Shown piece after piece: positions 1-64,000 of a stretch of 64,000 nt of DNA (position 1 is the stretch's first letter; every line of letters begins with the position of its first letter). Position numbers and translations under genes: made by a program. The notes below the pieces were generated by a model. That model was not told the origin of the DNA. It did no database searches and saw nothing but the letters and a program-made list of their open reading frames with translations. The stretch lies in IMG/VR virus record IMGVR_UViG_3300013426_000020. One strand, given 5' to 3'. The DNA is from a virus (taxonomy: Duplodnaviria; Heunggongvirae; Uroviricota; Caudoviricetes).

Positions 1-427
1 TATATTTATTGTAATGAAGAAATTGAAGGACATACTTGAAGATGATGTTGATGTTTCTTATGACATAAATCCTGAACTTTTGAAGGGAGTCATAATGAAA
101 GATGAGACATATCCTGAATATGGTGTCATTGAAATACTGGGTTATGTGAAGAACAGAAAGAACCAGTCAAGAAGAATAATGTCTCCTGAAGGTGTGAGTC
201 CATGTCTTGCTGCCTTTACACATGGTTATGCACATGGTTATGTGAAGGATGGTGAAAGGATAAGAAGACATACCCCAAGAGAATTCTTCAGGTTGATGGG
301 ACTTGATGACAAGAACATTGATATGATACAGAATACAGGAATAAGTGAGACTCAGCAATATAAAATGGCTGGAAATTCAATAGTTATTGATGTGCTTGTT
401 GAAATTTTTGAAAAATTGTTTATGTAA
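1..427 (+). CDS. DNA (cytosine-5) methyltransferase, C-terminal part (gene starts upstream of window)
   Basis: The frame is open back to the window start. C5-MTase motifs are present: VIII-like QSRRIMSPEGVSPCL, IX-like RRHTPREFFRLMGL, X QQYKMAGNSIVIDVL. Confidence 0.8.
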   Translation, partial: IFIVMKKLKDILEDDVDVSYDINPELLKGVIMKDETYPEYGVIEILGYVKNRKNQSRRIMSPEGVSPCLAAFTHGYAHGYVKDGERIRRHTPREFFRLMGLDDKNIDMIQNTGISETQQYKMAGNSIVIDVLVEIFEKLFM

Positions 428-463
428 TTTAAAAAAGTTTGTTATATTTATAATGTTGAAACT

Positions 464-545
464 GGGAGTGCGGCAACGATGGTGAGTTGCACCAGACTGT
501 AAATCTGGTCTTTCGGGTTAGGGGGTTCGAATCCCTCCACTCCCA
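464..545 (+). tRNA. tRNA-Tyr (anticodon GTA), class II with long variable arm
   Basis: Cloverleaf by eye: acceptor gggagtg/cactccc, anticodon loop ctGTAaa, variable arm tctttcgggttagg, T-loop GGTTCGAATCC, discriminator A. Confidence 0.75.
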
Positions 546-640
546 CAAAAAAAAGTTCTTTGAAAATAAGAAACATAATCAGTCAATAACGTAATTACTC
601 TGCATAAGATCCTGGCAGTGAGAGAAGGGACGCTGATTTT

Positions 641-898
641 ATGACAACCATAAACCATTATTACATTGAATGTGATGATGTTTATCCTAGGAAATGGGTA
701 TCATTTATGAAACTCCAGATTGGGAAGGTCAAGTCAATGGAACGTGTCCGTCAGAATGATGTCTTTCGGGATTTCATCCTGCAACCTGAAGACAGGGGAG
801 TCCGTGAGGAGCGGTATGAGACAACACAACAGACGCATAAGAATGACGGAGATGTCTTTTATACCGTCAGTCCGGAAAATGGAAGCGACAGTCTGTAG
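641..898 (+). CDS. hypothetical protein (inside the tRNA cluster; uncertain)
   Basis: 85-aa ORF with no recognisable motifs; it lies between tRNA genes. Confidence 0.25.
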   Translation: MTTINHYYIECDDVYPRKWVSFMKLQIGKVKSMERVRQNDVFRDFILQPEDRGVREERYETTQQTHKNDGDVFYTVSPENGSDSL

Positions 899-1061
899 TT
901 CGTAAATCTGGTTGTCTTTTATATGACATCATTTTGCAGCCATAATAATCGGGACAATTGAAACCGAATCAGTGATGATGTCATCAGCAAGTTTTTCACC
1001 GGGGTTTCCTTGGTTCTTCAGGGTGTGAGTTTTGAAGAATAAAATAAATCTCGGTTTTTAT

Positions 1062-1133
1062 GCCTCTTTAGTATAAAGGTTATTATAACTGACTTGTAAT
1101 CAGTAGATATTGGTTCAATTCCGATAAGAGGCT
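1062..1133 (+). tRNA. tRNA-Thr (anticodon TGT)
   Basis: Acceptor gcctctt/aagaggc, anticodon stem actga/tcagt with loop ctTGTaa, T-loop GGTTCAATTCC. Confidence 0.7.
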
Positions 1134-1264
1134 CAAAAAAATGCAGACCCGTATAGTAAACTTGTAAGTTCTGGGTTTGGAGAAATCCATATAAGACCAT
1201 CTATAACACACTGGATAAAGTCGATTTTGGCATGCTCATAGGTTCAGTTGATGATGGAAACTGC

Positions 1265-1352
1265 ATTTTTTTTTGGAAGGTTGGGAGAGTTGGTTTATTC
1301 CAGAAGTCTTGAAAACTTCCGAACCTGTAAGGGTTCCGCAAGTTCGAATCTT
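1265..1352 (+). tRNA. tRNA-Ser (anticodon TGA), class II
   Basis: Acceptor ggaaggt/accttcc, discriminator G, anticodon loop ctTGAaa, long variable arm, T-loop GTTCGAATC. Confidence 0.75.
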
Positions 1353-1649
1353 GCACCTTCCGCAAAATAATCCCGGTGCAACAGGGATTGACAAGCAGGT
1401 TGCCAATAGGTAGGGGATAACCAATGATGTAATTTCGGTGTTTGATGCCTTTGAATGTCACCAAGTGTCTGTTTGAAGGAACAACATTGATGTAAATCCG
1501 GAGTGAATAATACGGCGGAAAAGTTCAGGTGGGGGTTTGTTGATGATGGTTTGTAGTACCTTGAACATTTGATTTTCCTCACAGAGAAATCCACTTCCCG
1601 GGCATTGTGTGGATGGAAAAATAGAGAACAGTTTCAAAAAACTACAATT

Positions 1650-1731
1650 ACCTGAGTGGGGGAATGGTAGACCCAGAACACTCAAAATGTTCCGCTCAAA
1701 AAGCATATGAGTTCGAATCTCATCTCAGGTA
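1650..1731 (+). tRNA. tRNA-Leu (anticodon CAA), class II
   Basis: Acceptor acctgag/ctcaggt, anticodon stem gaaca/tgttc with loop ctCAAaa, long variable arm, T-loop GTTCGAATC. Confidence 0.7.
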
Positions 1732-1746
1732 CAATTTATTATTGAT

Positions 1747-1929
1747 ATGAAAAAAGTTTGGTACAAAATTACAAATAAATTAGGATGGACAAAATATCAA
1801 TCTTTGGAAAGATATATTGAAGATCAGAAAGAATTTCATTATACACCTGTCAAGAAGATCATAAGAGTAACTGAAGAAGAGTTGTCAGAAGATATCATTG
1901 ATGATGTCAATAAACAAATTGGATGGTAA
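1747..1929 (+). CDS. hypothetical small protein (uncertain)
   Basis: 60-aa ORF sitting between tRNA-Leu and tRNA-Glu. Confidence 0.3.
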   Translation: MKKVWYKITNKLGWTKYQSLERYIEDQKEFHYTPVKKIIRVTEEELSEDIIDDVNKQIGW

Positions 1930-1969
1930 AATGAAAATACAATGATTTTTCAATTGATTTATCATATAT

Positions 1970-2043
1970 GCTCGGTTCATATAATGGTTTAGTATACAAG
2001 ATTTTCATTCTTGTCATGGTCGGTTCGACTCCGCCACCGAGTA
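1970..2043 (+). tRNA. tRNA-Glu (anticodon TTC)
   Basis: Acceptor gctcggt/accgagt (one G-U), anticodon stem caaga/tcttg with loop ttTTCat, T-loop GGTTCGACTCC. The D-arm is weak. Confidence 0.55.
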
Positions 2044-2087
2044 CTAATTTTTATTCTGTCAAATAAAAAAAAAATTATTACAAATTT

Positions 2088-2708
2088 ATGTCAAAATTTA
2101 TGAACACCGAAAAGAGAAACCAGATACTCAAGGAGTTGATGGTTTCTATAAGAAAGAACACACAGAAGTCAAGATGCATTGATGTTTTTGAAGATCTGTT
2201 GAACAACATTGATGACAAAAATGTAGTTGACATAGTCATAACAGATATGACTGTCTTTGTCAGTGAATTTTCAAGACTCTGCAAGGATATTGACAATATG
2301 AAGAACATTGACTTCATTTCAAGAATTCTCACAAAGGAATTCATCAAACCGGAAAAATGTTTCAGGGAATCTAAGGAAATTGCAAAACTTTATCTTGACT
2401 TGAGTGAGATTCTTCTTGGAAAATATACACATTTTCCTTATGTTCCTGAAAAACAGGTTATGTTGTCAAATTCAAACTGTCTCGGCAATCTTCAATACAA
2501 GGAAACATATACTCTTGATGACATTTTGAAGGTATCTAACTATTTCGGAGACTTAACTGACTTGTCAGTAGATGATTTCAAGAAAAAGTATGAACTTGCA
2601 AGGAAAGTTATACTTCTTTATAATTATCTTCCTGCTGTGGTGAAGGCATTCATCCAGACAAAACGAAGAAGTTTCAATCTGGATAGGAACTCGACAAAGT
2701 TCAAATAA
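2088..2708 (+). CDS. hypothetical protein
   Basis: 206-aa ORF; the first + strand gene after the tRNA array. Confidence 0.55.
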   Translation: MSKFMNTEKRNQILKELMVSIRKNTQKSRCIDVFEDLLNNIDDKNVVDIVITDMTVFVSEFSRLCKDIDNMKNIDFISRILTKEFIKPEKCFRESKEIAKLYLDLSEILLGKYTHFPYVPEKQVMLSNSNCLGNLQYKETYTLDDILKVSNYFGDLTDLSVDDFKKKYELARKVILLYNYLPAVVKAFIQTKRRSFNLDRNSTKFK

Positions 2709-2821
2709 ATTACATAAATAATTTGACATCACTCGGAGAGCGTATGTTCTGGTTGACCGCATTACCGTAAATGCGGTATTTTTATGTTTATTGAAGAAAT
2801 ATAATTTGTTATTTTTGAATT

Positions 2822-3871
2822 ATGAAAAAGTTTATTTTTATTTTATTGAGTCTGTTTATGGTACAGTCATGTTTTATAAATGACATAAGAACAGACTATG
2901 AAGGAAATCAGGTCATATCTTTTGAGCCTATTTCAAGAAAACAACACACAAGATCAACACCTTTATCAAAGTATGAATCTACAACAGGAGACTTTGCGGT
3001 CTTTTCATGGTATCAAAGGGGGACTGGAAGTTTTGATCCTGTCAATAATGATGTTGTACTTTATATGGACAATGTTGTATGTTCATATGATGAGATAAAT
3101 GGAAAAGGAACATGGATGCCTGTTACCACTTATTTTTGGCCAAAGAATGGAAAACTCACATTTTCTGCATATTATCCTGTTGGTGATGTGTTTGCTCCTA
3201 ATGTAAATGTGGATACAAAGACAGGATTGAAATTCAATGATTATAACATTGCAAATGCTGTTGATCAGAAGGATTTGATGTTCAGCTCAAGAACATATGA
3301 TAAATCTGCATCTATACATCCAGATGATTTTATTACAACTTATGATGGAGTTGATATATTGTTCAATCATGCTTTGTCAGCAATTTCTTTCACAGTGAAA
3401 TCAAGGGATGATTATAATGGTGTATTACTTTTGAAAAGAATTGAACTTATTGATGTGAAACACAAGGGTTCATTTGATGAGAATCTGACAGATGGATATG
3501 CAGTTAACAAGTCAGTCTGGTCTGTTGATGATGATAATGTTGATTATAAGATATATGAATCAACAGAAACATATGGAACAATAATTGATATGTCTGGTGT
3601 TGTATTCACAGATGCAAATACAGGTATAGTTCTTCCACAGGTTTTTGATGACAATGCAAAGATAAGAATTACATATTACATCAAATATGGTACAGACAAA
3701 TATCTTGAACAAGTCAATGATGTGAAGTTGAAGGATTTGAAGAAGGATGGACTTGTTTCACTTGATGCATGGGAAATGGGAAAATGGTACAAATACAATA
3801 TCACATTTGGTCTGGATCAGATTTATTTTGCACCTGCTATTGAAGAATGGATTGATGTAATTGTACGATAG
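2822..3871 (+). CDS. putative lipoprotein / secreted protein
   Basis: N-terminus MKKFIFILLSLFMVQSC is a signal peptide with a lipobox-like Cys; 349 aa. A TTTGTTATTTTT motif lies just upstream. Confidence 0.6.
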   Translation: MKKFIFILLSLFMVQSCFINDIRTDYEGNQVISFEPISRKQHTRSTPLSKYESTTGDFAVFSWYQRGTGSFDPVNNDVVLYMDNVVCSYDEINGKGTWMPVTTYFWPKNGKLTFSAYYPVGDVFAPNVNVDTKTGLKFNDYNIANAVDQKDLMFSSRTYDKSASIHPDDFITTYDGVDILFNHALSAISFTVKSRDDYNGVLLLKRIELIDVKHKGSFDENLTDGYAVNKSVWSVDDDNVDYKIYESTETYGTIIDMSGVVFTDANTGIVLPQVFDDNAKIRITYYIKYGTDKYLEQVNDVKLKDLKKDGLVSLDAWEMGKWYKYNITFGLDQIYFAPAIEEWIDVIVR

Positions 3872-3900
3872 TCATAAATACATAAAACAATTTATAAGTT

Positions 3901-4113
3901 ATGAACGAATTATCAAAGAATAATCTTATATGGTTCGGTAAGGTGCTTGCATTTGCACTGCCTGTATTCTTTGCAATAATCACATTTGCAGGAATTCTCA
4001 ATGGAATAGTTTCCGGTGGAATTGATTCCTTTTATGGATATGTGGCAGCTTTGAACATAGGTGTTGAAGGTTATTTGTTTTATAATCTTTATAGGAAGTT
4101 ATTCAAGAAATAA
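3901..4113 (+). CDS. small membrane protein
   Basis: 70 aa with two hydrophobic segments. Confidence 0.45.
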   Translation: MNELSKNNLIWFGKVLAFALPVFFAIITFAGILNGIVSGGIDSFYGYVAALNIGVEGYLFYNLYRKLFKK

Positions 4114-4121
4114 CTTAGTTT

Positions 4122-4211
4122 GGAAGATTACCCAAGTGGTGAAGGGGACGGTTTGCTAAACCGTTAGATCGGTCAATTACCGGTGCGGGGGTTCAAATCC
4201 CTCATCTTCCG
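4122..4211 (+). tRNA. tRNA-Ser (anticodon GCT), class II
   Basis: Acceptor ggaagat/atcttcc, discriminator G, anticodon stem acggt/accgt with loop ttGCTaa, long variable arm, T-loop GGTTCAAATCC. Confidence 0.75.
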
Positions 4212-4317
4212 CAAATTATACAATGTTTTTGGTTCAGGGAATGTATATGTCCCTTGAGTGTTCTTATGGACGCAAATGAATCGGAGACAGTTAAATACAA
4301 ATAAAATTTAATGAAGT

Positions 4318-5118
4318 ATGAGTTACAAAATTACAGAACAATTGGCGAAAATCGCCATCGCAAAAAGTCTTGTAAAGGAATACAGGACAAATGAATCAGG
4401 AAGAACAGTTTATTTGAACAATGGAACAGAATTCCAGATTTATCTCAAAAATCCTTATAGGAAACACATGGGTGTCAAGATTTATGTGAATGAACAGGAA
4501 ATAGGTGGTACACTTATCCTAAAACCTGGTCAGTCCTGTTGGCTTGAAAGGTTTATGAACAATGACAAGAAGTTTCTTTTTTCTACATATGAAGTTGAAA
4601 ACACACAGGAGATGAAAAACGCCATAAGTAATAATGGTAATATAAAGATAGAGTTCTTTATGGAAAAGGAAGTTGTTTATCATTATGAATGGAACAATAT
4701 CATAGACAACCCTATAAAACCATGGTCTCCTTATAACGATACAATAGTATGGTCATCCAGCAATCCTATAAACTGCAAGTTGACCAGTTTGAATATGGGT
4801 ACTTCAAATAGTTTGATACAAAGGGCTAATATTGTAGAAACATCTTGTTGCACAAAATATAATTCAAGTATACCATATCATAATGGTGTGATTGAGACTG
4901 GAAGAGTGGAGAGTGGATCAAAGTCAAATCAAAAGTTTGAAAACTGTGATATAGATCTTGAATATAATCCCTTCAAGGTGGAGGTCATCAAGATACTTCC
5001 TAATTCAAGAAAACAGGTTTCAGTCAATGAGACAAGACGGAAATATTGCGGGCAGTGTGGGAAGAAAGTAAGTCCAAAGGACAAATATTGTTCAAATTGT
5101 GGAACAAAACTGATATAA
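4318..5118 (+). CDS. hypothetical protein with C-terminal zinc ribbon
   Basis: C-terminus CGQCGKKVSPKDKYCSNCG is a CxxC-x9-CxxC pattern. Confidence 0.55.
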   Translation: MSYKITEQLAKIAIAKSLVKEYRTNESGRTVYLNNGTEFQIYLKNPYRKHMGVKIYVNEQEIGGTLILKPGQSCWLERFMNNDKKFLFSTYEVENTQEMKNAISNNGNIKIEFFMEKEVVYHYEWNNIIDNPIKPWSPYNDTIVWSSSNPINCKLTSLNMGTSNSLIQRANIVETSCCTKYNSSIPYHNGVIETGRVESGSKSNQKFENCDIDLEYNPFKVEVIKILPNSRKQVSVNETRRKYCGQCGKKVSPKDKYCSNCGTKLI

Positions 5119-5132
5119 AACAATACTGATAT

Positions 5133-5513
5133 ATGGTCATCAATGATGAAACAAAAATAGAATTCGGTGAGGAAAAACAGATAAATGACTATCAGTTTCT
5201 TCTTCCAGTTATAGTTGACGGTGAAGAAATGTCCGTTGATGATGTGAATTTCATCATTGAACCCCATAATGTAAGAGGGAAGTCATTATATCAGCCACAT
5301 ATCAAGATTGTTCCTAAATATCAACATCTGGGACTGGGTTATAAAATATTCAAGACATTTCTGTTCGAGTTCGGCAACATCTACTGCTGGAACTGGTGTA
5401 TTGTGAATAAACCTGTTATTTTCAAGATACTGGATAAACTGGGAAAGGAATCGGATGTGACCAGATTTAAAAAGACAAAGGACTACTATTATATATCTGT
5501 TGAAAATGACTGA
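5133..5513 (+). CDS. hypothetical protein
   Basis: 126-aa ORF followed by a terminator. Confidence 0.5.
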   Translation: MVINDETKIEFGEEKQINDYQFLLPVIVDGEEMSVDDVNFIIEPHNVRGKSLYQPHIKIVPKYQHLGLGYKIFKTFLFEFGNIYCWNWCIVNKPVIFKILDKLGKESDVTRFKKTKDYYYISVEND

Positions 5514-5536
5514 AGAAATTCAGTCATTTTTTTTTT
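5508..5536 (+). terminator. Rho-independent terminator
   Basis: Hairpin gactgaa...ttcagtc followed by T10. Confidence 0.6.
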
Positions 5537-5543
5537 GAATTTA

Positions 5544-5575
5544 TTTGGAAGTTTGAAATTTTGTTCATATCTTTG
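5544..5575 (+). promoter_or_regulatory. Bacteroidota sigma-A type promoter (class A cassette): -33 TTTG / 20 nt / -7 TATCTTTG
   Basis: TTTG at 5544, TATCTTTG at 5568, spacing exactly 20 nt. Confidence 0.55.
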
Positions 5576-5643
5576 CATCAAGAAAATAAAACATCAACTT
5601 TTTACTTCAAGTCCGGAAGGATAAATACAGGACAAAAGAAAAA

Positions 5644-6882
5644 ATGAACAGTAAGGAATTCATCAACAAGTATGGTTCAGAAGAACTGAAGGCGACAAGT
5701 AATTTTGCAACCAAGTCATTGGGAGTGAATTATGATGTCAAGGATGCATTTATTGAATTCGGTGATAATGCATATGACAGTAGAATCAAAAATTCAAGAC
5801 TTGAATTCAACATCAGTATTGATTCAGAAAAACACACTATCATATTTTATGACAATGGTTCCGGCATCAAGGATGATACCAAGCTCTTTCTTCTTGGTGG
5901 AACAAATAAGGAAAGCAATAAAAACAAGATAGGTAAATATGGTATAGGTGTTCCTGGTGCAACTGCTGCCATCGCAACACAGTGCAAGTTTGATAAAAAT
6001 GAAATTGTGGAAGCAATATTTGAATCTGCAAGTGATGGGAAGTCATTTATCAAACATACGGCATTTATGCCTAATGGTGAAATGATTAATGGCAAGACTG
6101 TTTATGGGACATGTGATAAGTCAAAACATTTCACAAGACTTACATTTACGAATGTCTCAATTGGTTCCACATCATCAATCATTGATTCGATGGAAGAAAT
6201 TTTTGAAATACCACTTCACAGAAATATGGACATCATTTTCAATGGAAGAAAACTGGGTATGTCAACCACACCTACATTTATAGGTGATGAAATTCCAAAG
6301 ACAATAATGGTTGGAAGTATTCCAGTTGAAGTGAAATATAGAATTATTGGAGGAAACAAATCTGATGATTCGCGTGCATTGAAGGAAGCAGGCTTGAGAA
6401 TTTATGACAAGAATAGTGGAAGACTTCTTGCAAAAAGTCAGGAATTGTGGAAATGGTTCTGCAACAAACAGGCATTTCAGGATATTTGCGGATGCCGTGC
6501 TGGAATATTCATTGACAGTACAATTGATGCATATAAAAAATTTGGTATCAAATCATCAAAGAATGGAGTAACATACAGATTGTATTGTCAGGATCCAGAC
6601 TTCAAAGATCTTGCAGATGAACTGAAAGTAATTTATGGTGTAGCATTATCAACAAATTGTAGCAACAGGATTTCAAATGTTGATGCTATTATAAAGGGAT
6701 CTAGAAAATTTCAGATTTCACCTTTGAAGATAAATGGTCTTTATCTTGAGGCATCAAAAAATGAATACATTATCAAGAAGAAATATTCACAGGATGAAAT
6801 TGTAGGTATGATAGATACCATCATTGATCTTCAGAATAAGTTGAACAGAAAAACAAAAAAGTCAAAAACAGCAGAAGCATGA
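5644..6882 (+). CDS. GHKL-superfamily (HATPase_c / MORC-like) ATPase
   Basis: Bergerat-fold motifs: N-box EFGDNAYDS, G1 YDNGSGI, G2 GKYGIGVPGA. Confidence 0.7.
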   Translation: MNSKEFINKYGSEELKATSNFATKSLGVNYDVKDAFIEFGDNAYDSRIKNSRLEFNISIDSEKHTIIFYDNGSGIKDDTKLFLLGGTNKESNKNKIGKYGIGVPGATAAIATQCKFDKNEIVEAIFESASDGKSFIKHTAFMPNGEMINGKTVYGTCDKSKHFTRLTFTNVSIGSTSSIIDSMEEIFEIPLHRNMDIIFNGRKLGMSTTPTFIGDEIPKTIMVGSIPVEVKYRIIGGNKSDDSRALKEAGLRIYDKNSGRLLAKSQELWKWFCNKQAFQDICGCRAGIFIDSTIDAYKKFGIKSSKNGVTYRLYCQDPDFKDLADELKVIYGVALSTNCSNRISNVDAIIKGSRKFQISPLKINGLYLEASKNEYIIKKKYSQDEIVGMIDTIIDLQNKLNRKTKKSKTAEA

Positions 6883-7589
6883 TGACATCTTTTTCAATAA
6901 CATCATCAAAAAAGGATGATGACTTGCTGACAACAGTAAGTGAAAACATATGCAAAGACTTGAAAGATAAATATCTTTCAAGTCTTCCAGAGACATGGAA
7001 TATTGAATGTGGAAACAAAAAACTCAATTTTGATGATATAAAAACTGCTCTGGTAGATTCAGGATTATCAGAAAATAAGGCATCAAAATACTATGGTCTT
7101 GCAAGTGGAATTGAGACAGATTCACATATAATATATCTCACCATCAAGAAAGGAGATAGAATCATCAAGAAACCATTGTTTATGGGAGAGATGAAAAAAC
7201 AGGGAACAAATGACAGAAGACTTGCAGAAGGAAAGTTAAAACAGGCCATAGGTAATGCCGCTGGAGACAGGGTTGCAAAGAATTTCCTGATTTCATCTGA
7301 TTATTGTTATACATGTGATAGGGAGTTTTTTCCATATAATGTATATCTTCATGGATGTGATTTCAATGAAGATATGACAAACACAATGAAGGCAAAACTA
7401 ACTCCCCTGTTTGGAACTTTGAATAGGATAAATCCATGGTTTGATAAGGATATGCTCATATATACTGCTGGACATAAAGGTGGGAGTTGTTTCTATCAGA
7501 ACAATGACTTCACATATAAGCAATTATATGATTTGTGTTATGAATGTTGCAGGATAGGTATTGAGCATTATCTTGAAAAATATAGATAA
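6879..7589 (+). CDS. Cys-rich protein, putative PD-(D/E)xK nuclease partner of the GHKL ATPase
   Basis: Its start overlaps the stop of the upstream gene (ATGA). Candidate D...ExK core: IIYLTIKKGD then 11 aa then GEMKK. Cys clusters CYTCD...HGCD and CYECC. The CDS itself is clear; the function is inferred. Confidence 0.5.
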   Translation: MMTSFSITSSKKDDDLLTTVSENICKDLKDKYLSSLPETWNIECGNKKLNFDDIKTALVDSGLSENKASKYYGLASGIETDSHIIYLTIKKGDRIIKKPLFMGEMKKQGTNDRRLAEGKLKQAIGNAAGDRVAKNFLISSDYCYTCDREFFPYNVYLHGCDFNEDMTNTMKAKLTPLFGTLNRINPWFDKDMLIYTAGHKGGSCFYQNNDFTYKQLYDLCYECCRIGIEHYLEKYR

Positions 7590-7631
7590 AAAAAAAAATC
7601 TCTGGATTATAAAATCCAGAGATTTTTTTTT
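7590..7631 (+). terminator. Rho-independent terminator
   Basis: A10, then hairpin atctctggatt/aatccagagat, then T9. Confidence 0.6.
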
Positions 7632-7856
7632 GGGAACGATATACCTGTTGGCAGCAGAAGTTCGTAAATATCCAAGATTGTTGGACTTTAAGAATCTGCT
7701 TTGATTATTCCGAGCTTCGTAAACCATGGACTGGTGTGTGATACACCCTGTTCTACACACCACGAGACTTCAGATGGGGCATTAGCGCATAAAATGGCGC
7801 GTTCCACACAAAAAAAAAAAATCATTGCCGACAGGTATATCATTTCTTTTTTTTTG
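7632..7856 (+). ncRNA. candidate structured ncRNA (about 225 nt), family unknown
   Basis: 17-bp closing helix 7638-7654 with 7825-7841, containing two G-U pairs that would be A/C mismatches on the opposite strand. Internal 8-bp hairpin ggtgtgtg/cacacacc, a small gcgc/gcgc hairpin, an A14 run, and a terminal U-run. No ORF. Confidence 0.4.
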
Positions 7857-7876
7857 TTATTTTTATTATAAACTTT

Positions 7877-9007
7877 ATGATGGAGAACAATTTTTTTCTC
7901 ACCGATCAGATAATAACATATATAGGAAACAAGCGGAAGCTTCTCAATGACATAAATCTGGAAGTTGAACACATACTCAAGGAACTTGGTATTCAAAAAG
8001 GAAAATTGTGTGATTTGTTTTCCGGAAGTGGAATTGTAGCCAGATCAGTGAAGAAATATTCAAACATGCTTTATGTGAATGATTTGGAAAAATACAGTTG
8101 CATAATCAATGACTGTTATCTTACAAATAAAGATGAGTTTGATGAAATAACATATAATACATATCTGGATAAGATTTTGGATTTTCCAGAAGTCGAAGGA
8201 ATAATAACAAAAAACTATGCTCCAGAAGATGATAATGACATAAAATATGGAGAAAGAGTATTTTACACACATGATAATGCTGTTATTATTGATACCATAC
8301 GTACTGCAATAGATGAATATGTTCCAGATGAATATAAGAAGTTCTATCTGGCTCCATTATTATATGAGGCATCAATACATACAAATACAAGTGGAATATT
8401 CAAAGGATTCTACAAGTCAAAGGAGACTGGTATAGGCAAATTTGGTGGTGATGGGGAGAATTCATTGTCCAGAATATGTGGAAAGATTTCATTGAAGAAA
8501 CCCATATTTTCAAATTATGACTGTAATAAGATTATCTTGAATGGGGATGCGAATACTGTGGCAAGAACATTAAAAAATCTTGACATAACATATCTTGATC
8601 CTCCATATAATCAACATCCATACAGTTCAAATTATTTTATGCTGAATACTATAATTGAGAACAAGATTGGTGATAATTTGAGTAAGGTTTCAGGTATTCC
8701 AGAAGACTGGAACAAATCAAGTTATAATAGAAAGAATAGTGCATTGAAATCTTTTGAAGATCTTATATCCAATCTTGATTCAAAATATATGATAATCTCA
8801 TATAACAATGAAGGAATCATATCATATGATGATATGTGTAATATGCTTTCAAAATATGGAACAGTGGAGATAAACAATATAGAATATAATGCTTTCAAGG
8901 GAAGTCGCAATTTGAATGGAAGAGACAAACACACAATAGAATATTTGTTTGTCTTAAAAAAAGACGGACCAAGAAGAATTATCATAAAAAATGAAGGACT
9001 TTTTTAA
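7877..9007 (+). CDS. N6-adenine DNA methyltransferase, Dam/D12 class
   Basis: Motif X YIGNKRKLL, motif I FSGSGIV, motif IV DITYLDPPYN, in the alpha-class order. Confidence 0.85.
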   Translation: MMENNFFLTDQIITYIGNKRKLLNDINLEVEHILKELGIQKGKLCDLFSGSGIVARSVKKYSNMLYVNDLEKYSCIINDCYLTNKDEFDEITYNTYLDKILDFPEVEGIITKNYAPEDDNDIKYGERVFYTHDNAVIIDTIRTAIDEYVPDEYKKFYLAPLLYEASIHTNTSGIFKGFYKSKETGIGKFGGDGENSLSRICGKISLKKPIFSNYDCNKIILNGDANTVARTLKNLDITYLDPPYNQHPYSSNYFMLNTIIENKIGDNLSKVSGIPEDWNKSSYNRKNSALKSFEDLISNLDSKYMIISYNNEGIISYDDMCNMLSKYGTVEINNIEYNAFKGSRNLNGRDKHTIEYLFVLKKDGPRRIIIKNEGLF

Positions 9008-9017
9008 TTTATAATTT

Positions 9018-10148
9018 ATGCAGATAATAGATAATGTGCAGTTGGATTTCAGCGATGTTTTGATAAGACCGAGAAGGTCAACCTTGGCATCAAGAAAGGA
9101 TGTTGATATTACAAGGGAATATAAGTTCAAATGGTGTCCCAAGGTCATCAGGGGGACAGGAATTATGCAGGCGAATATGGGAACCATAGGAAATTTTGAT
9201 GTAAGTGAGAGAATGCTTGAAAATGGATTGTTTGCCTGTCTTCACAAGCACCATGATATAGACAGTCTTATAGACTTTTATAAGAAACTTTTGACTTATG
9301 ATGATGACAGATGGATGAGATGTCTGTTGAGCATAGGTTTGAAGGACAATGGAGTGGAGAAACTTGAAAGAATATACAGGGAACTCAGTATTCAGGTGGG
9401 TATCAAGCTGGATGTTCCAAACGGATATATTCCGCAGGTAAAGGAGATGGTGGTCAAGTTGAGAGACCAGTTTCCGGAGATGCTGATTATGGTGGGAAAT
9501 GTAGTCACAGGAGACATTTCAGAAGATTTGATACTTTCCGGAGCAGACATAGTCGCAGAGGGGATCGGATCGGGTGGTCAATGTATTACTCGCAAGCAGA
9601 CCGGTGTAGGAAGACCACAGTTTTCTACAATAGTTGAAACAGCTGATGCAGTTCATCAGGTAGGTGGACTCATCTGTTCAGACGGAGGGATAACATGTGC
9701 AGGTGATGTGGGGAAGGCATTTGGCGCAGGAGCGGATTTCATTATGATAGGGGGACTGTTTGCAGGAACAGATGAAGCTGACGGGGATATCATAGAGAAA
9801 TACTACAATACTGGAGAACTGAACAGGACAGACAATGGAGACAGTTATATATATTCTCCTGTTATAGAGACAAAAAAATATAAGCTCTTTTATGGTATGA
9901 GTTCCACGCTTGCGCAGGAAAAATTTGGAAACGGAAAACCTAAATACAGGGCAAGTGAGGGGAGGGTGACACAGGTTCCTTATGTAGGATCGGTAAATGA
10001 TGTGGTTGAGGAACTTCTTGGTGGACTCAGATCAACAATGACATATATCGGTGCAAGAAGACTCAAGGACATACCGAAACAGTGCATCTTTTACAGGGTG
10101 AACAACCAGTTGAACAGAATGTTTGAAAACAATACAATAGGAAAATAA
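9018..10148 (+). CDS. guaC: GMP reductase (GuaC, IMPDH/GMPR family)
   Basis: Collinear similarity to E. coli GuaC: MQIIDNVQLDFSDVLIRPRRS, GIGSGGQCITRKQTGVGRPQFS, SDGGITCAGDVGKAFGAGADF, GMSS...YRASEG. Confidence 0.85.
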   Translation: MQIIDNVQLDFSDVLIRPRRSTLASRKDVDITREYKFKWCPKVIRGTGIMQANMGTIGNFDVSERMLENGLFACLHKHHDIDSLIDFYKKLLTYDDDRWMRCLLSIGLKDNGVEKLERIYRELSIQVGIKLDVPNGYIPQVKEMVVKLRDQFPEMLIMVGNVVTGDISEDLILSGADIVAEGIGSGGQCITRKQTGVGRPQFSTIVETADAVHQVGGLICSDGGITCAGDVGKAFGAGADFIMIGGLFAGTDEADGDIIEKYYNTGELNRTDNGDSYIYSPVIETKKYKLFYGMSSTLAQEKFGNGKPKYRASEGRVTQVPYVGSVNDVVEELLGGLRSTMTYIGARRLKDIPKQCIFYRVNNQLNRMFENNTIGK

Positions 10149-10152
10149 AAAA

Positions 10153-10178
10153 ATGGAGATGATAAATCATCTCCATTT
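10153..10178. terminator. bidirectional terminator between convergent genes
   Basis: Hairpin atggagatgat/atcatctccat flanked by A and T runs. Confidence 0.55.
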
Positions 10179-10180
10179 TG

Positions 10181-11080
10181 TTAAATTTCAATTTCATATG
10201 TAGAATCTGAAAAATCAATCACATGTGTCTTGTCGAATTCAGGTTTGTATGTACAATCCATCAATGGTTTGTCATCGGTGTCATAAATGACAATCCCTGT
10301 CTCGATAAGTTGTGGATATGCATCCTCATATGTCATAGACTCTGGTTCTGAAGGTTGATAGTAGTCTCCATTGAATCCGGCATAATATTTTGACTTGTGA
10401 TATTCAAATTCAAATGTAGGATAAAGTTCTATTTTATAATCATTGAATTTGAATTCAATAGAAGATTCATATGTGTTATTTATATCTTCTACATTTCTTT
10501 CATCTATAAAAATTTCAATACATCTGTCAAGTTCATCACAACATTCATCAATAAAGTCATCAAGAATACCCCGTTCATCAAAAAAGTTCTTGATATCATT
10601 AAAGTCTTCAATGTCCTTTTTGTGATTCTTTACGAATTCTTTTCTATGATTGAACTTCTTTTCGAATTTTGTAGGTTCAACTGTTTTTCTTTTTTTCCTG
10701 TCATTTCTTATATCATATAGATGATTGGACACATCTTTTTTATTGACTCTGCACACAAGATACTTTCCTGATTTCAAACCTATTATATAATCTTCAGTCA
10801 TATTGATTATTTCCCATGGTTTGGTGTCATCAATTTCAAAATCATCTCCACGCCGTTTATATCTAGGTTGTGCATCTATGGTTTCTATACCTGAATTGTT
10901 CAACATATCTTCCGCATCGTCCTTGCTGTCAGCCATACCTATGATATCATTTTCAGAAATTTGATTAAGTATGGATTTATCAATATCTGCATCAAATTCA
11001 CCGTCTTTGAATAACTTTGATATTGTTGGACTTTTGAAACTTTCATTTAAAGATATGAATTCATCAAATTTGAGTATCAT
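10181..11080 (-). CDS. acidic hypothetical protein (one of few minus-strand genes)
   Basis: 299-aa ORF, D/E-rich, convergent with guaC. Confidence 0.55.
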   Translation of the reverse strand: MILKFDEFISLNESFKSPTISKLFKDGEFDADIDKSILNQISENDIIGMADSKDDAEDMLNNSGIETIDAQPRYKRRGDDFEIDDTKPWEIINMTEDYIIGLKSGKYLVCRVNKKDVSNHLYDIRNDRKKRKTVEPTKFEKKFNHRKEFVKNHKKDIEDFNDIKNFFDERGILDDFIDECCDELDRCIEIFIDERNVEDINNTYESSIEFKFNDYKIELYPTFEFEYHKSKYYAGFNGDYYQPSEPESMTYEDAYPQLIETGIVIYDTDDKPLMDCTYKPEFDKTHVIDFSDSTYEIEI

Positions 11081-11116
11081 ATTTTGTTATCTTTATTATA
11101 TAAGTTATATATATTT

Positions 11117-12196
11117 ATGGATTATAATTTTTTACAAGATTTTTTATTGACTTACAGACCTACGGGATTTGAAAAATCTGCTGCTGAATATTTTGCATCA
11201 AGTGCAGTAAACATCAAAGATGTGAGACTTGACTTTATTGACAAGATGTGGAATGTATGTGCAAGTGTAGGAAGTGATGAACCTGATGCATTGAAGGTTT
11301 TGATTTCTGGACATTCGGACCAGAACTGTCTCATTGTTTCGGATATCACGAAGAATGGATTTCTGAAATACATCCCGCAGGGTGGATTTTCACCGAAGAC
11401 TGTGATAGACGGTGATATGTTCATTCTGACAAATTCAGGAAAGAACAAGGTCAAGTGTTTTTGTTCATACAAGGCAATTCATCTTGAAAAACCAGAGGAC
11501 AGAAAAAAATGTCCGGAACATAAGGATTTATATCTTGACTGCGGATGTTCTTCAAGAGAGGAAGTAGAGTCTCTGGGTATAAGGATAGGTGATCTTGTGG
11601 TGTTCAATAATTCAAGACTTGATATGGAATTCGGCAAGAACAAGAACTTCATAGTCGGTTCTGGACTTGATGATGGCATAGCCTGTGGGATTGCGTTCAG
11701 TGTGCTGGAAAACATTGACATTGAAAAACTCAAGAAAAATAATGTAAGACTTTATTGTGCCTGCATCACCAGTGAGGAGACCGGGTGCAGGGGTGCGGGA
11801 AATGTCGTGCGGAAAATCAGTCCGGACATCTCCATAGACATAGATGTGTGTCATGACTGCACCCCAGAGATAGGTAAGACTGAAGGAAGTCAGACACAGA
11901 TGGGAAAGGGTGTCGTAATAGAATACGGACCGGAGAAATACAGACCATTGAATGATGCACTGAAAGATATTGCGAAAAAGAATGTGAAATATCAGCTTGT
12001 CGCCGGAAAGGCCGGAGGAACAAACACAAACAATATACAGATGATGTCTGACAACTGTGCTTCCACATTGTTGAGCATCCCTTGCAGATATATGCACAGT
12101 GCCACACATGAGATGGTTGACAGGAATGATGTGGAGGCATGTGAGAAACTTGTGTGTCTGTTCATTGACGGACTGAAATATGACGAATGGAAATAA
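11117..12196 (+). CDS. M42-family metallo-aminopeptidase-like protein
   Basis: Metal-ligand pattern ISGHSDQ (HxD), GSGLDDGIA (DD), ITSEETGCRG (EE), RYMHSATHEM (terminal His). The listed ORF start at 11084 is a TTG; the first ATG is at 11117. Confidence 0.5.
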   Translation: MDYNFLQDFLLTYRPTGFEKSAAEYFASSAVNIKDVRLDFIDKMWNVCASVGSDEPDALKVLISGHSDQNCLIVSDITKNGFLKYIPQGGFSPKTVIDGDMFILTNSGKNKVKCFCSYKAIHLEKPEDRKKCPEHKDLYLDCGCSSREEVESLGIRIGDLVVFNNSRLDMEFGKNKNFIVGSGLDDGIACGIAFSVLENIDIEKLKKNNVRLYCACITSEETGCRGAGNVVRKISPDISIDIDVCHDCTPEIGKTEGSQTQMGKGVVIEYGPEKYRPLNDALKDIAKKNVKYQLVAGKAGGTNTNNIQMMSDNCASTLLSIPCRYMHSATHEMVDRNDVEACEKLVCLFIDGLKYDEWK

Positions 12197-12217
12197 ACAG
12201 TTTAAAAATATATAATT

Positions 12218-12550
12218 ATGATTAAATTAAAAAGCACTGGAGATTTATTTGAAACAGTTCAAGAGATGCTATTACATCTGGGACGGACTGGAAAAATCAA
12301 ATCTGATCCTACCATAAATGAAAATGGGGTTGATTTGAAATTATCATTTGTTGTGGATAATGATGACAAGAAGATTGAAAAAAGTCATATTGTCAAACTT
12401 ACAAATGAACAGTATGATTTTTATAAGTCTATGCCTTATTTTTATGAAAATATAATTCAAATTGACAATGAATTATGGGCACGAGAACTAATTGATGACA
12501 AGACAGTCAATCATTATATGGAAGGAAATGACCTTATTGTTGAACTATAA
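12218..12550 (+). CDS. hypothetical protein
   Basis: 110-aa ORF. Confidence 0.5.
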   Translation: MIKLKSTGDLFETVQEMLLHLGRTGKIKSDPTINENGVDLKLSFVVDNDDKKIEKSHIVKLTNEQYDFYKSMPYFYENIIQIDNELWARELIDDKTVNHYMEGNDLIVEL

Positions 12551-12610
12551 TTTGAAAAAGTCAGGAAACTATCCTGACTTTTGTTATCTTTATAAGAAAA
12601 GTTATAAATT

Positions 12611-13189
12611 ATGTCAAGACCGAACAAATGTATAAAGGATGAGACAGGGAAGGAATACTGGATTTCAAGATCTGTTGTGGTGATTCCTGTGGTGTTCAAA
12701 TATGATATTCAAAATGATGACATATATGCCCTTGTGGAGAGAAGGGGTCCTGCGGTGTCACATCCCGGAGAATGGTGCTGTCCGTGTGGGTATATAGACT
12801 GGGATGAGAGTCTTACGGAAGCATGTGTAAGGGAAGTACGGGAAGAAACAGGTCTTGTGCTTGACGAAGAAAGAATAAATCTGTTTGAAGTGAACAGCGA
12901 CAAGTACACAAAAAACCAGACTGTGGATTTGTGGTACGAGTGCTGGATACCCGAAGAGTCCGATTTTCATATGGACAAGATCGAGACGAAGACCGAGATT
13001 CTTGATGTGAGATGGCTGAAGGTGGCGCATATGGGAAATAATGATTCCGGAAAGAATATTCTGACCATATATAAGAAATCGATATATGACGGATACGGCA
13101 TATGGGCGTTCAAGTCTCATCATACACATGTCATAGATATGTTGAAGTCAAGGTTTTCAATGTGTGATATAAAGGAAGTTGATGAGTAA
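12611..13189 (+). CDS. Nudix hydrolase
   Basis: Nudix box GYIDWDESLTEACVREVREETGL. Confidence 0.7.
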   Translation: MSRPNKCIKDETGKEYWISRSVVVIPVVFKYDIQNDDIYALVERRGPAVSHPGEWCCPCGYIDWDESLTEACVREVREETGLVLDEERINLFEVNSDKYTKNQTVDLWYECWIPEESDFHMDKIETKTEILDVRWLKVAHMGNNDSGKNILTIYKKSIYDGYGIWAFKSHHTHVIDMLKSRFSMCDIKEVDE

Positions 13190-14669
13190 GAAAGGTTTAT
13201 ATAAGAATGTGCTTGACGGGGGTTATGAAATATGGCTTCCGTTTGTCTTGAATTCACAGCAGAAAGATGTCCTGAAACAGATTGACGACTTCATCAACTC
13301 GAAAACGGAATTCGCGATGACGGTTTCCGGATGGGCTGGAACAGGAAAGACCACCCTAATGGAGATTGTGAACAAAAGATACTGGATGGGACATACGATA
13401 CATTTCTGTGCGACCACCCACAAGGCGGCAGGAGTGTTGAGGGAAAAGGTGGGAAAGAGAGTGTCCACCGTCAATTCATTGTTCGGGATAATGATAGAGA
13501 CAGATATGGACAGGGAGAATTATGATGTCTCTTTCAAGTCCAGAAAGAAATCTGAAGACAAGGTGAAGAACAATTCCATAATCATCATAGACGAGGCGTC
13601 AATGCTGTCCATACAGAACTATATGGACGTGATATTGAAGGCAAGGGAAAGAAAGTGCAAAATCATATTCATAGGTGACTCCGCGCAGCTGTCCCCCGTA
13701 AATGAGGATGACATATCGGTCGTGTTCAGAAACACAGACCACAGGATAGTGGAACTCACGAAGGTGATGAGAACCGATGACAATGCCATATTGAATGAGT
13801 CCACATCAATAAGGACCGGAGAGGGGTTCACTTATGAGAGTAATGTAAATGAATCAGGAGAAGGTGTGAAGTTCATAGACAATGATGACTTTGCAGGTAT
13901 TATTGATGTGATAGACTCGCATATTGACGGATTGAAGACTGACCCGAATTATTTCAGAATACTCACATACACCAATGTCAATGTGGAGAAGTTGAACATG
14001 ATGGTCAGAAAGAAGTTAGGATATGACGGAATGCCACCGCAGACAGGTGAACCCTTGATGTCATATGCAAACTGGGGATATGATGGAATGGGAAAGACAG
14101 GTGTGAACTATAAAATCATAAACTCCGAGGCTTATATGTGTTGTGGCATAACAAACGAATATGACGAGAACATAAGGGAGATGATAACTTACAGACTTGA
14201 CAGATGTCCGGATGACTTCAATCTTCATATCATAGAGATTGAAATCGAGAATCCGTTGAAGGAAAGAATAACTGTTCCTTATATAGACGTGAAATATAAT
14301 GATCACAACAAGGAACTGGTGAAACTTCTCGCATATGAGAAAGTATATCAATGGGGAAAATACAGGGAATGTGAGAACAAGATGGACAAGTTCAAATGTC
14401 TTGAAAAGATAAACTCTATCGACGAGTTTCTTCTGGTGAATGACAATGTGTATGACGGATACGGAAATCTGATACAGGCGAAGGTGATTGACTATGGATA
14501 TGCACACACTATACACAAGAGTCAGGGGAGCACTTTCAGTAATGTCCTGATAAATGACAATGACATAGACAAATGTCTTGACAAAAGGGTGAAGAAACAG
14601 TTGAGATATGTGGCTTTGACCAGAGCGAGCAAGTCGGCAACAATTATAACATCACACAGAATTCAATAA
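13179..14669 (+). CDS. SF1 DNA helicase, Dda/RecD-like
   Basis: Walker A GWAGTGKTT, Walker B IIIIDEASML, C-terminal HTIHKSQGSTFSNV and ALTRASK. Confidence 0.7.
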   Translation: MMSKKGLYKNVLDGGYEIWLPFVLNSQQKDVLKQIDDFINSKTEFAMTVSGWAGTGKTTLMEIVNKRYWMGHTIHFCATTHKAAGVLREKVGKRVSTVNSLFGIMIETDMDRENYDVSFKSRKKSEDKVKNNSIIIIDEASMLSIQNYMDVILKARERKCKIIFIGDSAQLSPVNEDDISVVFRNTDHRIVELTKVMRTDDNAILNESTSIRTGEGFTYESNVNESGEGVKFIDNDDFAGIIDVIDSHIDGLKTDPNYFRILTYTNVNVEKLNMMVRKKLGYDGMPPQTGEPLMSYANWGYDGMGKTGVNYKIINSEAYMCCGITNEYDENIREMITYRLDRCPDDFNLHIIEIEIENPLKERITVPYIDVKYNDHNKELVKLLAYEKVYQWGKYRECENKMDKFKCLEKINSIDEFLLVNDNVYDGYGNLIQAKVIDYGYAHTIHKSQGSTFSNVLINDNDIDKCLDKRVKKQLRYVALTRASKSATIITSHRIQ

Positions 14670-14674
14670 TAATT

Positions 14675-15118
14675 ATGAGCAGATATAGAATGTACAGTCT
14701 TGTATTGAGACAGTTGAGTCCGATACAGAAGGGGGTGCAGACGGCACATGCTGTTGCGGAATATGGAAACACATGCAGCAAACTTGCGGAATACATCCAG
14801 TGGGTGAATGTTGACAAGACCATCATAATGCTTGACGGTGGGACTTATCCGGAGATGAAGGAATGCAGGGACTTCCTTACTGGAATGAAAGTTCCGAATG
14901 CATGCTTTTATGAGGATGATCTGGGAGGACTGTTGACAGCCATAACATTTATAGTTGATGACAGAGTATGGGACACAAAACTTTATCCGTCTTATGAGGA
15001 AGAACTGACAGACGATGTGATGTCCGCAAGTGAGAGCCCAATATGGTTGATAGAGATGGGTGGGTCTGAAAATCTCAAGTTGAGGAACTTCATCTTCTCA
15101 AAAAGATTGTCAATGTAA
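14675..15118 (+). CDS. PTH2-like (peptidyl-tRNA hydrolase 2 family) protein, tentative
   Basis: YSLVLRQLSPIQKGVQTAHAV resembles the PTH2 core M(I/V)LVVRxDLxMxKGKxAAQCxHA. This is a weak, by-eye match. Confidence 0.35.
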   Translation: MSRYRMYSLVLRQLSPIQKGVQTAHAVAEYGNTCSKLAEYIQWVNVDKTIIMLDGGTYPEMKECRDFLTGMKVPNACFYEDDLGGLLTAITFIVDDRVWDTKLYPSYEEELTDDVMSASESPIWLIEMGGSENLKLRNFIFSKRLSM

Positions 15119-15171
15119 TATGTTGAACTTCAAGATTTTATATTTTAAAGTTCAATTTTTTTATAAAAATA

Positions 15172-15203
15172 TTTGTTTTTCTTGAAACTTTGTTCTATCT
15201 TTG
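15172..15203 (+). promoter_or_regulatory. class A promoter (TTTG-N20-TATCTTTG)
   Basis: TTTG at 15172, TATCTTTG at 15196. Confidence 0.5.
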
Positions 15204-15217
15204 CAACAGAAACATAA

Positions 15218-15463
15218 ATGAATAGAATTATGAGAAAATGGAAGGCTACTTTGTATGATGATGACACATACAGGATTGATGAGGTGGAAAAAGAATATGT
15301 TACACCCGGAGATGAATGTATGTGCATCCGGAATGGAGTGTTCTTCATAAAGGACACAAGAGAAGAGGTTGTGAAAGTATTGAAACAATATATACAGAGA
15401 CAGATGCTTGAAATTGACTCAAAGTTGTTCAGCTTGAGAAATCTCATTGAAAGTATAAAATAA
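15218..15463 (+). CDS. hypothetical protein
   Basis: 81-aa ORF just downstream of a promoter. Confidence 0.5.
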   Translation: MNRIMRKWKATLYDDDTYRIDEVEKEYVTPGDECMCIRNGVFFIKDTREEVVKVLKQYIQRQMLEIDSKLFSLRNLIESIK

Positions 15464-15470
15464 AATCATT

Positions 15471-15698
15471 ATGGACATTACCGAAATAAAGAATGACTTC
15501 AATGTCATAACCGAGATGTTGAGAAAATACAACAGTTTCATCTGGGAAAATCAGGAAGGACAGGCAAGTCATTATGACAGTCAACCGAAGAATACAAGAC
15601 TGGCACTGGCGGACATAAGGACAGGACTGTTCATAACGAAGATGGCGATGAACAACATCATAGACAACAATACAATCATAACAGGAAAGGAGGAATAG
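15471..15698 (+). CDS. hypothetical protein
   Basis: 75-aa ORF. Confidence 0.45.
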   Translation: MDITEIKNDFNVITEMLRKYNSFIWENQEGQASHYDSQPKNTRLALADIRTGLFITKMAMNNIIDNNTIITGKEE

Positions 15699-15700
15699 AT

Positions 15701-16138
15701 ATGTATATAGCAAGGGACAAGAACAATGATCTGTTGGCATATATTGAAGAACCGCGGAGAGCAGATGAAATATTTTTCTCAGAAGGACACAATATGAAAC
15801 TTGATCCGGAAGAGTTCAAGGACGTGACATGGGAGAATTCCCCGAGATGCATCAAGTGCTGTCCGAGTTTGTCTGATCAGTTGAACTATCATTTTGACAC
15901 CACCCCGAAGGAGGAACTTGACAAGGAATTCGAGGAACTTGAACCACTGAACAATGTGGGTCCCACAGTTGATGAATATCTGGGAAATATCAATTATGCA
16001 GAAGTAAGGGTGAGTACTGCGGTATATACAATGGGTTCAATCATATCCGGAAAACAGGAACTTCCTGATCCGGAAACAACTGCGAACAAGGCCGTGGAAT
16101 ATGCTGATGCTCTGGTGAGCAGGCTCAGGAAAAGATAA
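15701..16138 (+). CDS. hypothetical protein
   Basis: 145-aa ORF. Confidence 0.5.
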   Translation: MYIARDKNNDLLAYIEEPRRADEIFFSEGHNMKLDPEEFKDVTWENSPRCIKCCPSLSDQLNYHFDTTPKEELDKEFEELEPLNNVGPTVDEYLGNINYAEVRVSTAVYTMGSIISGKQELPDPETTANKAVEYADALVSRLRKR

Positions 16139-16155
16139 TTTGTTATTTTTACATT

Positions 16156-16401
16156 ATGAAGATAGTTTTCACAAAAGAATATGACCATACCACCAACATT
16201 ACTGTTAATGGTGAGAATGCTGAGGATATCACGAATGCGGAAATCCGTGATGTAATAGAACAGGTGTTGAGAACTGTGAAGGACAAGAAGAAACTCATAT
16301 CATTTCTTGTAGATATAACACAGTCGGTTGGTGAGTTCAGTCCGTTATCGGATCATCAGGAACTCAAAACCGATGCATATAAATTTGAAATAGAAATATA
16401 A
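16156..16401 (+). CDS. hypothetical protein
   Basis: 81-aa ORF. Confidence 0.45.
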   Translation: MKIVFTKEYDHTTNITVNGENAEDITNAEIRDVIEQVLRTVKDKKKLISFLVDITQSVGEFSPLSDHQELKTDAYKFEIEI

Positions 16402-16404
16402 GAT

Positions 16405-16725
16405 ATGGATATCGAAGAACTCAAATCATTGACATATCAATATGTGATAGATTTGTTGAACTATGAGGAATACCACAGTTTCGGAAGCCCAGAGAAGTTT
16501 CATGAATGGGTGGACAAGAATTATGAACCGGTAAGAAAATCGGAACTTGTCAAAGGGCAGACTTATGACGGTATTTGCAGGAATGCACATAAGGCAATCT
16601 GGGACGGAAATGAGTTTGTTTATGAAAGGACAAAATTCGGGATGACTTATGACGAGACGATAAATCACTATGAAGATGACAATGAATACGGATATGACGT
16701 ATTCGTGCCTATAAGAAGAAAATAG
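16405..16725 (+). CDS. hypothetical protein
   Basis: 106-aa ORF. Confidence 0.5.
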   Translation: MDIEELKSLTYQYVIDLLNYEEYHSFGSPEKFHEWVDKNYEPVRKSELVKGQTYDGICRNAHKAIWDGNEFVYERTKFGMTYDETINHYEDDNEYGYDVFVPIRRK

Positions 16726-16727
16726 TT

Positions 16728-17147
16728 ATGGGAGAGATTATAAGAAATATAGACGGAGAGATAAGGTTCATAAACACTGAACCACTTGAAATCATAAAGG
16801 ATCTGACATCATCGGTAGAATGGTTGCAGAACAGTTATGACAATGCAAAGGAGACCATCAAGAAGATGAAGGAAGATACTTATAAGGATGAGGAACTTGT
16901 GAAGTTGAAGGAAGAGAACACCAGACTTGCAGATGAGATGAGATACGGATTTCCCGTTTCAAAGGAGGAGAATGATGCAATCAGAAAATGGATGCAAGAC
17001 TGGTTTGACAGAAAAAGAAACGGAGACACTTATATGGGAGCGATTGCCGGAGGGTTTGTCTATCAGTTTCATCCCACATCCATAGGAATAATAGCGAAGG
17101 TGATTGCCCCCGACGGGGAGGAATTTGAATTCAGGAATGACTTATGA
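16728..17147 (+). CDS. hypothetical protein
   Basis: 139-aa ORF. Confidence 0.5.
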   Translation: MGEIIRNIDGEIRFINTEPLEIIKDLTSSVEWLQNSYDNAKETIKKMKEDTYKDEELVKLKEENTRLADEMRYGFPVSKEENDAIRKWMQDWFDRKRNGDTYMGAIAGGFVYQFHPTSIGIIAKVIAPDGEEFEFRNDL

Positions 17148-17222
17148 TTTGTCCTTATTTGAATGAAGAATGCAGATATGATTTTATGTCCGATATTTGC
17201 CAGAATTGCAGACATATAACTT

Positions 17223-17600
17223 TTGACGAAATTTCAAGACAACAGAAACATGAAAGAGACAAGAAAACAGATTGTCGAACAGACAAGAAATGATGTCGCA
17301 AGACAGTACAATGCACAGATTTCAAGACTTCAGGAAAGGATAAAGGATCTTGCGGAAGATTATAACACAGAAAGAAGAAAGAGAATCGAGTGTCAGGAGA
17401 AGGTGGATGAACTTCAGGAGAAGGTGAACCAGTATGAGGACTGGATAAGGAGACTTCAGGAGTTTATGGACATGCCAGATAACCAGAGGGAACAGTATAT
17501 GGTTCATATTCAGGAAAAAGAAAAATCAGACAGGGTATTGTCGGGACTGTGTGATTTGATGAAAAAGACAGGAATGTTTGACTTATATAATTTGATATAG
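17223..17600 (+). CDS. coiled-coil hypothetical protein
   Basis: 125-aa ORF with a heptad-like, E/K/R/Q-rich sequence. Confidence 0.5.
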   Translation: MTKFQDNRNMKETRKQIVEQTRNDVARQYNAQISRLQERIKDLAEDYNTERRKRIECQEKVDELQEKVNQYEDWIRRLQEFMDMPDNQREQYMVHIQEKEKSDRVLSGLCDLMKKTGMFDLYNLI

Positions 17601-17602
17601 TT

Positions 17603-17971
17603 ATGTGTGAGTTTCTTATTTTGATTTTATTGTTATTGATTGGAATCTTCAGTGGATTCGGGACAGGAGTGAGGTACGGGTTTTTGAACACTGAACAGGA
17701 TGAAGATGATCTTGAAGACACCAAAGTGGTGAAATTCTACAGGAACAGGTTCATAAATGTGATGATTTCATTATTTTTATTTCCAATCTGTGTGTGTATC
17801 CTTATGTTCTTTTTTCTTGTGGGGGTATGTTTCTTCCCTTATCTTCTTTTTGACTCATTGACTCCGGATGTCATTGACTTTATATTCAGATGTGTGCTCG
17901 CATTGCTTGCTGGACAGATTGTGGCATACGGATTTGGAATGAGATACAATCAAAGGCATCTGAAGAAATGA
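17603..17971 (+). CDS. membrane protein
   Basis: 122 aa with three or more hydrophobic segments. Confidence 0.5.
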   Translation: MCEFLILILLLLIGIFSGFGTGVRYGFLNTEQDEDDLEDTKVVKFYRNRFINVMISLFLFPICVCILMFFFLVGVCFFPYLLFDSLTPDVIDFIFRCVLALLAGQIVAYGFGMRYNQRHLKK

Positions 17972-18312
17972 GAACGTATACACAGAAGGGCATATGCGGA
18001 TACGGGACCGTGTATGTGATGGAAAGGATAGAGGACTTTGACGAATATGAGAAGATTCTGGGAAGAGAGTATATAGAAAGGTTCAATCCCAACTTTTATG
18101 AGTTCAAGAAGGAATTCGAGGAAAGAATAGGGACATGGTGGGAGGATAGGAAGCAGTTGAGATATATGTATAACGGGAAACCCGTATATGTGAGATATAA
18201 AATCATAGGTCTTGAGGACAACAATCCGTTTATGGACTGGTACTGGATTGTGCAGAACGAGGACGATCCGAGAGATGTGAGATACATAAACTGCAATGAT
18301 CCAGATTTTTGA
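17968..18312 (+). CDS. hypothetical protein
   Basis: Internal ATG of ORF 17890..18312; it overlaps the stop of the upstream gene (ATGA). Confidence 0.45.
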   Translation: MRTYTQKGICGYGTVYVMERIEDFDEYEKILGREYIERFNPNFYEFKKEFEERIGTWWEDRKQLRYMYNGKPVYVRYKIIGLEDNNPFMDWYWIVQNEDDPRDVRYINCNDPDF

Positions 18313-18609
18313 TTGAGAAGAACTGATATAAATAATTTATCAGTTCTTCTTTTTTTGTTATCTTTATTTCAAAATTATAATTATGAAAAAACCGGATATA
18401 GAGAAGATTATGATAGGTGGATATGTCACGGACTTTGATTTCAAGTCCGGAAATATGAAAGATTTCAATGCATGACAGATCATTGAGATGCCAGTGAACA
18501 TATGGACTCGTGAAAAAAATATATGGAACATACAAGGCATTGTCATATATGCAATATCTGGAATGTCTGAAAGAAAAGGACAAATTTTTGAAATAAATTA
18601 TTCTTATAT

Positions 18610-19557
18610 ATGGATGCTGTTATAACATTTGTAGATTCATCCGATGAAGTATGGATGAGAAATATGCTGAAAGGATACACACAGGAAGGTAATACATCAA
18701 ATCATGTACTCGCAACATTTACAAACAAGGGAAACTCAATGAGATACAATTTCTTCTATGATTATGGTACACTAAAATATGTATTAAGGGGTATAGATAA
18801 GTTTATACCATATGTGAAGAATGTTTTTCTTGTAGTGAGTAACATAGAACAGATACCGGAATATGTTGATTTGTCAAAAGTCATTCCTGTATTACATAAG
18901 GATTTCATTCCTGAAAAGTTTCTTCCCACATATAACTCAACAACAATAGAGATGTTCCTGAACAGGATACACGGTCTTGATGATGAATTTGTATATTTCA
19001 ATGATGACATGATTCCTGTGAATCCCATAGAATATAATGAACTCTTCAGAGATGGAATCCCATGCATAAATTTTGAGGAGAACAATAGAGATCCCCATTA
19101 TATGACATACAGACACTGCAATATATCATTCGGTGAAGCGAGGAACAGTGTTGAGATGACAGGAAAAGATATTGATTATTCCGGTCCGGTGATGATACCT
19201 GTACATAGTCCAGTGTCGATGTTGAAATCTGTAATGGATGAATATGCTAATCAGGAAAGATTTTCAAGTATGCTCGACTTCTACATAACATCCACACGTC
19301 AAGGAAGAAATCTCACACAGTATTACTGGAGTGACATTCTTTTCTTCCTAAAGAAATATGTTCAAAATGATAACCTGACATTGAAATATGTCTGGACATA
19401 TGACCTTGACAACTTTAATGCAGGTGATATAGGTGACTGTAAATATCTGTGCATAAATGATTCGGCAAGAAAGAACAAACCATTGAGTGAGACAGAGACC
19501 GAGATACAGAATATGATGAACAGAATATTACCTGAAAAGAGCAGATATGAGAAATGA
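18610..19557 (+). CDS. Stealth-family (CR1/CR2) putative hexose-/polyol-phosphate transferase
   Basis: CR1-like DAVITFVDSSDEVW and CR2-like YFNDDMIPVNP. Confidence 0.45.
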   Translation: MDAVITFVDSSDEVWMRNMLKGYTQEGNTSNHVLATFTNKGNSMRYNFFYDYGTLKYVLRGIDKFIPYVKNVFLVVSNIEQIPEYVDLSKVIPVLHKDFIPEKFLPTYNSTTIEMFLNRIHGLDDEFVYFNDDMIPVNPIEYNELFRDGIPCINFEENNRDPHYMTYRHCNISFGEARNSVEMTGKDIDYSGPVMIPVHSPVSMLKSVMDEYANQERFSSMLDFYITSTRQGRNLTQYYWSDILFFLKKYVQNDNLTLKYVWTYDLDNFNAGDIGDCKYLCINDSARKNKPLSETETEIQNMMNRILPEKSRYEK

Positions 19558-20515
19558 TATGATGACTGACTGGGATGTGAAGAAGGCATATCAGGAAACT
19601 GTCAAACCCATCTTCTTTCCCGTAATATTCATAGACCGATACTGGGACTACTATATGAAGTTGTTCGGTCAGGAAAAAAAGTATAAGGAATTCAAGGAAA
19701 TGTTTAAGTCTGGGGGGTTCACATATTGTTCATATATGGATGAATATAATGACACCACATACAGATGTGCGGAAAAACAGTTGACAGAAAATCAGTCCAC
19801 AGTTCATAATATGATAAAATCCTATGTTGACAGAAACATAACCGAAAATACCGGAAATCTGTTTCCAAAACTGAACAGTTATGACTTTCCTGACGGAAGA
19901 TACTTGCAGGTGGATTTGCACAATGCATTTGATGAAGCATTGAAGAATGTGGGTGTGTTCAATCCAGACTATGAATCAACGGATGAAATCATAGATGATG
20001 TCTCGAAATATGACATATTCAAAAATATGAAGAAGTTGAGGTTATCGGTATATGCATATAACAACTCCACACAAATGAAGGAACTGTTCTGTATATGTTC
20101 AGATGAAATACTGAAGAAAGTATATCTGTCTGAAGATGACCTTATGAAACATTTGCGGGAAAGATATCATAAAGGTGTGAGAAGTTCAGGAGATATGTAT
20201 ATGTATGAGATAGGTTATGACTGTGTAGATGAAATCACAGGAGACCATATGATTGACGGTATATCTGTAAATATGTCAGTGGTTGAAATAAAGACTGTAT
20301 ATCTGTTCGGGAACAGATGCAAGATTCAATTTATACCGGGTTCATCATTGACTGACTATGTACTCGGATGGTCAAGACACAATATACTCCCCCCGGAACT
20401 GTCTCCACTGCTGTTGAGAATAGGAAGAAATGAAGAACCGACAAAAATGGATCTTGCCATAGGGAATGAGGACAAGATCTACTTTCACCTAAATAAAAAT
20501 GATTATAAGATATGA
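19547..20515 (+). CDS. hypothetical protein, tandem paralog A
   Basis: 322 aa. Shares N-terminal (...DRYWDYYMKLFGQ...) and C-terminal (EMDLAIGNEDKIYFHLNKNDYKI) blocks with the next gene. Confidence 0.55.
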   Translation: MRNDMMTDWDVKKAYQETVKPIFFPVIFIDRYWDYYMKLFGQEKKYKEFKEMFKSGGFTYCSYMDEYNDTTYRCAEKQLTENQSTVHNMIKSYVDRNITENTGNLFPKLNSYDFPDGRYLQVDLHNAFDEALKNVGVFNPDYESTDEIIDDVSKYDIFKNMKKLRLSVYAYNNSTQMKELFCICSDEILKKVYLSEDDLMKHLRERYHKGVRSSGDMYMYEIGYDCVDEITGDHMIDGISVNMSVVEIKTVYLFGNRCKIQFIPGSSLTDYVLGWSRHNILPPELSPLLLRIGRNEEPTKMDLAIGNEDKIYFHLNKNDYKI

Positions 20516-21468
20516 AGAAAATATTGACTATGACAAACTATATGTCCAAGGTTTCATATGCCGCGGTGAATTATCCTCTCGGTTTTCCGATGATTCTCGC
20601 GGACAAATACTGGGACTATTATATGAGTCTTGTAGGACAGACAGACAAATGGAACAGGTTTATGAACCTGTGGAATGAGGAGGGATTTGAAACCTATGAC
20701 CAGTTCATAACAGAATTCAATGAAGTTGCAAAAAAGTCTGCAATGTTGATGTTCAATGGTTCGGTGGATGAATCCGTAAAGAAATTACATGAATATGCAG
20801 AAAATTCAAAGGAATGGGAATTCCCGACAAAAATACAGAATAATCTCAAACCAGGAAAATATATAAAGGTTGATATACATTCATCAGTGGATTATGTCCT
20901 GAAGGAGATAGGTATATTCAATGATAAATATGATTCTCTTATGGAAATAATAAATGGTCAATCAAAATATGAAATATTCAAAGATATAAAACTGATGAAA
21001 TTCAGAACACTGAAGTTCAATGGAATAAATAATCATCCGGATATAAAAAAAATATCAAGAAGTATAATATTGAAGAAGATATATGAATCAGGTCTTCCTG
21101 AAATAGATATATTCAACAAGTCTTGCAGAAATGTATTTGTGTCAGGGAATGATATGTATCTGTATGAACTTGATAATCCGGATGAATTTGAATATTTGTG
21201 TGGGGATTATATTACGGATAATGGCATAAGTTTCAACATTTCAATGTTCAAAAATATGTGTGTTCAAATTATGGACAGTCAATATAATTTCTCAATAAAT
21301 TTGTCAAAGAAATATGTAGATTATGATTTGAGAAATTATCCGAAATATTTTATACCACTTATGATAAGACTTATAAAGGGTGAACATCCTACAGAAATGG
21401 ATCTTGCCATAGGTTATGAGGATCAAATATTCTTTCATCTGAATGAAAATGACTATAAAATCCTGTAG
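20512..21468 (+). CDS. hypothetical protein, tandem paralog B
   Basis: 318 aa. Contains ...DKYWDYYMSLVGQ... and ends EMDLAIGYEDQIFFHLNENDYKIL. Confidence 0.55.
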   Translation: MKKILTMTNYMSKVSYAAVNYPLGFPMILADKYWDYYMSLVGQTDKWNRFMNLWNEEGFETYDQFITEFNEVAKKSAMLMFNGSVDESVKKLHEYAENSKEWEFPTKIQNNLKPGKYIKVDIHSSVDYVLKEIGIFNDKYDSLMEIINGQSKYEIFKDIKLMKFRTLKFNGINNHPDIKKISRSIILKKIYESGLPEIDIFNKSCRNVFVSGNDMYLYELDNPDEFEYLCGDYITDNGISFNISMFKNMCVQIMDSQYNFSINLSKKYVDYDLRNYPKYFIPLMIRLIKGEHPTEMDLAIGYEDQIFFHLNENDYKIL

Positions 21469-21491
21469 AATTTGTTATTTTTATAAGCGAT

Positions 21492-21650
21492 TATGAAGAT
21501 TTACAGATACAAGAGAATCAAGAGTACAAAGCAGCTCGACGAGACAAAGCTCAATGAGTTCGGCAGGAGGGGATATGAGATGTGCGGACTGACGGATGAC
21601 GAGTTCGGTTACACATATTACTTCAAGATTGAAACAGAGTCAAATGGCTA
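21492..21650 (+). CDS. small hypothetical ORF coupled to tdk
   Basis: 52-aa ORF whose TAA stop overlaps the tdk ATG (ATGGCTAA). A TTTGTTATTTTTAT motif lies upstream. Confidence 0.3.
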
Positions 21651-22219
21651 AGCTTACTTACATATATGCATGTATGGGGGCGGGAAAGACCACCCAGATG
21701 CTCACAATGTTCGACCAGTACAAGAGAAGGAAGAAGAAACCGGTCATAATAAAGCCTTGTCTGGACACCAGGGAAGGAACTTTCGCCGGATGGGGAATCA
21801 CCAAGTCCAGAATAACCAGAAACGACGAGCCCACATACTATTATCATGACCTGAAGACTGAACTGTCGAACCTTGATTTCGGGGTGCTGTTTGTGGACGA
21901 GTGTCAGTTTCTGTCAAGGGATGACGTGATGACTTTGTGTGACGTCTGCGACGACAGGAACATAGATGTCTTCTGTTTCGGACTGAAGACGGACATCAAC
22001 GGGAATCTTTTTGAAGGTTCAAGCCATCTTCTTGCCCTTGCCGACAGGATAGAGGAAATCAGGACACCATGTGAGATAGAGGGATGTGACTGTAATGCGG
22101 TGTGTCATATAAGGTATGTGGATGGAAAAAGAATAACCGACGGGAATTCCGTTGCGATAGAGTCCGGGAACATCACATACAAGTCGGTTTGCAGAAAGCA
22201 CTGGAAGGAAATTTTATAA
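21644..22219 (+). CDS. tdk: thymidine kinase
   Basis: P-loop MGAGKTT, VDECQFL, FGLKTDINGNLF, and C-terminal SVCRKHWKEIL, collinear with E. coli Tdk. Confidence 0.9.
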   Translation: MAKLTYIYACMGAGKTTQMLTMFDQYKRRKKKPVIIKPCLDTREGTFAGWGITKSRITRNDEPTYYYHDLKTELSNLDFGVLFVDECQFLSRDDVMTLCDVCDDRNIDVFCFGLKTDINGNLFEGSSHLLALADRIEEIRTPCEIEGCDCNAVCHIRYVDGKRITDGNSVAIESGNITYKSVCRKHWKEIL

Positions 22220-22230
22220 ATTATAGAATT

Positions 22231-22443
22231 ATGAATAAAATTATTGACTGCAAGTTTGATCTTGACGAATTGAGAATCATATCGTATGCCTTGAAATTCT
22301 TGAAAAACAGTCAGGGAGGAATTGACTTCATCAGACCCTTGTATGATGAGAATGACAATCTGACGGATGATGAAATCAAGACAGATCTCATCAAAATCAG
22401 GGGAATGATTTCAGGTTTCGAAAGACTGTCATCAGACAAATAA
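22231..22443 (+). CDS. hypothetical protein
   Basis: Internal ATG of ORF 22102..22443, lying after the tdk stop. Confidence 0.4.
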   Translation: MNKIIDCKFDLDELRIISYALKFLKNSQGGIDFIRPLYDENDNLTDDEIKTDLIKIRGMISGFERLSSDK

Positions 22444-22452
22444 GATGAAAAA

Positions 22453-22484
22453 TGCAGGAAATGAATTTCCTGCATTTTTTTTTT
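22453..22484 (+). terminator. Rho-independent terminator
   Basis: Hairpin tgcaggaaat/atttcctgca followed by T10. Confidence 0.6.
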
Positions 22485-22491
22485 GATTTTA

Positions 22492-22523
22492 TTTGGAAGT
22501 TTGAAATAATTGTCGTATCTTTG
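22492..22523 (+). promoter_or_regulatory. class A promoter with conserved leader
   Basis: TTTGgaagTTTGaaataattgtcgTATCTTTGtatcaacaaataaaaacaaagacatttATG. Confidence 0.55.
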
Positions 22524-22550
22524 TATCAACAAATAAAAACAAAGACATTT

Positions 22551-22838
22551 ATGAAACTCAGTGAACTCAATTATGACAAGGTTTGTTCAATGTTGAACAA
22601 GAATAATTTCAGTATGCACTATGATGCATCAGACTGTTTGAGGGACATATACACGGAAAAGGGATTTGAAGAAGTCAAGTCTCAAATCATGGGTAGATAT
22701 GGAGATGTGGAGATATCGGTCAACCCCGGATCATACTGGTGGAATGAGGTGAAGATAGAGGACAAGAAATGGAATGATGACATGGATGTATTCAATAAGG
22801 AGAAACAGGCATGGTGCAGCAAATATGGATGTGATTAA
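22551..22838 (+). CDS. hypothetical protein
   Basis: ATG sits at the end of the conserved leader; the listed ORF start at 22452 lies inside the terminator. Confidence 0.5.
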   Translation: MKLSELNYDKVCSMLNKNNFSMHYDASDCLRDIYTEKGFEEVKSQIMGRYGDVEISVNPGSYWWNEVKIEDKKWNDDMDVFNKEKQAWCSKYGCD

Positions 22839-22856
22839 TGTAAAAATAAACATATT

Positions 22857-23366
22857 ATGAAAAGATTTTTTATTATTTTTGTTATGGTGATTATGTCAGT
22901 ATCATCTGCATTTTCACAGACTTATTCAGGACTTGAACCAAAATGGATCGAAAAGATTGTTCCTGCGGATGAACTGAAAGGAAATGATGAGTATACATTA
23001 TATTTTTATATGAACAGGAAAGATGAATATAGTGTAATGTATAGAGGAAATGATGAAAAGTACAGACTCATTTCAGTTCATTCTTATGAAGGTATCTTTG
23101 ATGCAAATTATAAAAATGAAATAGATAATGTTTTAATAGGATTTTATAGGGATGGTGAAATGAAATCAAAGATTTCTTTGACTGTCAGTACTTCAAAAGA
23201 CTATGAGGCATTGTTTATTCATGGAATGGATGGTTTGACAGTTATAACATGGCTTGAACATGGAGGAGATGTGAGAATAATTGCACCAAGATATAATAGG
23301 TCAAGTCTTGATGTCATGATTCCACATAGACTTGAGGACACAAAACCAGAGATTATAAATCAATAG
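22857..23366 (+). CDS. secreted protein
   Basis: Signal peptide MKRFFIIFVMVIMSVSSAFSQ. Confidence 0.55.
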   Translation: MKRFFIIFVMVIMSVSSAFSQTYSGLEPKWIEKIVPADELKGNDEYTLYFYMNRKDEYSVMYRGNDEKYRLISVHSYEGIFDANYKNEIDNVLIGFYRDGEMKSKISLTVSTSKDYEALFIHGMDGLTVITWLEHGGDVRIIAPRYNRSSLDVMIPHRLEDTKPEIINQ

Positions 23367-23369
23367 ATT

Positions 23370-23663
23370 ATGGAATTCAAACTGCCTGAGACATTGACGG
23401 TCGGAGGAATAGACTACGATGTCAAACAGAAAGACACCGGCAGGAATGGAGACTTCGGTTTCTGGGAATGCACAGGACACATAGAGATAGCGGACTCGAT
23501 TGCCGGAGAGAAGGTGTCGGAGTCCAGAAAGAGACAGAGCTTCTGGCATGAGCTGACACATGCCGTTCTTCACCAGATGGGGGAATATGATTTGTGCGAT
23601 GACGAGAAGTTCGTCAATACATTTTCATCGTTTCTTTCGGGAGCGGTGGACAGCATGAAATAA
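23370..23663 (+). CDS. small HExxH protein (DUF955/ImmA-like metallopeptidase motif)
   Basis: FWHELTHAVLHQMGE. Confidence 0.4.
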   Translation: MEFKLPETLTVGGIDYDVKQKDTGRNGDFGFWECTGHIEIADSIAGEKVSESRKRQSFWHELTHAVLHQMGEYDLCDDEKFVNTFSSFLSGAVDSMK

Positions 23664-23677
23664 AAAATAAAAAGATT

Positions 23678-23926
23678 ATGGATAGAGTATTATTTGAAAA
23701 GGCTGTCAAACTTGACAGGGACATAAACATATTGAAGAAGATTCAGGAGGATATTAGAAAATCTTCAAAATCCCATCTCAACTGGTGCGACTATAAAGAA
23801 AAACCCATATTGTCCGAATTCCAGAGGGACTTCATAAAGGACATACTGGAAAAACATGACATGCTGATGAGAGAGGAGATACAGGGTGAAATCAACAGAC
23901 TGGAGAACAAGATAAAGATGTTATGA
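23678..23926 (+). CDS. hypothetical protein
   Basis: 82-aa ORF. Confidence 0.45.
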   Translation: MDRVLFEKAVKLDRDINILKKIQEDIRKSSKSHLNWCDYKEKPILSEFQRDFIKDILEKHDMLMREEIQGEINRLENKIKML

Positions 23927-24282
23927 CAAGGGATGAAATCATAAGGGAATGCGAACTCGCATATCAAAGAAGGTTTCTTGAACTGACCGGACATAAGGAA
24001 GGGGACAAGGTGGATGTTCTGTTCCTGTCATATCATGGAACATCAAAGGAATGCAACAGTTCTTATGTAAGGGGGACCGGGACGATAGTTCTCACTGATG
24101 AAGGATATAAAATCAGGTCTGACAATGAATATCCCCAGCTTTGTGTGAAGAGAATGTATCCCAATAGCGTCGTGAATTTCAAGACATATAATGTTTATGA
24201 ACCGAAGACAGTTTATGCCGATATAACAGAAATGATCAGTTATAGAAATGTTGCCGAGAATAAGGAGAACGAAAGGATTTGA
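23923..24282 (+). CDS. hypothetical protein
   Basis: 119 aa; start overlaps the stop of the upstream gene (ATGA). Confidence 0.5.
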   Translation: MTRDEIIRECELAYQRRFLELTGHKEGDKVDVLFLSYHGTSKECNSSYVRGTGTIVLTDEGYKIRSDNEYPQLCVKRMYPNSVVNFKTYNVYEPKTVYADITEMISYRNVAENKENERI

Positions 24283-24572
24283 AAGGACATACGGAAAATA
24301 TGTAGTCTGCGATGATATTGTCATGACTTTCATGGATGCATTGAGATACTGGCTGTGGCATATGGGGGTGAACCCGAGAATTGCATTTTATAAATTCAAA
24401 AGGAAATGAAAATGAACAATATAGTCATAAGGAAATCTTCCGGATGGGAGAGGGACTACGGAAAATATATGGTCATCGACAATATGAATCTTACTGCGGA
24501 GTCTGTGGACAGTATTCCCGGTATGATGAGACTGTTGATAAGCAAGTTGAAGTTTATAAAAAATATTGAAAG

Positions 24573-24797
24573 ATGTTGCAGGTGATTGCGGAAATTGTGG
24601 CATGGATCGCAACCGTGTTCAGGGGAGCGGGAATGCTGATGAAGAATGCGGATATGGTGAAATATCTGGTCAGTGCCGGAAATCTGGGATGGCTGATCAA
24701 CGGGGCACTGACAGGAAATGTCCCGCTGATGGTCAGCAATGGATTCTGTCTGCTGGTGATGATGTATGAAATAATAATAAAAAAGATAAGGAAATGA
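24573..24797 (+). CDS. small membrane protein
   Basis: 74 aa with two transmembrane-like segments. Confidence 0.4.
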   Translation: MLQVIAEIVAWIATVFRGAGMLMKNADMVKYLVSAGNLGWLINGALTGNVPLMVSNGFCLLVMMYEIIIKKIRK

Positions 24798-25147
24798 AGG
24801 AACAGATGGGATACAAATGCGACTTCTGCGGAAAGATGTCATCGAGCAGAAGTGCAATGATGAGACATGAACAGGCATGCAGGAAGAATCCTGAAAATCT
24901 GTCAATGTGCGCGAGATGCAAGTTTCTCAGGAGGGATGAGGACTTCAGTTATAATTATCATGGTGAGCCTGTGAAGATGACAAGGATGATCTGCACATCA
25001 ACGGGGGACAGTCTTTATCACAACAGAGTGTTGAGGTTCGTCAACAAGGACATCACATATGAAATAGTGAAGCATTCCGACAGAAAGATGCCGAACATCA
25101 ATGAAGGATGCAGATATTTCAAACAGTATAATCCGGATGAGAAATGA
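24794..25147 (+). CDS. zinc-finger-like hypothetical protein
   Basis: YKCDFCGK...HEQACRKN is a C2H2-like pattern. Confidence 0.45.
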   Translation: MKEQMGYKCDFCGKMSSSRSAMMRHEQACRKNPENLSMCARCKFLRRDEDFSYNYHGEPVKMTRMICTSTGDSLYHNRVLRFVNKDITYEIVKHSDRKMPNINEGCRYFKQYNPDEK

Positions 25148-25341
25148 GCAGGACCATAAAACATCAGGACATATATGATGTCCTGCATGGAAGAAAAGTT
25201 TCTTACAGAAAGAGAATGAAAATATATAAATGGTTTGACAGAGTGAACTTTTGGGATCCCGACTTCAAGATAAACTACAGAAAGAGAAAGGACTGGAGAC
25301 ATGGCGGAATGTCCCGGATAAAGGCAAGGAGATACAAATGA
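25144..25341 (+). CDS. hypothetical basic small protein
   Basis: 65 aa, K/R-rich. Confidence 0.4.
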   Translation: MSRTIKHQDIYDVLHGRKVSYRKRMKIYKWFDRVNFWDPDFKINYRKRKDWRHGGMSRIKARRYK

Positions 25342-26063
25342 TTACATCAAGGGAGCACAGAATAGAGATATTGAATGAGAACATCAATATCTGCAATGAC
25401 AAGAATTTGAAACCAGAATTCCGGGGTGGACTGGTGTTTGGACCTACACATGTAGCATGTGCGGAAAATTTCATCAGGGAGGATGGTGATGAATATGACA
25501 GGTCGAGAGTCATATTCGAGCAAACCGACACGATAACATCCGCACTGAAATACAGAAGAAAAACAGGTGTTGACTTTCTTGTGTTCGCATCGTCCAGACA
25601 CTATGGCGGCGGGGTGTGGAACGGATCAAAGGCACAGGAGGAGGACATTTTTCTCTGCACCGATCTCTGTATGAATCATAAGGATGCACAGGAGAAATTC
25701 TATCCGTTGAACGGATGTATGACAATGGACTGTCATATCATCAGGGACTCGAATTTTGAAGTTCTGAAATATCCTGTCAATGCAAGGGCTTTCTTCTGTC
25801 CGGCACCAAATCTCAACTTGACAAATTCTGGTCATGACTTCTGGACAAGGATGTGTACATTTTCTGATACGACTTTTGACTATGCGAAGGGGGAATGTCT
25901 GGTGATAGGCGCATGGGGATGCGGAGTGTTCAAAAACAATCCTGAAGAAGTTGCGGATATGTTCAGGAAATCAATGTCCATGTTTCTGGAAGACTACAGG
26001 AATGTGGTTGTGTCCATACCTGATGAAAATATGTTAAACATATTCAAGAAAAAATTATCATGA
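25338..26063 (+). CDS. bacterial-type poly(ADP-ribose) glycohydrolase-like macrodomain (DUF2263/TIGR02452)
   Basis: PARG signature GGG-X8-QEE (HYGGGVWNGSKAQEEDIF) plus GAWGCGVFKNNPEEVA. Internal ATG of ORF 25251..26063. Confidence 0.65.
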   Translation: MITSREHRIEILNENINICNDKNLKPEFRGGLVFGPTHVACAENFIREDGDEYDRSRVIFEQTDTITSALKYRRKTGVDFLVFASSRHYGGGVWNGSKAQEEDIFLCTDLCMNHKDAQEKFYPLNGCMTMDCHIIRDSNFEVLKYPVNARAFFCPAPNLNLTNSGHDFWTRMCTFSDTTFDYAKGECLVIGAWGCGVFKNNPEEVADMFRKSMSMFLEDYRNVVVSIPDENMLNIFKKKLS

Positions 26064-26509
26064 AACACAGTTCAATAATAACAGACATAAAGATATGGCA
26101 TGAATCATATGATGATTACTGTCCGTTCTATCTTCACACAAGAAAGGGTGATGAATATATGACATGGGAATGGGAATTTCTTGGAATTTTCAGGATGGAG
26201 AAGAAGAAACATATTGCAGATCAGGATATGTTCGCATGCAAATGGTGGTCGGAAGGAAGATTGTATACAAACAATGAGTTAGAATTTGAGAATGATAAGT
26301 ATGAATACAGGAATGGAAAGTTCATCAGTCTGGCACATATGAGATTCTTGACCGGAGACGGAAAAACACATGTCTTATGGTTTCACAATGACAAGGATTG
26401 TTCAAGGGCATATGAATGGTTGAACGGAATATTGAAATCATATGGACTCAAGGACATAAATGACATCAAAAAATTCCTGAAGGATGAATTCGGTGCCATA
26501 GAATTATAA
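26060..26509 (+). CDS. hypothetical protein
   Basis: 149-aa ORF. Confidence 0.5.
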   Translation: MKHSSIITDIKIWHESYDDYCPFYLHTRKGDEYMTWEWEFLGIFRMEKKKHIADQDMFACKWWSEGRLYTNNELEFENDKYEYRNGKFISLAHMRFLTGDGKTHVLWFHNDKDCSRAYEWLNGILKSYGLKDINDIKKFLKDEFGAIEL

Positions 26510-26670
26510 AAGTTGTTATCTTTGTATATGATGAGACACATTTATTTTATTATAAACAACTTCACAGGATCAAGATATGGATGTTGGAGTTCAATAGAAG
26601 AGGCAGAATGTTACAGAAACATGCTTGATGACTGGATGAACTGGGATATAGGAATGGAAGAAAATTATTT

Positions 26671-28002
26671 TTGAAAATGAATAAACTGACACTTGAGAAC
26701 ATAAGGATAGAAGACCACAAGATTTATGACACTGACGGAAACTTTGTGGGTGAGATACTGTATGAGTATATTCGTGGTTCACGTTTATACAATATAAATC
26801 TTGAAGGATTCGATTCTGACGGCAATCCGCTTTCGGATGAAGATCATGGCGGAGTCTATATAATGACCGACAACAGGAAACTTGGTCTGGGACTTGACTA
26901 CCAGAACGAGATAAAGGATGAGAAGAATGACAACTGTCTATGGGAACTGGGCAGGTTTATGGAGCTTGCACTGACTTCCAACCCGACCGTTCTTGAAGCT
27001 TTGTTCGTTCCGGATGACAAGGTGATATATGAACATCCTGTGATGAAGGAGTTGAGGAGTCACAGGAATGAGTTTGTCTCGAAGGCGTGTTTCAAGCCTT
27101 ACTATATGTACTCTAAGAGTCAAATTTCCAAATCCAGAGGACAAAACAAGAAGATTCACTGGGACATCGAACAGATGAAGAGAAAGACTCCATTGGACTT
27201 CTGTTATACTTTCAAAGGTCAGGGATCCCAACTCATATCCGACTGGCTTGATGAGAATGGACTTGAACAGAGAAACTGTGGACTGGTGAATGTCCCGAAC
27301 ATGCCTGATATGTATGGAGTATATTATGACTGGGGTCAACATTTCAGGTTGAATGATATTGATATGATGAAATTCAGGGACAGTGACGAATATGAGAAGA
27401 TGAGACATTTCATTTCTTGTTTTTATTTTGACGGATATGCAGATGACTACAGTCTGGAGATATGGTACGAGAAGAATTCTGTCCCGAAGGGAGGATATAC
27501 AGGTATCATATCTCAAAATGAGGACTCCAACACCATAAGATACTGTTCTATTCCTGATAAGAATGAAAGACCGGTATGTTATATGTCATACAATGCCAAT
27601 GGATACGCGACACATTGCAGAAAATACAAAGAATATCTTGATTGGAAGAACCACAGGAACAAGGCGAGATACGAGTCGAATCTTGAAGGAGAGAAGTCCG
27701 GAAATCCGGATCTCATGTATGACTCCAAGAACATGATGCACTGTTTCAGGATGATTTCCATGGCGAAGGAGATTGCGGAAGGAAAGGGAATAATACTCGA
27801 CAGGACAGGAATCGACAAAGATTTCCTTATGGATGTGAGAATGAGAAGGTACGGTTATTCCGAACTGATGAAGAGACTTGAAAAGATGTCAAGAGAAATG
27901 GATGAGTCCATATGGAACTCAGTAATCAAAGAAAACATTGATCCGGAATTTGTGAACAATCTTCTGCTTGATATAAGAAAACAATGGAGGAAAAATATAT
28001 GA
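26671..28002 (+). CDS. putative pol-beta-superfamily nucleotidyltransferase-fold protein
   Basis: N-terminal RGSRLYNINLEGFDSD matches hG[GS]-x9-13-DxD. 443 aa. Confidence 0.35.
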   Translation: MKMNKLTLENIRIEDHKIYDTDGNFVGEILYEYIRGSRLYNINLEGFDSDGNPLSDEDHGGVYIMTDNRKLGLGLDYQNEIKDEKNDNCLWELGRFMELALTSNPTVLEALFVPDDKVIYEHPVMKELRSHRNEFVSKACFKPYYMYSKSQISKSRGQNKKIHWDIEQMKRKTPLDFCYTFKGQGSQLISDWLDENGLEQRNCGLVNVPNMPDMYGVYYDWGQHFRLNDIDMMKFRDSDEYEKMRHFISCFYFDGYADDYSLEIWYEKNSVPKGGYTGIISQNEDSNTIRYCSIPDKNERPVCYMSYNANGYATHCRKYKEYLDWKNHRNKARYESNLEGEKSGNPDLMYDSKNMMHCFRMISMAKEIAEGKGIILDRTGIDKDFLMDVRMRRYGYSELMKRLEKMSREMDESIWNSVIKENIDPEFVNNLLLDIRKQWRKNI

Positions 28003-28181
28003 TTTGCAAATTCAACGACGGATACGGTGCGGTATTATGCTCAAGATGTGGAAAGATAGTGTATTTGGGATCGCAAATCCCAAGTGCCATACAAAAACTC
28101 ATAATGAACAGCAAGGACACATCAGAACTTCCTGATATTTTTTGTCCTGAATGTTCGGATGAACTTGACCATATTTTATAA
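27999..28181 (+). CDS. small zinc-ribbon protein
   Basis: CSRCGK...CPECSDE. Confidence 0.4.
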   Translation: MICKFNDGYGAVLCSRCGKIVYLGSQIPSAIQKLIMNSKDTSELPDIFCPECSDELDHIL

Positions 28182-28212
28182 TTTGTGAATTCTCCAGATT
28201 TCTTCAAGAAAA

Positions 28213-28244
28213 TTTGGAGAAATCATTTTTATATGCTATTTTTG
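28213..28244 (+). promoter_or_regulatory. class A promoter (variant -7 TATTTTTG)
   Basis: TTTG at 28213, 20 nt, TATTTTTG, then leader tatcaacaaataaaac. Confidence 0.45.
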
Positions 28245-28269
28245 TATCAACAAATAAAACAACATCATT

Positions 28270-28668
28270 ATGGACTATGGTTTTTACATTATTGAAAGAC
28301 ATGAAGATTATCTTGTAGTTTCAAAAACTCCTGCCGGGCACAATCGGAAAATGATGGACATGGAATATGTGAACAGGAACTTCAGGATTTGCGGAGACAG
28401 ACTGGAAATAAAACCGAGAGTCGAGGCAAGAATGAAGAAGATTTCAAAACTTCTGGACAAGGCGGTCATGACCTTCATTCTTATGGTTGTCATGAAGTCG
28501 GATACCGAAAAGGAAGTACTGAAAAAGGAGCTGATGAAGAATGCGGGGAAGATATCTGTGCTGACCGGAAAGAATATGAATGAAGTGCTTTCCATAATAA
28601 GGGATTATGCTGTAGAAATATCTGGGAAAAACATGACACATGAGTCAAACAATACGGAGAAACAATAA
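28270..28668 (+). CDS. hypothetical protein
   Basis: 132-aa ORF. Confidence 0.5.
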   Translation: MDYGFYIIERHEDYLVVSKTPAGHNRKMMDMEYVNRNFRICGDRLEIKPRVEARMKKISKLLDKAVMTFILMVVMKSDTEKEVLKKELMKNAGKISVLTGKNMNEVLSIIRDYAVEISGKNMTHESNNTEKQ

Positions 28669-28697
28669 ATAATGATATAAGCAAACAAACATTTATC

Positions 28698-29126
28698 ATG
28701 GGAATTATTATTGTAACGACATTGTTCTTCATAGGGATAATGTTCTTTGACTTCTGGTATTGCAGGAAGATGGAGATAATGAAATACATAAGCATCGGCA
28801 TAACCCTTGCCATATTGAAGACATCATTGATGTTTCTTCTTCTTATACCGAAACATGGAGTCATAGACCAGAAGGACTATCTGTCCGCATTGGGTGCCAA
28901 GACTTTCATAGAAACCGAACAGATACTCACACAGGATGACCTTGATATGTTCAGACTGTCCATAAGGGAGATAAACGAATATCACAGTCAGAGGAAGGAC
29001 ATAGAGAACAGACATGAAAGATTCTGGGATGGACTGTTCTATAGTGAGAAGTCTCTTGAGAAGTATCCGGACATATCAGTGGACAATATGAGAATACACA
29101 AGGACATAGACAGCATATGCGAGTAG
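28698..29126 (+). CDS. membrane protein
   Basis: 142 aa with two N-terminal transmembrane segments. Confidence 0.5.
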   Translation: MGIIIVTTLFFIGIMFFDFWYCRKMEIMKYISIGITLAILKTSLMFLLLIPKHGVIDQKDYLSALGAKTFIETEQILTQDDLDMFRLSIREINEYHSQRKDIENRHERFWDGLFYSEKSLEKYPDISVDNMRIHKDIDSICE

Positions 29127-29629
29127 TGTTCCTTGACATAGACGGTGTTCTCAACTACACTAAATGGTATATTGATGACAGGAATCCCGGAAATCTTTAT
29201 GGACAGGAAGGCGACATAGACCCATTGTGCATAGAAAGGGTGATGAAAATCTGCAATCTCACAAATGCGAAAGTTGTCGTGTCGTCGGACTGGAGAATAG
29301 ACTGGGAAGGAACAAAAAAGAGACTTTCAAGAATGGGTCTGGATGAAAACTATGTGATTGACAAGACTCCGGAATTCATCTGGAACAATCTGAATGATCC
29401 GGAATATCTTGAGGATGACTATGATACTGTATATGAATATACCAGAGGTGCAGAGATAGACGAATGGCTGAAACATAATGAAGTTGAAAATTATGTGATC
29501 CTCGACGACAGGACAGACTTCACAAAGGAACAGTATGGGCATTTCATCCATATTGATCCTTATGAGGGACTGACTGACAAGGATGTTGAACGGGCAATAA
29601 AGATATTGAATTATGACAATTGCGGTTGA
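29117..29629 (+). CDS. HAD-superfamily phosphatase
   Basis: Motif I VFLDIDGVLN. Confidence 0.5.
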   Translation: MRVVFLDIDGVLNYTKWYIDDRNPGNLYGQEGDIDPLCIERVMKICNLTNAKVVVSSDWRIDWEGTKKRLSRMGLDENYVIDKTPEFIWNNLNDPEYLEDDYDTVYEYTRGAEIDEWLKHNEVENYVILDDRTDFTKEQYGHFIHIDPYEGLTDKDVERAIKILNYDNCG

Positions 29630-29990
29630 TTTTGACGGGACGGTAGTAACACATGAATATCCCAGAACAGGAAAGGACATAGGTGCCGTGCCGGTATTGA
29701 AGAAGATGTCTGATGATGGACACAAGATTGTACTCAACACCATGAGATCAGGTCAGGAACTGATGAATGCCATGAACTGGTTCTATGACAACAATATACC
29801 GTTATATGGTGTCAATCATACTCCAGGACAGGAGAAATGGACAAGATCACCCAAGGTCTATGCACATCTCTATATAGATGACTGTGCTCTGGGCTGTCCA
29901 GTATTGACGGACGAAAACGGAAAGAAATATGTGGACTGGAGAAAGGTGTCAGAAATTATGGGTTATGATTATGATGAACTTATAAAATAA
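29613..29990 (+). CDS. HAD-like phosphatase (second, adjacent)
   Basis: Motif I IAVDFDGTVV. Confidence 0.45.
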   Translation: MTIAVDFDGTVVTHEYPRTGKDIGAVPVLKKMSDDGHKIVLNTMRSGQELMNAMNWFYDNNIPLYGVNHTPGQEKWTRSPKVYAHLYIDDCALGCPVLTDENGKKYVDWRKVSEIMGYDYDELIK

Positions 29991-30000
29991 AAAATACATT

Positions 30001-30408
30001 ATGAAAAAGATATTAAAATTCAATGACTTTGTGAATGAATCGTTGAATGTTGATGCAAGAACAAACATTTACAACATATTCTTCATTATGTTGAGGATCA
30101 TCGACAGGAAGGAGTCAAGATATCATCTCACCGGTGGTCCAATGATTGATGAAGACAGACTTCCGGATGAGGATGATCTCCAGTTGTGGATGGACTATGC
30201 AGATTCAGAAAGCAATGATGGAAGCATAAGGTTCAAAGTCATGAACATCGGAGAAGAAGACATGAATGAAATCAGGGAGAAGTATCTTGACTATATTCCG
30301 GGGGTGGAATATGACGATGACGACTATTCAATGTTCTCTGTTATGGTCAACAGTTTCATCAGGAACTATGATGACATAAGGGACTGTTTCGACTGGATGA
30401 CTTTGTAA
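30001..30408 (+). CDS. acidic hypothetical protein
   Basis: 135-aa ORF. Confidence 0.5.
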   Translation: MKKILKFNDFVNESLNVDARTNIYNIFFIMLRIIDRKESRYHLTGGPMIDEDRLPDEDDLQLWMDYADSESNDGSIRFKVMNIGEEDMNEIREKYLDYIPGVEYDDDDYSMFSVMVNSFIRNYDDIRDCFDWMTL

Positions 30409-30457
30409 TGAAGTTCACAGAAATCAAAAAAAAAATCTTCAAATTCTTGACAAAAGA

Positions 30458-30489
30458 TTTGGAGATTTCATTTTTTTGTCGTATCTTTG
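30458..30489 (+). promoter_or_regulatory. class A promoter
   Basis: TTTG at 30458, 20 nt, TATCTTTG at 30482. Confidence 0.5.
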
Positions 30490-30515
30490 TGTCAGGAAAT
30501 AAAACAAGAGACATT

Positions 30516-30686
30516 ATGAAAGCAAAGGAACTTGCCGAAAGGCTTATGGAACATCCGGACTTTGAAGTCGAATTCAGATGGTTTGACTGTTTTGAAGGAG
30601 GATGCAGAACATTTACTGATATAGGGATAGATGACATAGGATATTCCGATAAGGTGATAGTGCTTGACGGGGAACTTGAACAATAA
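30516..30686 (+). CDS. small hypothetical protein
   Basis: ATG at the end of the conserved leader; internal start of ORF 30408..30686. Confidence 0.4.
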   Translation: MKAKELAERLMEHPDFEVEFRWFDCFEGGCRTFTDIGIDDIGYSDKVIVLDGELEQ

Positions 30687-30704
30687 CAATAAAAATACAA
30701 AATC

Positions 30705-30947
30705 ATGGGATCATCAAAGAAACAGATTATATCGTCCATAAGAAAGACGATGACAGAAATGGAAGGAATTGAAATCAAGGGTATGGAGATAGACGGGGAG
30801 AAGATAGGAGGACTTGTCATGGATGAAGGAGAACCTGGCCTGACGAATACGGACGGTAACTGGTTCTTCCCTCTGGAAGAACTGACAGTCAATGAACTGA
30901 AGACAGTCAAGACCATGCTGAACAAAGTGAAGGAACTCGGTTTATAA
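30705..30947 (+). CDS. hypothetical protein
   Basis: 80-aa ORF. Confidence 0.45.
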   Translation: MGSSKKQIISSIRKTMTEMEGIEIKGMEIDGEKIGGLVMDEGEPGLTNTDGNWFFPLEELTVNELKTVKTMLNKVKELGL

Positions 30948-30962
30948 AGATATAAAAAAATT

Positions 30963-31148
30963 ATGGAAGACAAGAAATTGTTTATTGAAGTCTACAACAG
31001 ACTGAAATCACAGTACAAAAGACTGGACATGTCAGGTACACTGGTATACTGGGATGGAGAAGCGATGTTCAACATCGAGGGATACAATCTGGGATACAAC
31101 ATCTACAGACTGGGCAAACTTCTCAATGACAAGGGTGAATTCGAATAG
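30963..31148 (+). CDS. hypothetical protein
   Basis: 61-aa ORF. Confidence 0.4.
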   Translation: MEDKKLFIEVYNRLKSQYKRLDMSGTLVYWDGEAMFNIEGYNLGYNIYRLGKLLNDKGEFE

Positions 31149-31150
31149 AT

Positions 31151-31369
31151 ATGAAAAAGATAATAAAACTGAATCTTGAAGGAGAAGATATAAGATATCT
31201 CAATCCGTCATGCATAAAGGAAGTGAAGAAGAACAAATCAAAATACAACAATGATATTTGCGTCACACTTGTTTTACAAGATGACAACATCATCACCAGA
31301 TTATATGATAATAACAAGGATGCAGACATGTTTGTCGATTATGTCATCGAATGCATAGAAAGTTCATAA
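31151..31369 (+). CDS. hypothetical protein
   Basis: 72-aa ORF. Confidence 0.4.
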   Translation: MKKIIKLNLEGEDIRYLNPSCIKEVKKNKSKYNNDICVTLVLQDDNIITRLYDNNKDADMFVDYVIECIESS

Positions 31370-31372
31370 GAT

Positions 31373-31597
31373 ATGGAGACGATACGGATACTTGAAGAAA
31401 ATGGATGCACAAGAGTGTTCAATCCCATATATGTGAAGGACATTGGGCTGATACCTCCGGATGCAAATGACATCTACTGGACTGTGTTGCTGAACTTCAA
31501 TGACGGTGGGACAGTCGTAAGACAGTTTCCGTCAAGGGACAAGGCCGAAGTCTTCTTCAGGTATGCAGACAAGTGTGTAAAGTCAATAGGAAAATAA
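31373..31597 (+). CDS. hypothetical protein
   Basis: 74-aa ORF. Confidence 0.4.
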   Translation: METIRILEENGCTRVFNPIYVKDIGLIPPDANDIYWTVLLNFNDGGTVVRQFPSRDKAEVFFRYADKCVKSIGK

Positions 31598-31604
31598 AAA
31601 AGAA

Positions 31605-32414
31605 ATGAAAGGATTTTTGAAGATTTTTATGGTCATTATGACCGCAATGATAATTTCTTCCTGTTATTCCGTGACTCCGGGAGCGGGGGAAGAAGGAATT
31701 TTGATAGACAAACCGTTGTTGTTCGGTCATGGTGGAGTAAGGGAGAAGACCGTGGAACCCGGCAGGAAATGGGTATGGTTCACCACCGAATATGTAATCA
31801 TCAAAACGGTTCCGGTGAGATATGACATAGAATTTGATGACATAATGTCGAATGACAACACCCCATTGGACTATGCGACATACATAACCTTACAGATAGA
31901 CAAGGGAAAGGCACCTATGCTTCTACAGAACTATGGAGAAGACTGGTTCTCCAATAATGTTGAGGCAAAATACAGGAACTTTGTGAGAGAGGAAGTGTCA
32001 AAGTATGATCCATTTGACCTGATGTCCAACAGGGAGGTGATAACTGATATCGACAGACAGGTGAAGAAAAAAATTGACACATATTTCGGTGAACTGAACT
32101 CAAAGTCTGAGTTTCCCGTGACATGTACAGAAATCATCACCGGCAGGGCAAAACCGAATCAGCTCCAGCTCGACGAGATGAACAAGACTGCGGCAGCTAT
32201 TCAGGCGAAGCAGACTCAAGAAAGGACAGTGGAGATGGAGCAGGCCAGAGAGAAGGCGGAACGACAAAGGGCACTTGCAGACAAGGCATATATGAAAGAG
32301 ATGAACCTGTCACAGGATCAGTTCATCATGCTGAAGATTGTAGAGAAATCAAATCCGAACATCGATGTGGTAATGGGTGGAAGTGCAAGCTCGATGTGGA
32401 ACATAAGAAGATAA
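31605..32414 (+). CDS. lipoprotein, possible SPFH/band-7-like domain
   Basis: Signal plus Cys (MKGFLKIFMVIMTAMIISSC); C-terminal coiled-coil ERTVEMEQAREKAERQRALADKAY. Confidence 0.35.
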   Translation: MKGFLKIFMVIMTAMIISSCYSVTPGAGEEGILIDKPLLFGHGGVREKTVEPGRKWVWFTTEYVIIKTVPVRYDIEFDDIMSNDNTPLDYATYITLQIDKGKAPMLLQNYGEDWFSNNVEAKYRNFVREEVSKYDPFDLMSNREVITDIDRQVKKKIDTYFGELNSKSEFPVTCTEIITGRAKPNQLQLDEMNKTAAAIQAKQTQERTVEMEQAREKAERQRALADKAYMKEMNLSQDQFIMLKIVEKSNPNIDVVMGGSASSMWNIRR

Positions 32415-32489
32415 TCATGACTCTTGAATGTAGAAATCCTCAACGGATAGGTGAGATCCTGAAAGAAATCATGGACAATTTGAAACCAG

Positions 32490-32756
32490 ATGACTATGTG
32501 CAGGATAAGGATAAGACACTATTATGATCCAGAACTGAAAAGGACTGTCATTGACGGAAGATATACATGCGACATATATGAGGAAGTCAATGGACATGTG
32601 ATGAAACTGAAGACCGTTATCGACAAGGACTATAAAAAGCTGATGAGATTTGTCCATAGAGAAATTGTGTATCTTGATCATGAAAGACATGATTTATCAC
32701 TATGGGGATATATGAAATGGATTTATAAATATAAGAGATTATGTTTGAAAGGATAA
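32490..32756 (+). CDS. hypothetical protein
   Basis: 88-aa ORF. Confidence 0.4.
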   Translation: MTMCRIRIRHYYDPELKRTVIDGRYTCDIYEEVNGHVMKLKTVIDKDYKKLMRFVHREIVYLDHERHDLSLWGYMKWIYKYKRLCLKG

Positions 32757-33049
32757 GGGAAACTCTGATCATATTGGGGAGACTGATTATGGTTATGATT
32801 GTATTCGTGCCTGCCGTTATGTTGATGATTTTCGGTGGAATAGGTGTGGTGATAGTATCCGGAATCATAGCCACTATCAGTACTCCATGTCTGATAGTTG
32901 AGTCTGCGGCTATGTACATCAAATGGCTGATGACTGGAAGGACATGGTCGGATATGGTGATGATCAGATATAACTGCAAGATGTGGTCATTGGTACCATG
33001 GACAGTCTGGTTTGAACTTGTCAATGGAACTATTGACAAGGTACTGTGA
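32741..33049 (+). CDS. membrane protein
   Basis: 102 aa with two or three transmembrane segments. Confidence 0.45.
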   Translation: MFERIRETLIILGRLIMVMIVFVPAVMLMIFGGIGVVIVSGIIATISTPCLIVESAAMYIKWLMTGRTWSDMVMIRYNCKMWSLVPWTVWFELVNGTIDKVL

Positions 33050-33147
33050 AAACTTTGTTATATTTATTGTGAATGCAGGAAGAACCTGCGCATAATGTTG
33101 TTTGTTTTGATTTTTTGACACCATTGGTTTGACGGGCGGGTGTCGTG

Positions 33148-33189
33148 CGGAGAGAATGTCGTGATGATATTCTCTCCGTTTTTTTTTTG
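33148..33189 (+). terminator. Rho-independent terminator
   Basis: Hairpin cggagagaat...attctctccg followed by T11. Confidence 0.6.
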
Positions 33190-33207
33190 AAAAAAGTTTG
33201 ATTTTTG

Positions 33208-33239
33208 TTTGGAAGTTTGAAATAATTATCTTATCTTTG
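33208..33239 (+). promoter_or_regulatory. class A promoter
   Basis: TTTG at 33208, 20 nt, TATCTTTG at 33232. Confidence 0.5.
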
Positions 33240-33265
33240 TATCAACAAATAAAGGCAATGACATT

Positions 33266-33490
33266 ATGAAGAAAGTAATTTATCTCAAGTCTTTTGAAGA
33301 CGGAAGAGTGATAAAGAGAGAAAAGACCTGCAAGGACTTTGTTGATCTTGCAAGGACATTTGATGAATGTGTAGGAAGTTTCAGGGACTTCTGTGAAAAA
33401 TATGGAGACTTTCAGGAAGATGACCTTTGTTATGTCGAAGGACATGCATTGGGAATGAACTTTAAGGTGATGGTTATTGAAGAAAAATAA
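33266..33490 (+). CDS. hypothetical protein
   Basis: 74-aa ORF. Confidence 0.45.
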   Translation: MKKVIYLKSFEDGRVIKREKTCKDFVDLARTFDECVGSFRDFCEKYGDFQEDDLCYVEGHALGMNFKVMVIEEK

Positions 33491-33496
33491 AACATT

Positions 33497-34144
33497 ATGG
33501 CGGCAATAGACTCATGTTTCATAGACAACTGGAAGGACTACTGTGATCTCAGGGACTTTCTCAAGGGAAAGAAGTTCAAAACCCCGAGAGGAGTGGAGAT
33601 TGATCTTTCATATCTTGTGTATGACTGCTGGAAAGAGGATGACTTCAAGGACGAGAATGGAAATCCGCAGGAGAGAAAGGTGTTCAATTCTCCAGTATAT
33701 ATAGACAACTGGCTTTATCACAACTGCAATCTTCCATGCATACAGGAATGGCTGAAGTCCAGATATCTGGAAGGTGGATACTGCAAGGGTTGTCCGGAGG
33801 ACATCACCGAAGACTTGAAGATACCAGAATATGAACCATGCATGAAGGTGAAGGTCATAAGAAAAGGACTGACGCGGCACGGATATGGATTCTGGAGTAT
33901 GGATGTTTCTATGCCTGATACGGATTATCCGGAATACAGGAACTATCTGCATTACAATGAGAATCATGACTTCTGGGTGCTTCCTTATGAAAATGATGTA
34001 TGGACAATCTCCGGTCCATTCCTGCGGATTTCTGTGCGGGCGATCATAAGAAAGATACTGAAGAAATGGAAACTCCCGAAAGGATGCAAGATTGAATTGC
34101 AGGGGAGATACATGGGAGACGAATGGATACTGGAAACAAGATAA
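33497..34144 (+). CDS. Cys-rich hypothetical protein
   Basis: 215-aa ORF with many Cys residues. Confidence 0.5.
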   Translation: MAAIDSCFIDNWKDYCDLRDFLKGKKFKTPRGVEIDLSYLVYDCWKEDDFKDENGNPQERKVFNSPVYIDNWLYHNCNLPCIQEWLKSRYLEGGYCKGCPEDITEDLKIPEYEPCMKVKVIRKGLTRHGYGFWSMDVSMPDTDYPEYRNYLHYNENHDFWVLPYENDVWTISGPFLRISVRAIIRKILKKWKLPKGCKIELQGRYMGDEWILETR

Positions 34145-34168
34145 AATCAAAAAAAAAACATCAATAAA

Positions 34169-34906
34169 ATGAAAAAGTTTATTACATTTATTTTTATTAT
34201 GGTGACTGGACTCACAATGATGTCCTGTCATAAGATGAAAAACCCTGTAGAATGTACTATTGTCAAATTCAGTTACAGGATGGTAGAAAGCAATTCAATG
34301 GTGAAATCATCAAGCGACAATGAAATTGTGGAATTCATCAACAGTCTTCTTCCGGAGAAGATTACCGTCACACTCAAGTCATTGACAGATGGAAACAGTT
34401 ATACCTGTGAAACTGGCAAAACTGTGACACTTCCTGTGGGAGAATATAGTGTACAATATGAAGAAAAAGGAAACCAATATATATCTTCAACACCTATGTT
34501 CAAAATAAAACAGAACATCACTATTTCAAAAGATATTTCAAATTATGATCTTGATGCAATATATACATGTTGTGGGATAATTTATGATATGAAAGAAGTG
34601 AAATCAGCATCAATACATTATATAAATGATTCATCCCACAGTTATACTTGTAGTGGAAAGATTTTTGGAACAAATGAAAATATATTTTTTTATAAACCTG
34701 AAACACGCACATATGTTCTAGAACTTACAGTATATCCTGATGATCCAGATTTTGTATCAACCAAAATTGTACTCACATCAACATACAATAAGGAAAATTT
34801 GTTTATAGAAACTGGAAAATACTATTATGTCCATCCTAATACTGTCACAAAAACTGACAATACCATCAACATAAAGTATCCAGAATGGGAGAAAGGTATA
34901 ATCTAA
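34169..34906 (+). CDS. lipoprotein
   Basis: MKKFITFIFIMVTGLTMMSC signal plus Cys. Confidence 0.55.
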   Translation: MKKFITFIFIMVTGLTMMSCHKMKNPVECTIVKFSYRMVESNSMVKSSSDNEIVEFINSLLPEKITVTLKSLTDGNSYTCETGKTVTLPVGEYSVQYEEKGNQYISSTPMFKIKQNITISKDISNYDLDAIYTCCGIIYDMKEVKSASIHYINDSSHSYTCSGKIFGTNENIFFYKPETRTYVLELTVYPDDPDFVSTKIVLTSTYNKENLFIETGKYYYVHPNTVTKTDNTINIKYPEWEKGII

Positions 34907-34918
34907 ACTGAAATTATT

Positions 34919-35293
34919 ATGAAATTCAATGTTTTCGAGTATGCGGCAAAAGAGGAAAGACTCTTTGAGGTCAATGTTGAACAGACAGGTTATAAAAGAC
35001 TTACGACCTTCTATTCGGACTTGTCCATAGCGGAATGGTATAATCCAGATTCAATCAAGAAGACTTATGAAACAGTCTGCAAGGAATGGATCAATGACTA
35101 CAAGTATTTCACTGAATTCGTGATGTGCCTCAATCTCAAGGCATGGGAACATGATGCAAGGGGAAACAACAATCTGTCAAGTCTTTATTCAGATCTCTAT
35201 TATCAGGCAATGGACTTGTTCTATGACCACTATAAGGGAAATGATAAGACAGACAAGGAAGCAAGGGACTATTTTTTCAACACAACGGACTAA
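34919..35293 (+). CDS. hypothetical protein
   Basis: 124-aa ORF. Confidence 0.5.
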   Translation: MKFNVFEYAAKEERLFEVNVEQTGYKRLTTFYSDLSIAEWYNPDSIKKTYETVCKEWINDYKYFTEFVMCLNLKAWEHDARGNNNLSSLYSDLYYQAMDLFYDHYKGNDKTDKEARDYFFNTTD

Positions 35294-35305
35294 ATAAAAA
35301 TCATT

Positions 35306-35713
35306 ATGCAGAAATTCAACGGGAACTATCACAAGATGAGAATGATTGACGAGAAGTTCATCGTCAATGAAAAACAGGGAATTGTCGTATGCATGCAGAA
35401 ATATGAAACAGGATACATATACAACCAGAAAATCAGTGCGGTTAACTATGAAATTGACAGGAAATCTTTCACTGTAACTGGAATTGCCAGATGTTCAGAA
35501 GACGACAAATTCGACAAGAAGACTGGAATGATGATTGCGCAGACGAAAGCGAACATCAAGGCATATAAAAAATACGAGAAATGGGCAAGAACAGTCTTCA
35601 TTGAAATCAAGAAGCTTATGGAGACCATCACCAACACGGTTTTCGTGGCGGAGGACTTCGGTAAACATGAACGGGAAAAGATTGATAAACTTTCTGAAAG
35701 TTCAGTCGAATAG
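35306..35713 (+). CDS. hypothetical protein
   Basis: 135-aa ORF. Confidence 0.5.
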   Translation: MQKFNGNYHKMRMIDEKFIVNEKQGIVVCMQKYETGYIYNQKISAVNYEIDRKSFTVTGIARCSEDDKFDKKTGMMIAQTKANIKAYKKYEKWARTVFIEIKKLMETITNTVFVAEDFGKHEREKIDKLSESSVE

Positions 35714-35773
35714 ACCATCAAAATTCAAATCATAATCATATTTCCGGAACATTTAAATTCTTTCAAAAAAAGA

Positions 35774-35805
35774 TTTGGATGTTTCGGTTTTTTGTTGTAT
35801 CTTTG
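35774..35805 (+). promoter_or_regulatory. class A promoter
   Basis: TTTG at 35774, 20 nt, TATCTTTG at 35798. Confidence 0.5.
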
Positions 35806-35828
35806 TATCAAGAAAACAAATACAAGTT

Positions 35829-36233
35829 ATGAAAAGGTTGTTTGTTATATTTTTTATATTGTGTTTTCCTTTAATCATGAATTCAAAGGAAATATCAAGA
35901 AATCCGGACACTGGTCTGATATTGACAGAAAATGCAGGGATCTATTCATTGAAGTCATCCACTGGGGTGATGGTGCTGGGAGATCTCAAGGAGTCAAGAG
36001 ACATAATGAACACAATGAATGTCTGTTTCATGAAAGAGAAGATATCTGAAGTGATCAGTTGCGGTGAACAGAAATACAAGGTGAAGAAGGACGATGATGG
36101 GATGTATATAATGAGAGTAGGTCTGGGTGCAGTGAAAGTGAGAGCAACGGACTCCGCATTGTTCTTCACTGTTCTTGAAGGGAAGATAATGAAAGACAAG
36201 GGAGAGAAGATATGGAAAGTTATAAAGGAATAG
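35829..36233 (+). CDS. secreted protein
   Basis: Signal peptide MKRLFVIFFILCFPLIMNS. Internal ATG of ORF 35775..36233. Confidence 0.5.
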   Translation: MKRLFVIFFILCFPLIMNSKEISRNPDTGLILTENAGIYSLKSSTGVMVLGDLKESRDIMNTMNVCFMKEKISEVISCGEQKYKVKKDDDGMYIMRVGLGAVKVRATDSALFFTVLEGKIMKDKGEKIWKVIKE

Positions 36234-36235
36234 AT

Positions 36236-36877
36236 ATGAATTTTATGAAAAAGAAAATCATTTATATAGTCTGCGGAATAGTCGCAGGAATAGTTCTGGC
36301 AGTAGGAATCAGTTATATGGTTATGGAGAACAGAAACCATACGCTTGATGTATACAGACAGAGACTGGAACTGAAGTATTACGGCACGAAGGACACACTG
36401 GTGTCTGCCGTAGATGGATACATCCAGAAGATTGCACCCGGAAGTTGTCTCAATGGACTGACCGTAGTAAATGAATGTGAGAAACATGAAATCGACCTGC
36501 CGTTCGTTCTCGCACAAGGAAAGGTGGAGTCTCATTTCGGGACAAAGGGGATAGCCGGGAAGACACACAGTGTGTTCAATGTGTATTCATATGACGGGAA
36601 GTCTGCGGAAGAGATAAGGAGTGCAGGACATGCATACAATCATCCAGACGAGTCGGTTGAACCTTATATAAAACTGTTGAAGAAACATTATCTCAATGAT
36701 GGAAAGACCGAGATGGATCTTCTTGACAAATATGTGAATAGTGAAGGAAAGAGATATGCGACTGACAAGAATTACGAGAGCAAGCTCATCTCCACATACA
36801 GGGACATACATGACTCGACATCAATAGACGAGCTGTGGGAACAGCTTATGAAATACAAGATGCTGGCGAAGAAATAA
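36236..36877 (+). CDS. endolysin, GH73 N-acetylglucosaminidase domain with N-terminal TM anchor
   Basis: N-terminal transmembrane segment IIYIVCGIVAGIVLAVGISYMV. GH73-like LAQGKVESHFGTKG and YATDKNYESKL. Confidence 0.55.
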   Translation: MNFMKKKIIYIVCGIVAGIVLAVGISYMVMENRNHTLDVYRQRLELKYYGTKDTLVSAVDGYIQKIAPGSCLNGLTVVNECEKHEIDLPFVLAQGKVESHFGTKGIAGKTHSVFNVYSYDGKSAEEIRSAGHAYNHPDESVEPYIKLLKKHYLNDGKTEMDLLDKYVNSEGKRYATDKNYESKLISTYRDIHDSTSIDELWEQLMKYKMLAKK

Positions 36878-36883
36878 AGGGAT

Positions 36884-37072
36884 ATGGACAGAACTTTGGC
36901 AGGACTTTATACACTGATTGTACTCATAGTGATAATAGCGATTGGTCTCCTTATTACATGGACAGGAAAAAGATATGGACAGAAACTTGTGGACAGAAAG
37001 ATAATTACTGTTGAGGAATTTTATGAAGTCGGATATATAGGTTGGTTTTTTATAATGATTTTCGGGATATGA
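36884..37072 (+). CDS. small membrane protein (holin/spanin candidate)
   Basis: 62 aa with two transmembrane segments; sits in the lysis cluster. Confidence 0.4.
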   Translation: MDRTLAGLYTLIVLIVIIAIGLLITWTGKRYGQKLVDRKIITVEEFYEVGYIGWFFIMIFGI

Positions 37073-37293
37073 AGAAGATTTTGATCTCATTACTCGCACT
37101 GGTTTCACTGGTGGGATGCAAGACTACGTATTACATGTACTATGAGGTGGAGAGTCCAGAGGATGCCACATGTGTCTCCAGAATCGACGGAAATCTGGTG
37201 AGAAACAGGAAGTCTCCAACCAGATGTATGCAGAGTTATGTTGACTCGACCGGTCATAGAGTCTATCTTATGGAGACAAAAATGAAGGAATAA
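37042..37293 (+). CDS. lipoprotein (o-spanin-like candidate)
   Basis: MKKILISLLALVSLVGC. Confidence 0.4.
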   Translation: MVFYNDFRDMKKILISLLALVSLVGCKTTYYMYYEVESPEDATCVSRIDGNLVRNRKSPTRCMQSYVDSTGHRVYLMETKMKE

Positions 37294-37333
37294 TTTTTTT
37301 GTTATATTTTATTGAAATAAAGGTGAAAAAGAT

Positions 37334-37495
37334 ATGAAGAAGTTTTTTGTTTTGATGATTGCAGGTATGTTTCTGCTGTCATCTTGCGGAACACGAACCG
37401 CAAAGAAATCAGATGAGACTGTAAAGGACACGACAGAGACAGTTTCTGTGGACAGTACTACAGTTGTGGTTGAGGACACAGTAGTTCTTGAGTAG
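37334..37495 (+). CDS. small lipoprotein (not in ORF track, 53 aa)
   Basis: MKKFFVLMIAGMFLLSSC; hand-translated. Confidence 0.35.
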   Translation: MKKFFVLMIAGMFLLSSCGTRTAKKSDETVKDTTETVSVDSTTVVVEDTVVLE

Positions 37496-37497
37496 TT

Positions 37498-37707
37498 ATG
37501 GAGAACTGGATACAATTCATACTTGTACTGGTCATATCGGTATGTCTGACATTCTTCTGGGCATGGATTATCATGCTCCTGTGGAACATACTGATGCCTA
37601 TGATATTCGGACTTCCGGTATTGACTTACTGGCAGGTTCTTGGTTTGAAAGTTCTGATTGATCTTTTGATTAGGTCATCTGTATCGTTCAAGGACTTGAA
37701 AAGGTAA
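37498..37707 (+). CDS. small membrane protein (holin candidate)
   Basis: 69 aa with two transmembrane segments. Confidence 0.4.
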   Translation: MENWIQFILVLVISVCLTFFWAWIIMLLWNILMPMIFGLPVLTYWQVLGLKVLIDLLIRSSVSFKDLKR

Positions 37708-37790
37708 TGGTCGTTTTTTGACGGTGCGATTGACGTATTGTTCATTTTAGTTGTTTTTATTGTTGAAACCATCAAATTTTTTCAAAAAAG

Positions 37791-37823
37791 TTTGGTGGTT
37801 TCATTTTTTTTGGTGTATCTTTG
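37791..37823 (+). promoter_or_regulatory. class A promoter
   Basis: TTTG at 37791, 21 nt, TATCTTTG at 37816. Confidence 0.45.
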
Positions 37824-37878
37824 CAATGTGGTTAGGATAATCACAAGGCAACATGTCAGCCTATATGAATGACACAAT

Positions 37879-38100
37879 ATGATTTATATCATGAAAAACA
37901 GGATTTCAATTTTTGACTTCAGTTTTATGCCTGCGGGATTCGGACACTACAAGGTAACATACACCAGTCCGGTGACATTTAAGAAATGGACATGTGTCAC
38001 ACCAAATATGATGCTGATAGATGCAACCAAGAATGCAGACAGTCCAAAGGTGAAGGATCTCAATGAGTTGAAGAGGATCTGCAAAAATTCACTCAAATAA
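37879..38100 (+). CDS. hypothetical protein
   Basis: 73-aa ORF. Confidence 0.4.
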   Translation: MIYIMKNRISIFDFSFMPAGFGHYKVTYTSPVTFKKWTCVTPNMMLIDATKNADSPKVKDLNELKRICKNSLK

Positions 38101-38114
38101 AAATGATACAAAGA

Positions 38115-38146
38115 TTTGGATAATTCAATTTTTATCCTTATCTTTG
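38115..38146 (+). promoter_or_regulatory. class A promoter, 'ggataattcaatttttatcc' subfamily (copy 1 of 3 tandem cassettes)
   Basis: TTTG at 38115, 20 nt, TATCTTTG at 38139. Confidence 0.5.
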
Positions 38147-38193
38147 TATCAAGAAATAAAAACAAAGTCAAACAATAAAAAAACACACAGATT

Positions 38194-38520
38194 ATGAAAG
38201 CGATTGAAATCAAGCACAATTCTTCAGTCTATGGTACATCTTTCCATGGAAGTGAATTCAAGGCAACAGTCAATGAACTCAGGGAACTCTTTGGAGAAGA
38301 AGACTGCACAGGGGATGAATATGACAAGTCCCAGCATGACTGGGGAATTGAAGGGAAGATGGATGACGGAGAGACATACGAATTCTCGTTCTATGACTGG
38401 AAGGAATACAGGGAATATGGTGATGATGAAACAATCAGCTGGCACATAGGGGGAACAAACAAGGAACTGACGGAGGCGGTTCGTGTCAAGGTTGAGGAAA
38501 TGCTTGCAGGGATAAGATAA
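38194..38520 (+). CDS. hypothetical protein
   Basis: 108-aa ORF. Confidence 0.5.
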   Translation: MKAIEIKHNSSVYGTSFHGSEFKATVNELRELFGEEDCTGDEYDKSQHDWGIEGKMDDGETYEFSFYDWKEYREYGDDETISWHIGGTNKELTEAVRVKVEEMLAGIR

Positions 38521-38547
38521 AAAAATTTGAAAAAGTTGATGCAAAGG

Positions 38548-38579
38548 TTTGGATAATTCAATTTTTATCCTTATCTTTG
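38548..38579 (+). promoter_or_regulatory. class A promoter (copy 2)
   Basis: About 80 nt nearly identical to copy 1. Confidence 0.5.
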
Positions 38580-38605
38580 TATCAAGAAATAAAAACAACA
38601 AGATT

Positions 38606-38764
38606 ATGGACTACATCATTTTGACAAAGAACGAGTCGAACGGGACTCACACAATCAAGACATTCTCCGATGGGACAATCCCTTTCTATCATGATAGGGA
38701 TGAGGCCATAGCCGATATGGGAAAGGATGACAGGCTGTTCAAGATTGAGGAAGAATACTTATAA
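38606..38764 (+). CDS. small hypothetical protein (52 aa, not in track)
   Basis: ATG at the end of the leader; hand-translated MDYIILTKNESNG... Confidence 0.35.
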   Translation: MDYIILTKNESNGTHTIKTFSDGTIPFYHDRDEAIADMGKDDRLFKIEEEYL

Positions 38765-38786
38765 ACAACATAAAATAACTGTTAAT

Positions 38787-39050
38787 ATGAAATCATCAAT
38801 CATTATGGAAGGAAAGACAGAAAAAATATTTATTCTGTTAAATGCAGGAAATGAATATGCTGTAACTAAGCTTGTTTTGACGGACGAAGAAATCCGTAAT
38901 AATGCACTGAATGACTATGAGATATATGCAGATGACGAATATCGTATGAGAAAGTCATATGGAACACCATCAAACAGATATATAACTGACCTTGAAGTGG
39001 GTGATGAGGTTGAGATTGATGATAAACTCTATCTGTTGAGAATTGCATAA
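38787..39050 (+). CDS. hypothetical protein
   Basis: Internal ATG of ORF 38727..39050. Confidence 0.45.
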   Translation: MKSSIIMEGKTEKIFILLNAGNEYAVTKLVLTDEEIRNNALNDYEIYADDEYRMRKSYGTPSNRYITDLEVGDEVEIDDKLYLLRIA

Positions 39051-39075
39051 AAAGTTTGAAAAAATGATGCAAAGA

Positions 39076-39107
39076 TTTGGATAATTCAATTTTTATCCTT
39101 ATCTTTG
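39076..39107 (+). promoter_or_regulatory. class A promoter (copy 3)
   Basis: Nearly identical to copies 1 and 2. Confidence 0.5.
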
Positions 39108-39132
39108 TATCAAGAAATAAAAACAAAAACAA

Positions 39133-39447
39133 ATGATTATGAAAAGGACAATTACAAAGGACGAACTGATGAAGAGACTCGGGAACTTCATTTCAGTCAA
39201 AAATCTTCCTTCAAGGAATGGACAGGGAAAGGCACCAAACCAGTTTGAGTTGAAATTCGAGAATGGAAGAGTGTTCCAGTCCTATGAATCTCTCATCGGT
39301 GCAATACTCTATACCGGGGAAGTCTGTTTCACCGACAAACATGACTATTCAAACACCACGGTTCTTCATTGTAATCATTGGTCTCACACAAACACTGCAC
39401 AGAGAAGGACAGGACTTGAGTCTGGAGAATTCATCAACATAATATAA
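39133..39447 (+). CDS. hypothetical protein
   Basis: 104-aa ORF. Confidence 0.5.
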   Translation: MIMKRTITKDELMKRLGNFISVKNLPSRNGQGKAPNQFELKFENGRVFQSYESLIGAILYTGEVCFTDKHDYSNTTVLHCNHWSHTNTAQRRTGLESGEFINII

Positions 39448-39461
39448 GGGAGAACAGAGAT

Positions 39462-39878
39462 ATGAACAAGAGTATTTGCAGATCAGAACATTTCAGTAAT
39501 GAAGATGATGCTATCATGTATGTCATCGAACATGCATTGAAGGCGAACTCCAGAGACCGTGCGGTGACTCTTCCGCAGATTATAGATATGGGCATCAAAA
39601 GACACTGTTGCTGGAAAAGACCGAGGGATGGGAAGTCTGGTCATCCATGGTCGCCGAGAATATCAGTGATGATGGGTGTGGGAACTCCAGCACAGACCAG
39701 GAACAGGGAGAACATCCACCTGTTCAGAGAAAAAAGGATGTATAAAGGAAAACAGACTTACTATTACTGGGTGGATCAGTATCATGACCACAATGACATA
39801 CAGACACCCGAGAAGAAGAGTCAGATAATGACTTTCTTTGAAAGGTTCAAGAAATATGGAAACATATTCGGAAAATAA
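39462..39878 (+). CDS. hypothetical protein
   Basis: 138-aa ORF. Confidence 0.5.
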   Translation: MNKSICRSEHFSNEDDAIMYVIEHALKANSRDRAVTLPQIIDMGIKRHCCWKRPRDGKSGHPWSPRISVMMGVGTPAQTRNRENIHLFREKRMYKGKQTYYYWVDQYHDHNDIQTPEKKSQIMTFFERFKKYGNIFGK

Positions 39879-40151
39879 ATGAAGTTCAACAATAAAAAAT
39901 CTACAATCATGAAAAAGAACAGGACAGTGAGGACCATAGTCCTCGACTATGTGGAGAACAATGGTCCGCAGAGCTGGACGGATTTACACAAGGTGGTATT
40001 GATGGCGGCTTCACAGCCTATGTGGAGAAGGAACTACGGATCAAGCTATCTTGATCAGGTGTCTTACTCATCAGTGTGCTTCCCAACGAAGAACGAGAGA
40101 CGGTATCTGGTGAGATGCAATGATGGTCTCTACAGGATTACGGAGGCATAA
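39879..40151 (+). CDS. hypothetical protein
   Basis: 90-aa ORF. Confidence 0.45.
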   Translation: MKFNNKKSTIMKKNRTVRTIVLDYVENNGPQSWTDLHKVVLMAASQPMWRRNYGSSYLDQVSYSSVCFPTKNERRYLVRCNDGLYRITEA

Positions 40152-40202
40152 TTGAAGAATGGGAGACAATGAAAAATATGTCCCCTGTATAAAAAAGAAA
40201 AT

Positions 40203-40370
40203 ATGACAAAAATATGTTTCGTGTCCATCGCTGTTCTTATCCTGTTAAGGATTTCCGGTCTGATGAACATAGACTGGATATGGATACTGTCTCCATTATG
40301 GATAAGGGAACTTGTATGGATGATGAAATATATGATTGTCATTATTATGGAAGAAATACACCATAGGTAA
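40203..40370 (+). CDS. small membrane protein (55 aa, not in track)
   Basis: Hand-translated MTKICFVSIAVLILL... Confidence 0.3.
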   Translation: MTKICFVSIAVLILLRISGLMNIDWIWILSPLWIRELVWMMKYMIVIIMEEIHHR

Positions 40371-40374
40371 GATC

Positions 40375-40797
40375 ATGAAAGAAAACAAAGGGTTCAAGTC
40401 ATTTGATGAAGTGGATGAATATCTCAAGTCAGGCGGAGTGATAGGAGATTTCTATGGATTTGATGGAGAAGACGACCACAGCAACAACTTCATTGTGTAT
40501 GACGGGGAGAATGATGAGTATCTCCATAGAAGGGAAATATATGAAGACTTTTCAATAGATGGAAAGATGGAGACAAGAAGACTGAAGTTGCCAGAATTCA
40601 GGAACTGGGTGATGAATCTTGAGAATTTCAAGGACAATAAAGGCAACATCCAGACAAGTCTTTTCCACAAGAATTTTGACTGTGATATTACAGACACAAT
40701 TGAAATCTGTGAATGTAACCATGATGTTTCAGAAATGAAACCAGTGGATATGGGGTTGGTTGTTAACCCTGAAAGAATCAAGTTGTTGAATGTTTGA
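40375..40797 (+). CDS. hypothetical protein
   Basis: Internal ATG of ORF 40336..40797. Confidence 0.45.
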   Translation: MKENKGFKSFDEVDEYLKSGGVIGDFYGFDGEDDHSNNFIVYDGENDEYLHRREIYEDFSIDGKMETRRLKLPEFRNWVMNLENFKDNKGNIQTSLFHKNFDCDITDTIEICECNHDVSEMKPVDMGLVVNPERIKLLNV

Positions 40798-40841
40798 TAA
40801 TTTGACTGCTTTCAAACCAGATTTTTATTATTTTTATTTAT

Positions 40842-41099
40842 TTGGATACAATAAAGGTTATGAAAAAAGGTTGCGGAATAGAGTTCCCGTTGTGGGCAAG
40901 ATATCCGGACGCAAAGTGCATAGACGGACTGCTGTATGACATGGACAGTTGGGACAATGACCTGCAAGGATACACATCCGGAGGAGACGAGATGTGTCCG
41001 GTCTGTCATCCGGAATACTGGCTTGAATCCTGCGAGACGGAGGACGAGAGAAAAAGATGTCTCGAATGGATTGAGGGACTGAAGAAGGCATATTTGTGA
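40842..41099 (+). CDS. Cys-containing hypothetical protein
   Basis: 85 aa with CPVCHPEYW...C. Confidence 0.4.
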   Translation: MDTIKVMKKGCGIEFPLWARYPDAKCIDGLLYDMDSWDNDLQGYTSGGDEMCPVCHPEYWLESCETEDERKRCLEWIEGLKKAYL

Positions 41100-41135
41100 T
41101 GTTGTCATAATTTGTTTGTTATTTGTTTTTGTTGT

Positions 41136-41174
41136 GTTGAGGGTCTTGAGAAAAAGATCCTCAACTTTTTTTTG
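41136..41174 (+). terminator. Rho-independent terminator
   Basis: Hairpin gttgagggtcttgag...gatcctcaac followed by T9. Confidence 0.6.
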
Positions 41175-41191
41175 AAAAAGTCTGACTTTTA

Positions 41192-41223
41192 TTTGCATGT
41201 TTGAAATAATTGTTGTATCTTTG
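41192..41223 (+). promoter_or_regulatory. class A promoter
   Basis: TTTG at 41192, 20 nt, TATCTTTG at 41216, plus the canonical leader. Confidence 0.5.
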
Positions 41224-41363
41224 TATCAACAAATAAAAACAAAGACATTATGAAAAAGGTTAACATTACAATCAACACATCATCAGACAAAATGATTGAA
41301 TCACTCCGGAATCTGGCGGACTTCATAGAGGAGAATATGGAGATGTAATAGATTAAACATAAA

Positions 41364-41726
41364 ATGAATAACATGAAAATTTTTATAATCATACTGCTGG
41401 CAATCCTCGCCGGAATTGTAATAGGATTGAAGCTTGACCATATCCATCACAGAAACCAGGTTCTCGATAAGACTTTCGGTGTCAGACTGCTCGGATTCTT
41501 GCAGGACTTTCATAAGGATGCCGGACAATGGTCTCAAATGGATCAGGAGGAATATGAGTATCTCTGTATCTCAGCCATCAATGAAATAGAGAATGATTTT
41601 GATGACATCAGCAACTGGTGGTATTTCCAGAATATGGTGAAGGGATGCACTACATATACCGAATTTATAGAGAAGAAATACGATGCGGACTTTGTCAGGT
41701 TCCTGCACAACATAAGAAAGTTCTGA
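41364..41726 (+). CDS. hypothetical protein with N-terminal TM
   Basis: 120-aa ORF. Confidence 0.5.
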   Translation: MNNMKIFIIILLAILAGIVIGLKLDHIHHRNQVLDKTFGVRLLGFLQDFHKDAGQWSQMDQEEYEYLCISAINEIENDFDDISNWWYFQNMVKGCTTYTEFIEKKYDADFVRFLHNIRKF

Positions 41727-41728
41727 TT

Positions 41729-42229
41729 ATGGAAATGAAAGAAATGTGGATCTTCGTTGAATTCGGCGACAACGATTTCGCAAAGAATATGGAATATGCA
41801 GGAGACAAGTATGCCGATACATACAACAATGTCATCTTGAGAATGAAACGACTTCCGGAGATGGAGACTATGGACACAAGACTTTCAATGAAAGAATGTG
41901 TGAAAAGGATGACGGACACGGAATGCATCAAGAACATACTTGAGAATGGATATGTGATGTCATGTATCAATGACAATCTGTCTGGATACTACCCTATTCT
42001 GAAAGTTGATGATGTGATACAAAATTCAAGGACTGAGCTTGAATGCCTCGATTTGAACGGCAAGATACATATATTTGACAATGAAGATGACTGTCTGACT
42101 TACATAGTCTCACATTTTGCATCATTGCAGGACAAGGATTATGATGGAAGTTTCAATAAACTCCAGTGCAATGGCGAATGTCTCGTGATGTGGACTGACA
42201 ATGGATGGATGAGATCAAAAGTGATATAA
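41729..42229 (+). CDS. hypothetical protein
   Basis: Internal ATG of ORF 41618..42229. Confidence 0.45.
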   Translation: MEMKEMWIFVEFGDNDFAKNMEYAGDKYADTYNNVILRMKRLPEMETMDTRLSMKECVKRMTDTECIKNILENGYVMSCINDNLSGYYPILKVDDVIQNSRTELECLDLNGKIHIFDNEDDCLTYIVSHFASLQDKDYDGSFNKLQCNGECLVMWTDNGWMRSKVI

Positions 42230-42750
42230 TTTTCTTGTTCATATTTTTATTTTGTTCAGATGACCGGTGAAAGTTGATTTCACTGGTCATCTCTTTTGTC
42301 TACCAGAAGACTGATTTCATATATACCCCTGTTTGTCATTTTCAGGGGTAATACAGACACTTTCAGGTGAAAATGGTATAATTACTCATCTTGATGATTT
42401 GAACTGAAAATAGACAGGTTTCTGTGAGTTTTCTGTTTCTGACAATCAAGACTGACAAAAATGTCAATATAAAAATGAATATACTGACAAAATGTCAAAA
42501 ATAATAACTTATTGATTATCAATATTTATAACAATGATGTTTCATTTTTCATAAATTGTTATGTTATTGATTATGAATAAGATAAATTCAAAAAATGGCT
42601 CGTTTGTTATATTATATAATATATAGAATAATAATAAAATTTCTAGTTAACTATAAGAAAATAAATTATTTAAAAGAATTTTATTAAGAATTTTTTAATA
42701 GAGTTTAACAGCGGAGCTAACAGAAAATGATGATCATTTTGTCAGTTTTA

Positions 42751-42782
42751 TTTGTCAATGTCATTTTTTATTCTTATCTTTG
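42751..42782 (+). promoter_or_regulatory. class A promoter
   Basis: TTTG at 42751, 20 nt, TATCTTTG at 42775. Confidence 0.45.
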
Positions 42783-42810
42783 CATCAAGAAAAAAGAAAA
42801 AAGAAAAGAT

Positions 42811-43260
42811 ATGGGAATATTGAATGACATAGTGAAACGGGATTTGAATGGTGGTGTCAAAAAAGAAGATGAATTTGAGGTGTATTTCCCGAACAATAAC
42901 CACGGAAAGTGTATGAGACTTCTCAAGAGAGAAGAATATCATGGTGTCAATTACACTATAATGACTTCCGGAGACTATCCGTTCATCGATATTACCGTTA
43001 TGGGTGGAAATGTCGGGACAGATAATTATGTCGAGATGAATATCCGTGACCGTATGGGTCGCATAAGGACAGTGCATGTTAAGAGAATTGAAGAGTTTGG
43101 TGGATATGACAACTGGAAGATTGTATATAACTCATATTGGGACTACATTCCAAGAGTTGTGAATGGACAGGTGCATACTGTGGAAAGTCTTACGGAGGAT
43201 GCGGAATCATATATAGATCAGATTCTGCAAAAAAAGTTTGAAATTTGTTTGGAAGTTTGA
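42811..43260 (+). CDS. hypothetical protein, 'MGILxDIxxRDLxGG' N-terminal family member 1
   Basis: N-terminus MGILNDIVKRDLNGGVKKED. Confidence 0.5.
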   Translation: MGILNDIVKRDLNGGVKKEDEFEVYFPNNNHGKCMRLLKREEYHGVNYTIMTSGDYPFIDITVMGGNVGTDNYVEMNIRDRMGRIRTVHVKRIEEFGGYDNWKIVYNSYWDYIPRVVNGQVHTVESLTEDAESYIDQILQKKFEICLEV

Positions 43261-43279
43261 AATTTTTGTAGTATCTTTG
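43248..43279 (+). promoter_or_regulatory. class A promoter
   Basis: TTTG at 43248, 20 nt, TATCTTTG at 43272. Confidence 0.5.
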
Positions 43280-43311
43280 CATCAAGAAAAACAAATAAAA
43301 CAGACAAGATT

Positions 43312-43563
43312 ATGAAAGTTTACATTGCAAAGACATTGGTTGAGACTCCGGACGGTAACAGCTGTTCAGTCGAGATGTTCAAGACAAGAAGTTCCGCGAA
43401 CGAGTGGGCGTCGAATGAGATAGACACCTATGCGCAGGACTATGATGAACCGGAGATTACGAAGCATGAAGACTTCTACAGGATGTTCAACAACAAATGG
43501 GATATTTTCGGTGCGGACACGTATGTCACCATAGAGATAGAGGAAAAGGAACTTGACTTATAG
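43312..43563 (+). CDS. hypothetical protein
   Basis: 83-aa ORF. Confidence 0.5.
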   Translation: MKVYIAKTLVETPDGNSCSVEMFKTRSSANEWASNEIDTYAQDYDEPEITKHEDFYRMFNNKWDIFGADTYVTIEIEEKELDL

Positions 43564-43576
43564 GGAGGAAATCATT

Positions 43577-44098
43577 ATGAAGGCAATAAGGGCAACTAAC
43601 ATAGAATGGGACTGTGTGGATGACAGTCTCCCGAAATTCAAGGGATTCATAGTCAAGGACAACTTTGATACACCTGCAAGGGTTCCGGAAATGTTGATGA
43701 AGAAATATGGTCACAATGTGATTTCTTTGAACTTTGACGAATTCCACATAGCGGACAATATGGATGAACTGTTGAAGATAGGAGGAAGGGAACTCAAGGA
43801 AAAGGATCTTTACAAGGCTGACGGAAAGCTGTCGTCCTACGGAAAGAAATGCAGGTCTGGACTTGAAGGACTGATTGCTGAAAGGTTGAGGATGGAGTTT
43901 GAGAACATGCCGGAGGAGACCATGCCGAATATTCTCAATGAGGTGGTGCTGGGATACAGGAATGTGACTGGAAAGGAATGGGAAAAGAAGTCAGTCAAGG
44001 AACTGATGAAGTGCATAGACATGAAACTGAAGGACATGACATATGTCAATCTCAAGGATGATGAGATTGAGGAAGAGGATGAAGAAGATGAAGAATAA
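43577..44098 (+). CDS. hypothetical protein with poly-acidic C-terminus
   Basis: Ends DDEIEEEDEEDEE. Confidence 0.5.
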   Translation: MKAIRATNIEWDCVDDSLPKFKGFIVKDNFDTPARVPEMLMKKYGHNVISLNFDEFHIADNMDELLKIGGRELKEKDLYKADGKLSSYGKKCRSGLEGLIAERLRMEFENMPEETMPNILNEVVLGYRNVTGKEWEKKSVKELMKCIDMKLKDMTYVNLKDDEIEEEDEEDEE

Positions 44099-44113
44099 TA
44101 AAATGAAATAATT

Positions 44114-44719
44114 ATGGATAACTGGAAAGAATCAATAAACGGAAATAAGATAGACACCGATTATTTTATCGACTGTCTGGTGAGGGAAATTATGTCCGGA
44201 AAAGGAAGAGGTGAGATTATTTCTGGAATAGAGAAGGAATATGACTATATGACCAGACCTTATGTTGAGGCACTAAATCAGTGGGAGGAAAAACTCAAAT
44301 ATCTGGAGAACATACAGGAGGATGAAATCCACAGGGAATACGACAAATGGATCGCCCGCAGGATGAAGTCTTATGAAGAGACACTGAAGGAGAACAGAAA
44401 GACCATGAGAGATTCGAAGAATCTTCTTGAAAGGATTTCAGGAAAGGAAGTCAGCAAGGATTTCAGGGATGTGTTCTCACATATACTGGATGAATTACAG
44501 ACATTGACACGCAAGAACGAGTATATCACCGAGCAGAGAGACAGACTTGCTGGAGGGAAACTTGAGTACGATGAGACATATGAATGGTTCAAGGATGCAA
44601 AGTTCAATGAGGTCAATCATAGAGTAGACAGACTGAAGAAGGACATATCTGATTATGGGAGGATAAAGGATGATAAGATACGACTCATCAATAAGATATT
44701 TGATGAACTGAAACTGTAA
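44114..44719 (+). CDS. hypothetical protein
   Basis: 201-aa ORF. Confidence 0.5.
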   Translation: MDNWKESINGNKIDTDYFIDCLVREIMSGKGRGEIISGIEKEYDYMTRPYVEALNQWEEKLKYLENIQEDEIHREYDKWIARRMKSYEETLKENRKTMRDSKNLLERISGKEVSKDFRDVFSHILDELQTLTRKNEYITEQRDRLAGGKLEYDETYEWFKDAKFNEVNHRVDRLKKDISDYGRIKDDKIRLINKIFDELKL

Positions 44720-44758
44720 TTTTTTGTTATTTTTATTCAAAGCACAATTCTATTGGAT

Positions 44759-45388
44759 ATGAATTTTGAAAAAATAAAGGAGATACTGGGAGAAGATGGA
44801 TACAGGGATCTTGTATATGGATGTTTGCAGACTCTGGGATATATCTCACCAAAGACAGAGACAGGATACAACAGCATAGAGTATCTCACCGATACGATAA
44901 AAAGAACTATGAACACGGATGTCTCGAATATAGACGGGCAGATTTGCATACTGGAGAAGAGAATTGCCGAATATGATGACGAGTCATATGCCAGATCACA
45001 GTTTGAGTCTTTCATCAAACAGAAAAGGATATCATTGACGGGATGGAGGGATGATGTGCAGCAAAGACTGGACATCATCAACAAGTCCATCAAAAGGTTC
45101 GAAAACTGGGACTGTCCGGAGAAAGAACTCAAACAGGTTGCAGTTGAGGAGTTGAAGGAGTCATTGCCTGATGTTCAAAAGAAATGTGATGAAATAAAAG
45201 ACTTCGATTCAAGGTTCAGTAATCCAGAGAAAAAGGAAAAGGAGTTCATACAATATAAGAGAAATCTTATTGATGGATTCAAGACAAAGCTTGACACATA
45301 CAGGAAGGAAAAGGAGAGACTTGTGCTGAAGGGAGAGACAGAAATAGAATTCATAGAGAAATTCGGTGAGTTATTGAAGACATTATAA
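44759..45388 (+). CDS. hypothetical protein
   Basis: The listed ORF start at 44753 is a TTG; the first ATG is at 44759. Confidence 0.5.
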   Translation: MNFEKIKEILGEDGYRDLVYGCLQTLGYISPKTETGYNSIEYLTDTIKRTMNTDVSNIDGQICILEKRIAEYDDESYARSQFESFIKQKRISLTGWRDDVQQRLDIINKSIKRFENWDCPEKELKQVAVEELKESLPDVQKKCDEIKDFDSRFSNPEKKEKEFIQYKRNLIDGFKTKLDTYRKEKERLVLKGETEIEFIEKFGELLKTL

Positions 45389-45401
45389 AAAAGTTTATAT
45401 T

Positions 45402-45608
45402 ATGAAGAATAGATTTGTAGCTGCGGTGTTTGCATGGTTTCTGGGTGGAATTGGGATCAACAGTTTTTATACAGGTCATACAGTGAGAGGTGTGGTGGAC
45501 ATTCTTTTCTGCTGGACTGGAATTCCCGCACTGGTGAATCTGATCAGAGCATGTTGTTATCTCTGGCAGGACAATGATGAGGAGTTCAACCGAAAATACT
45601 GCATATAG
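45402..45608 (+). CDS. small membrane protein
   Basis: 68-aa ORF. Confidence 0.4.
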   Translation: MKNRFVAAVFAWFLGGIGINSFYTGHTVRGVVDILFCWTGIPALVNLIRACCYLWQDNDEEFNRKYCI

Positions 45609-45666
45609 GATTTTCCTGCGGAGACGGATGCGGAGAAAAAGAAATTGAAAGAAATTCAAAGTTTTT

Positions 45667-45698
45667 CTTGGAAGTTTGAAAAAATTGTTGTATCTTTG
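45667..45698 (+). promoter_or_regulatory. class A promoter (-33 variant CTTG)
   Basis: cTTG at 45667, 20 nt, TATCTTTG at 45691. Confidence 0.45.
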
Positions 45699-45724
45699 TA
45701 TCAACAAATAAAAACAAAGACATT

Positions 45725-45901
45725 ATGAAGACAATAATTTTTATACTTCTTGGGGTACTGACAGGAATAGGTTGCATCAATTTCTTTATCTCCGCAATCG
45801 CTTCATTGCTCGTTTTCTCCATAGGTGGACTGCTGATAAACGGACTTCTGTGCTATGCATCCGGTCTGTTGACAAAGAAGATGTTTGAAAATGCAAAATA
45901 G
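45725..45901 (+). CDS. small membrane protein (58 aa, not in track)
   Basis: Hand-translated MKTIIFILLGVLTGIGCINFF... Confidence 0.35.
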   Translation: MKTIIFILLGVLTGIGCINFFISAIASLLVFSIGGLLINGLLCYASGLLTKKMFENAK

Positions 45902-45907
45902 ATTCTT

Positions 45908-46321
45908 ATGCAGGAACTGGACACATATCAGCTGATGGAACAGCTGATGAGAAAATCAAAGGATGAGGTGGAAAATGTGATTCTGCATCTGATGCTGAAT
46001 CCGGATAAAACAAAGCGAATAGACTCCCACAGGATTCTTGATCTCTATATGAAATCCATAGAAATCCAGATTATGGACATAAAGGACAGACTGACGGAAA
46101 GCAATTCGTGTATTCTGGATCTTCTCCTCAACTTCAAGAAGGAGACTGAAAACAATTCAAAGTCCATTCACAGGGCATTGCATGATCTCAATGAGTCGAG
46201 ACAGTTCAATATGAAGAGTCTCAACGAGAAGTACGGATATGACAGGGAAAAGGACAGGTCTTTGTCATGGTATGAAAAGGAAAAGGAATATAAGGAATTT
46301 CAGTTTGACTATGATGAATAA
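45908..46321 (+). CDS. hypothetical protein
   Basis: 137-aa ORF. Confidence 0.5.
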   Translation: MQELDTYQLMEQLMRKSKDEVENVILHLMLNPDKTKRIDSHRILDLYMKSIEIQIMDIKDRLTESNSCILDLLLNFKKETENNSKSIHRALHDLNESRQFNMKSLNEKYGYDREKDRSLSWYEKEKEYKEFQFDYDE

Positions 46322-46841
46322 TGATTTTGACAAGATGTTCCTCGATTCATTGAAGATGGAACTCAACACACAGGACTGTTATGGACAAATGCAGCCATGT
46401 TATTGGATTGTGATGGAACACAGACATGTGCCGGCAAGATCATGTGATGCTGATGAATATAGAATATTTGATGACAGCACCGCATATGATGTGCAGGAAT
46501 TCATATGCAAGATAAAAGATGAAGTCTATCCGCAATTTACGGATTCGCAGAAGAAGGAATGGAATACAATCATTGATGAAGATTATCTTTGCATGGAGGA
46601 TGACATGGTTGATTTTCTCAATGGTACTGAATTTTATAGTGATTTGCAGGTTGTTCCTTATATGGAGAAGGACATTGAGAACTATGACGGTGGAATCTTT
46701 CTTACGGAGAAGGACTGTGCCGACTGGATAAAGAGAAACAAGCACAATCTGGTGGAACCGAGACCTTATGCGAAGACGATGCACGACAATCCTGTGATGT
46801 CCAGACTTATTGACATAGTGAGAAAGACCGACTGGCTTTGA
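46311..46841 (+). CDS. hypothetical protein
   Basis: Internal ATG of ORF 46239..46841. Confidence 0.45.
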   Translation: MMNNDFDKMFLDSLKMELNTQDCYGQMQPCYWIVMEHRHVPARSCDADEYRIFDDSTAYDVQEFICKIKDEVYPQFTDSQKKEWNTIIDEDYLCMEDDMVDFLNGTEFYSDLQVVPYMEKDIENYDGGIFLTEKDCADWIKRNKHNLVEPRPYAKTMHDNPVMSRLIDIVRKTDWL

Positions 46842-46869
46842 ACTGAAATCAAATGAAATATAGAGACTT

Positions 46870-47112
46870 ATGGGAAGATTCAAGAAAGGAGATATAGTGG
46901 TCAATCTATGGACAGAAAAGAAAAGTCCTGTACACAAAGGTGTATACATAGGAAACGGAACGGTGATGTTCCCTTATAAGTTTCACAGGTCTGATTTCGG
47001 TATGGACAGACTTGAGAACGATATGGAACATTTTGTGAAGGTGGGACATTGTCCTGTTGAGGATTTGTTCAAGGAGATGCTGGAACATTATACTGACAAC
47101 AAGGAGATATAG
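46870..47112 (+). CDS. hypothetical protein
   Basis: 80-aa ORF. Confidence 0.45.
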   Translation: MGRFKKGDIVVNLWTEKKSPVHKGVYIGNGTVMFPYKFHRSDFGMDRLENDMEHFVKVGHCPVEDLFKEMLEHYTDNKEI

Positions 47113-47116
47113 AAAC

Positions 47117-47302
47117 ATGATGACTTTATTGATTATACTGATGTGTCTTGTGCTTGTCCTGCTTTTGACAGGACTCAAGATATCTGATGGAATTCTGGGA
47201 ACAATTATACAGATTCTGGTAATCATACTTGCATTGACTTTCATCATCATGTTCATAGGAATGATTATGTTCATGTTTTGTTTGATATTCACATTGTTTT
47301 GA
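47117..47302 (+). CDS. small membrane protein
   Basis: Internal ATG of ORF 47057..47302. Confidence 0.4.
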   Translation: MMTLLIILMCLVLVLLLTGLKISDGILGTIIQILVIILALTFIIMFIGMIMFMFCLIFTLF

Positions 47303-48020
47303 ATTCATAATTTTTGTTTTTGTTTGCATGGAAGATCAGGAAGTGATTCTTGATCTTCTTTTTTATACACAACAGGATACAACAAACCGGGACTGACTCA
47401 AATCATTTGAAAAAAGACTGAACCAGACCAGAATTCACCGGTCAATAAACCAGAAGCAAGTATGTGATTATAAACTATTTACTGGAAAAACTGTAATTGA
47501 CTATGAAAAACTGTAATCAAGTTATGATATTTGATATCAAGAAATCAAACTATATGACTTTATTTTTGACTTGTATGAAAACTGAATGACGATTATGAAA
47601 CTCACATATGATTATATGAAACTATGATGATTATAAAGATCATATACACTATGTAACTCACACAAAAGATTTTGACTAACAAAACTTATATGGACTATAA
47701 ACTATGTTGCGATGCGAAACTTACGGAAAAACTATATGACTGAAAAATGAACCGATTGATTATACTATATAACTGATGCAAATAAACTTCATTGACTTAC
47801 AAACCGACTATATCGACTATCATACTGATGTATATAAACTTTCCGTTCAACTATTATATTTATGTGATCGACATTTTCAGTTTTTCATATTTTCTTTGAA
47901 TGTTTCAAAACAGACATTTTTCACATTTCAAGAATTTTTTCCTAAAGGGATTTTTCAAAAATGGTCAGTCAAGAGTGTACTAAAAGGGACATTTCATATA
48001 TTTCATAAAAAAGTTCATCA
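47303..48020. repeat. non-coding AT-rich region with short direct repeats (iteron-like)
   Basis: gaaaaactgtaat occurs twice (about 47480 and 47504), aaactatatgact occurs twice (about 47548 and 47730), and there are many tatgaaa/ctatat units. No ORF. Confidence 0.4.
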
Positions 48021-48024
48021 AAAA

Positions 48025-48056
48025 TTTGGAAGTTTGAAATAATTGTTGTATCTTTG
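48025..48056 (+). promoter_or_regulatory. class A promoter
   Basis: TTTG at 48025, 20 nt, TATCTTTG at 48049. Confidence 0.5.
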
Positions 48057-48082
48057 TATCAACAAATAAAAGCAAAGACATT

Positions 48083-48238
48083 ATGGAAGAGACAAAGACA
48101 ATTACTGTGAGGTTCAAGGAAACCTATATGACACATCCTGTGGAGAGAACCTGCACGAACATGACAAGGGATCAGGTCATGGACATCTACAATCTTGATG
48201 ATCCGGACATAGAGTGGTATGAATTCATAAGGGGATAA
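48083..48238 (+). CDS. small hypothetical protein (51 aa, not in track)
   Basis: Hand-translated MEETKTITVRFKETYMTHPVERTCTNM... Confidence 0.3.
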   Translation: MEETKTITVRFKETYMTHPVERTCTNMTRDQVMDIYNLDDPDIEWYEFIRG

Positions 48239-48242
48239 GGTT

Positions 48243-48530
48243 ATGTGGTATATAGAGGAATGGACTGATATGATTGGAAATGGTCATACATCAATCCTTA
48301 CAGAAGACGAGCACTCCACATTGATGTGTTCCTCAACTGTGGTCTTCAAGTCAAATGACTATAATGAGGTGAAAAAGAGATATGACGGAATGACGGAATC
48401 TGTCAAGTCAAGGACAAGAAAGGAGATACTTGAAAAGATGAGAAAGTTGAGAGACAACTCCATTGAAAGAAATGAGATACTGAATGATCTCAACAGGATA
48501 TTGAAGAAATATGAAGAAATTCTCAAATAA
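48243..48530 (+). CDS. hypothetical protein
   Basis: 95-aa ORF. Confidence 0.5.
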   Translation: MWYIEEWTDMIGNGHTSILTEDEHSTLMCSSTVVFKSNDYNEVKKRYDGMTESVKSRTRKEILEKMRKLRDNSIERNEILNDLNRILKKYEEILK

Positions 48531-48531
48531 A

Positions 48532-48563
48532 TTTGGAAGTTTGAAATAAAAGCGTTATCTTTG
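48532..48563 (+). promoter_or_regulatory. class A promoter
   Basis: TTTG at 48532, 20 nt, TATCTTTG at 48556. Confidence 0.5.
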
Positions 48564-48605
48564 TATCAACAAAAAGAAAGTCAAACAAATAAAAAATAAA
48601 GAATT

Positions 48606-49175
48606 ATGAAAGTTTATGAGATTGTCTATGTAAAGGCAAACGGAGAAATCACCACGGAGATTTTCAAGAACTTGAAAGCTGCAAGGGAAAGGATGTTGAG
48701 AATAGGAAGATGCACGGAGGAAATTGTTCGTAATGCATATAATGCTGCATCGGTCAAGATTGAAGACAACAAATACACCGTCAAGGGTTTCAATGACGAC
48801 AAAAAGACTGTCGTGGAAATCACAGTCAATGAGAAGGAAGTCAAGGAAGTAAGCAGATATGTCGTAAGAGTTCCCGTGAAGACCTATGTCGATGTACAGG
48901 TGGATGCGATGGATGAGAGTGAGGCAAAGAAGATTGCACAGGATTCCGGACTGTGGGATGAGGATCAGCTGTTGCTGAACTGTGAACCGAGTGGAGAACC
49001 AGAGATGGTGAAGACAAGAAAGGTTGAGGTTGAATGGGATGTGGATGACGAGGATGAACTTGATGATCTTCCGGAGGTTGTCGATGTTCCGGAGGACATA
49101 TGCGAGGACGATGTGGCGGACTGGCTGTCTGACAATTATGGATATTGTGTGAGTGACTGGGGATATATGGAATAA
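48606..49175 (+). CDS. hypothetical protein, acidic C-terminus
   Basis: 189-aa ORF. Confidence 0.5.
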   Translation: MKVYEIVYVKANGEITTEIFKNLKAARERMLRIGRCTEEIVRNAYNAASVKIEDNKYTVKGFNDDKKTVVEITVNEKEVKEVSRYVVRVPVKTYVDVQVDAMDESEAKKIAQDSGLWDEDQLLLNCEPSGEPEMVKTRKVEVEWDVDDEDELDDLPEVVDVPEDICEDDVADWLSDNYGYCVSDWGYME

Positions 49176-49187
49176 AGAAATAAGCAG

Positions 49188-49284
49188 ACTGATATGGGTC
49201 TAATGGAATAAGACCACGAGACGGATGCATACGTCTATGTCTCTATATGAGACCGGGATACAGGTTCGAGTCCTGTTGTCAGTC
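49188..49284 (+). tRNA. tRNA-like gene with non-canonical (8-nt) anticodon loop and long variable arm; identity unresolved
   Basis: Acceptor actgata/tgtcagt (one U-G), U8, D-stem ggtc/gacc, anticodon stem agacg/cgtct with loop gatgcata, variable stem gtctc/gagac, T-arm acagg-TTCGAGT-cctgt. T-run downstream. Confidence 0.4.
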
Positions 49285-49461
49285 CTATACGTTCATAATC
49301 AGTTTTTTTTGACGGGACGGAAATGTTCCGCAATGGAATGAAGTCCGTCCCTTTATGTTGAAAATATCTTTTATTCATTAAATATTAATATTATAATTTG
49401 ACATTGTCTCCCGTATGTTGTGAAATATGTGGGAGATTTTTTATATAAAAATATGAAAAAA

Positions 49462-49493
49462 TTTGCATATATGAAATGATTGGTGTATCTTTG
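49462..49493 (+). promoter_or_regulatory. class A promoter
   Basis: TTTG at 49462, 20 nt, TATCTTTG at 49486. Confidence 0.45.
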
Positions 49494-49522
49494 TGATACA
49501 AAACAAATAAACAAACAAGGTT

Positions 49523-50131
49523 ATGAAAAAGATTATCATTCCTATGATGATTATTATGTCATCATGTTCAGTGCAGAGAACATTCACATCTACAATAAGA
49601 TGCACAGGAGATATTGTGTGGATGAACGATTCCGGAGATGAAGTGATGAGATGGGAGAATTCTGTGATTGACAGTACTGTGTTGCAGACATATGATTTTT
49701 ATGATGGTTCAAGGACAAGCAAAGTCATAAAGAATTCTTTGGATAGAAATGATGGTGAGTTTGTCAAATTCACATCTGGAGGGAAGACAATGATGATTTC
49801 CGGAGGTATGATATTGATAAGCAATATAAGATCAGAAAGTACTGAAATGAATATGCAGAAACAATCTATTTATAAGGAAATAGATGATTTTGTTTATGAA
49901 CAGACAGGAATAAGATATGTGGATACATCCTATGATTATGCATTGATAGATATATATGTGCTTGCGGGAAAGAAACTGAATATAGTGGAGTTCATCAAAG
50001 AGTTTGAAAAAAGGTTTGATATAGTCACACGGTACAGACATGTCCCACAGATGACTTCAACCATATATGATCTTTATGATATTGTAATCTGGTGTAAGTT
50101 GTTTCCAGAGACGGAAACATACGAAAAATGA
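49523..50131 (+). CDS. secreted/lipoprotein
   Basis: MKKIIIPMMIIMSSCS signal plus Cys. Confidence 0.5.
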   Translation: MKKIIIPMMIIMSSCSVQRTFTSTIRCTGDIVWMNDSGDEVMRWENSVIDSTVLQTYDFYDGSRTSKVIKNSLDRNDGEFVKFTSGGKTMMISGGMILISNIRSESTEMNMQKQSIYKEIDDFVYEQTGIRYVDTSYDYALIDIYVLAGKKLNIVEFIKEFEKRFDIVTRYRHVPQMTSTIYDLYDIVIWCKLFPETETYEK

Positions 50132-50336
50132 TCAAAAGGTGTTTATTTTCCACATCCATTGAAAAATTCTGTATACAGATCTTTCAAAACTTATGATCCA
50201 TTTTACTCTTTTTTGACATTTCAAGAGTTTTTTGTTATCTTTATATAAAACATATACATTATACATTATTATAATCATCAAGTCTGGTCAGTCGTGAGAT
50301 TCATCAGACTTTTTATAAAAAAATCAAAAAAAAAAG

Positions 50337-50368
50337 ATTTGGATATTTCATTTTTTATCCTTATCTTT
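50337..50368 (+). promoter_or_regulatory. class A promoter ('ggata...tttttatcc' subfamily)
   Basis: TTTG at 50337, 20 nt, TATCTTTG at 50361. Confidence 0.5.
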
Positions 50369-50412
50369 GTATCAACAAAAGAAACAAGATAAACATATAA
50401 AAACAAAAGATT

Positions 50413-50667
50413 ATGAAGACAAGAAAGATTGACATCGATGAACTCAAGGAACTTCTCAAGAATGGAGAGGTCAAGTTCGAGTATCTCAAAAAGGACGGCA
50501 CGGTCCGCACCGCAAGGGGAACAATGAAGTCTGACATCATCACACCGAGACTGAAAGGAGGAAAATCCACTGTGGGTGATTCCGGATACACGGTCTATTA
50601 TGACCTTGACAAGGATGCTTTCCGTTGTTTCGCAGAATCTAGACTTGTGGGTGTGGTTGAGGAATAA
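50413..50667 (+). CDS. hypothetical protein
   Basis: 84-aa ORF. Confidence 0.5.
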   Translation: MKTRKIDIDELKELLKNGEVKFEYLKKDGTVRTARGTMKSDIITPRLKGGKSTVGDSGYTVYYDLDKDAFRCFAESRLVGVVEE

Positions 50668-50696
50668 GTAAAACAAGGAAACTATGAATCTTCTTC

Positions 50697-50945
50697 ATGG
50701 TTTCCATAAATGAAATCAATATGAAAGTTTGTGAACTCATAGACAAGTTGCGGGAATTCAATCCTACAGCTGAAGTATTTGTCCGTGCGGACGACAGACG
50801 TATCTTGGTGTCCGGAATATATTCATGGTCATCTGCTCCCGGGGATAACCCTAGGGACTATAATATGGCAAAATCAAAGATGCACACACCGAGAGTCACC
50901 CTTGAAACGGACGGAAACGATTATGAAGTCATATGCAATGACTGA
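50697..50945 (+). CDS. hypothetical protein
   Basis: 82-aa ORF. Confidence 0.45.
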   Translation: MVSINEINMKVCELIDKLREFNPTAEVFVRADDRRILVSGIYSWSSAPGDNPRDYNMAKSKMHTPRVTLETDGNDYEVICND

Positions 50946-51144
50946 AAATTATACAAAAGGTAGAATTTTTCATCTTCAAGTCAGTGAACTGACTTTGACT
51001 GAAATTATACAAAAAGGAGTATTTTTTCTTTGACTGAAATTTTTTCTGTACACTTTTTCAAAACATCAAGAAAAAATTATACAAAAAGGAGTATTTTGAC
51101 ATTTTTGACATTCAACTGAAAATTATTCAAAAGGTAGAATTTTT
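50941..51144. repeat. array of four ~26-nt direct repeats AAATTATACAAAARGKAGWATTTT (iteron-like)
   Basis: Copies at about 50945, 51001, 51074 and 51119; in addition tttgactgaaatt occurs twice. Confidence 0.5.
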
Positions 51145-51242
51145 TATTTTTAAATATCATTTGGGTCTATTATTTTTTGTTCCGGGTTCTGTTGTGAAAC
51201 AAAATCCGGAAAACTTTTTTTTTCAAATTTTCTTCAAATAAA

Positions 51243-51274
51243 TTTGCATATATGAAATAAAAGCTGTATCTTTG
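51243..51274 (+). promoter_or_regulatory. class A promoter
   Basis: TTTG at 51243, 20 nt, TATCTTTG at 51267, plus the canonical leader. Confidence 0.5.
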
Positions 51275-51300
51275 TATCAACAAATAAAAACAAAGACATT

Positions 51301-51543
51301 ATGAACATCATCACAACATTATTCAATTACTTCATTTTCTTCTTCATAGGAATAGTGGCGACCTGCATATTCGTCCAGACAAACAAGGAACTCTGGGACG
51401 AGGTGGGAAAGGAAGCGACACATGACCTTATAGTAAAGATGAGGGAACTGACGGTCAAGTCATTGGACGTAATCGTCTCGTTGCTCAGCAAGGCAAGATT
51501 GACATTGTGGAAGACAAGGAACAGACTTTCAAGGGAAATCTAA
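51301..51543 (+). CDS. small membrane protein
   Basis: 80 aa with an N-terminal transmembrane segment. Confidence 0.45.
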   Translation: MNIITTLFNYFIFFFIGIVATCIFVQTNKELWDEVGKEATHDLIVKMRELTVKSLDVIVSLLSKARLTLWKTRNRLSREI

Positions 51544-51989
51544 TATAATCTAATATAATTCTTAAATATTTTTCTTTTCAACAGGGAACAGATGTGATAT
51601 CTCTTCCCTGTCTTTTTATGTATTCGTCTCCACAGTTCGCTTCCGTCTCGTCAATTAGTATCTCATATAGGAAGACCGATGGACAGACAGGGAAGGAAAC
51701 TTGAGGATCCTGGTCACCATGGTCTGATCCTGGAGGAAGACATTTACCGGTCCAGTTATCCTGTTGAGACACAGCAGGTTGAGTCATGAATGTCAGGTCA
51801 GGAGATGGGATATTGACAGAACCATGGACACATGCAGTCATGATCATGTACACTGTGTATACTGTATACATGATTATTGGACATAACTGGACAGAGATGA
51901 CTGATGACAATGCGCATTTTTCTCCGCGAGATGAAACCTTTCATAGAAAAAACTTTGACAAGTTTATGATGAATCATATTGATATGGGG

Positions 51990-52520
51990 AGATGTAATGG
52001 AGATCTGTGAAATTTTACTGGAAAATTTTACTGGAAAAACTGTAAGATGCTGAAAAAACAGTAAAATATTGGGAATTTCTTTATATTGAAAAGAAGGAAT
52101 ATGGAAAATATGGACAAAATTCATATATGAAGAAAATGCAGAAATATAAAAAAATTGTGAAAACTGAAAAAACAGGAGAATAGGTATTTTTCCTGCGGAG
52201 ACGGAAAATGGAGAAAATGACGGAAAATGGAGATATGAGAAATATGGAAAATATGGATATATGACAAAATGCAGCATGATCAGGAAATGGGAAAATGGAG
52301 ATATATGGGGAACTGGTTGAAAATGTGCCGATTCTGGAAATAGGGAAATTTCTGCATTTGGGAAAATTGGAAAATAAGCAAATTTGGTCATTTTGGAGAA
52401 AATGGTGAATTTTGGTCTATTTTGACCTATTTTGGCATTTTTGGAGAAAATGGTGAATTTTGGCAAATTTGGTGATTTTGGGAATGTGGTGGAAATTGCA
52501 CAAATTATGAACACATGTTT
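51990..52520. repeat. degenerate GGAAAAT / TTTTGG short-period repeat region
   Basis: Many ggaaaat(g/a) units. Exact 23-nt direct repeat ttggagaaaatggtgaattttgg at about 52393 and 52441. No credible ORF. Confidence 0.5.
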
Positions 52521-53003
52521 GATCTTGCTCACATTTTTGCGGATTCCCCGGGACTTGTGCCGGACGGAGTGATTTTCATACAAAATACGGTTCATATATA
52601 TTCATAACCATTATATTCAGTCATAAGACTTGTGTATCAATAACTTATATATAACTTATTGATTGTCTTGAACTATATGTTTATATGATTTTGATAAAAT
52701 ATGTCTCGGATGTCGGGAATATGTCAATAGGTCTGTCATATATTCATACTTTCCTGCTCCTTATGGGCACAGAAGGACGGTCTTGGACAATGACTATCAA
52801 TCCATATTGTAAGAAGTGATATGCATTGAAGAAATAGGAATCCGGACAATATGCCGGTATGTCGGAATGTATGACAAGTGTATCATTTAATACATCTGCA
52901 AGATGTTATTTAACATTCATTTGGTTAAACAATATTGGTAGATGGTTATATTATGCAAACAGCCTTGTATAAGCATAAATAAATTCATAAACATTCATTC
53001 ATA

Positions 53004-53501
53004 ATGAGAAAATTAAGCAAGATAACGGAAGGAATTCTCGGTGATATTGCAAGGAGGGATTTGTCGGGAAAGACCAAAATAGAAGACAATGTAAATAATA
53101 TGTCGTTCGAAGACCTCTATTATTATATACTTGATCACTATGAGGTGAAGAACAACCAGTTTGAAATTACTCTTTCAAAAAGACATATTGATGATGTGCA
53201 ATATATTGTTTTTCCTGTCATAAAATTCCGGATGAAGGATATCACCGGCAAAAACAATAAGGAGTCATATATGCAGATGACTCTTGTGGATGAGAAACAT
53301 TTTGTAAGCATAAATAATGATATCCTTTCGTATTGTCCAGACTTTGAAGTGAAGATGGGAAACGGTTATGAATGTGATAATGGGGTAATTGCGATTAAGA
53401 TTCATCCGAAAAACAATAAACTGGACAACAGAACAAGACTTGAACTGATGGACAAGGTCATAGAAGTTCTGGGAGACGACTGCATATTGAAGAAGAAGTA
53501 G
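53004..53501 (+). CDS. hypothetical protein, 'GILGDIARRDLSG' family member 2
   Basis: N-terminus MRKLSKITEGILGDIARRDLSGKTK. Confidence 0.5.
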   Translation: MRKLSKITEGILGDIARRDLSGKTKIEDNVNNMSFEDLYYYILDHYEVKNNQFEITLSKRHIDDVQYIVFPVIKFRMKDITGKNNKESYMQMTLVDEKHFVSINNDILSYCPDFEVKMGNGYECDNGVIAIKIHPKNNKLDNRTRLELMDKVIEVLGDDCILKKK

Positions 53502-53503
53502 TT

Positions 53504-54067
53504 ATGGGGATACTGGGAGACATAGCAAGAAGAGACTTGTCAGGAGGAAAGGCAAAGGAAAGGATATTGCATCCTGAAAATATGAATGAGTTGAGAGAGA
53601 TCATAAGGGGTGAGATAGAGAAACAGGGCAAAAATGTTGATTTGAGACATGTGGTGATTCCTCAAGGATTGAATAAGATGGACTATCTGTTTTTGAACCA
53701 GCATACAGTGGAATCTCTTGATCTTACCGGATGGGATATGACAGATGTAAGGACATTCACAGGAATGTTTGACGGATGCACAAACTTGAAGTCTATAAGG
53801 GGTATTGAAGACTGGAATGTGAATGATGCATATAATTTCTATGAAATGTTTAATGAATGCAGGAGTCTTGAGACGATTGACTTGTCTGGATGGAAGATAG
53901 ACTTTGAACATCCATTTCTGGTTGTTGATGGGATGTTCGCCGGATGCAGGAACCTGAAACTGATAAAGGGGATGATTCACTGGATTCTGTCACAGAAGGA
54001 ATTGCAGGAAATCGGAAGAGGATGTCCCGGGATTCATAGAACTTCGGGAGAGGTCAAATATAAATAA
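53504..54067 (+). CDS. hypothetical protein, 'GILGDIARRDLSG' family member 3
   Basis: N-terminus MGILGDIARRDLSGGKAKE. Confidence 0.5.
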   Translation: MGILGDIARRDLSGGKAKERILHPENMNELREIIRGEIEKQGKNVDLRHVVIPQGLNKMDYLFLNQHTVESLDLTGWDMTDVRTFTGMFDGCTNLKSIRGIEDWNVNDAYNFYEMFNECRSLETIDLSGWKIDFEHPFLVVDGMFAGCRNLKLIKGMIHWILSQKELQEIGRGCPGIHRTSGEVKYK

Positions 54068-54155
54068 ATTAGAGATTGAAATCGAGAAATATTATATGTG
54101 ATGAACATCGAGAGATACATCTTCTCGATGTTTGTTATTTTTATATAAAAAGTTT

Positions 54156-54584
54156 ATGGACAGATATTTCAAGGTGGATGCGGGAGTGAGATACTGGGAG
54201 GATGGGGTTATAAATGGCAAGGAAGACGATAATGCACATCCAGAAATGCCCTTTGTTGAATTGAGAGATGATGAATACAGGTGGAGACCGGTGATTGATC
54301 TCAAAACCGGTCATATAGTGAACTGGCCTGATGGATTAAGGACACACATTCATTACAAGGTATGTGATGACGGTATTTATTCTCTTCTTGATGAAAATAT
54401 GAAGATGATATGTTCATATGAATGCTATGTCCCTAAAATACTTGCATTCAATGACAGTGTATATTATGAATTTGGAGACTATATAGTGTTTGATGTAGAC
54501 GAGACTGGTCATATAGTGAATTGGCCTAATGATGAGATTGTTCAGGAACTTATTGATGATTTTAAGAAAACAAAGGGGTTTTGA
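54156..54584 (+). CDS. hypothetical protein
   Basis: Internal ATG of ORF 54132..54584. A terminator hairpin and a TTTGTTATTTTTAT motif lie upstream. Confidence 0.45.
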   Translation: MDRYFKVDAGVRYWEDGVINGKEDDNAHPEMPFVELRDDEYRWRPVIDLKTGHIVNWPDGLRTHIHYKVCDDGIYSLLDENMKMICSYECYVPKILAFNDSVYYEFGDYIVFDVDETGHIVNWPNDEIVQELIDDFKKTKGF

Positions 54585-54588
54585 AAAT

Positions 54589-54963
54589 ATGGTTTATAAA
54601 ATTTATTACAGAAAAAAAGATGATGTAAGACCAAGAAGAGTATTGTTCGACATTGAAATATATCTGGTGCAGGATGATCATAGATCAGACAAATGGTATA
54701 CAGAACTTCATTCATCATCATTTGTGTCAGGCGTGACGGCATACCTTTTTGATAAGTTCAATGAAGGGGGTTTTGATATTTCACAATTCAATATGGATTG
54801 TGAGGACATCGAGGAATTGAGAGGATGGATATGGGAAGTCTGCGACAACAGGCCCATAATCAAAGATAGTGCAAGGTCAAGAATGGAGATTGAGACAGAA
54901 GAGATTGATCAAAGAATCAGAACATTTGCTGACAAATATGGACTTGAAATAAGCACCGACTGA
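54589..54963 (+). CDS. hypothetical protein
   Basis: Internal ATG of ORF 54529..54963. Confidence 0.45.
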   Translation: MVYKIYYRKKDDVRPRRVLFDIEIYLVQDDHRSDKWYTELHSSSFVSGVTAYLFDKFNEGGFDISQFNMDCEDIEELRGWIWEVCDNRPIIKDSARSRMEIETEEIDQRIRTFADKYGLEISTD

Positions 54964-54995
54964 TTATTTGTTATCTTTTTTATAAAAGTTTCATT

Positions 54996-55238
54996 ATGAA
55001 GTGGTTTCTTGACAATTTGGTTTATTTTGTGTGGGTGGGTATATTTCTGCTTTTGACAGGAATCTTCATTGACAGTGCATTTCTTTTTCTTACAGGTTTT
55101 ATAGGGTTCTATCTCGGTGTGATATTTGAGGAATTTCCTTATCTGTTCAGGAACGGAAAAAATGAAAATAAAACATTAATTGACATACATATACATACAA
55201 TAAGACATGAAAAGAATTTTGACATACGGAACATTTGA
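54996..55238 (+). CDS. small membrane protein (overlaps tagD start by 32 nt; uncertain)
   Basis: 80 aa with two transmembrane segments. Confidence 0.35.
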   Translation: MKWFLDNLVYFVWVGIFLLLTGIFIDSAFLFLTGFIGFYLGVIFEEFPYLFRNGKNENKTLIDIHIHTIRHEKNFDIRNI

Positions 55239-55614
55239 TCTCCTTCACCCCGGACATATAAATATATTAAGAAAAGCTCGAGAAATGTGTGATGAACTAT
55301 TTGTGGGAGTTTCTACAGATGAATTTTGTATTCAAAAGGGTAAAAGGACAATCCTGAATTATGAACAGAGAAAAAATGTGGTTGAGTCCATAAGGTATGT
55401 GGATTTTGTATTTCCAGAAATGTCTCTGATTGATGACAAGATTTTGGATGGTCTGAACTATGATGCAAATATGTTTGTCTGGGGCAATGACTGGGAAGGT
55501 ACATTTGACTTCTTGAATGATTATGGATTTGAGGTCAAATATTTACCGAGAACCCCCGGGATATCTACTACAGAGATAAAGAACAATATATACAATATAA
55601 AAGATATAGAATAA
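55207..55614 (+). CDS. tagD: glycerol-3-phosphate cytidylyltransferase (TagD-like)
   Basis: TYGTFDLLHPGH (HxGH), VSTDEF, RYVDFVFPE, GNDWEGTFDFLND, YLPRTPGISTTEIK; collinear with B. subtilis TagD. Confidence 0.85.
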   Translation: MKRILTYGTFDLLHPGHINILRKAREMCDELFVGVSTDEFCIQKGKRTILNYEQRKNVVESIRYVDFVFPEMSLIDDKILDGLNYDANMFVWGNDWEGTFDFLNDYGFEVKYLPRTPGISTTEIKNNIYNIKDIE

Positions 55615-55615
55615 T

Positions 55616-56773
55616 ATGGTTGAATTGAAAAATATAAGTCTTCCTGACAATTTCTTTGAAGCAGAGAATAGAAATGATTTTTTAATAGACAGGAAAAAAA
55701 AAGAAGTTTGGGCGGTGCAGTTGGATATTCTTGACTTCTTGAAAAAAATATGTGAGAAATATGATATCGAATGGTTTATCTATGCTGGATCATTACTTGG
55801 ATGTGTAAGAGATGGTATGATAATCCCATGGGATGATGATATTGATGTGTGTATGATCAGAAAAAACTATGACAAGTTTACTGATATTCTGAAGAAAGAG
55901 ATAAAACCCCCGTTTGCTATGGCAGACAAAAGACATGGAAAGTTTTTGAGGATTGTCAGAGAAGACACTATGATGTATTCATCCACATGTATATATGATG
56001 GTATTAAAGGGGGTATATTCATTGATGTGTTTCCACTCGACAATATTCCTGATGACAAGGATGAAAGAAAAGATTATATTGACTCAATATTGAAATATAA
56101 GGGGTCTTATACACCTGATGAGTTTGATGAAATCATGAGAAAATATGATGAAGAGAATACTGATGAACTTATGGATTCTGCAATGATAAGTAAAAATCAT
56201 ATTGATGATATGGTCTACGAAAGGGAGTGGTTTAATGATATGAAGGTGATGAACCTGTCCGGACTTGATGTGAATGTACCTATAGGTTATGAAAAAATAC
56301 TTGAAAAAAAATATGGGATGGATTGGATGACACCCCAGATGAAGAAATCATTTCATGGAAATCAATTCTATGATACAGAAAATTCATACAAGTGTTATTA
56401 TAAGATACCAGATTATGGCAATATTATATTGGTCGATAAGTTTGTGGAGATGATACGAAATGTAAATTCAGTTGTGTATACAGGAAAATTGTTCAAAGAT
56501 TCTGGAAATATTATAATTCCTATGAGTTGTCATTTTGATGACATTAATACATGGCTTTCTAAACTTCCTGAACCATATTCAAAGTTCTTAAATGTCTATT
56601 ATAAAGGAAATAATGAATATGAATATGACATAATGAATAAGAATGGAGACATACTAAAAAAATCCACAAAGGTTCAGGATAAATGTCTTGTTGAATATGA
56701 TGCAATAAATGATGCACTGAATCTTATATTGTCTGATTTTCTTGAAAAAGGAAATATTGACACAGACAATTAG
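55616..56773 (+). CDS. LicD-family phosphotransferase (fukutin-like)
   Basis: YAGSLLGCVRDGMIIPWDDDIDVCM, the LicD signature. Confidence 0.6.
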   Translation: MVELKNISLPDNFFEAENRNDFLIDRKKKEVWAVQLDILDFLKKICEKYDIEWFIYAGSLLGCVRDGMIIPWDDDIDVCMIRKNYDKFTDILKKEIKPPFAMADKRHGKFLRIVREDTMMYSSTCIYDGIKGGIFIDVFPLDNIPDDKDERKDYIDSILKYKGSYTPDEFDEIMRKYDEENTDELMDSAMISKNHIDDMVYEREWFNDMKVMNLSGLDVNVPIGYEKILEKKYGMDWMTPQMKKSFHGNQFYDTENSYKCYYKIPDYGNIILVDKFVEMIRNVNSVVYTGKLFKDSGNIIIPMSCHFDDINTWLSKLPEPYSKFLNVYYKGNNEYEYDIMNKNGDILKKSTKVQDKCLVEYDAINDALNLILSDFLEKGNIDTDN

Positions 56774-56808
56774 GATAGGAAAATGAATAATTTTTTTATT
56801 TGTGATTT

Positions 56809-57159
56809 ATGAAAGATGATAATGTTTATTTGAAGAATGACAATGGAAGATATATACCTTATGGGGTATGTTATCAACCTGAATATCTTCCTGATGGTAT
56901 TTGGTATGTGAGACATACTGATTATGGAAAATCCACAACTTCTGTGAAATATCTTGAAGGTCTTTATAAGATGGGAGATGCAAAGTCCATTGATTTGACT
57001 GAACTCTGTGGAATGGAAGACTTGTGTGATTATATAACCAGATCAAAAGAATTCAAGGAACTTATGAATTCAAAGACTGGATTTTCACCTAATGATATTG
57101 TTCATATCTGTGTGAAGAAACTTGTTGAGAAGGTACAGGATGAAAAAGTTGAGAAATAG
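56809..57159 (+). CDS. hypothetical protein
   Basis: 116-aa ORF. Confidence 0.5.
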   Translation: MKDDNVYLKNDNGRYIPYGVCYQPEYLPDGIWYVRHTDYGKSTTSVKYLEGLYKMGDAKSIDLTELCGMEDLCDYITRSKEFKELMNSKTGFSPNDIVHICVKKLVEKVQDEKVEK

Positions 57160-57197
57160 TTCTCAACTTTTGTTATTTTTATTTCAAATCAACAATT

Positions 57198-57812
57198 ATG
57201 AAAGATTATATTGATTATATTAAGGATGCTCAAAATAAACAAAGTGAATGGTATTATAATCAAAAGAATGAATGGTGGAAAGATGAATGTCTTAAAGAAA
57301 AAATGGACATAAAGGGAGACTATCTTGAAACTGTTAAACTCAAATCAAATGATGAAAGGAATGATGTGTCCTTATTCACAAACCATACAAATGTGAAGAA
57401 CAGTGAGTGGTGTGTTCTTTTTTATGCACTTGGTCAACATCTTATTGACTGGTGCATATCCCATAAGAAGAATGTTTATAGTTGTCTGGTGAAGATAAAC
57501 AGGACTATGGATGGTCTTGATGATGTGTATGACATCAATGTTTCTGTAACTGCCAGAGATATGGATGATGTTATATTTGAGTGGAAACATATTGATGATC
57601 CTGAATTCAATCTTTATGGAGAAGAAGTATGTGATATGTTTGACAGGTTCATAACTGCACATAAGAATGATATTCCGATTGACTGGAATTATTTTGCTTT
57701 CAGTCTTGATTGCCTTGATGACAGTTGTGAATACGGGGCTGCATCGGATGGATGCATGATGTTGGGAAATATTGAAGGAACAGAATATGATGAATATGTT
57801 TATTGCATGTAG
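57198..57812 (+). CDS. hypothetical protein
   Basis: 204-aa ORF. Confidence 0.5.
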   Translation: MKDYIDYIKDAQNKQSEWYYNQKNEWWKDECLKEKMDIKGDYLETVKLKSNDERNDVSLFTNHTNVKNSEWCVLFYALGQHLIDWCISHKKNVYSCLVKINRTMDGLDDVYDINVSVTARDMDDVIFEWKHIDDPEFNLYGEEVCDMFDRFITAHKNDIPIDWNYFAFSLDCLDDSCEYGAASDGCMMLGNIEGTEYDEYVYCM

Positions 57813-58007
57813 TTATAAATATAGTATATAAAAATTTGAAATCATATGTCTCCTGAAAACCTTTGTCTCAAATGTCACAAGTGTAAGAAATTTGAAGAAA
57901 ACCTGTGTGATGACTTCACTGTTCTTGATTGTCTTGATTCTGATCTTGATGTCAATTTTGTGGAAAATGAAAAAATGGATAAATAATCCATTTTTTTTTT
58001 GATTTTG

Positions 58008-58039
58008 TTTGGAAATTTGAAATTTTGTTGTTATCTTTG
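58008..58039 (+). promoter_or_regulatory. class A promoter
   Basis: TTTG at 58008, 20 nt, TATCTTTG at 58032. Confidence 0.45.
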
Positions 58040-58059
58040 CAGAAATAAAAATAAAGGTC

Positions 58060-64000: not shown

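Follow-up and report, generated by a model that had tools for sequence, protein, structure and literature searches.

The question raised by this locus is what a phage does with a tagD gene that is followed almost without a gap by a licD gene, and on which molecule the two products would act. The window, meaning the whole stretch of DNA that was analysed (64 kb), comes from a jumbo phage whose relatives assemble as contigs of 217-368 kb. A sequence-only reading had proposed that the pair makes CDP-glycerol and transfers glycerol-phosphate onto a glycan, with a Stealth-family enzyme elsewhere in the window as a second sugar-phosphate transferase. The features in and around the tagD-licD unit are as follows.

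54098..54138, + strand: terminator-like hairpin 5' of the tagD-licD unit (17-bp stem followed by a T-run; pattern match only)
54996..55238, + strand: ORF of 80 aa that has two hydrophobic segments and runs into the start of tagD, in the same putative unit
55207..55614, + strand: tagD, glycerol-3-phosphate cytidylyltransferase type, 135 aa (ORF coordinates unchanged from the sequence-only reading)
55616..56773, + strand: licD-family phosphotransferase gene, 385 aa, catalytic domain at about aa 1-260 (55616-56395); ORF coordinates likewise unchanged
56396-56770, + strand: C-terminal extension of LicD, about 125 aa, confined to phage cassettes among the sequences found
56809..57159, + strand: 116-aa ORF between licD and the terminator, with no notable match in Pfam, PHROG or PADLOC
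57144..57171, + strand: terminator-like hairpin 3' of the tagD-licD unit (12-bp stem followed by a T-run; pattern match only)

The tagD stop codon (TAA, 55612-55614) is separated from the licD ATG at 55616 by a single nucleotide, not by two as first reported. The 80-aa ORF, for which the Kyte-Doolittle 19-residue average peaks at 2.31, was considered as a membrane anchor of the cassette. This was rejected because a related phage (L106) has no counterpart upstream of its tagD, and membership of the ORF in the module is doubtful. The 116-aa ORF is unlike the gene that follows licD in L106.

The assignment of the first gene was borne out. TagD matches the Pfam family PF01467 (CTP_transf_like) with 65.9 bits (cut-off 21), and among the NCBIfam models it scores highest with TIGR01518, the model for glycerol-3-phosphate cytidylyltransferase (E 2.3e-44). 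It aligns over its full length with two enzymes that are both solved and biochemically characterised, 2b7l from S. aureus (57% identity, E 5.7e-40) and 1coz from B. subtilis (54% identity, E 3.6e-39). The family is defined by the motifs HxGH (His14, His17), RTxGISTT (Arg113) and RYVDEVI, and Lys44 and Lys46 contact the phosphates of CDP-glycerol (PMC8262930). In the phage protein the CTP-binding HxGH motif is HPGH at residues 14-17, RTPGISTT is found at 115-122, and RYVDFVF at 63-69 is the counterpart of the dimer-interface motif RYVDEVI. In an alignment of 121 relatives H14, G16 and H17 are invariant, K44 and K46 are kept, and TagD retains 58 of the 67 positions that are conserved at 90% or more. 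As the catalytic residues known from the characterised enzymes are almost all conserved, we infer that TagD would condense CTP and sn-glycerol-3-phosphate to CDP-glycerol. No donor lineage for tagD could be singled out, since conservation of the family gives about 60% identity to the enzymes of Pseudomonas, Bacillales and Clostridia alike. Where a LicD gene of Bacteroidales has a TagD-family neighbour, identity to TagD is only about 40%.

The product of the second gene scores 105.9 bits against Pfam PF04991 (cut-off 22.6), with coverage restricted to residues ~1-260, and it was correctly placed in the LicD family. The segment I70-P71-W72-D73-D74-D75-x-D77 is invariant in 48 sequences, the query included; LicD thus retains the invariant PWDDDID, together with R82 and H247. 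A four-Asp motif of Mf1 and LicD proteins has been described (PMC11982090). The AF2 model has a pLDDT above 90 for aa 1-260, and all of the top 13 PDB matches to it are FKRP (E 1.7e-8 to 7e-8). The extension is modelled at a pLDDT of only 33-74, and at this low confidence no fold can be assigned to it. It aligns with the 390-aa LicD of L106 (full-length identity 36%), and this phage-specific segment may function in recognition of the acceptor or of a partner. LicD has no transmembrane segment, which fits action in the cytoplasm.

Searched at the nucleotide level, 50,697 phage records contained no match to the region, and at the protein level they gave only distant LicD matches (identities of up to 35%, on short stretches; best match 30%). 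Scanning IMG/VR with LicD as a single protein did not find close relatives; an alignment-based scan found LicD relatives encoded on 160 contigs. The closest homologue, P0002, adjoins an IspD gene and a TarJ-like gene.

The sequence of LicD cannot tell its donor specificity, and its adjacency to TagD is an argument from context. Surveys of gene neighbourhoods support that argument. Among 80 bacterial LicD loci, a TagD-family gene lies within 4 kb in 25 and an IspD gene in 15, and a gene of one or the other kind adjoins LicD in 40. Among 80 IMG/VR loci, ispD is directly upstream of licD in about 37, and tagD is near licD in one (L055). The cytidylyltransferase beside a LicD gene tracks the donor, in bacteria as well as in phages. 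The eukaryotic ribitol-phosphate transferases FKTN (fukutin) and FKRP, members of the LicD family, accept CDP-glycerol too (Imae et al. 2018, as cited in PMC11982090). The proposal that TagD would supply CDP-glycerol from which LicD transfers glycerol-phosphate is reasonable, given the tight adjacency here, and this donor chemistry, taken by itself, is quite probable. To call such a module unusual in a phage of a Gram-negative host was an overstatement. Adjacent ispD and licD genes are described in Bacteroides phages (Benler et al. 2021, PMC8008677), a viral tagD has been reported (PMC11515562), TagD-type enzymes serve the capsules of Gram-negatives (PMC8262930), and there are the 160 IMG/VR contigs with LicD relatives. 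The type of cassette is already known; the present one is a variant with TagD and an extended LicD.

The sequence-only reading was right that the host is of Gram-negative type. The promoters and the missing Shine-Dalgarno sites point to the phylum Bacteroidota. At least 16 intergenic elements have the form TTTG ... TATCTTTG, which we take to be the -33 and -7 boxes known from promoters of Bacteroidota, and of 70 genes 8 have a Shine-Dalgarno-like motif in front of them, with a background of 18%. The phage also encodes an Mfa-like fimbrillin domain, and the homologues of its Stealth protein in bacteria, all from Bacteroidales, point the same way. No integrase is seen within the 64-kb window and the phage looks lytic, so that classical lysogenic seroconversion would not apply.

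The best guess for the function of the cassette is remodelling of a host surface glycan. From family chemistry and gene adjacency, the soluble LicD-family enzyme would take glycerol-phosphate from CDP-glycerol and attach it through a phosphodiester to a sugar hydroxyl at the cytoplasmic face. The likeliest acceptor would be a lipid-linked repeat unit of the host capsule, O-glycan or LPS. The surface glycan of infected cells might thereby be altered and made more anionic, which could mask receptors against superinfecting phages or block re-adsorption of progeny to infected cells and debris. Within the 64-kb window there is no priming transferase, flippase or polymerase, and the glycan target is for that reason purely conjectural. 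PADLOC, consulted for a defence or anti-defence role, gave no match for tagD, licD, the Stealth gene or the Stealth partner genes. As a whole, the statement that an accessory tagD-licD cassette of a Bacteroidota jumbo phage makes CDP-glycerol and glycerol-phosphorylates a host surface glycan is tentative, with somewhat less than an even chance of being right.

The main rival to host glycan remodelling is decoration of the virion. Glycerol-phosphate would be placed on glycans of structural proteins, for example collagen-like fibres, with other glycan enzymes of the phage assisting, and would alter adsorption, stability or antigenicity. Virion glycosylation encoded by mycobacteriophages is known. 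Here an 830-aa fusion of GT2/GT92 and polysaccharide pyruvyltransferase is encoded at a distance of three genes from that of a collagen-repeat tail fibre, the fusion and collagen-like fibre genes lying 1-3.5 kb past the end of the window, and this neighbourhood makes glycan decoration of the virion possible. The phage has at least four glycan-related enzymes and, in the parts seen, no assembly or export genes. Against this, tagD-licD lies on the + strand amid small non-structural genes, outside the structural block on the opposite strand and with no adjoining structural gene, and near-identical phages carry loss-of-function alleles of it. Virion decoration is on balance unlikely.

A second alternative concerns the donor. 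LicD could use CDP-choline, CDP-ribitol or CDP-ethanolamine, or TagD could activate another polyol or alcohol phosphate. The TIGR01518 score of TagD, 150.5 bits, is under the equivalog cut-off of 165.4 bits, and the protein deviates at five positions conserved at 90% or more (W74L with a one-residue insertion, Q76D, N41C, G28C and K98T), besides the conservative changes V4I, I5L and R23K. In view of this score, the altered W74/Q76 loop and the other deviations, the alcohol-phosphate substrate could differ. LicD family members also transfer phosphocholine, phosphoethanolamine or ribitol-phosphate (PMC11982090), and the nearest LicD homologues are paired with IspD or TarJ. On the other side stand the 54-57% full-length identity to two characterised glycerol-3-phosphate enzymes, the presence of W74 in the TagD orthologues of L106 and L190, and the runner-up NCBIfam model, which at 65.7 bits reaches less than half the TIGR01518 score. 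A different chemistry has a rather small chance.

The distribution of tagD-licD shows that it is an accessory cassette. It is missing at the syntenic site in a 217-kb relative (L096), and a 345-kb relative (L030) lacks it at this site and carries ispD-licD instead at another. Three more distant relatives (L106, L107 and L190) have a tagD that is 63% identical, followed directly by the 390-aa licD, the product of which has the same C-terminal extension; tagD and licD thus behave as one unit. Within the phage's own population, broken alleles are found in contigs about 99.8% identical to the window: a tagD with a 10-bp deletion (window 55393-55402) in L002 and L003, and a licD with a -1 frameshift in a C5 run (55906-55910) in L012. 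Most indels among the near-identical contigs are intergenic, and two of the three that clearly disrupt a coding frame fall in the 1.6-kb module. The absence from L096 and from the site in L030, the independent frameshifts and their concentration in the module favour a passenger or decaying cassette, whose genes came from some bacterium or other phage and bring little or no benefit at present. Opposed to this, the copies are intact in most assemblies and the catalytic residues are all in place. The composition is near that of the phage (GC 0.31-0.34 for the cassette genes vs 0.375 +/- 0.042), and a composition test gave no flag of recent transfer for tagD-licD. Between L106 and L190 the dN/dS is 0.13 for tagD and 0.12 for licD; the orthologous cassette of that lineage is under purifying selection. 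That the cassette is a passenger or in decay is improbable.

The Stealth gene lies 36 kb from tagD-licD, in a unit with the following features.

18316..18356, + strand: hairpin before the Stealth unit (13-bp stem and T-run; read from the sequence)
18610..19557, + strand: short Stealth-family gene, hexose-1-phosphate transferase type, 315 aa, a module separate from tagD-licD
19547..21468, + strand: two paralogous genes, the Stealth partners (322 and 318 aa, 35% mutually identical), overlapping the end of the Stealth gene

The hairpin had escaped the automated scan because of its 9-nt loop. The Stealth protein had been described as having CR1 and CR2. Stealth_CR2 (PF11380) is present with 93.7 bits (cut-off 39.4), but Pfam CR1 has no match at E <= 0.01, nor has CR3, and Stealth_CR4 at 17.1 bits is below its cut-off of 27.4. 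With this, all three family assignments, including the LicD-like and Stealth-like ones, passed profile searches, with strong matches that chance would not give. The protein also matches the GNPTAB catalytic domain (residues 48-276, E 5e-14) and CpsY (E 1.7e-11). Residues D2, V4, V8 and W15 at the N-terminus and the NDD at 131-133 are conserved in 34 homologues, and R60, H199 and N283-D284 are further conserved residues in the clade. Homologues with 45-77% identity are found on 248-368 kb contigs, those in bacteria come from Bacteroidales, and the 50,697 phage records hold no match. The partner genes are a conserved companion of the Stealth gene, and the fold of their product resembles a palm only weakly. 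They are phage-restricted.

No functional link between the Stealth gene and tagD-licD was found, and its inclusion in the module was not upheld: it has its own unit and its own partner, and it varies independently among the relatives. A motif, TTTGTTATCTTTAT, is shared upstream of the Stealth and tagD units and was considered as a sign of co-regulation. It was discarded because it occurs 29 times, usually directly behind a terminator hairpin and in front of a variety of unrelated genes. A broader view would join the Stealth protein and its partner, TagD and the extended LicD, and the GT2/GT92-pyruvyltransferase fusion encoded near the fibre gene into a scattered set of tools with which the phage lineage would make its own anionic phosphoglycan of teichoic-acid-like type, either on the collagen-like fibres of the virion or as a polymer within the infected cell, and would not just modify a glycan of the host. 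Its chance is slim; if true, the Stealth partner would be a new class of enzyme or scaffold. Modification of phage DNA or RNA with glycerol-phosphate and a Stealth-derived hexose-phosphate, also raised earlier, is very improbable and found no support. In its favour, both modules lie amid genes for nucleotide metabolism, replication and RNA repair (IMPDH, NUDIX, helicase, TK, RlaP, SmpB, TROVE), and the partner fold is weakly palm-like. Against it, we know of no LicD or Stealth family member with a nucleic acid as its substrate, the phage has several ordinary DNA methyltransferases but no hydroxymethylase or base-hypermodification gene among those seen, and natural variants dispense with the cassette.

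Which phages can infect a Bacteroidota strain of the gut or rumen depends chiefly on its capsule and surface glycans. A cytidylyltransferase with LicD has been acquired independently by several phage lineages, ispD in many and tagD here, which suggests that phages have repeatedly turned to decoration with polyol-phosphate as a means of changing the surface of cells or virions. The intact and broken alleles in near-identical phages offer a ready natural comparison of the benefit of the cassette. As the chemistry is ordinary and the concept published, the value of the finding is incremental unless the acceptor proves unexpected.

Among known systems, the ispD+licD insertion of the 'Flandersviridae', gut phages of Bacteroides (Benler et al. 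2021, PMC8008677), for which surface-glycan modification or superinfection exclusion was proposed, likewise has a cytidylyltransferase adjoining licD on the same strand, is present in only some members of a Bacteroidota-infecting phage group, and lies in the non-structural part of the genome. It differs in having a cytidylyltransferase of the IspD/TarI type, whereas the one here is of the TagD type (HxGH/RTxGISTT fold, CDP-glycerol). Its LicDs are ~30-34% identical to the one here and lack the ~125-aa extension, and the carrier here is a jumbo phage. Bacterial TagD/Gct and LicD pairs (for example in Oenococcus oeni eps2, PMC4047060, and in the L. delbrueckii locus L110) are of the same two families, often adjacent, and CDP-glycerol is used there for glycerol-phosphate side groups of capsule, EPS and teichoic acid. 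They reside within complete polysaccharide loci that also encode a priming transferase, a flippase and a polymerase, whereas the phage pair stands alone, and the best bacterial LicD is only ~32% identical to the phage LicD.

In structure, the catalytic domain of LicD is matched best by FKRP (E 1.7e-8; 6kal and related entries), which has the Asp-cluster motif in common with it, at ~15% identity. Unlike LicD here, FKRP has an N-terminal stem domain and a zinc finger and is tetrameric; CDP-ribitol serves as its natural donor, and the acceptor is the O-mannosyl glycan that alpha-dystroglycan carries. The Stealth family includes GNPTAB, M. tuberculosis CpsY and the capsule polymerases CsaB and CsxA. 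The phage Stealth protein has the CR2 core and the NDD motif of the family. It is minimal by comparison (~300-315 aa, with CR1, CR3 and CR4 below Pfam thresholds) and belongs to a phage-rich clade in which the partner gene is always alongside. Finally, phage enzymes that decorate a host glycan are familiar from O-antigen seroconversion (gtrABC, oac) and from prophage TarP acting on S. aureus wall teichoic acid, where the decoration alters phage adsorption or antigenicity. Those carriers are temperate phages with glycosyl- or acetyltransferases, whereas the present phage is a jumbo phage, is probably lytic and would attach a polyol-phosphate.

The tagD and licD genes were found as open reading frames at the positions assigned by the sequence-only reading, with 1 nt separating the tagD TAA stop from the licD start. 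That reading had set its LicD-like and Stealth-like assignments against profile searches, and these did not fail; tagD, licD and the Stealth gene all gave profile matches.

55207-55614, + strand: tagD, 135 aa; Pfam CTP_transf_like, 65.9 bits
55616-56773, + strand: licD, 385 aa; Pfam LicD, 105.9 bits
18610-19557: gene for a short Stealth protein; Pfam CR2, 93.7 bits

By far the top NCBIfam model for tagD was TIGR01518, glycerol-3-phosphate cytidylyltransferase (E 2.3e-44; second-best model, 65.7 bits), at 150.5 bits, slightly below the curated equivalog cut-off of 165.4. Two solved enzymes can be aligned with the product over its whole length: TarD of S. aureus (2b7l; E 5.7e-40, 57% identity counted from the alignment) and TagD of B. 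subtilis (1coz; E 3.6e-39, 54% identity). It has every motif that defines the TagD family (PMC8262930): HxGH as HPGH, Lys44/Lys46, RYVD, and RTxGISTT as RTPGISTT. When aligned with 121 relatives it keeps 58 of the 67 positions of at least 90% conservation; several departures fall together in the "W74-x-Q76-K" loop, which has W74L, one inserted residue and Q76D, and N41C, G28C and K98T are further ones. Sequence and structure prediction show tagD to encode a putative TagD-type cytidylyltransferase with its catalytic apparatus intact.

Residues invariant in 47 homologues (the Asp cluster PWDDDID, and R82 and H247) are retained in the licD product, and no transmembrane segment was found in it. 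Its AlphaFold model is confident over residues 1-260, and all the best PDB matches of the model are FKRP (E 1.7e-8 and up). Residues 261-385 lie outside the reach of every ordinary LicD homologue. The same two kinds of evidence show a predicted soluble phosphotransferase of the LicD/FKRP fold, its Asp cluster intact. The two genes are almost contiguous and appear to lie within one unit with a terminator-like hairpin at either end (54098-54138 and 57144-57171; pattern evidence only). Directly upstream of this unit are two adjacent genes, both with the N-terminal motif (E/M)GILGDIARRDLSG.

53004-53501: first gene with the motif
53504-54067: second gene; DUF285/BspA-type leucine-rich-repeat domain (PF03382, E 2.5e-12)

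Three more distant relatives, L106 (165 kb), L107 and L190, have several other genes in common with the window at 39-48% identity. In each, the gene for a 128-aa TagD (63% identical to the window's) is separated by 4-5 nt from a downstream gene for a 390-aa LicD, which aligns with the window's over its full length, C-terminal extension included, at 36% identity. Between L106 and L190, dN/dS is 0.13 for tagD and 0.12 for licD. Because the same pair recurs with a full-length LicD alignment and these dN/dS values, the tagD-licD pair, extension included, is on these comparisons a conserved functional unit. A 217-kb relative (L096) is without the pair upstream of its conserved SmpB/TROVE genes, and another (L105) has tagD without an adjacent licD. 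L030, an IMG/VR contig of 344,746 bp, is 74% identical to the window in IMPDH, 73% in the helicase and 75% in thymidine kinase; its ispD-licD pair, between IMPDH and NUDIX at 5366-6828, suggests that L030 acquired a different polyol-phosphate cassette independently.

Among near-identical population variants, a tagD allele with a 10-bp deletion is found in L002 and L003. These two do not differ across the 12-kb locus retrieved and end at the same point; as they may come from one sample, they count as one observation. A licD allele in L012 lacks 1 bp of a C5 run. Most indels in all pairwise comparisons are intergenic, despite a coding density of about 81%, and the only other clearly frame-disrupting coding indel is in the TROVE gene (a 5-bp deletion in L013).

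LicD relatives occur on 160 viral contigs in IMG/VR. Among the best 80 of these, about 37 have ispD directly upstream of licD, a TarJ-like dehydrogenase is nearby in about 27, and tagD is a neighbour in just one (locus L055). At the best 80 bacterial LicD loci a TagD-family gene lies within 4 kb in 25 and an IspD gene in 15, in Firmicutes and Bacteroidales alike; the nearest LicD homologue (P0002) adjoins IspD and a TarJ-like gene. From these phage and bacterial counts, the neighbouring cytidylyltransferase is therefore the usual indicator of the CDP-alcohol that a LicD uses.

The sequence-only reading also listed the Stealth enzyme alongside this module. Its family assignment stands on CR2, with CR4 sub-threshold and CR1 and CR3 not detected by Pfam, and further matches of the protein are the catalytic domain of GNPTAB (E 5e-14) and CpsY (E 1.7e-11); its membership in the tagD-licD system is not demonstrable. 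The gene lies 36 kb from tagD-licD, has its own hairpin, and overlaps by 11 nt a 322-aa partner gene, one of two tandem paralogues (35% identity).

18316-18356: hairpin before the Stealth gene
19547-20515: partner gene
20512-21468: second partner paralogue

Stealth and partner are kept in relatives, with one partner copy in L108 and two in L109, and are missing from the syntenic spot in L030. Of 1.84 billion proteins, 31 represent the partner family, which has no match in Pfam, PHROG, PADLOC or PDB sequences and is a phage-restricted, conserved companion of Stealth. An active site is suggested by its invariant residues D216, D302 and G306. The partner's AF2 model has high confidence (pLDDT 92) and shows only weak palm/RRM-like similarity.

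The window comes from a very large phage. Near-identical copies (~99.2-100%) are present in many metagenome assemblies, and syntenic relatives with 50-77% protein identity are IMG/VR and ENA contigs of 217, 248, 345 and 365-368 kb. About 116 ORFs, mostly small and unassignable, lie on the + strand. Six tRNA genes cluster at 464-4212 (Tyr-GTA, Thr-TGT, Ser-TGA, Leu-CAA, Glu-TTC, Ser-GCT). The nucleotide and RNA-repair genes are IMPDH/GMP reductase, NUDIX, a Dda-like helicase, thymidine kinase, RlaP, PARG, SmpB and a TROVE-like gene, of which the last four form a set for translation rescue, RNA repair and removal of ADP-ribose. Just beyond the right end, on the other strand, is a collagen-repeat tail-fibre gene.

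25251-26063: PARG-like macrodomain protein
26671-28002: RlaP-type nucleotidyltransferase
58741-59325: SmpB
59371-60951: TROVE/Ro-like protein (DUF2828; phrog_850)
5644-7589 and 7877-9007: GHKL-ATPase-like protein and a weak EcoRI-like match, beside a D12-class N6-adenine DNA methyltransferase
51798-52595, - strand: 265-aa ORF, translation low-complexity and repeat-rich
2822-3871: Mfa-like fimbrillin domain protein (PF13149, E 1e-20)

In place of the genes at 5644-7589 and 7877-9007, variants and relatives have other restriction and methylation genes (GmrSD_N+HNH and an EcoRI methylase in L109, for example), and the site looks like a variable restriction/anti-restriction hotspot. The minus-strand ORF, in a region with 40-nt tandem-like repeats at 52383-52470, is probably non-coding repeat since the window's genes are biased to the + strand.

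An intergenic element of about 70 nt is present in at least 16 copies (5525-5596, 22473-22544, 33189-33260, 41173-41244, 45648-45719, 48006-48077, 57989-58060 and at least nine more). It contains TTTG, 19-21 nt and then TATCTTTG(T/C)ATCAA, with an ATG shortly after each copy. We take the TTTG and TATCTTTG boxes to be the -33 (TTTG) and -7 (TAnnTTTG) elements of Bacteroidota primary-sigma promoters. The elements look like Bacteroidota-type promoters and are probably phage promoters of a single temporal class that the host RNA polymerase uses. A TTTGTTATCTTTAT motif occurs 29 times against 5 expected (11083, 12580, 18354, 21471, 50231, 54131, 54967, 57169 and 59330 on the + strand, and others), usually between a terminator hairpin and the start of a gene. 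Either it marks a second promoter/leader class or it is a piece of a terminator-promoter junction.

Shine-Dalgarno-like motifs are depleted before genes (8/70 versus 18% background), leaders are A-rich, and the closest bacterial Stealth homologues are from Bacteroidales. The Mfa-like fimbrillin fold is typical of Bacteroidota surface fimbriae, and the protein could be a virion or cell-surface protein. With these features and the promoter-like elements, the Gram-negative host proposed earlier is well supported as a member of the Bacteroidota.

TagD would supply CDP-glycerol, and LicD would move glycerol-phosphate onto a sugar hydroxyl. CDP-glycerol is accepted by the LicD-family proteins FKTN and FKRP, according to the passage of PMC11982090 that cites Imae 2018. 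The favoured acceptor is lipid-linked units of host capsule, O-glycan or LPS, and the phage may thereby gain receptor masking or superinfection exclusion. This acceptor is favoured because the cassette is accessory, patchy in distribution and repeatedly lost, sits among non-structural genes, comes without assembly or export genes, and has a published ispD-licD counterpart assigned the same proposed role (PMC8008677). The main competing proposal has the cassette decorate virion glycans; what speaks for it is that a gene for a GT2/GT92 and polysaccharide pyruvyltransferase fusion lies three genes away from that for the collagen-like fibre, both seen on L010.

L010 699-2729: collagen-repeat tail-fibre gene
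L010 4954-7446: 830-aa GT2/GT92-pyruvyltransferase fusion, ~1-3.5 kb past the window's right end, opposite strand

The fusion adds to the glycan enzymes that this phage encodes and lies beside structural genes, and a gene for a 1264-aa protein is also near it. The TagD departures at W74/Q76 and the NCBIfam score under the cut-off leave room for a different TagD substrate. It is unlikely that the glycan enzymes scattered through the phage together make a separate phosphoglycan, either on fibres or inside the infected cell. Nucleic-acid modification by the cassette has no positive evidence.

Bacterial polysaccharide loci routinely contain TagD + LicD pairs (PMC4047060), Gram-negative bacteria use TagD-type enzymes for capsules (PMC8262930), and viral tagD has been reported as an auxiliary gene (PMC11515562). 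A "cytidylyltransferase + LicD" cassette is already published from Bacteroides phages (PMC8008677); that cassette is ispD-licD, whereas here TagD stands in the place of IspD. What is new is this TagD-for-IspD variant of the phage LicD cassette, the extended LicD common to two diverged jumbo-phage lineages, and the segregation of null alleles of the cassette genes.
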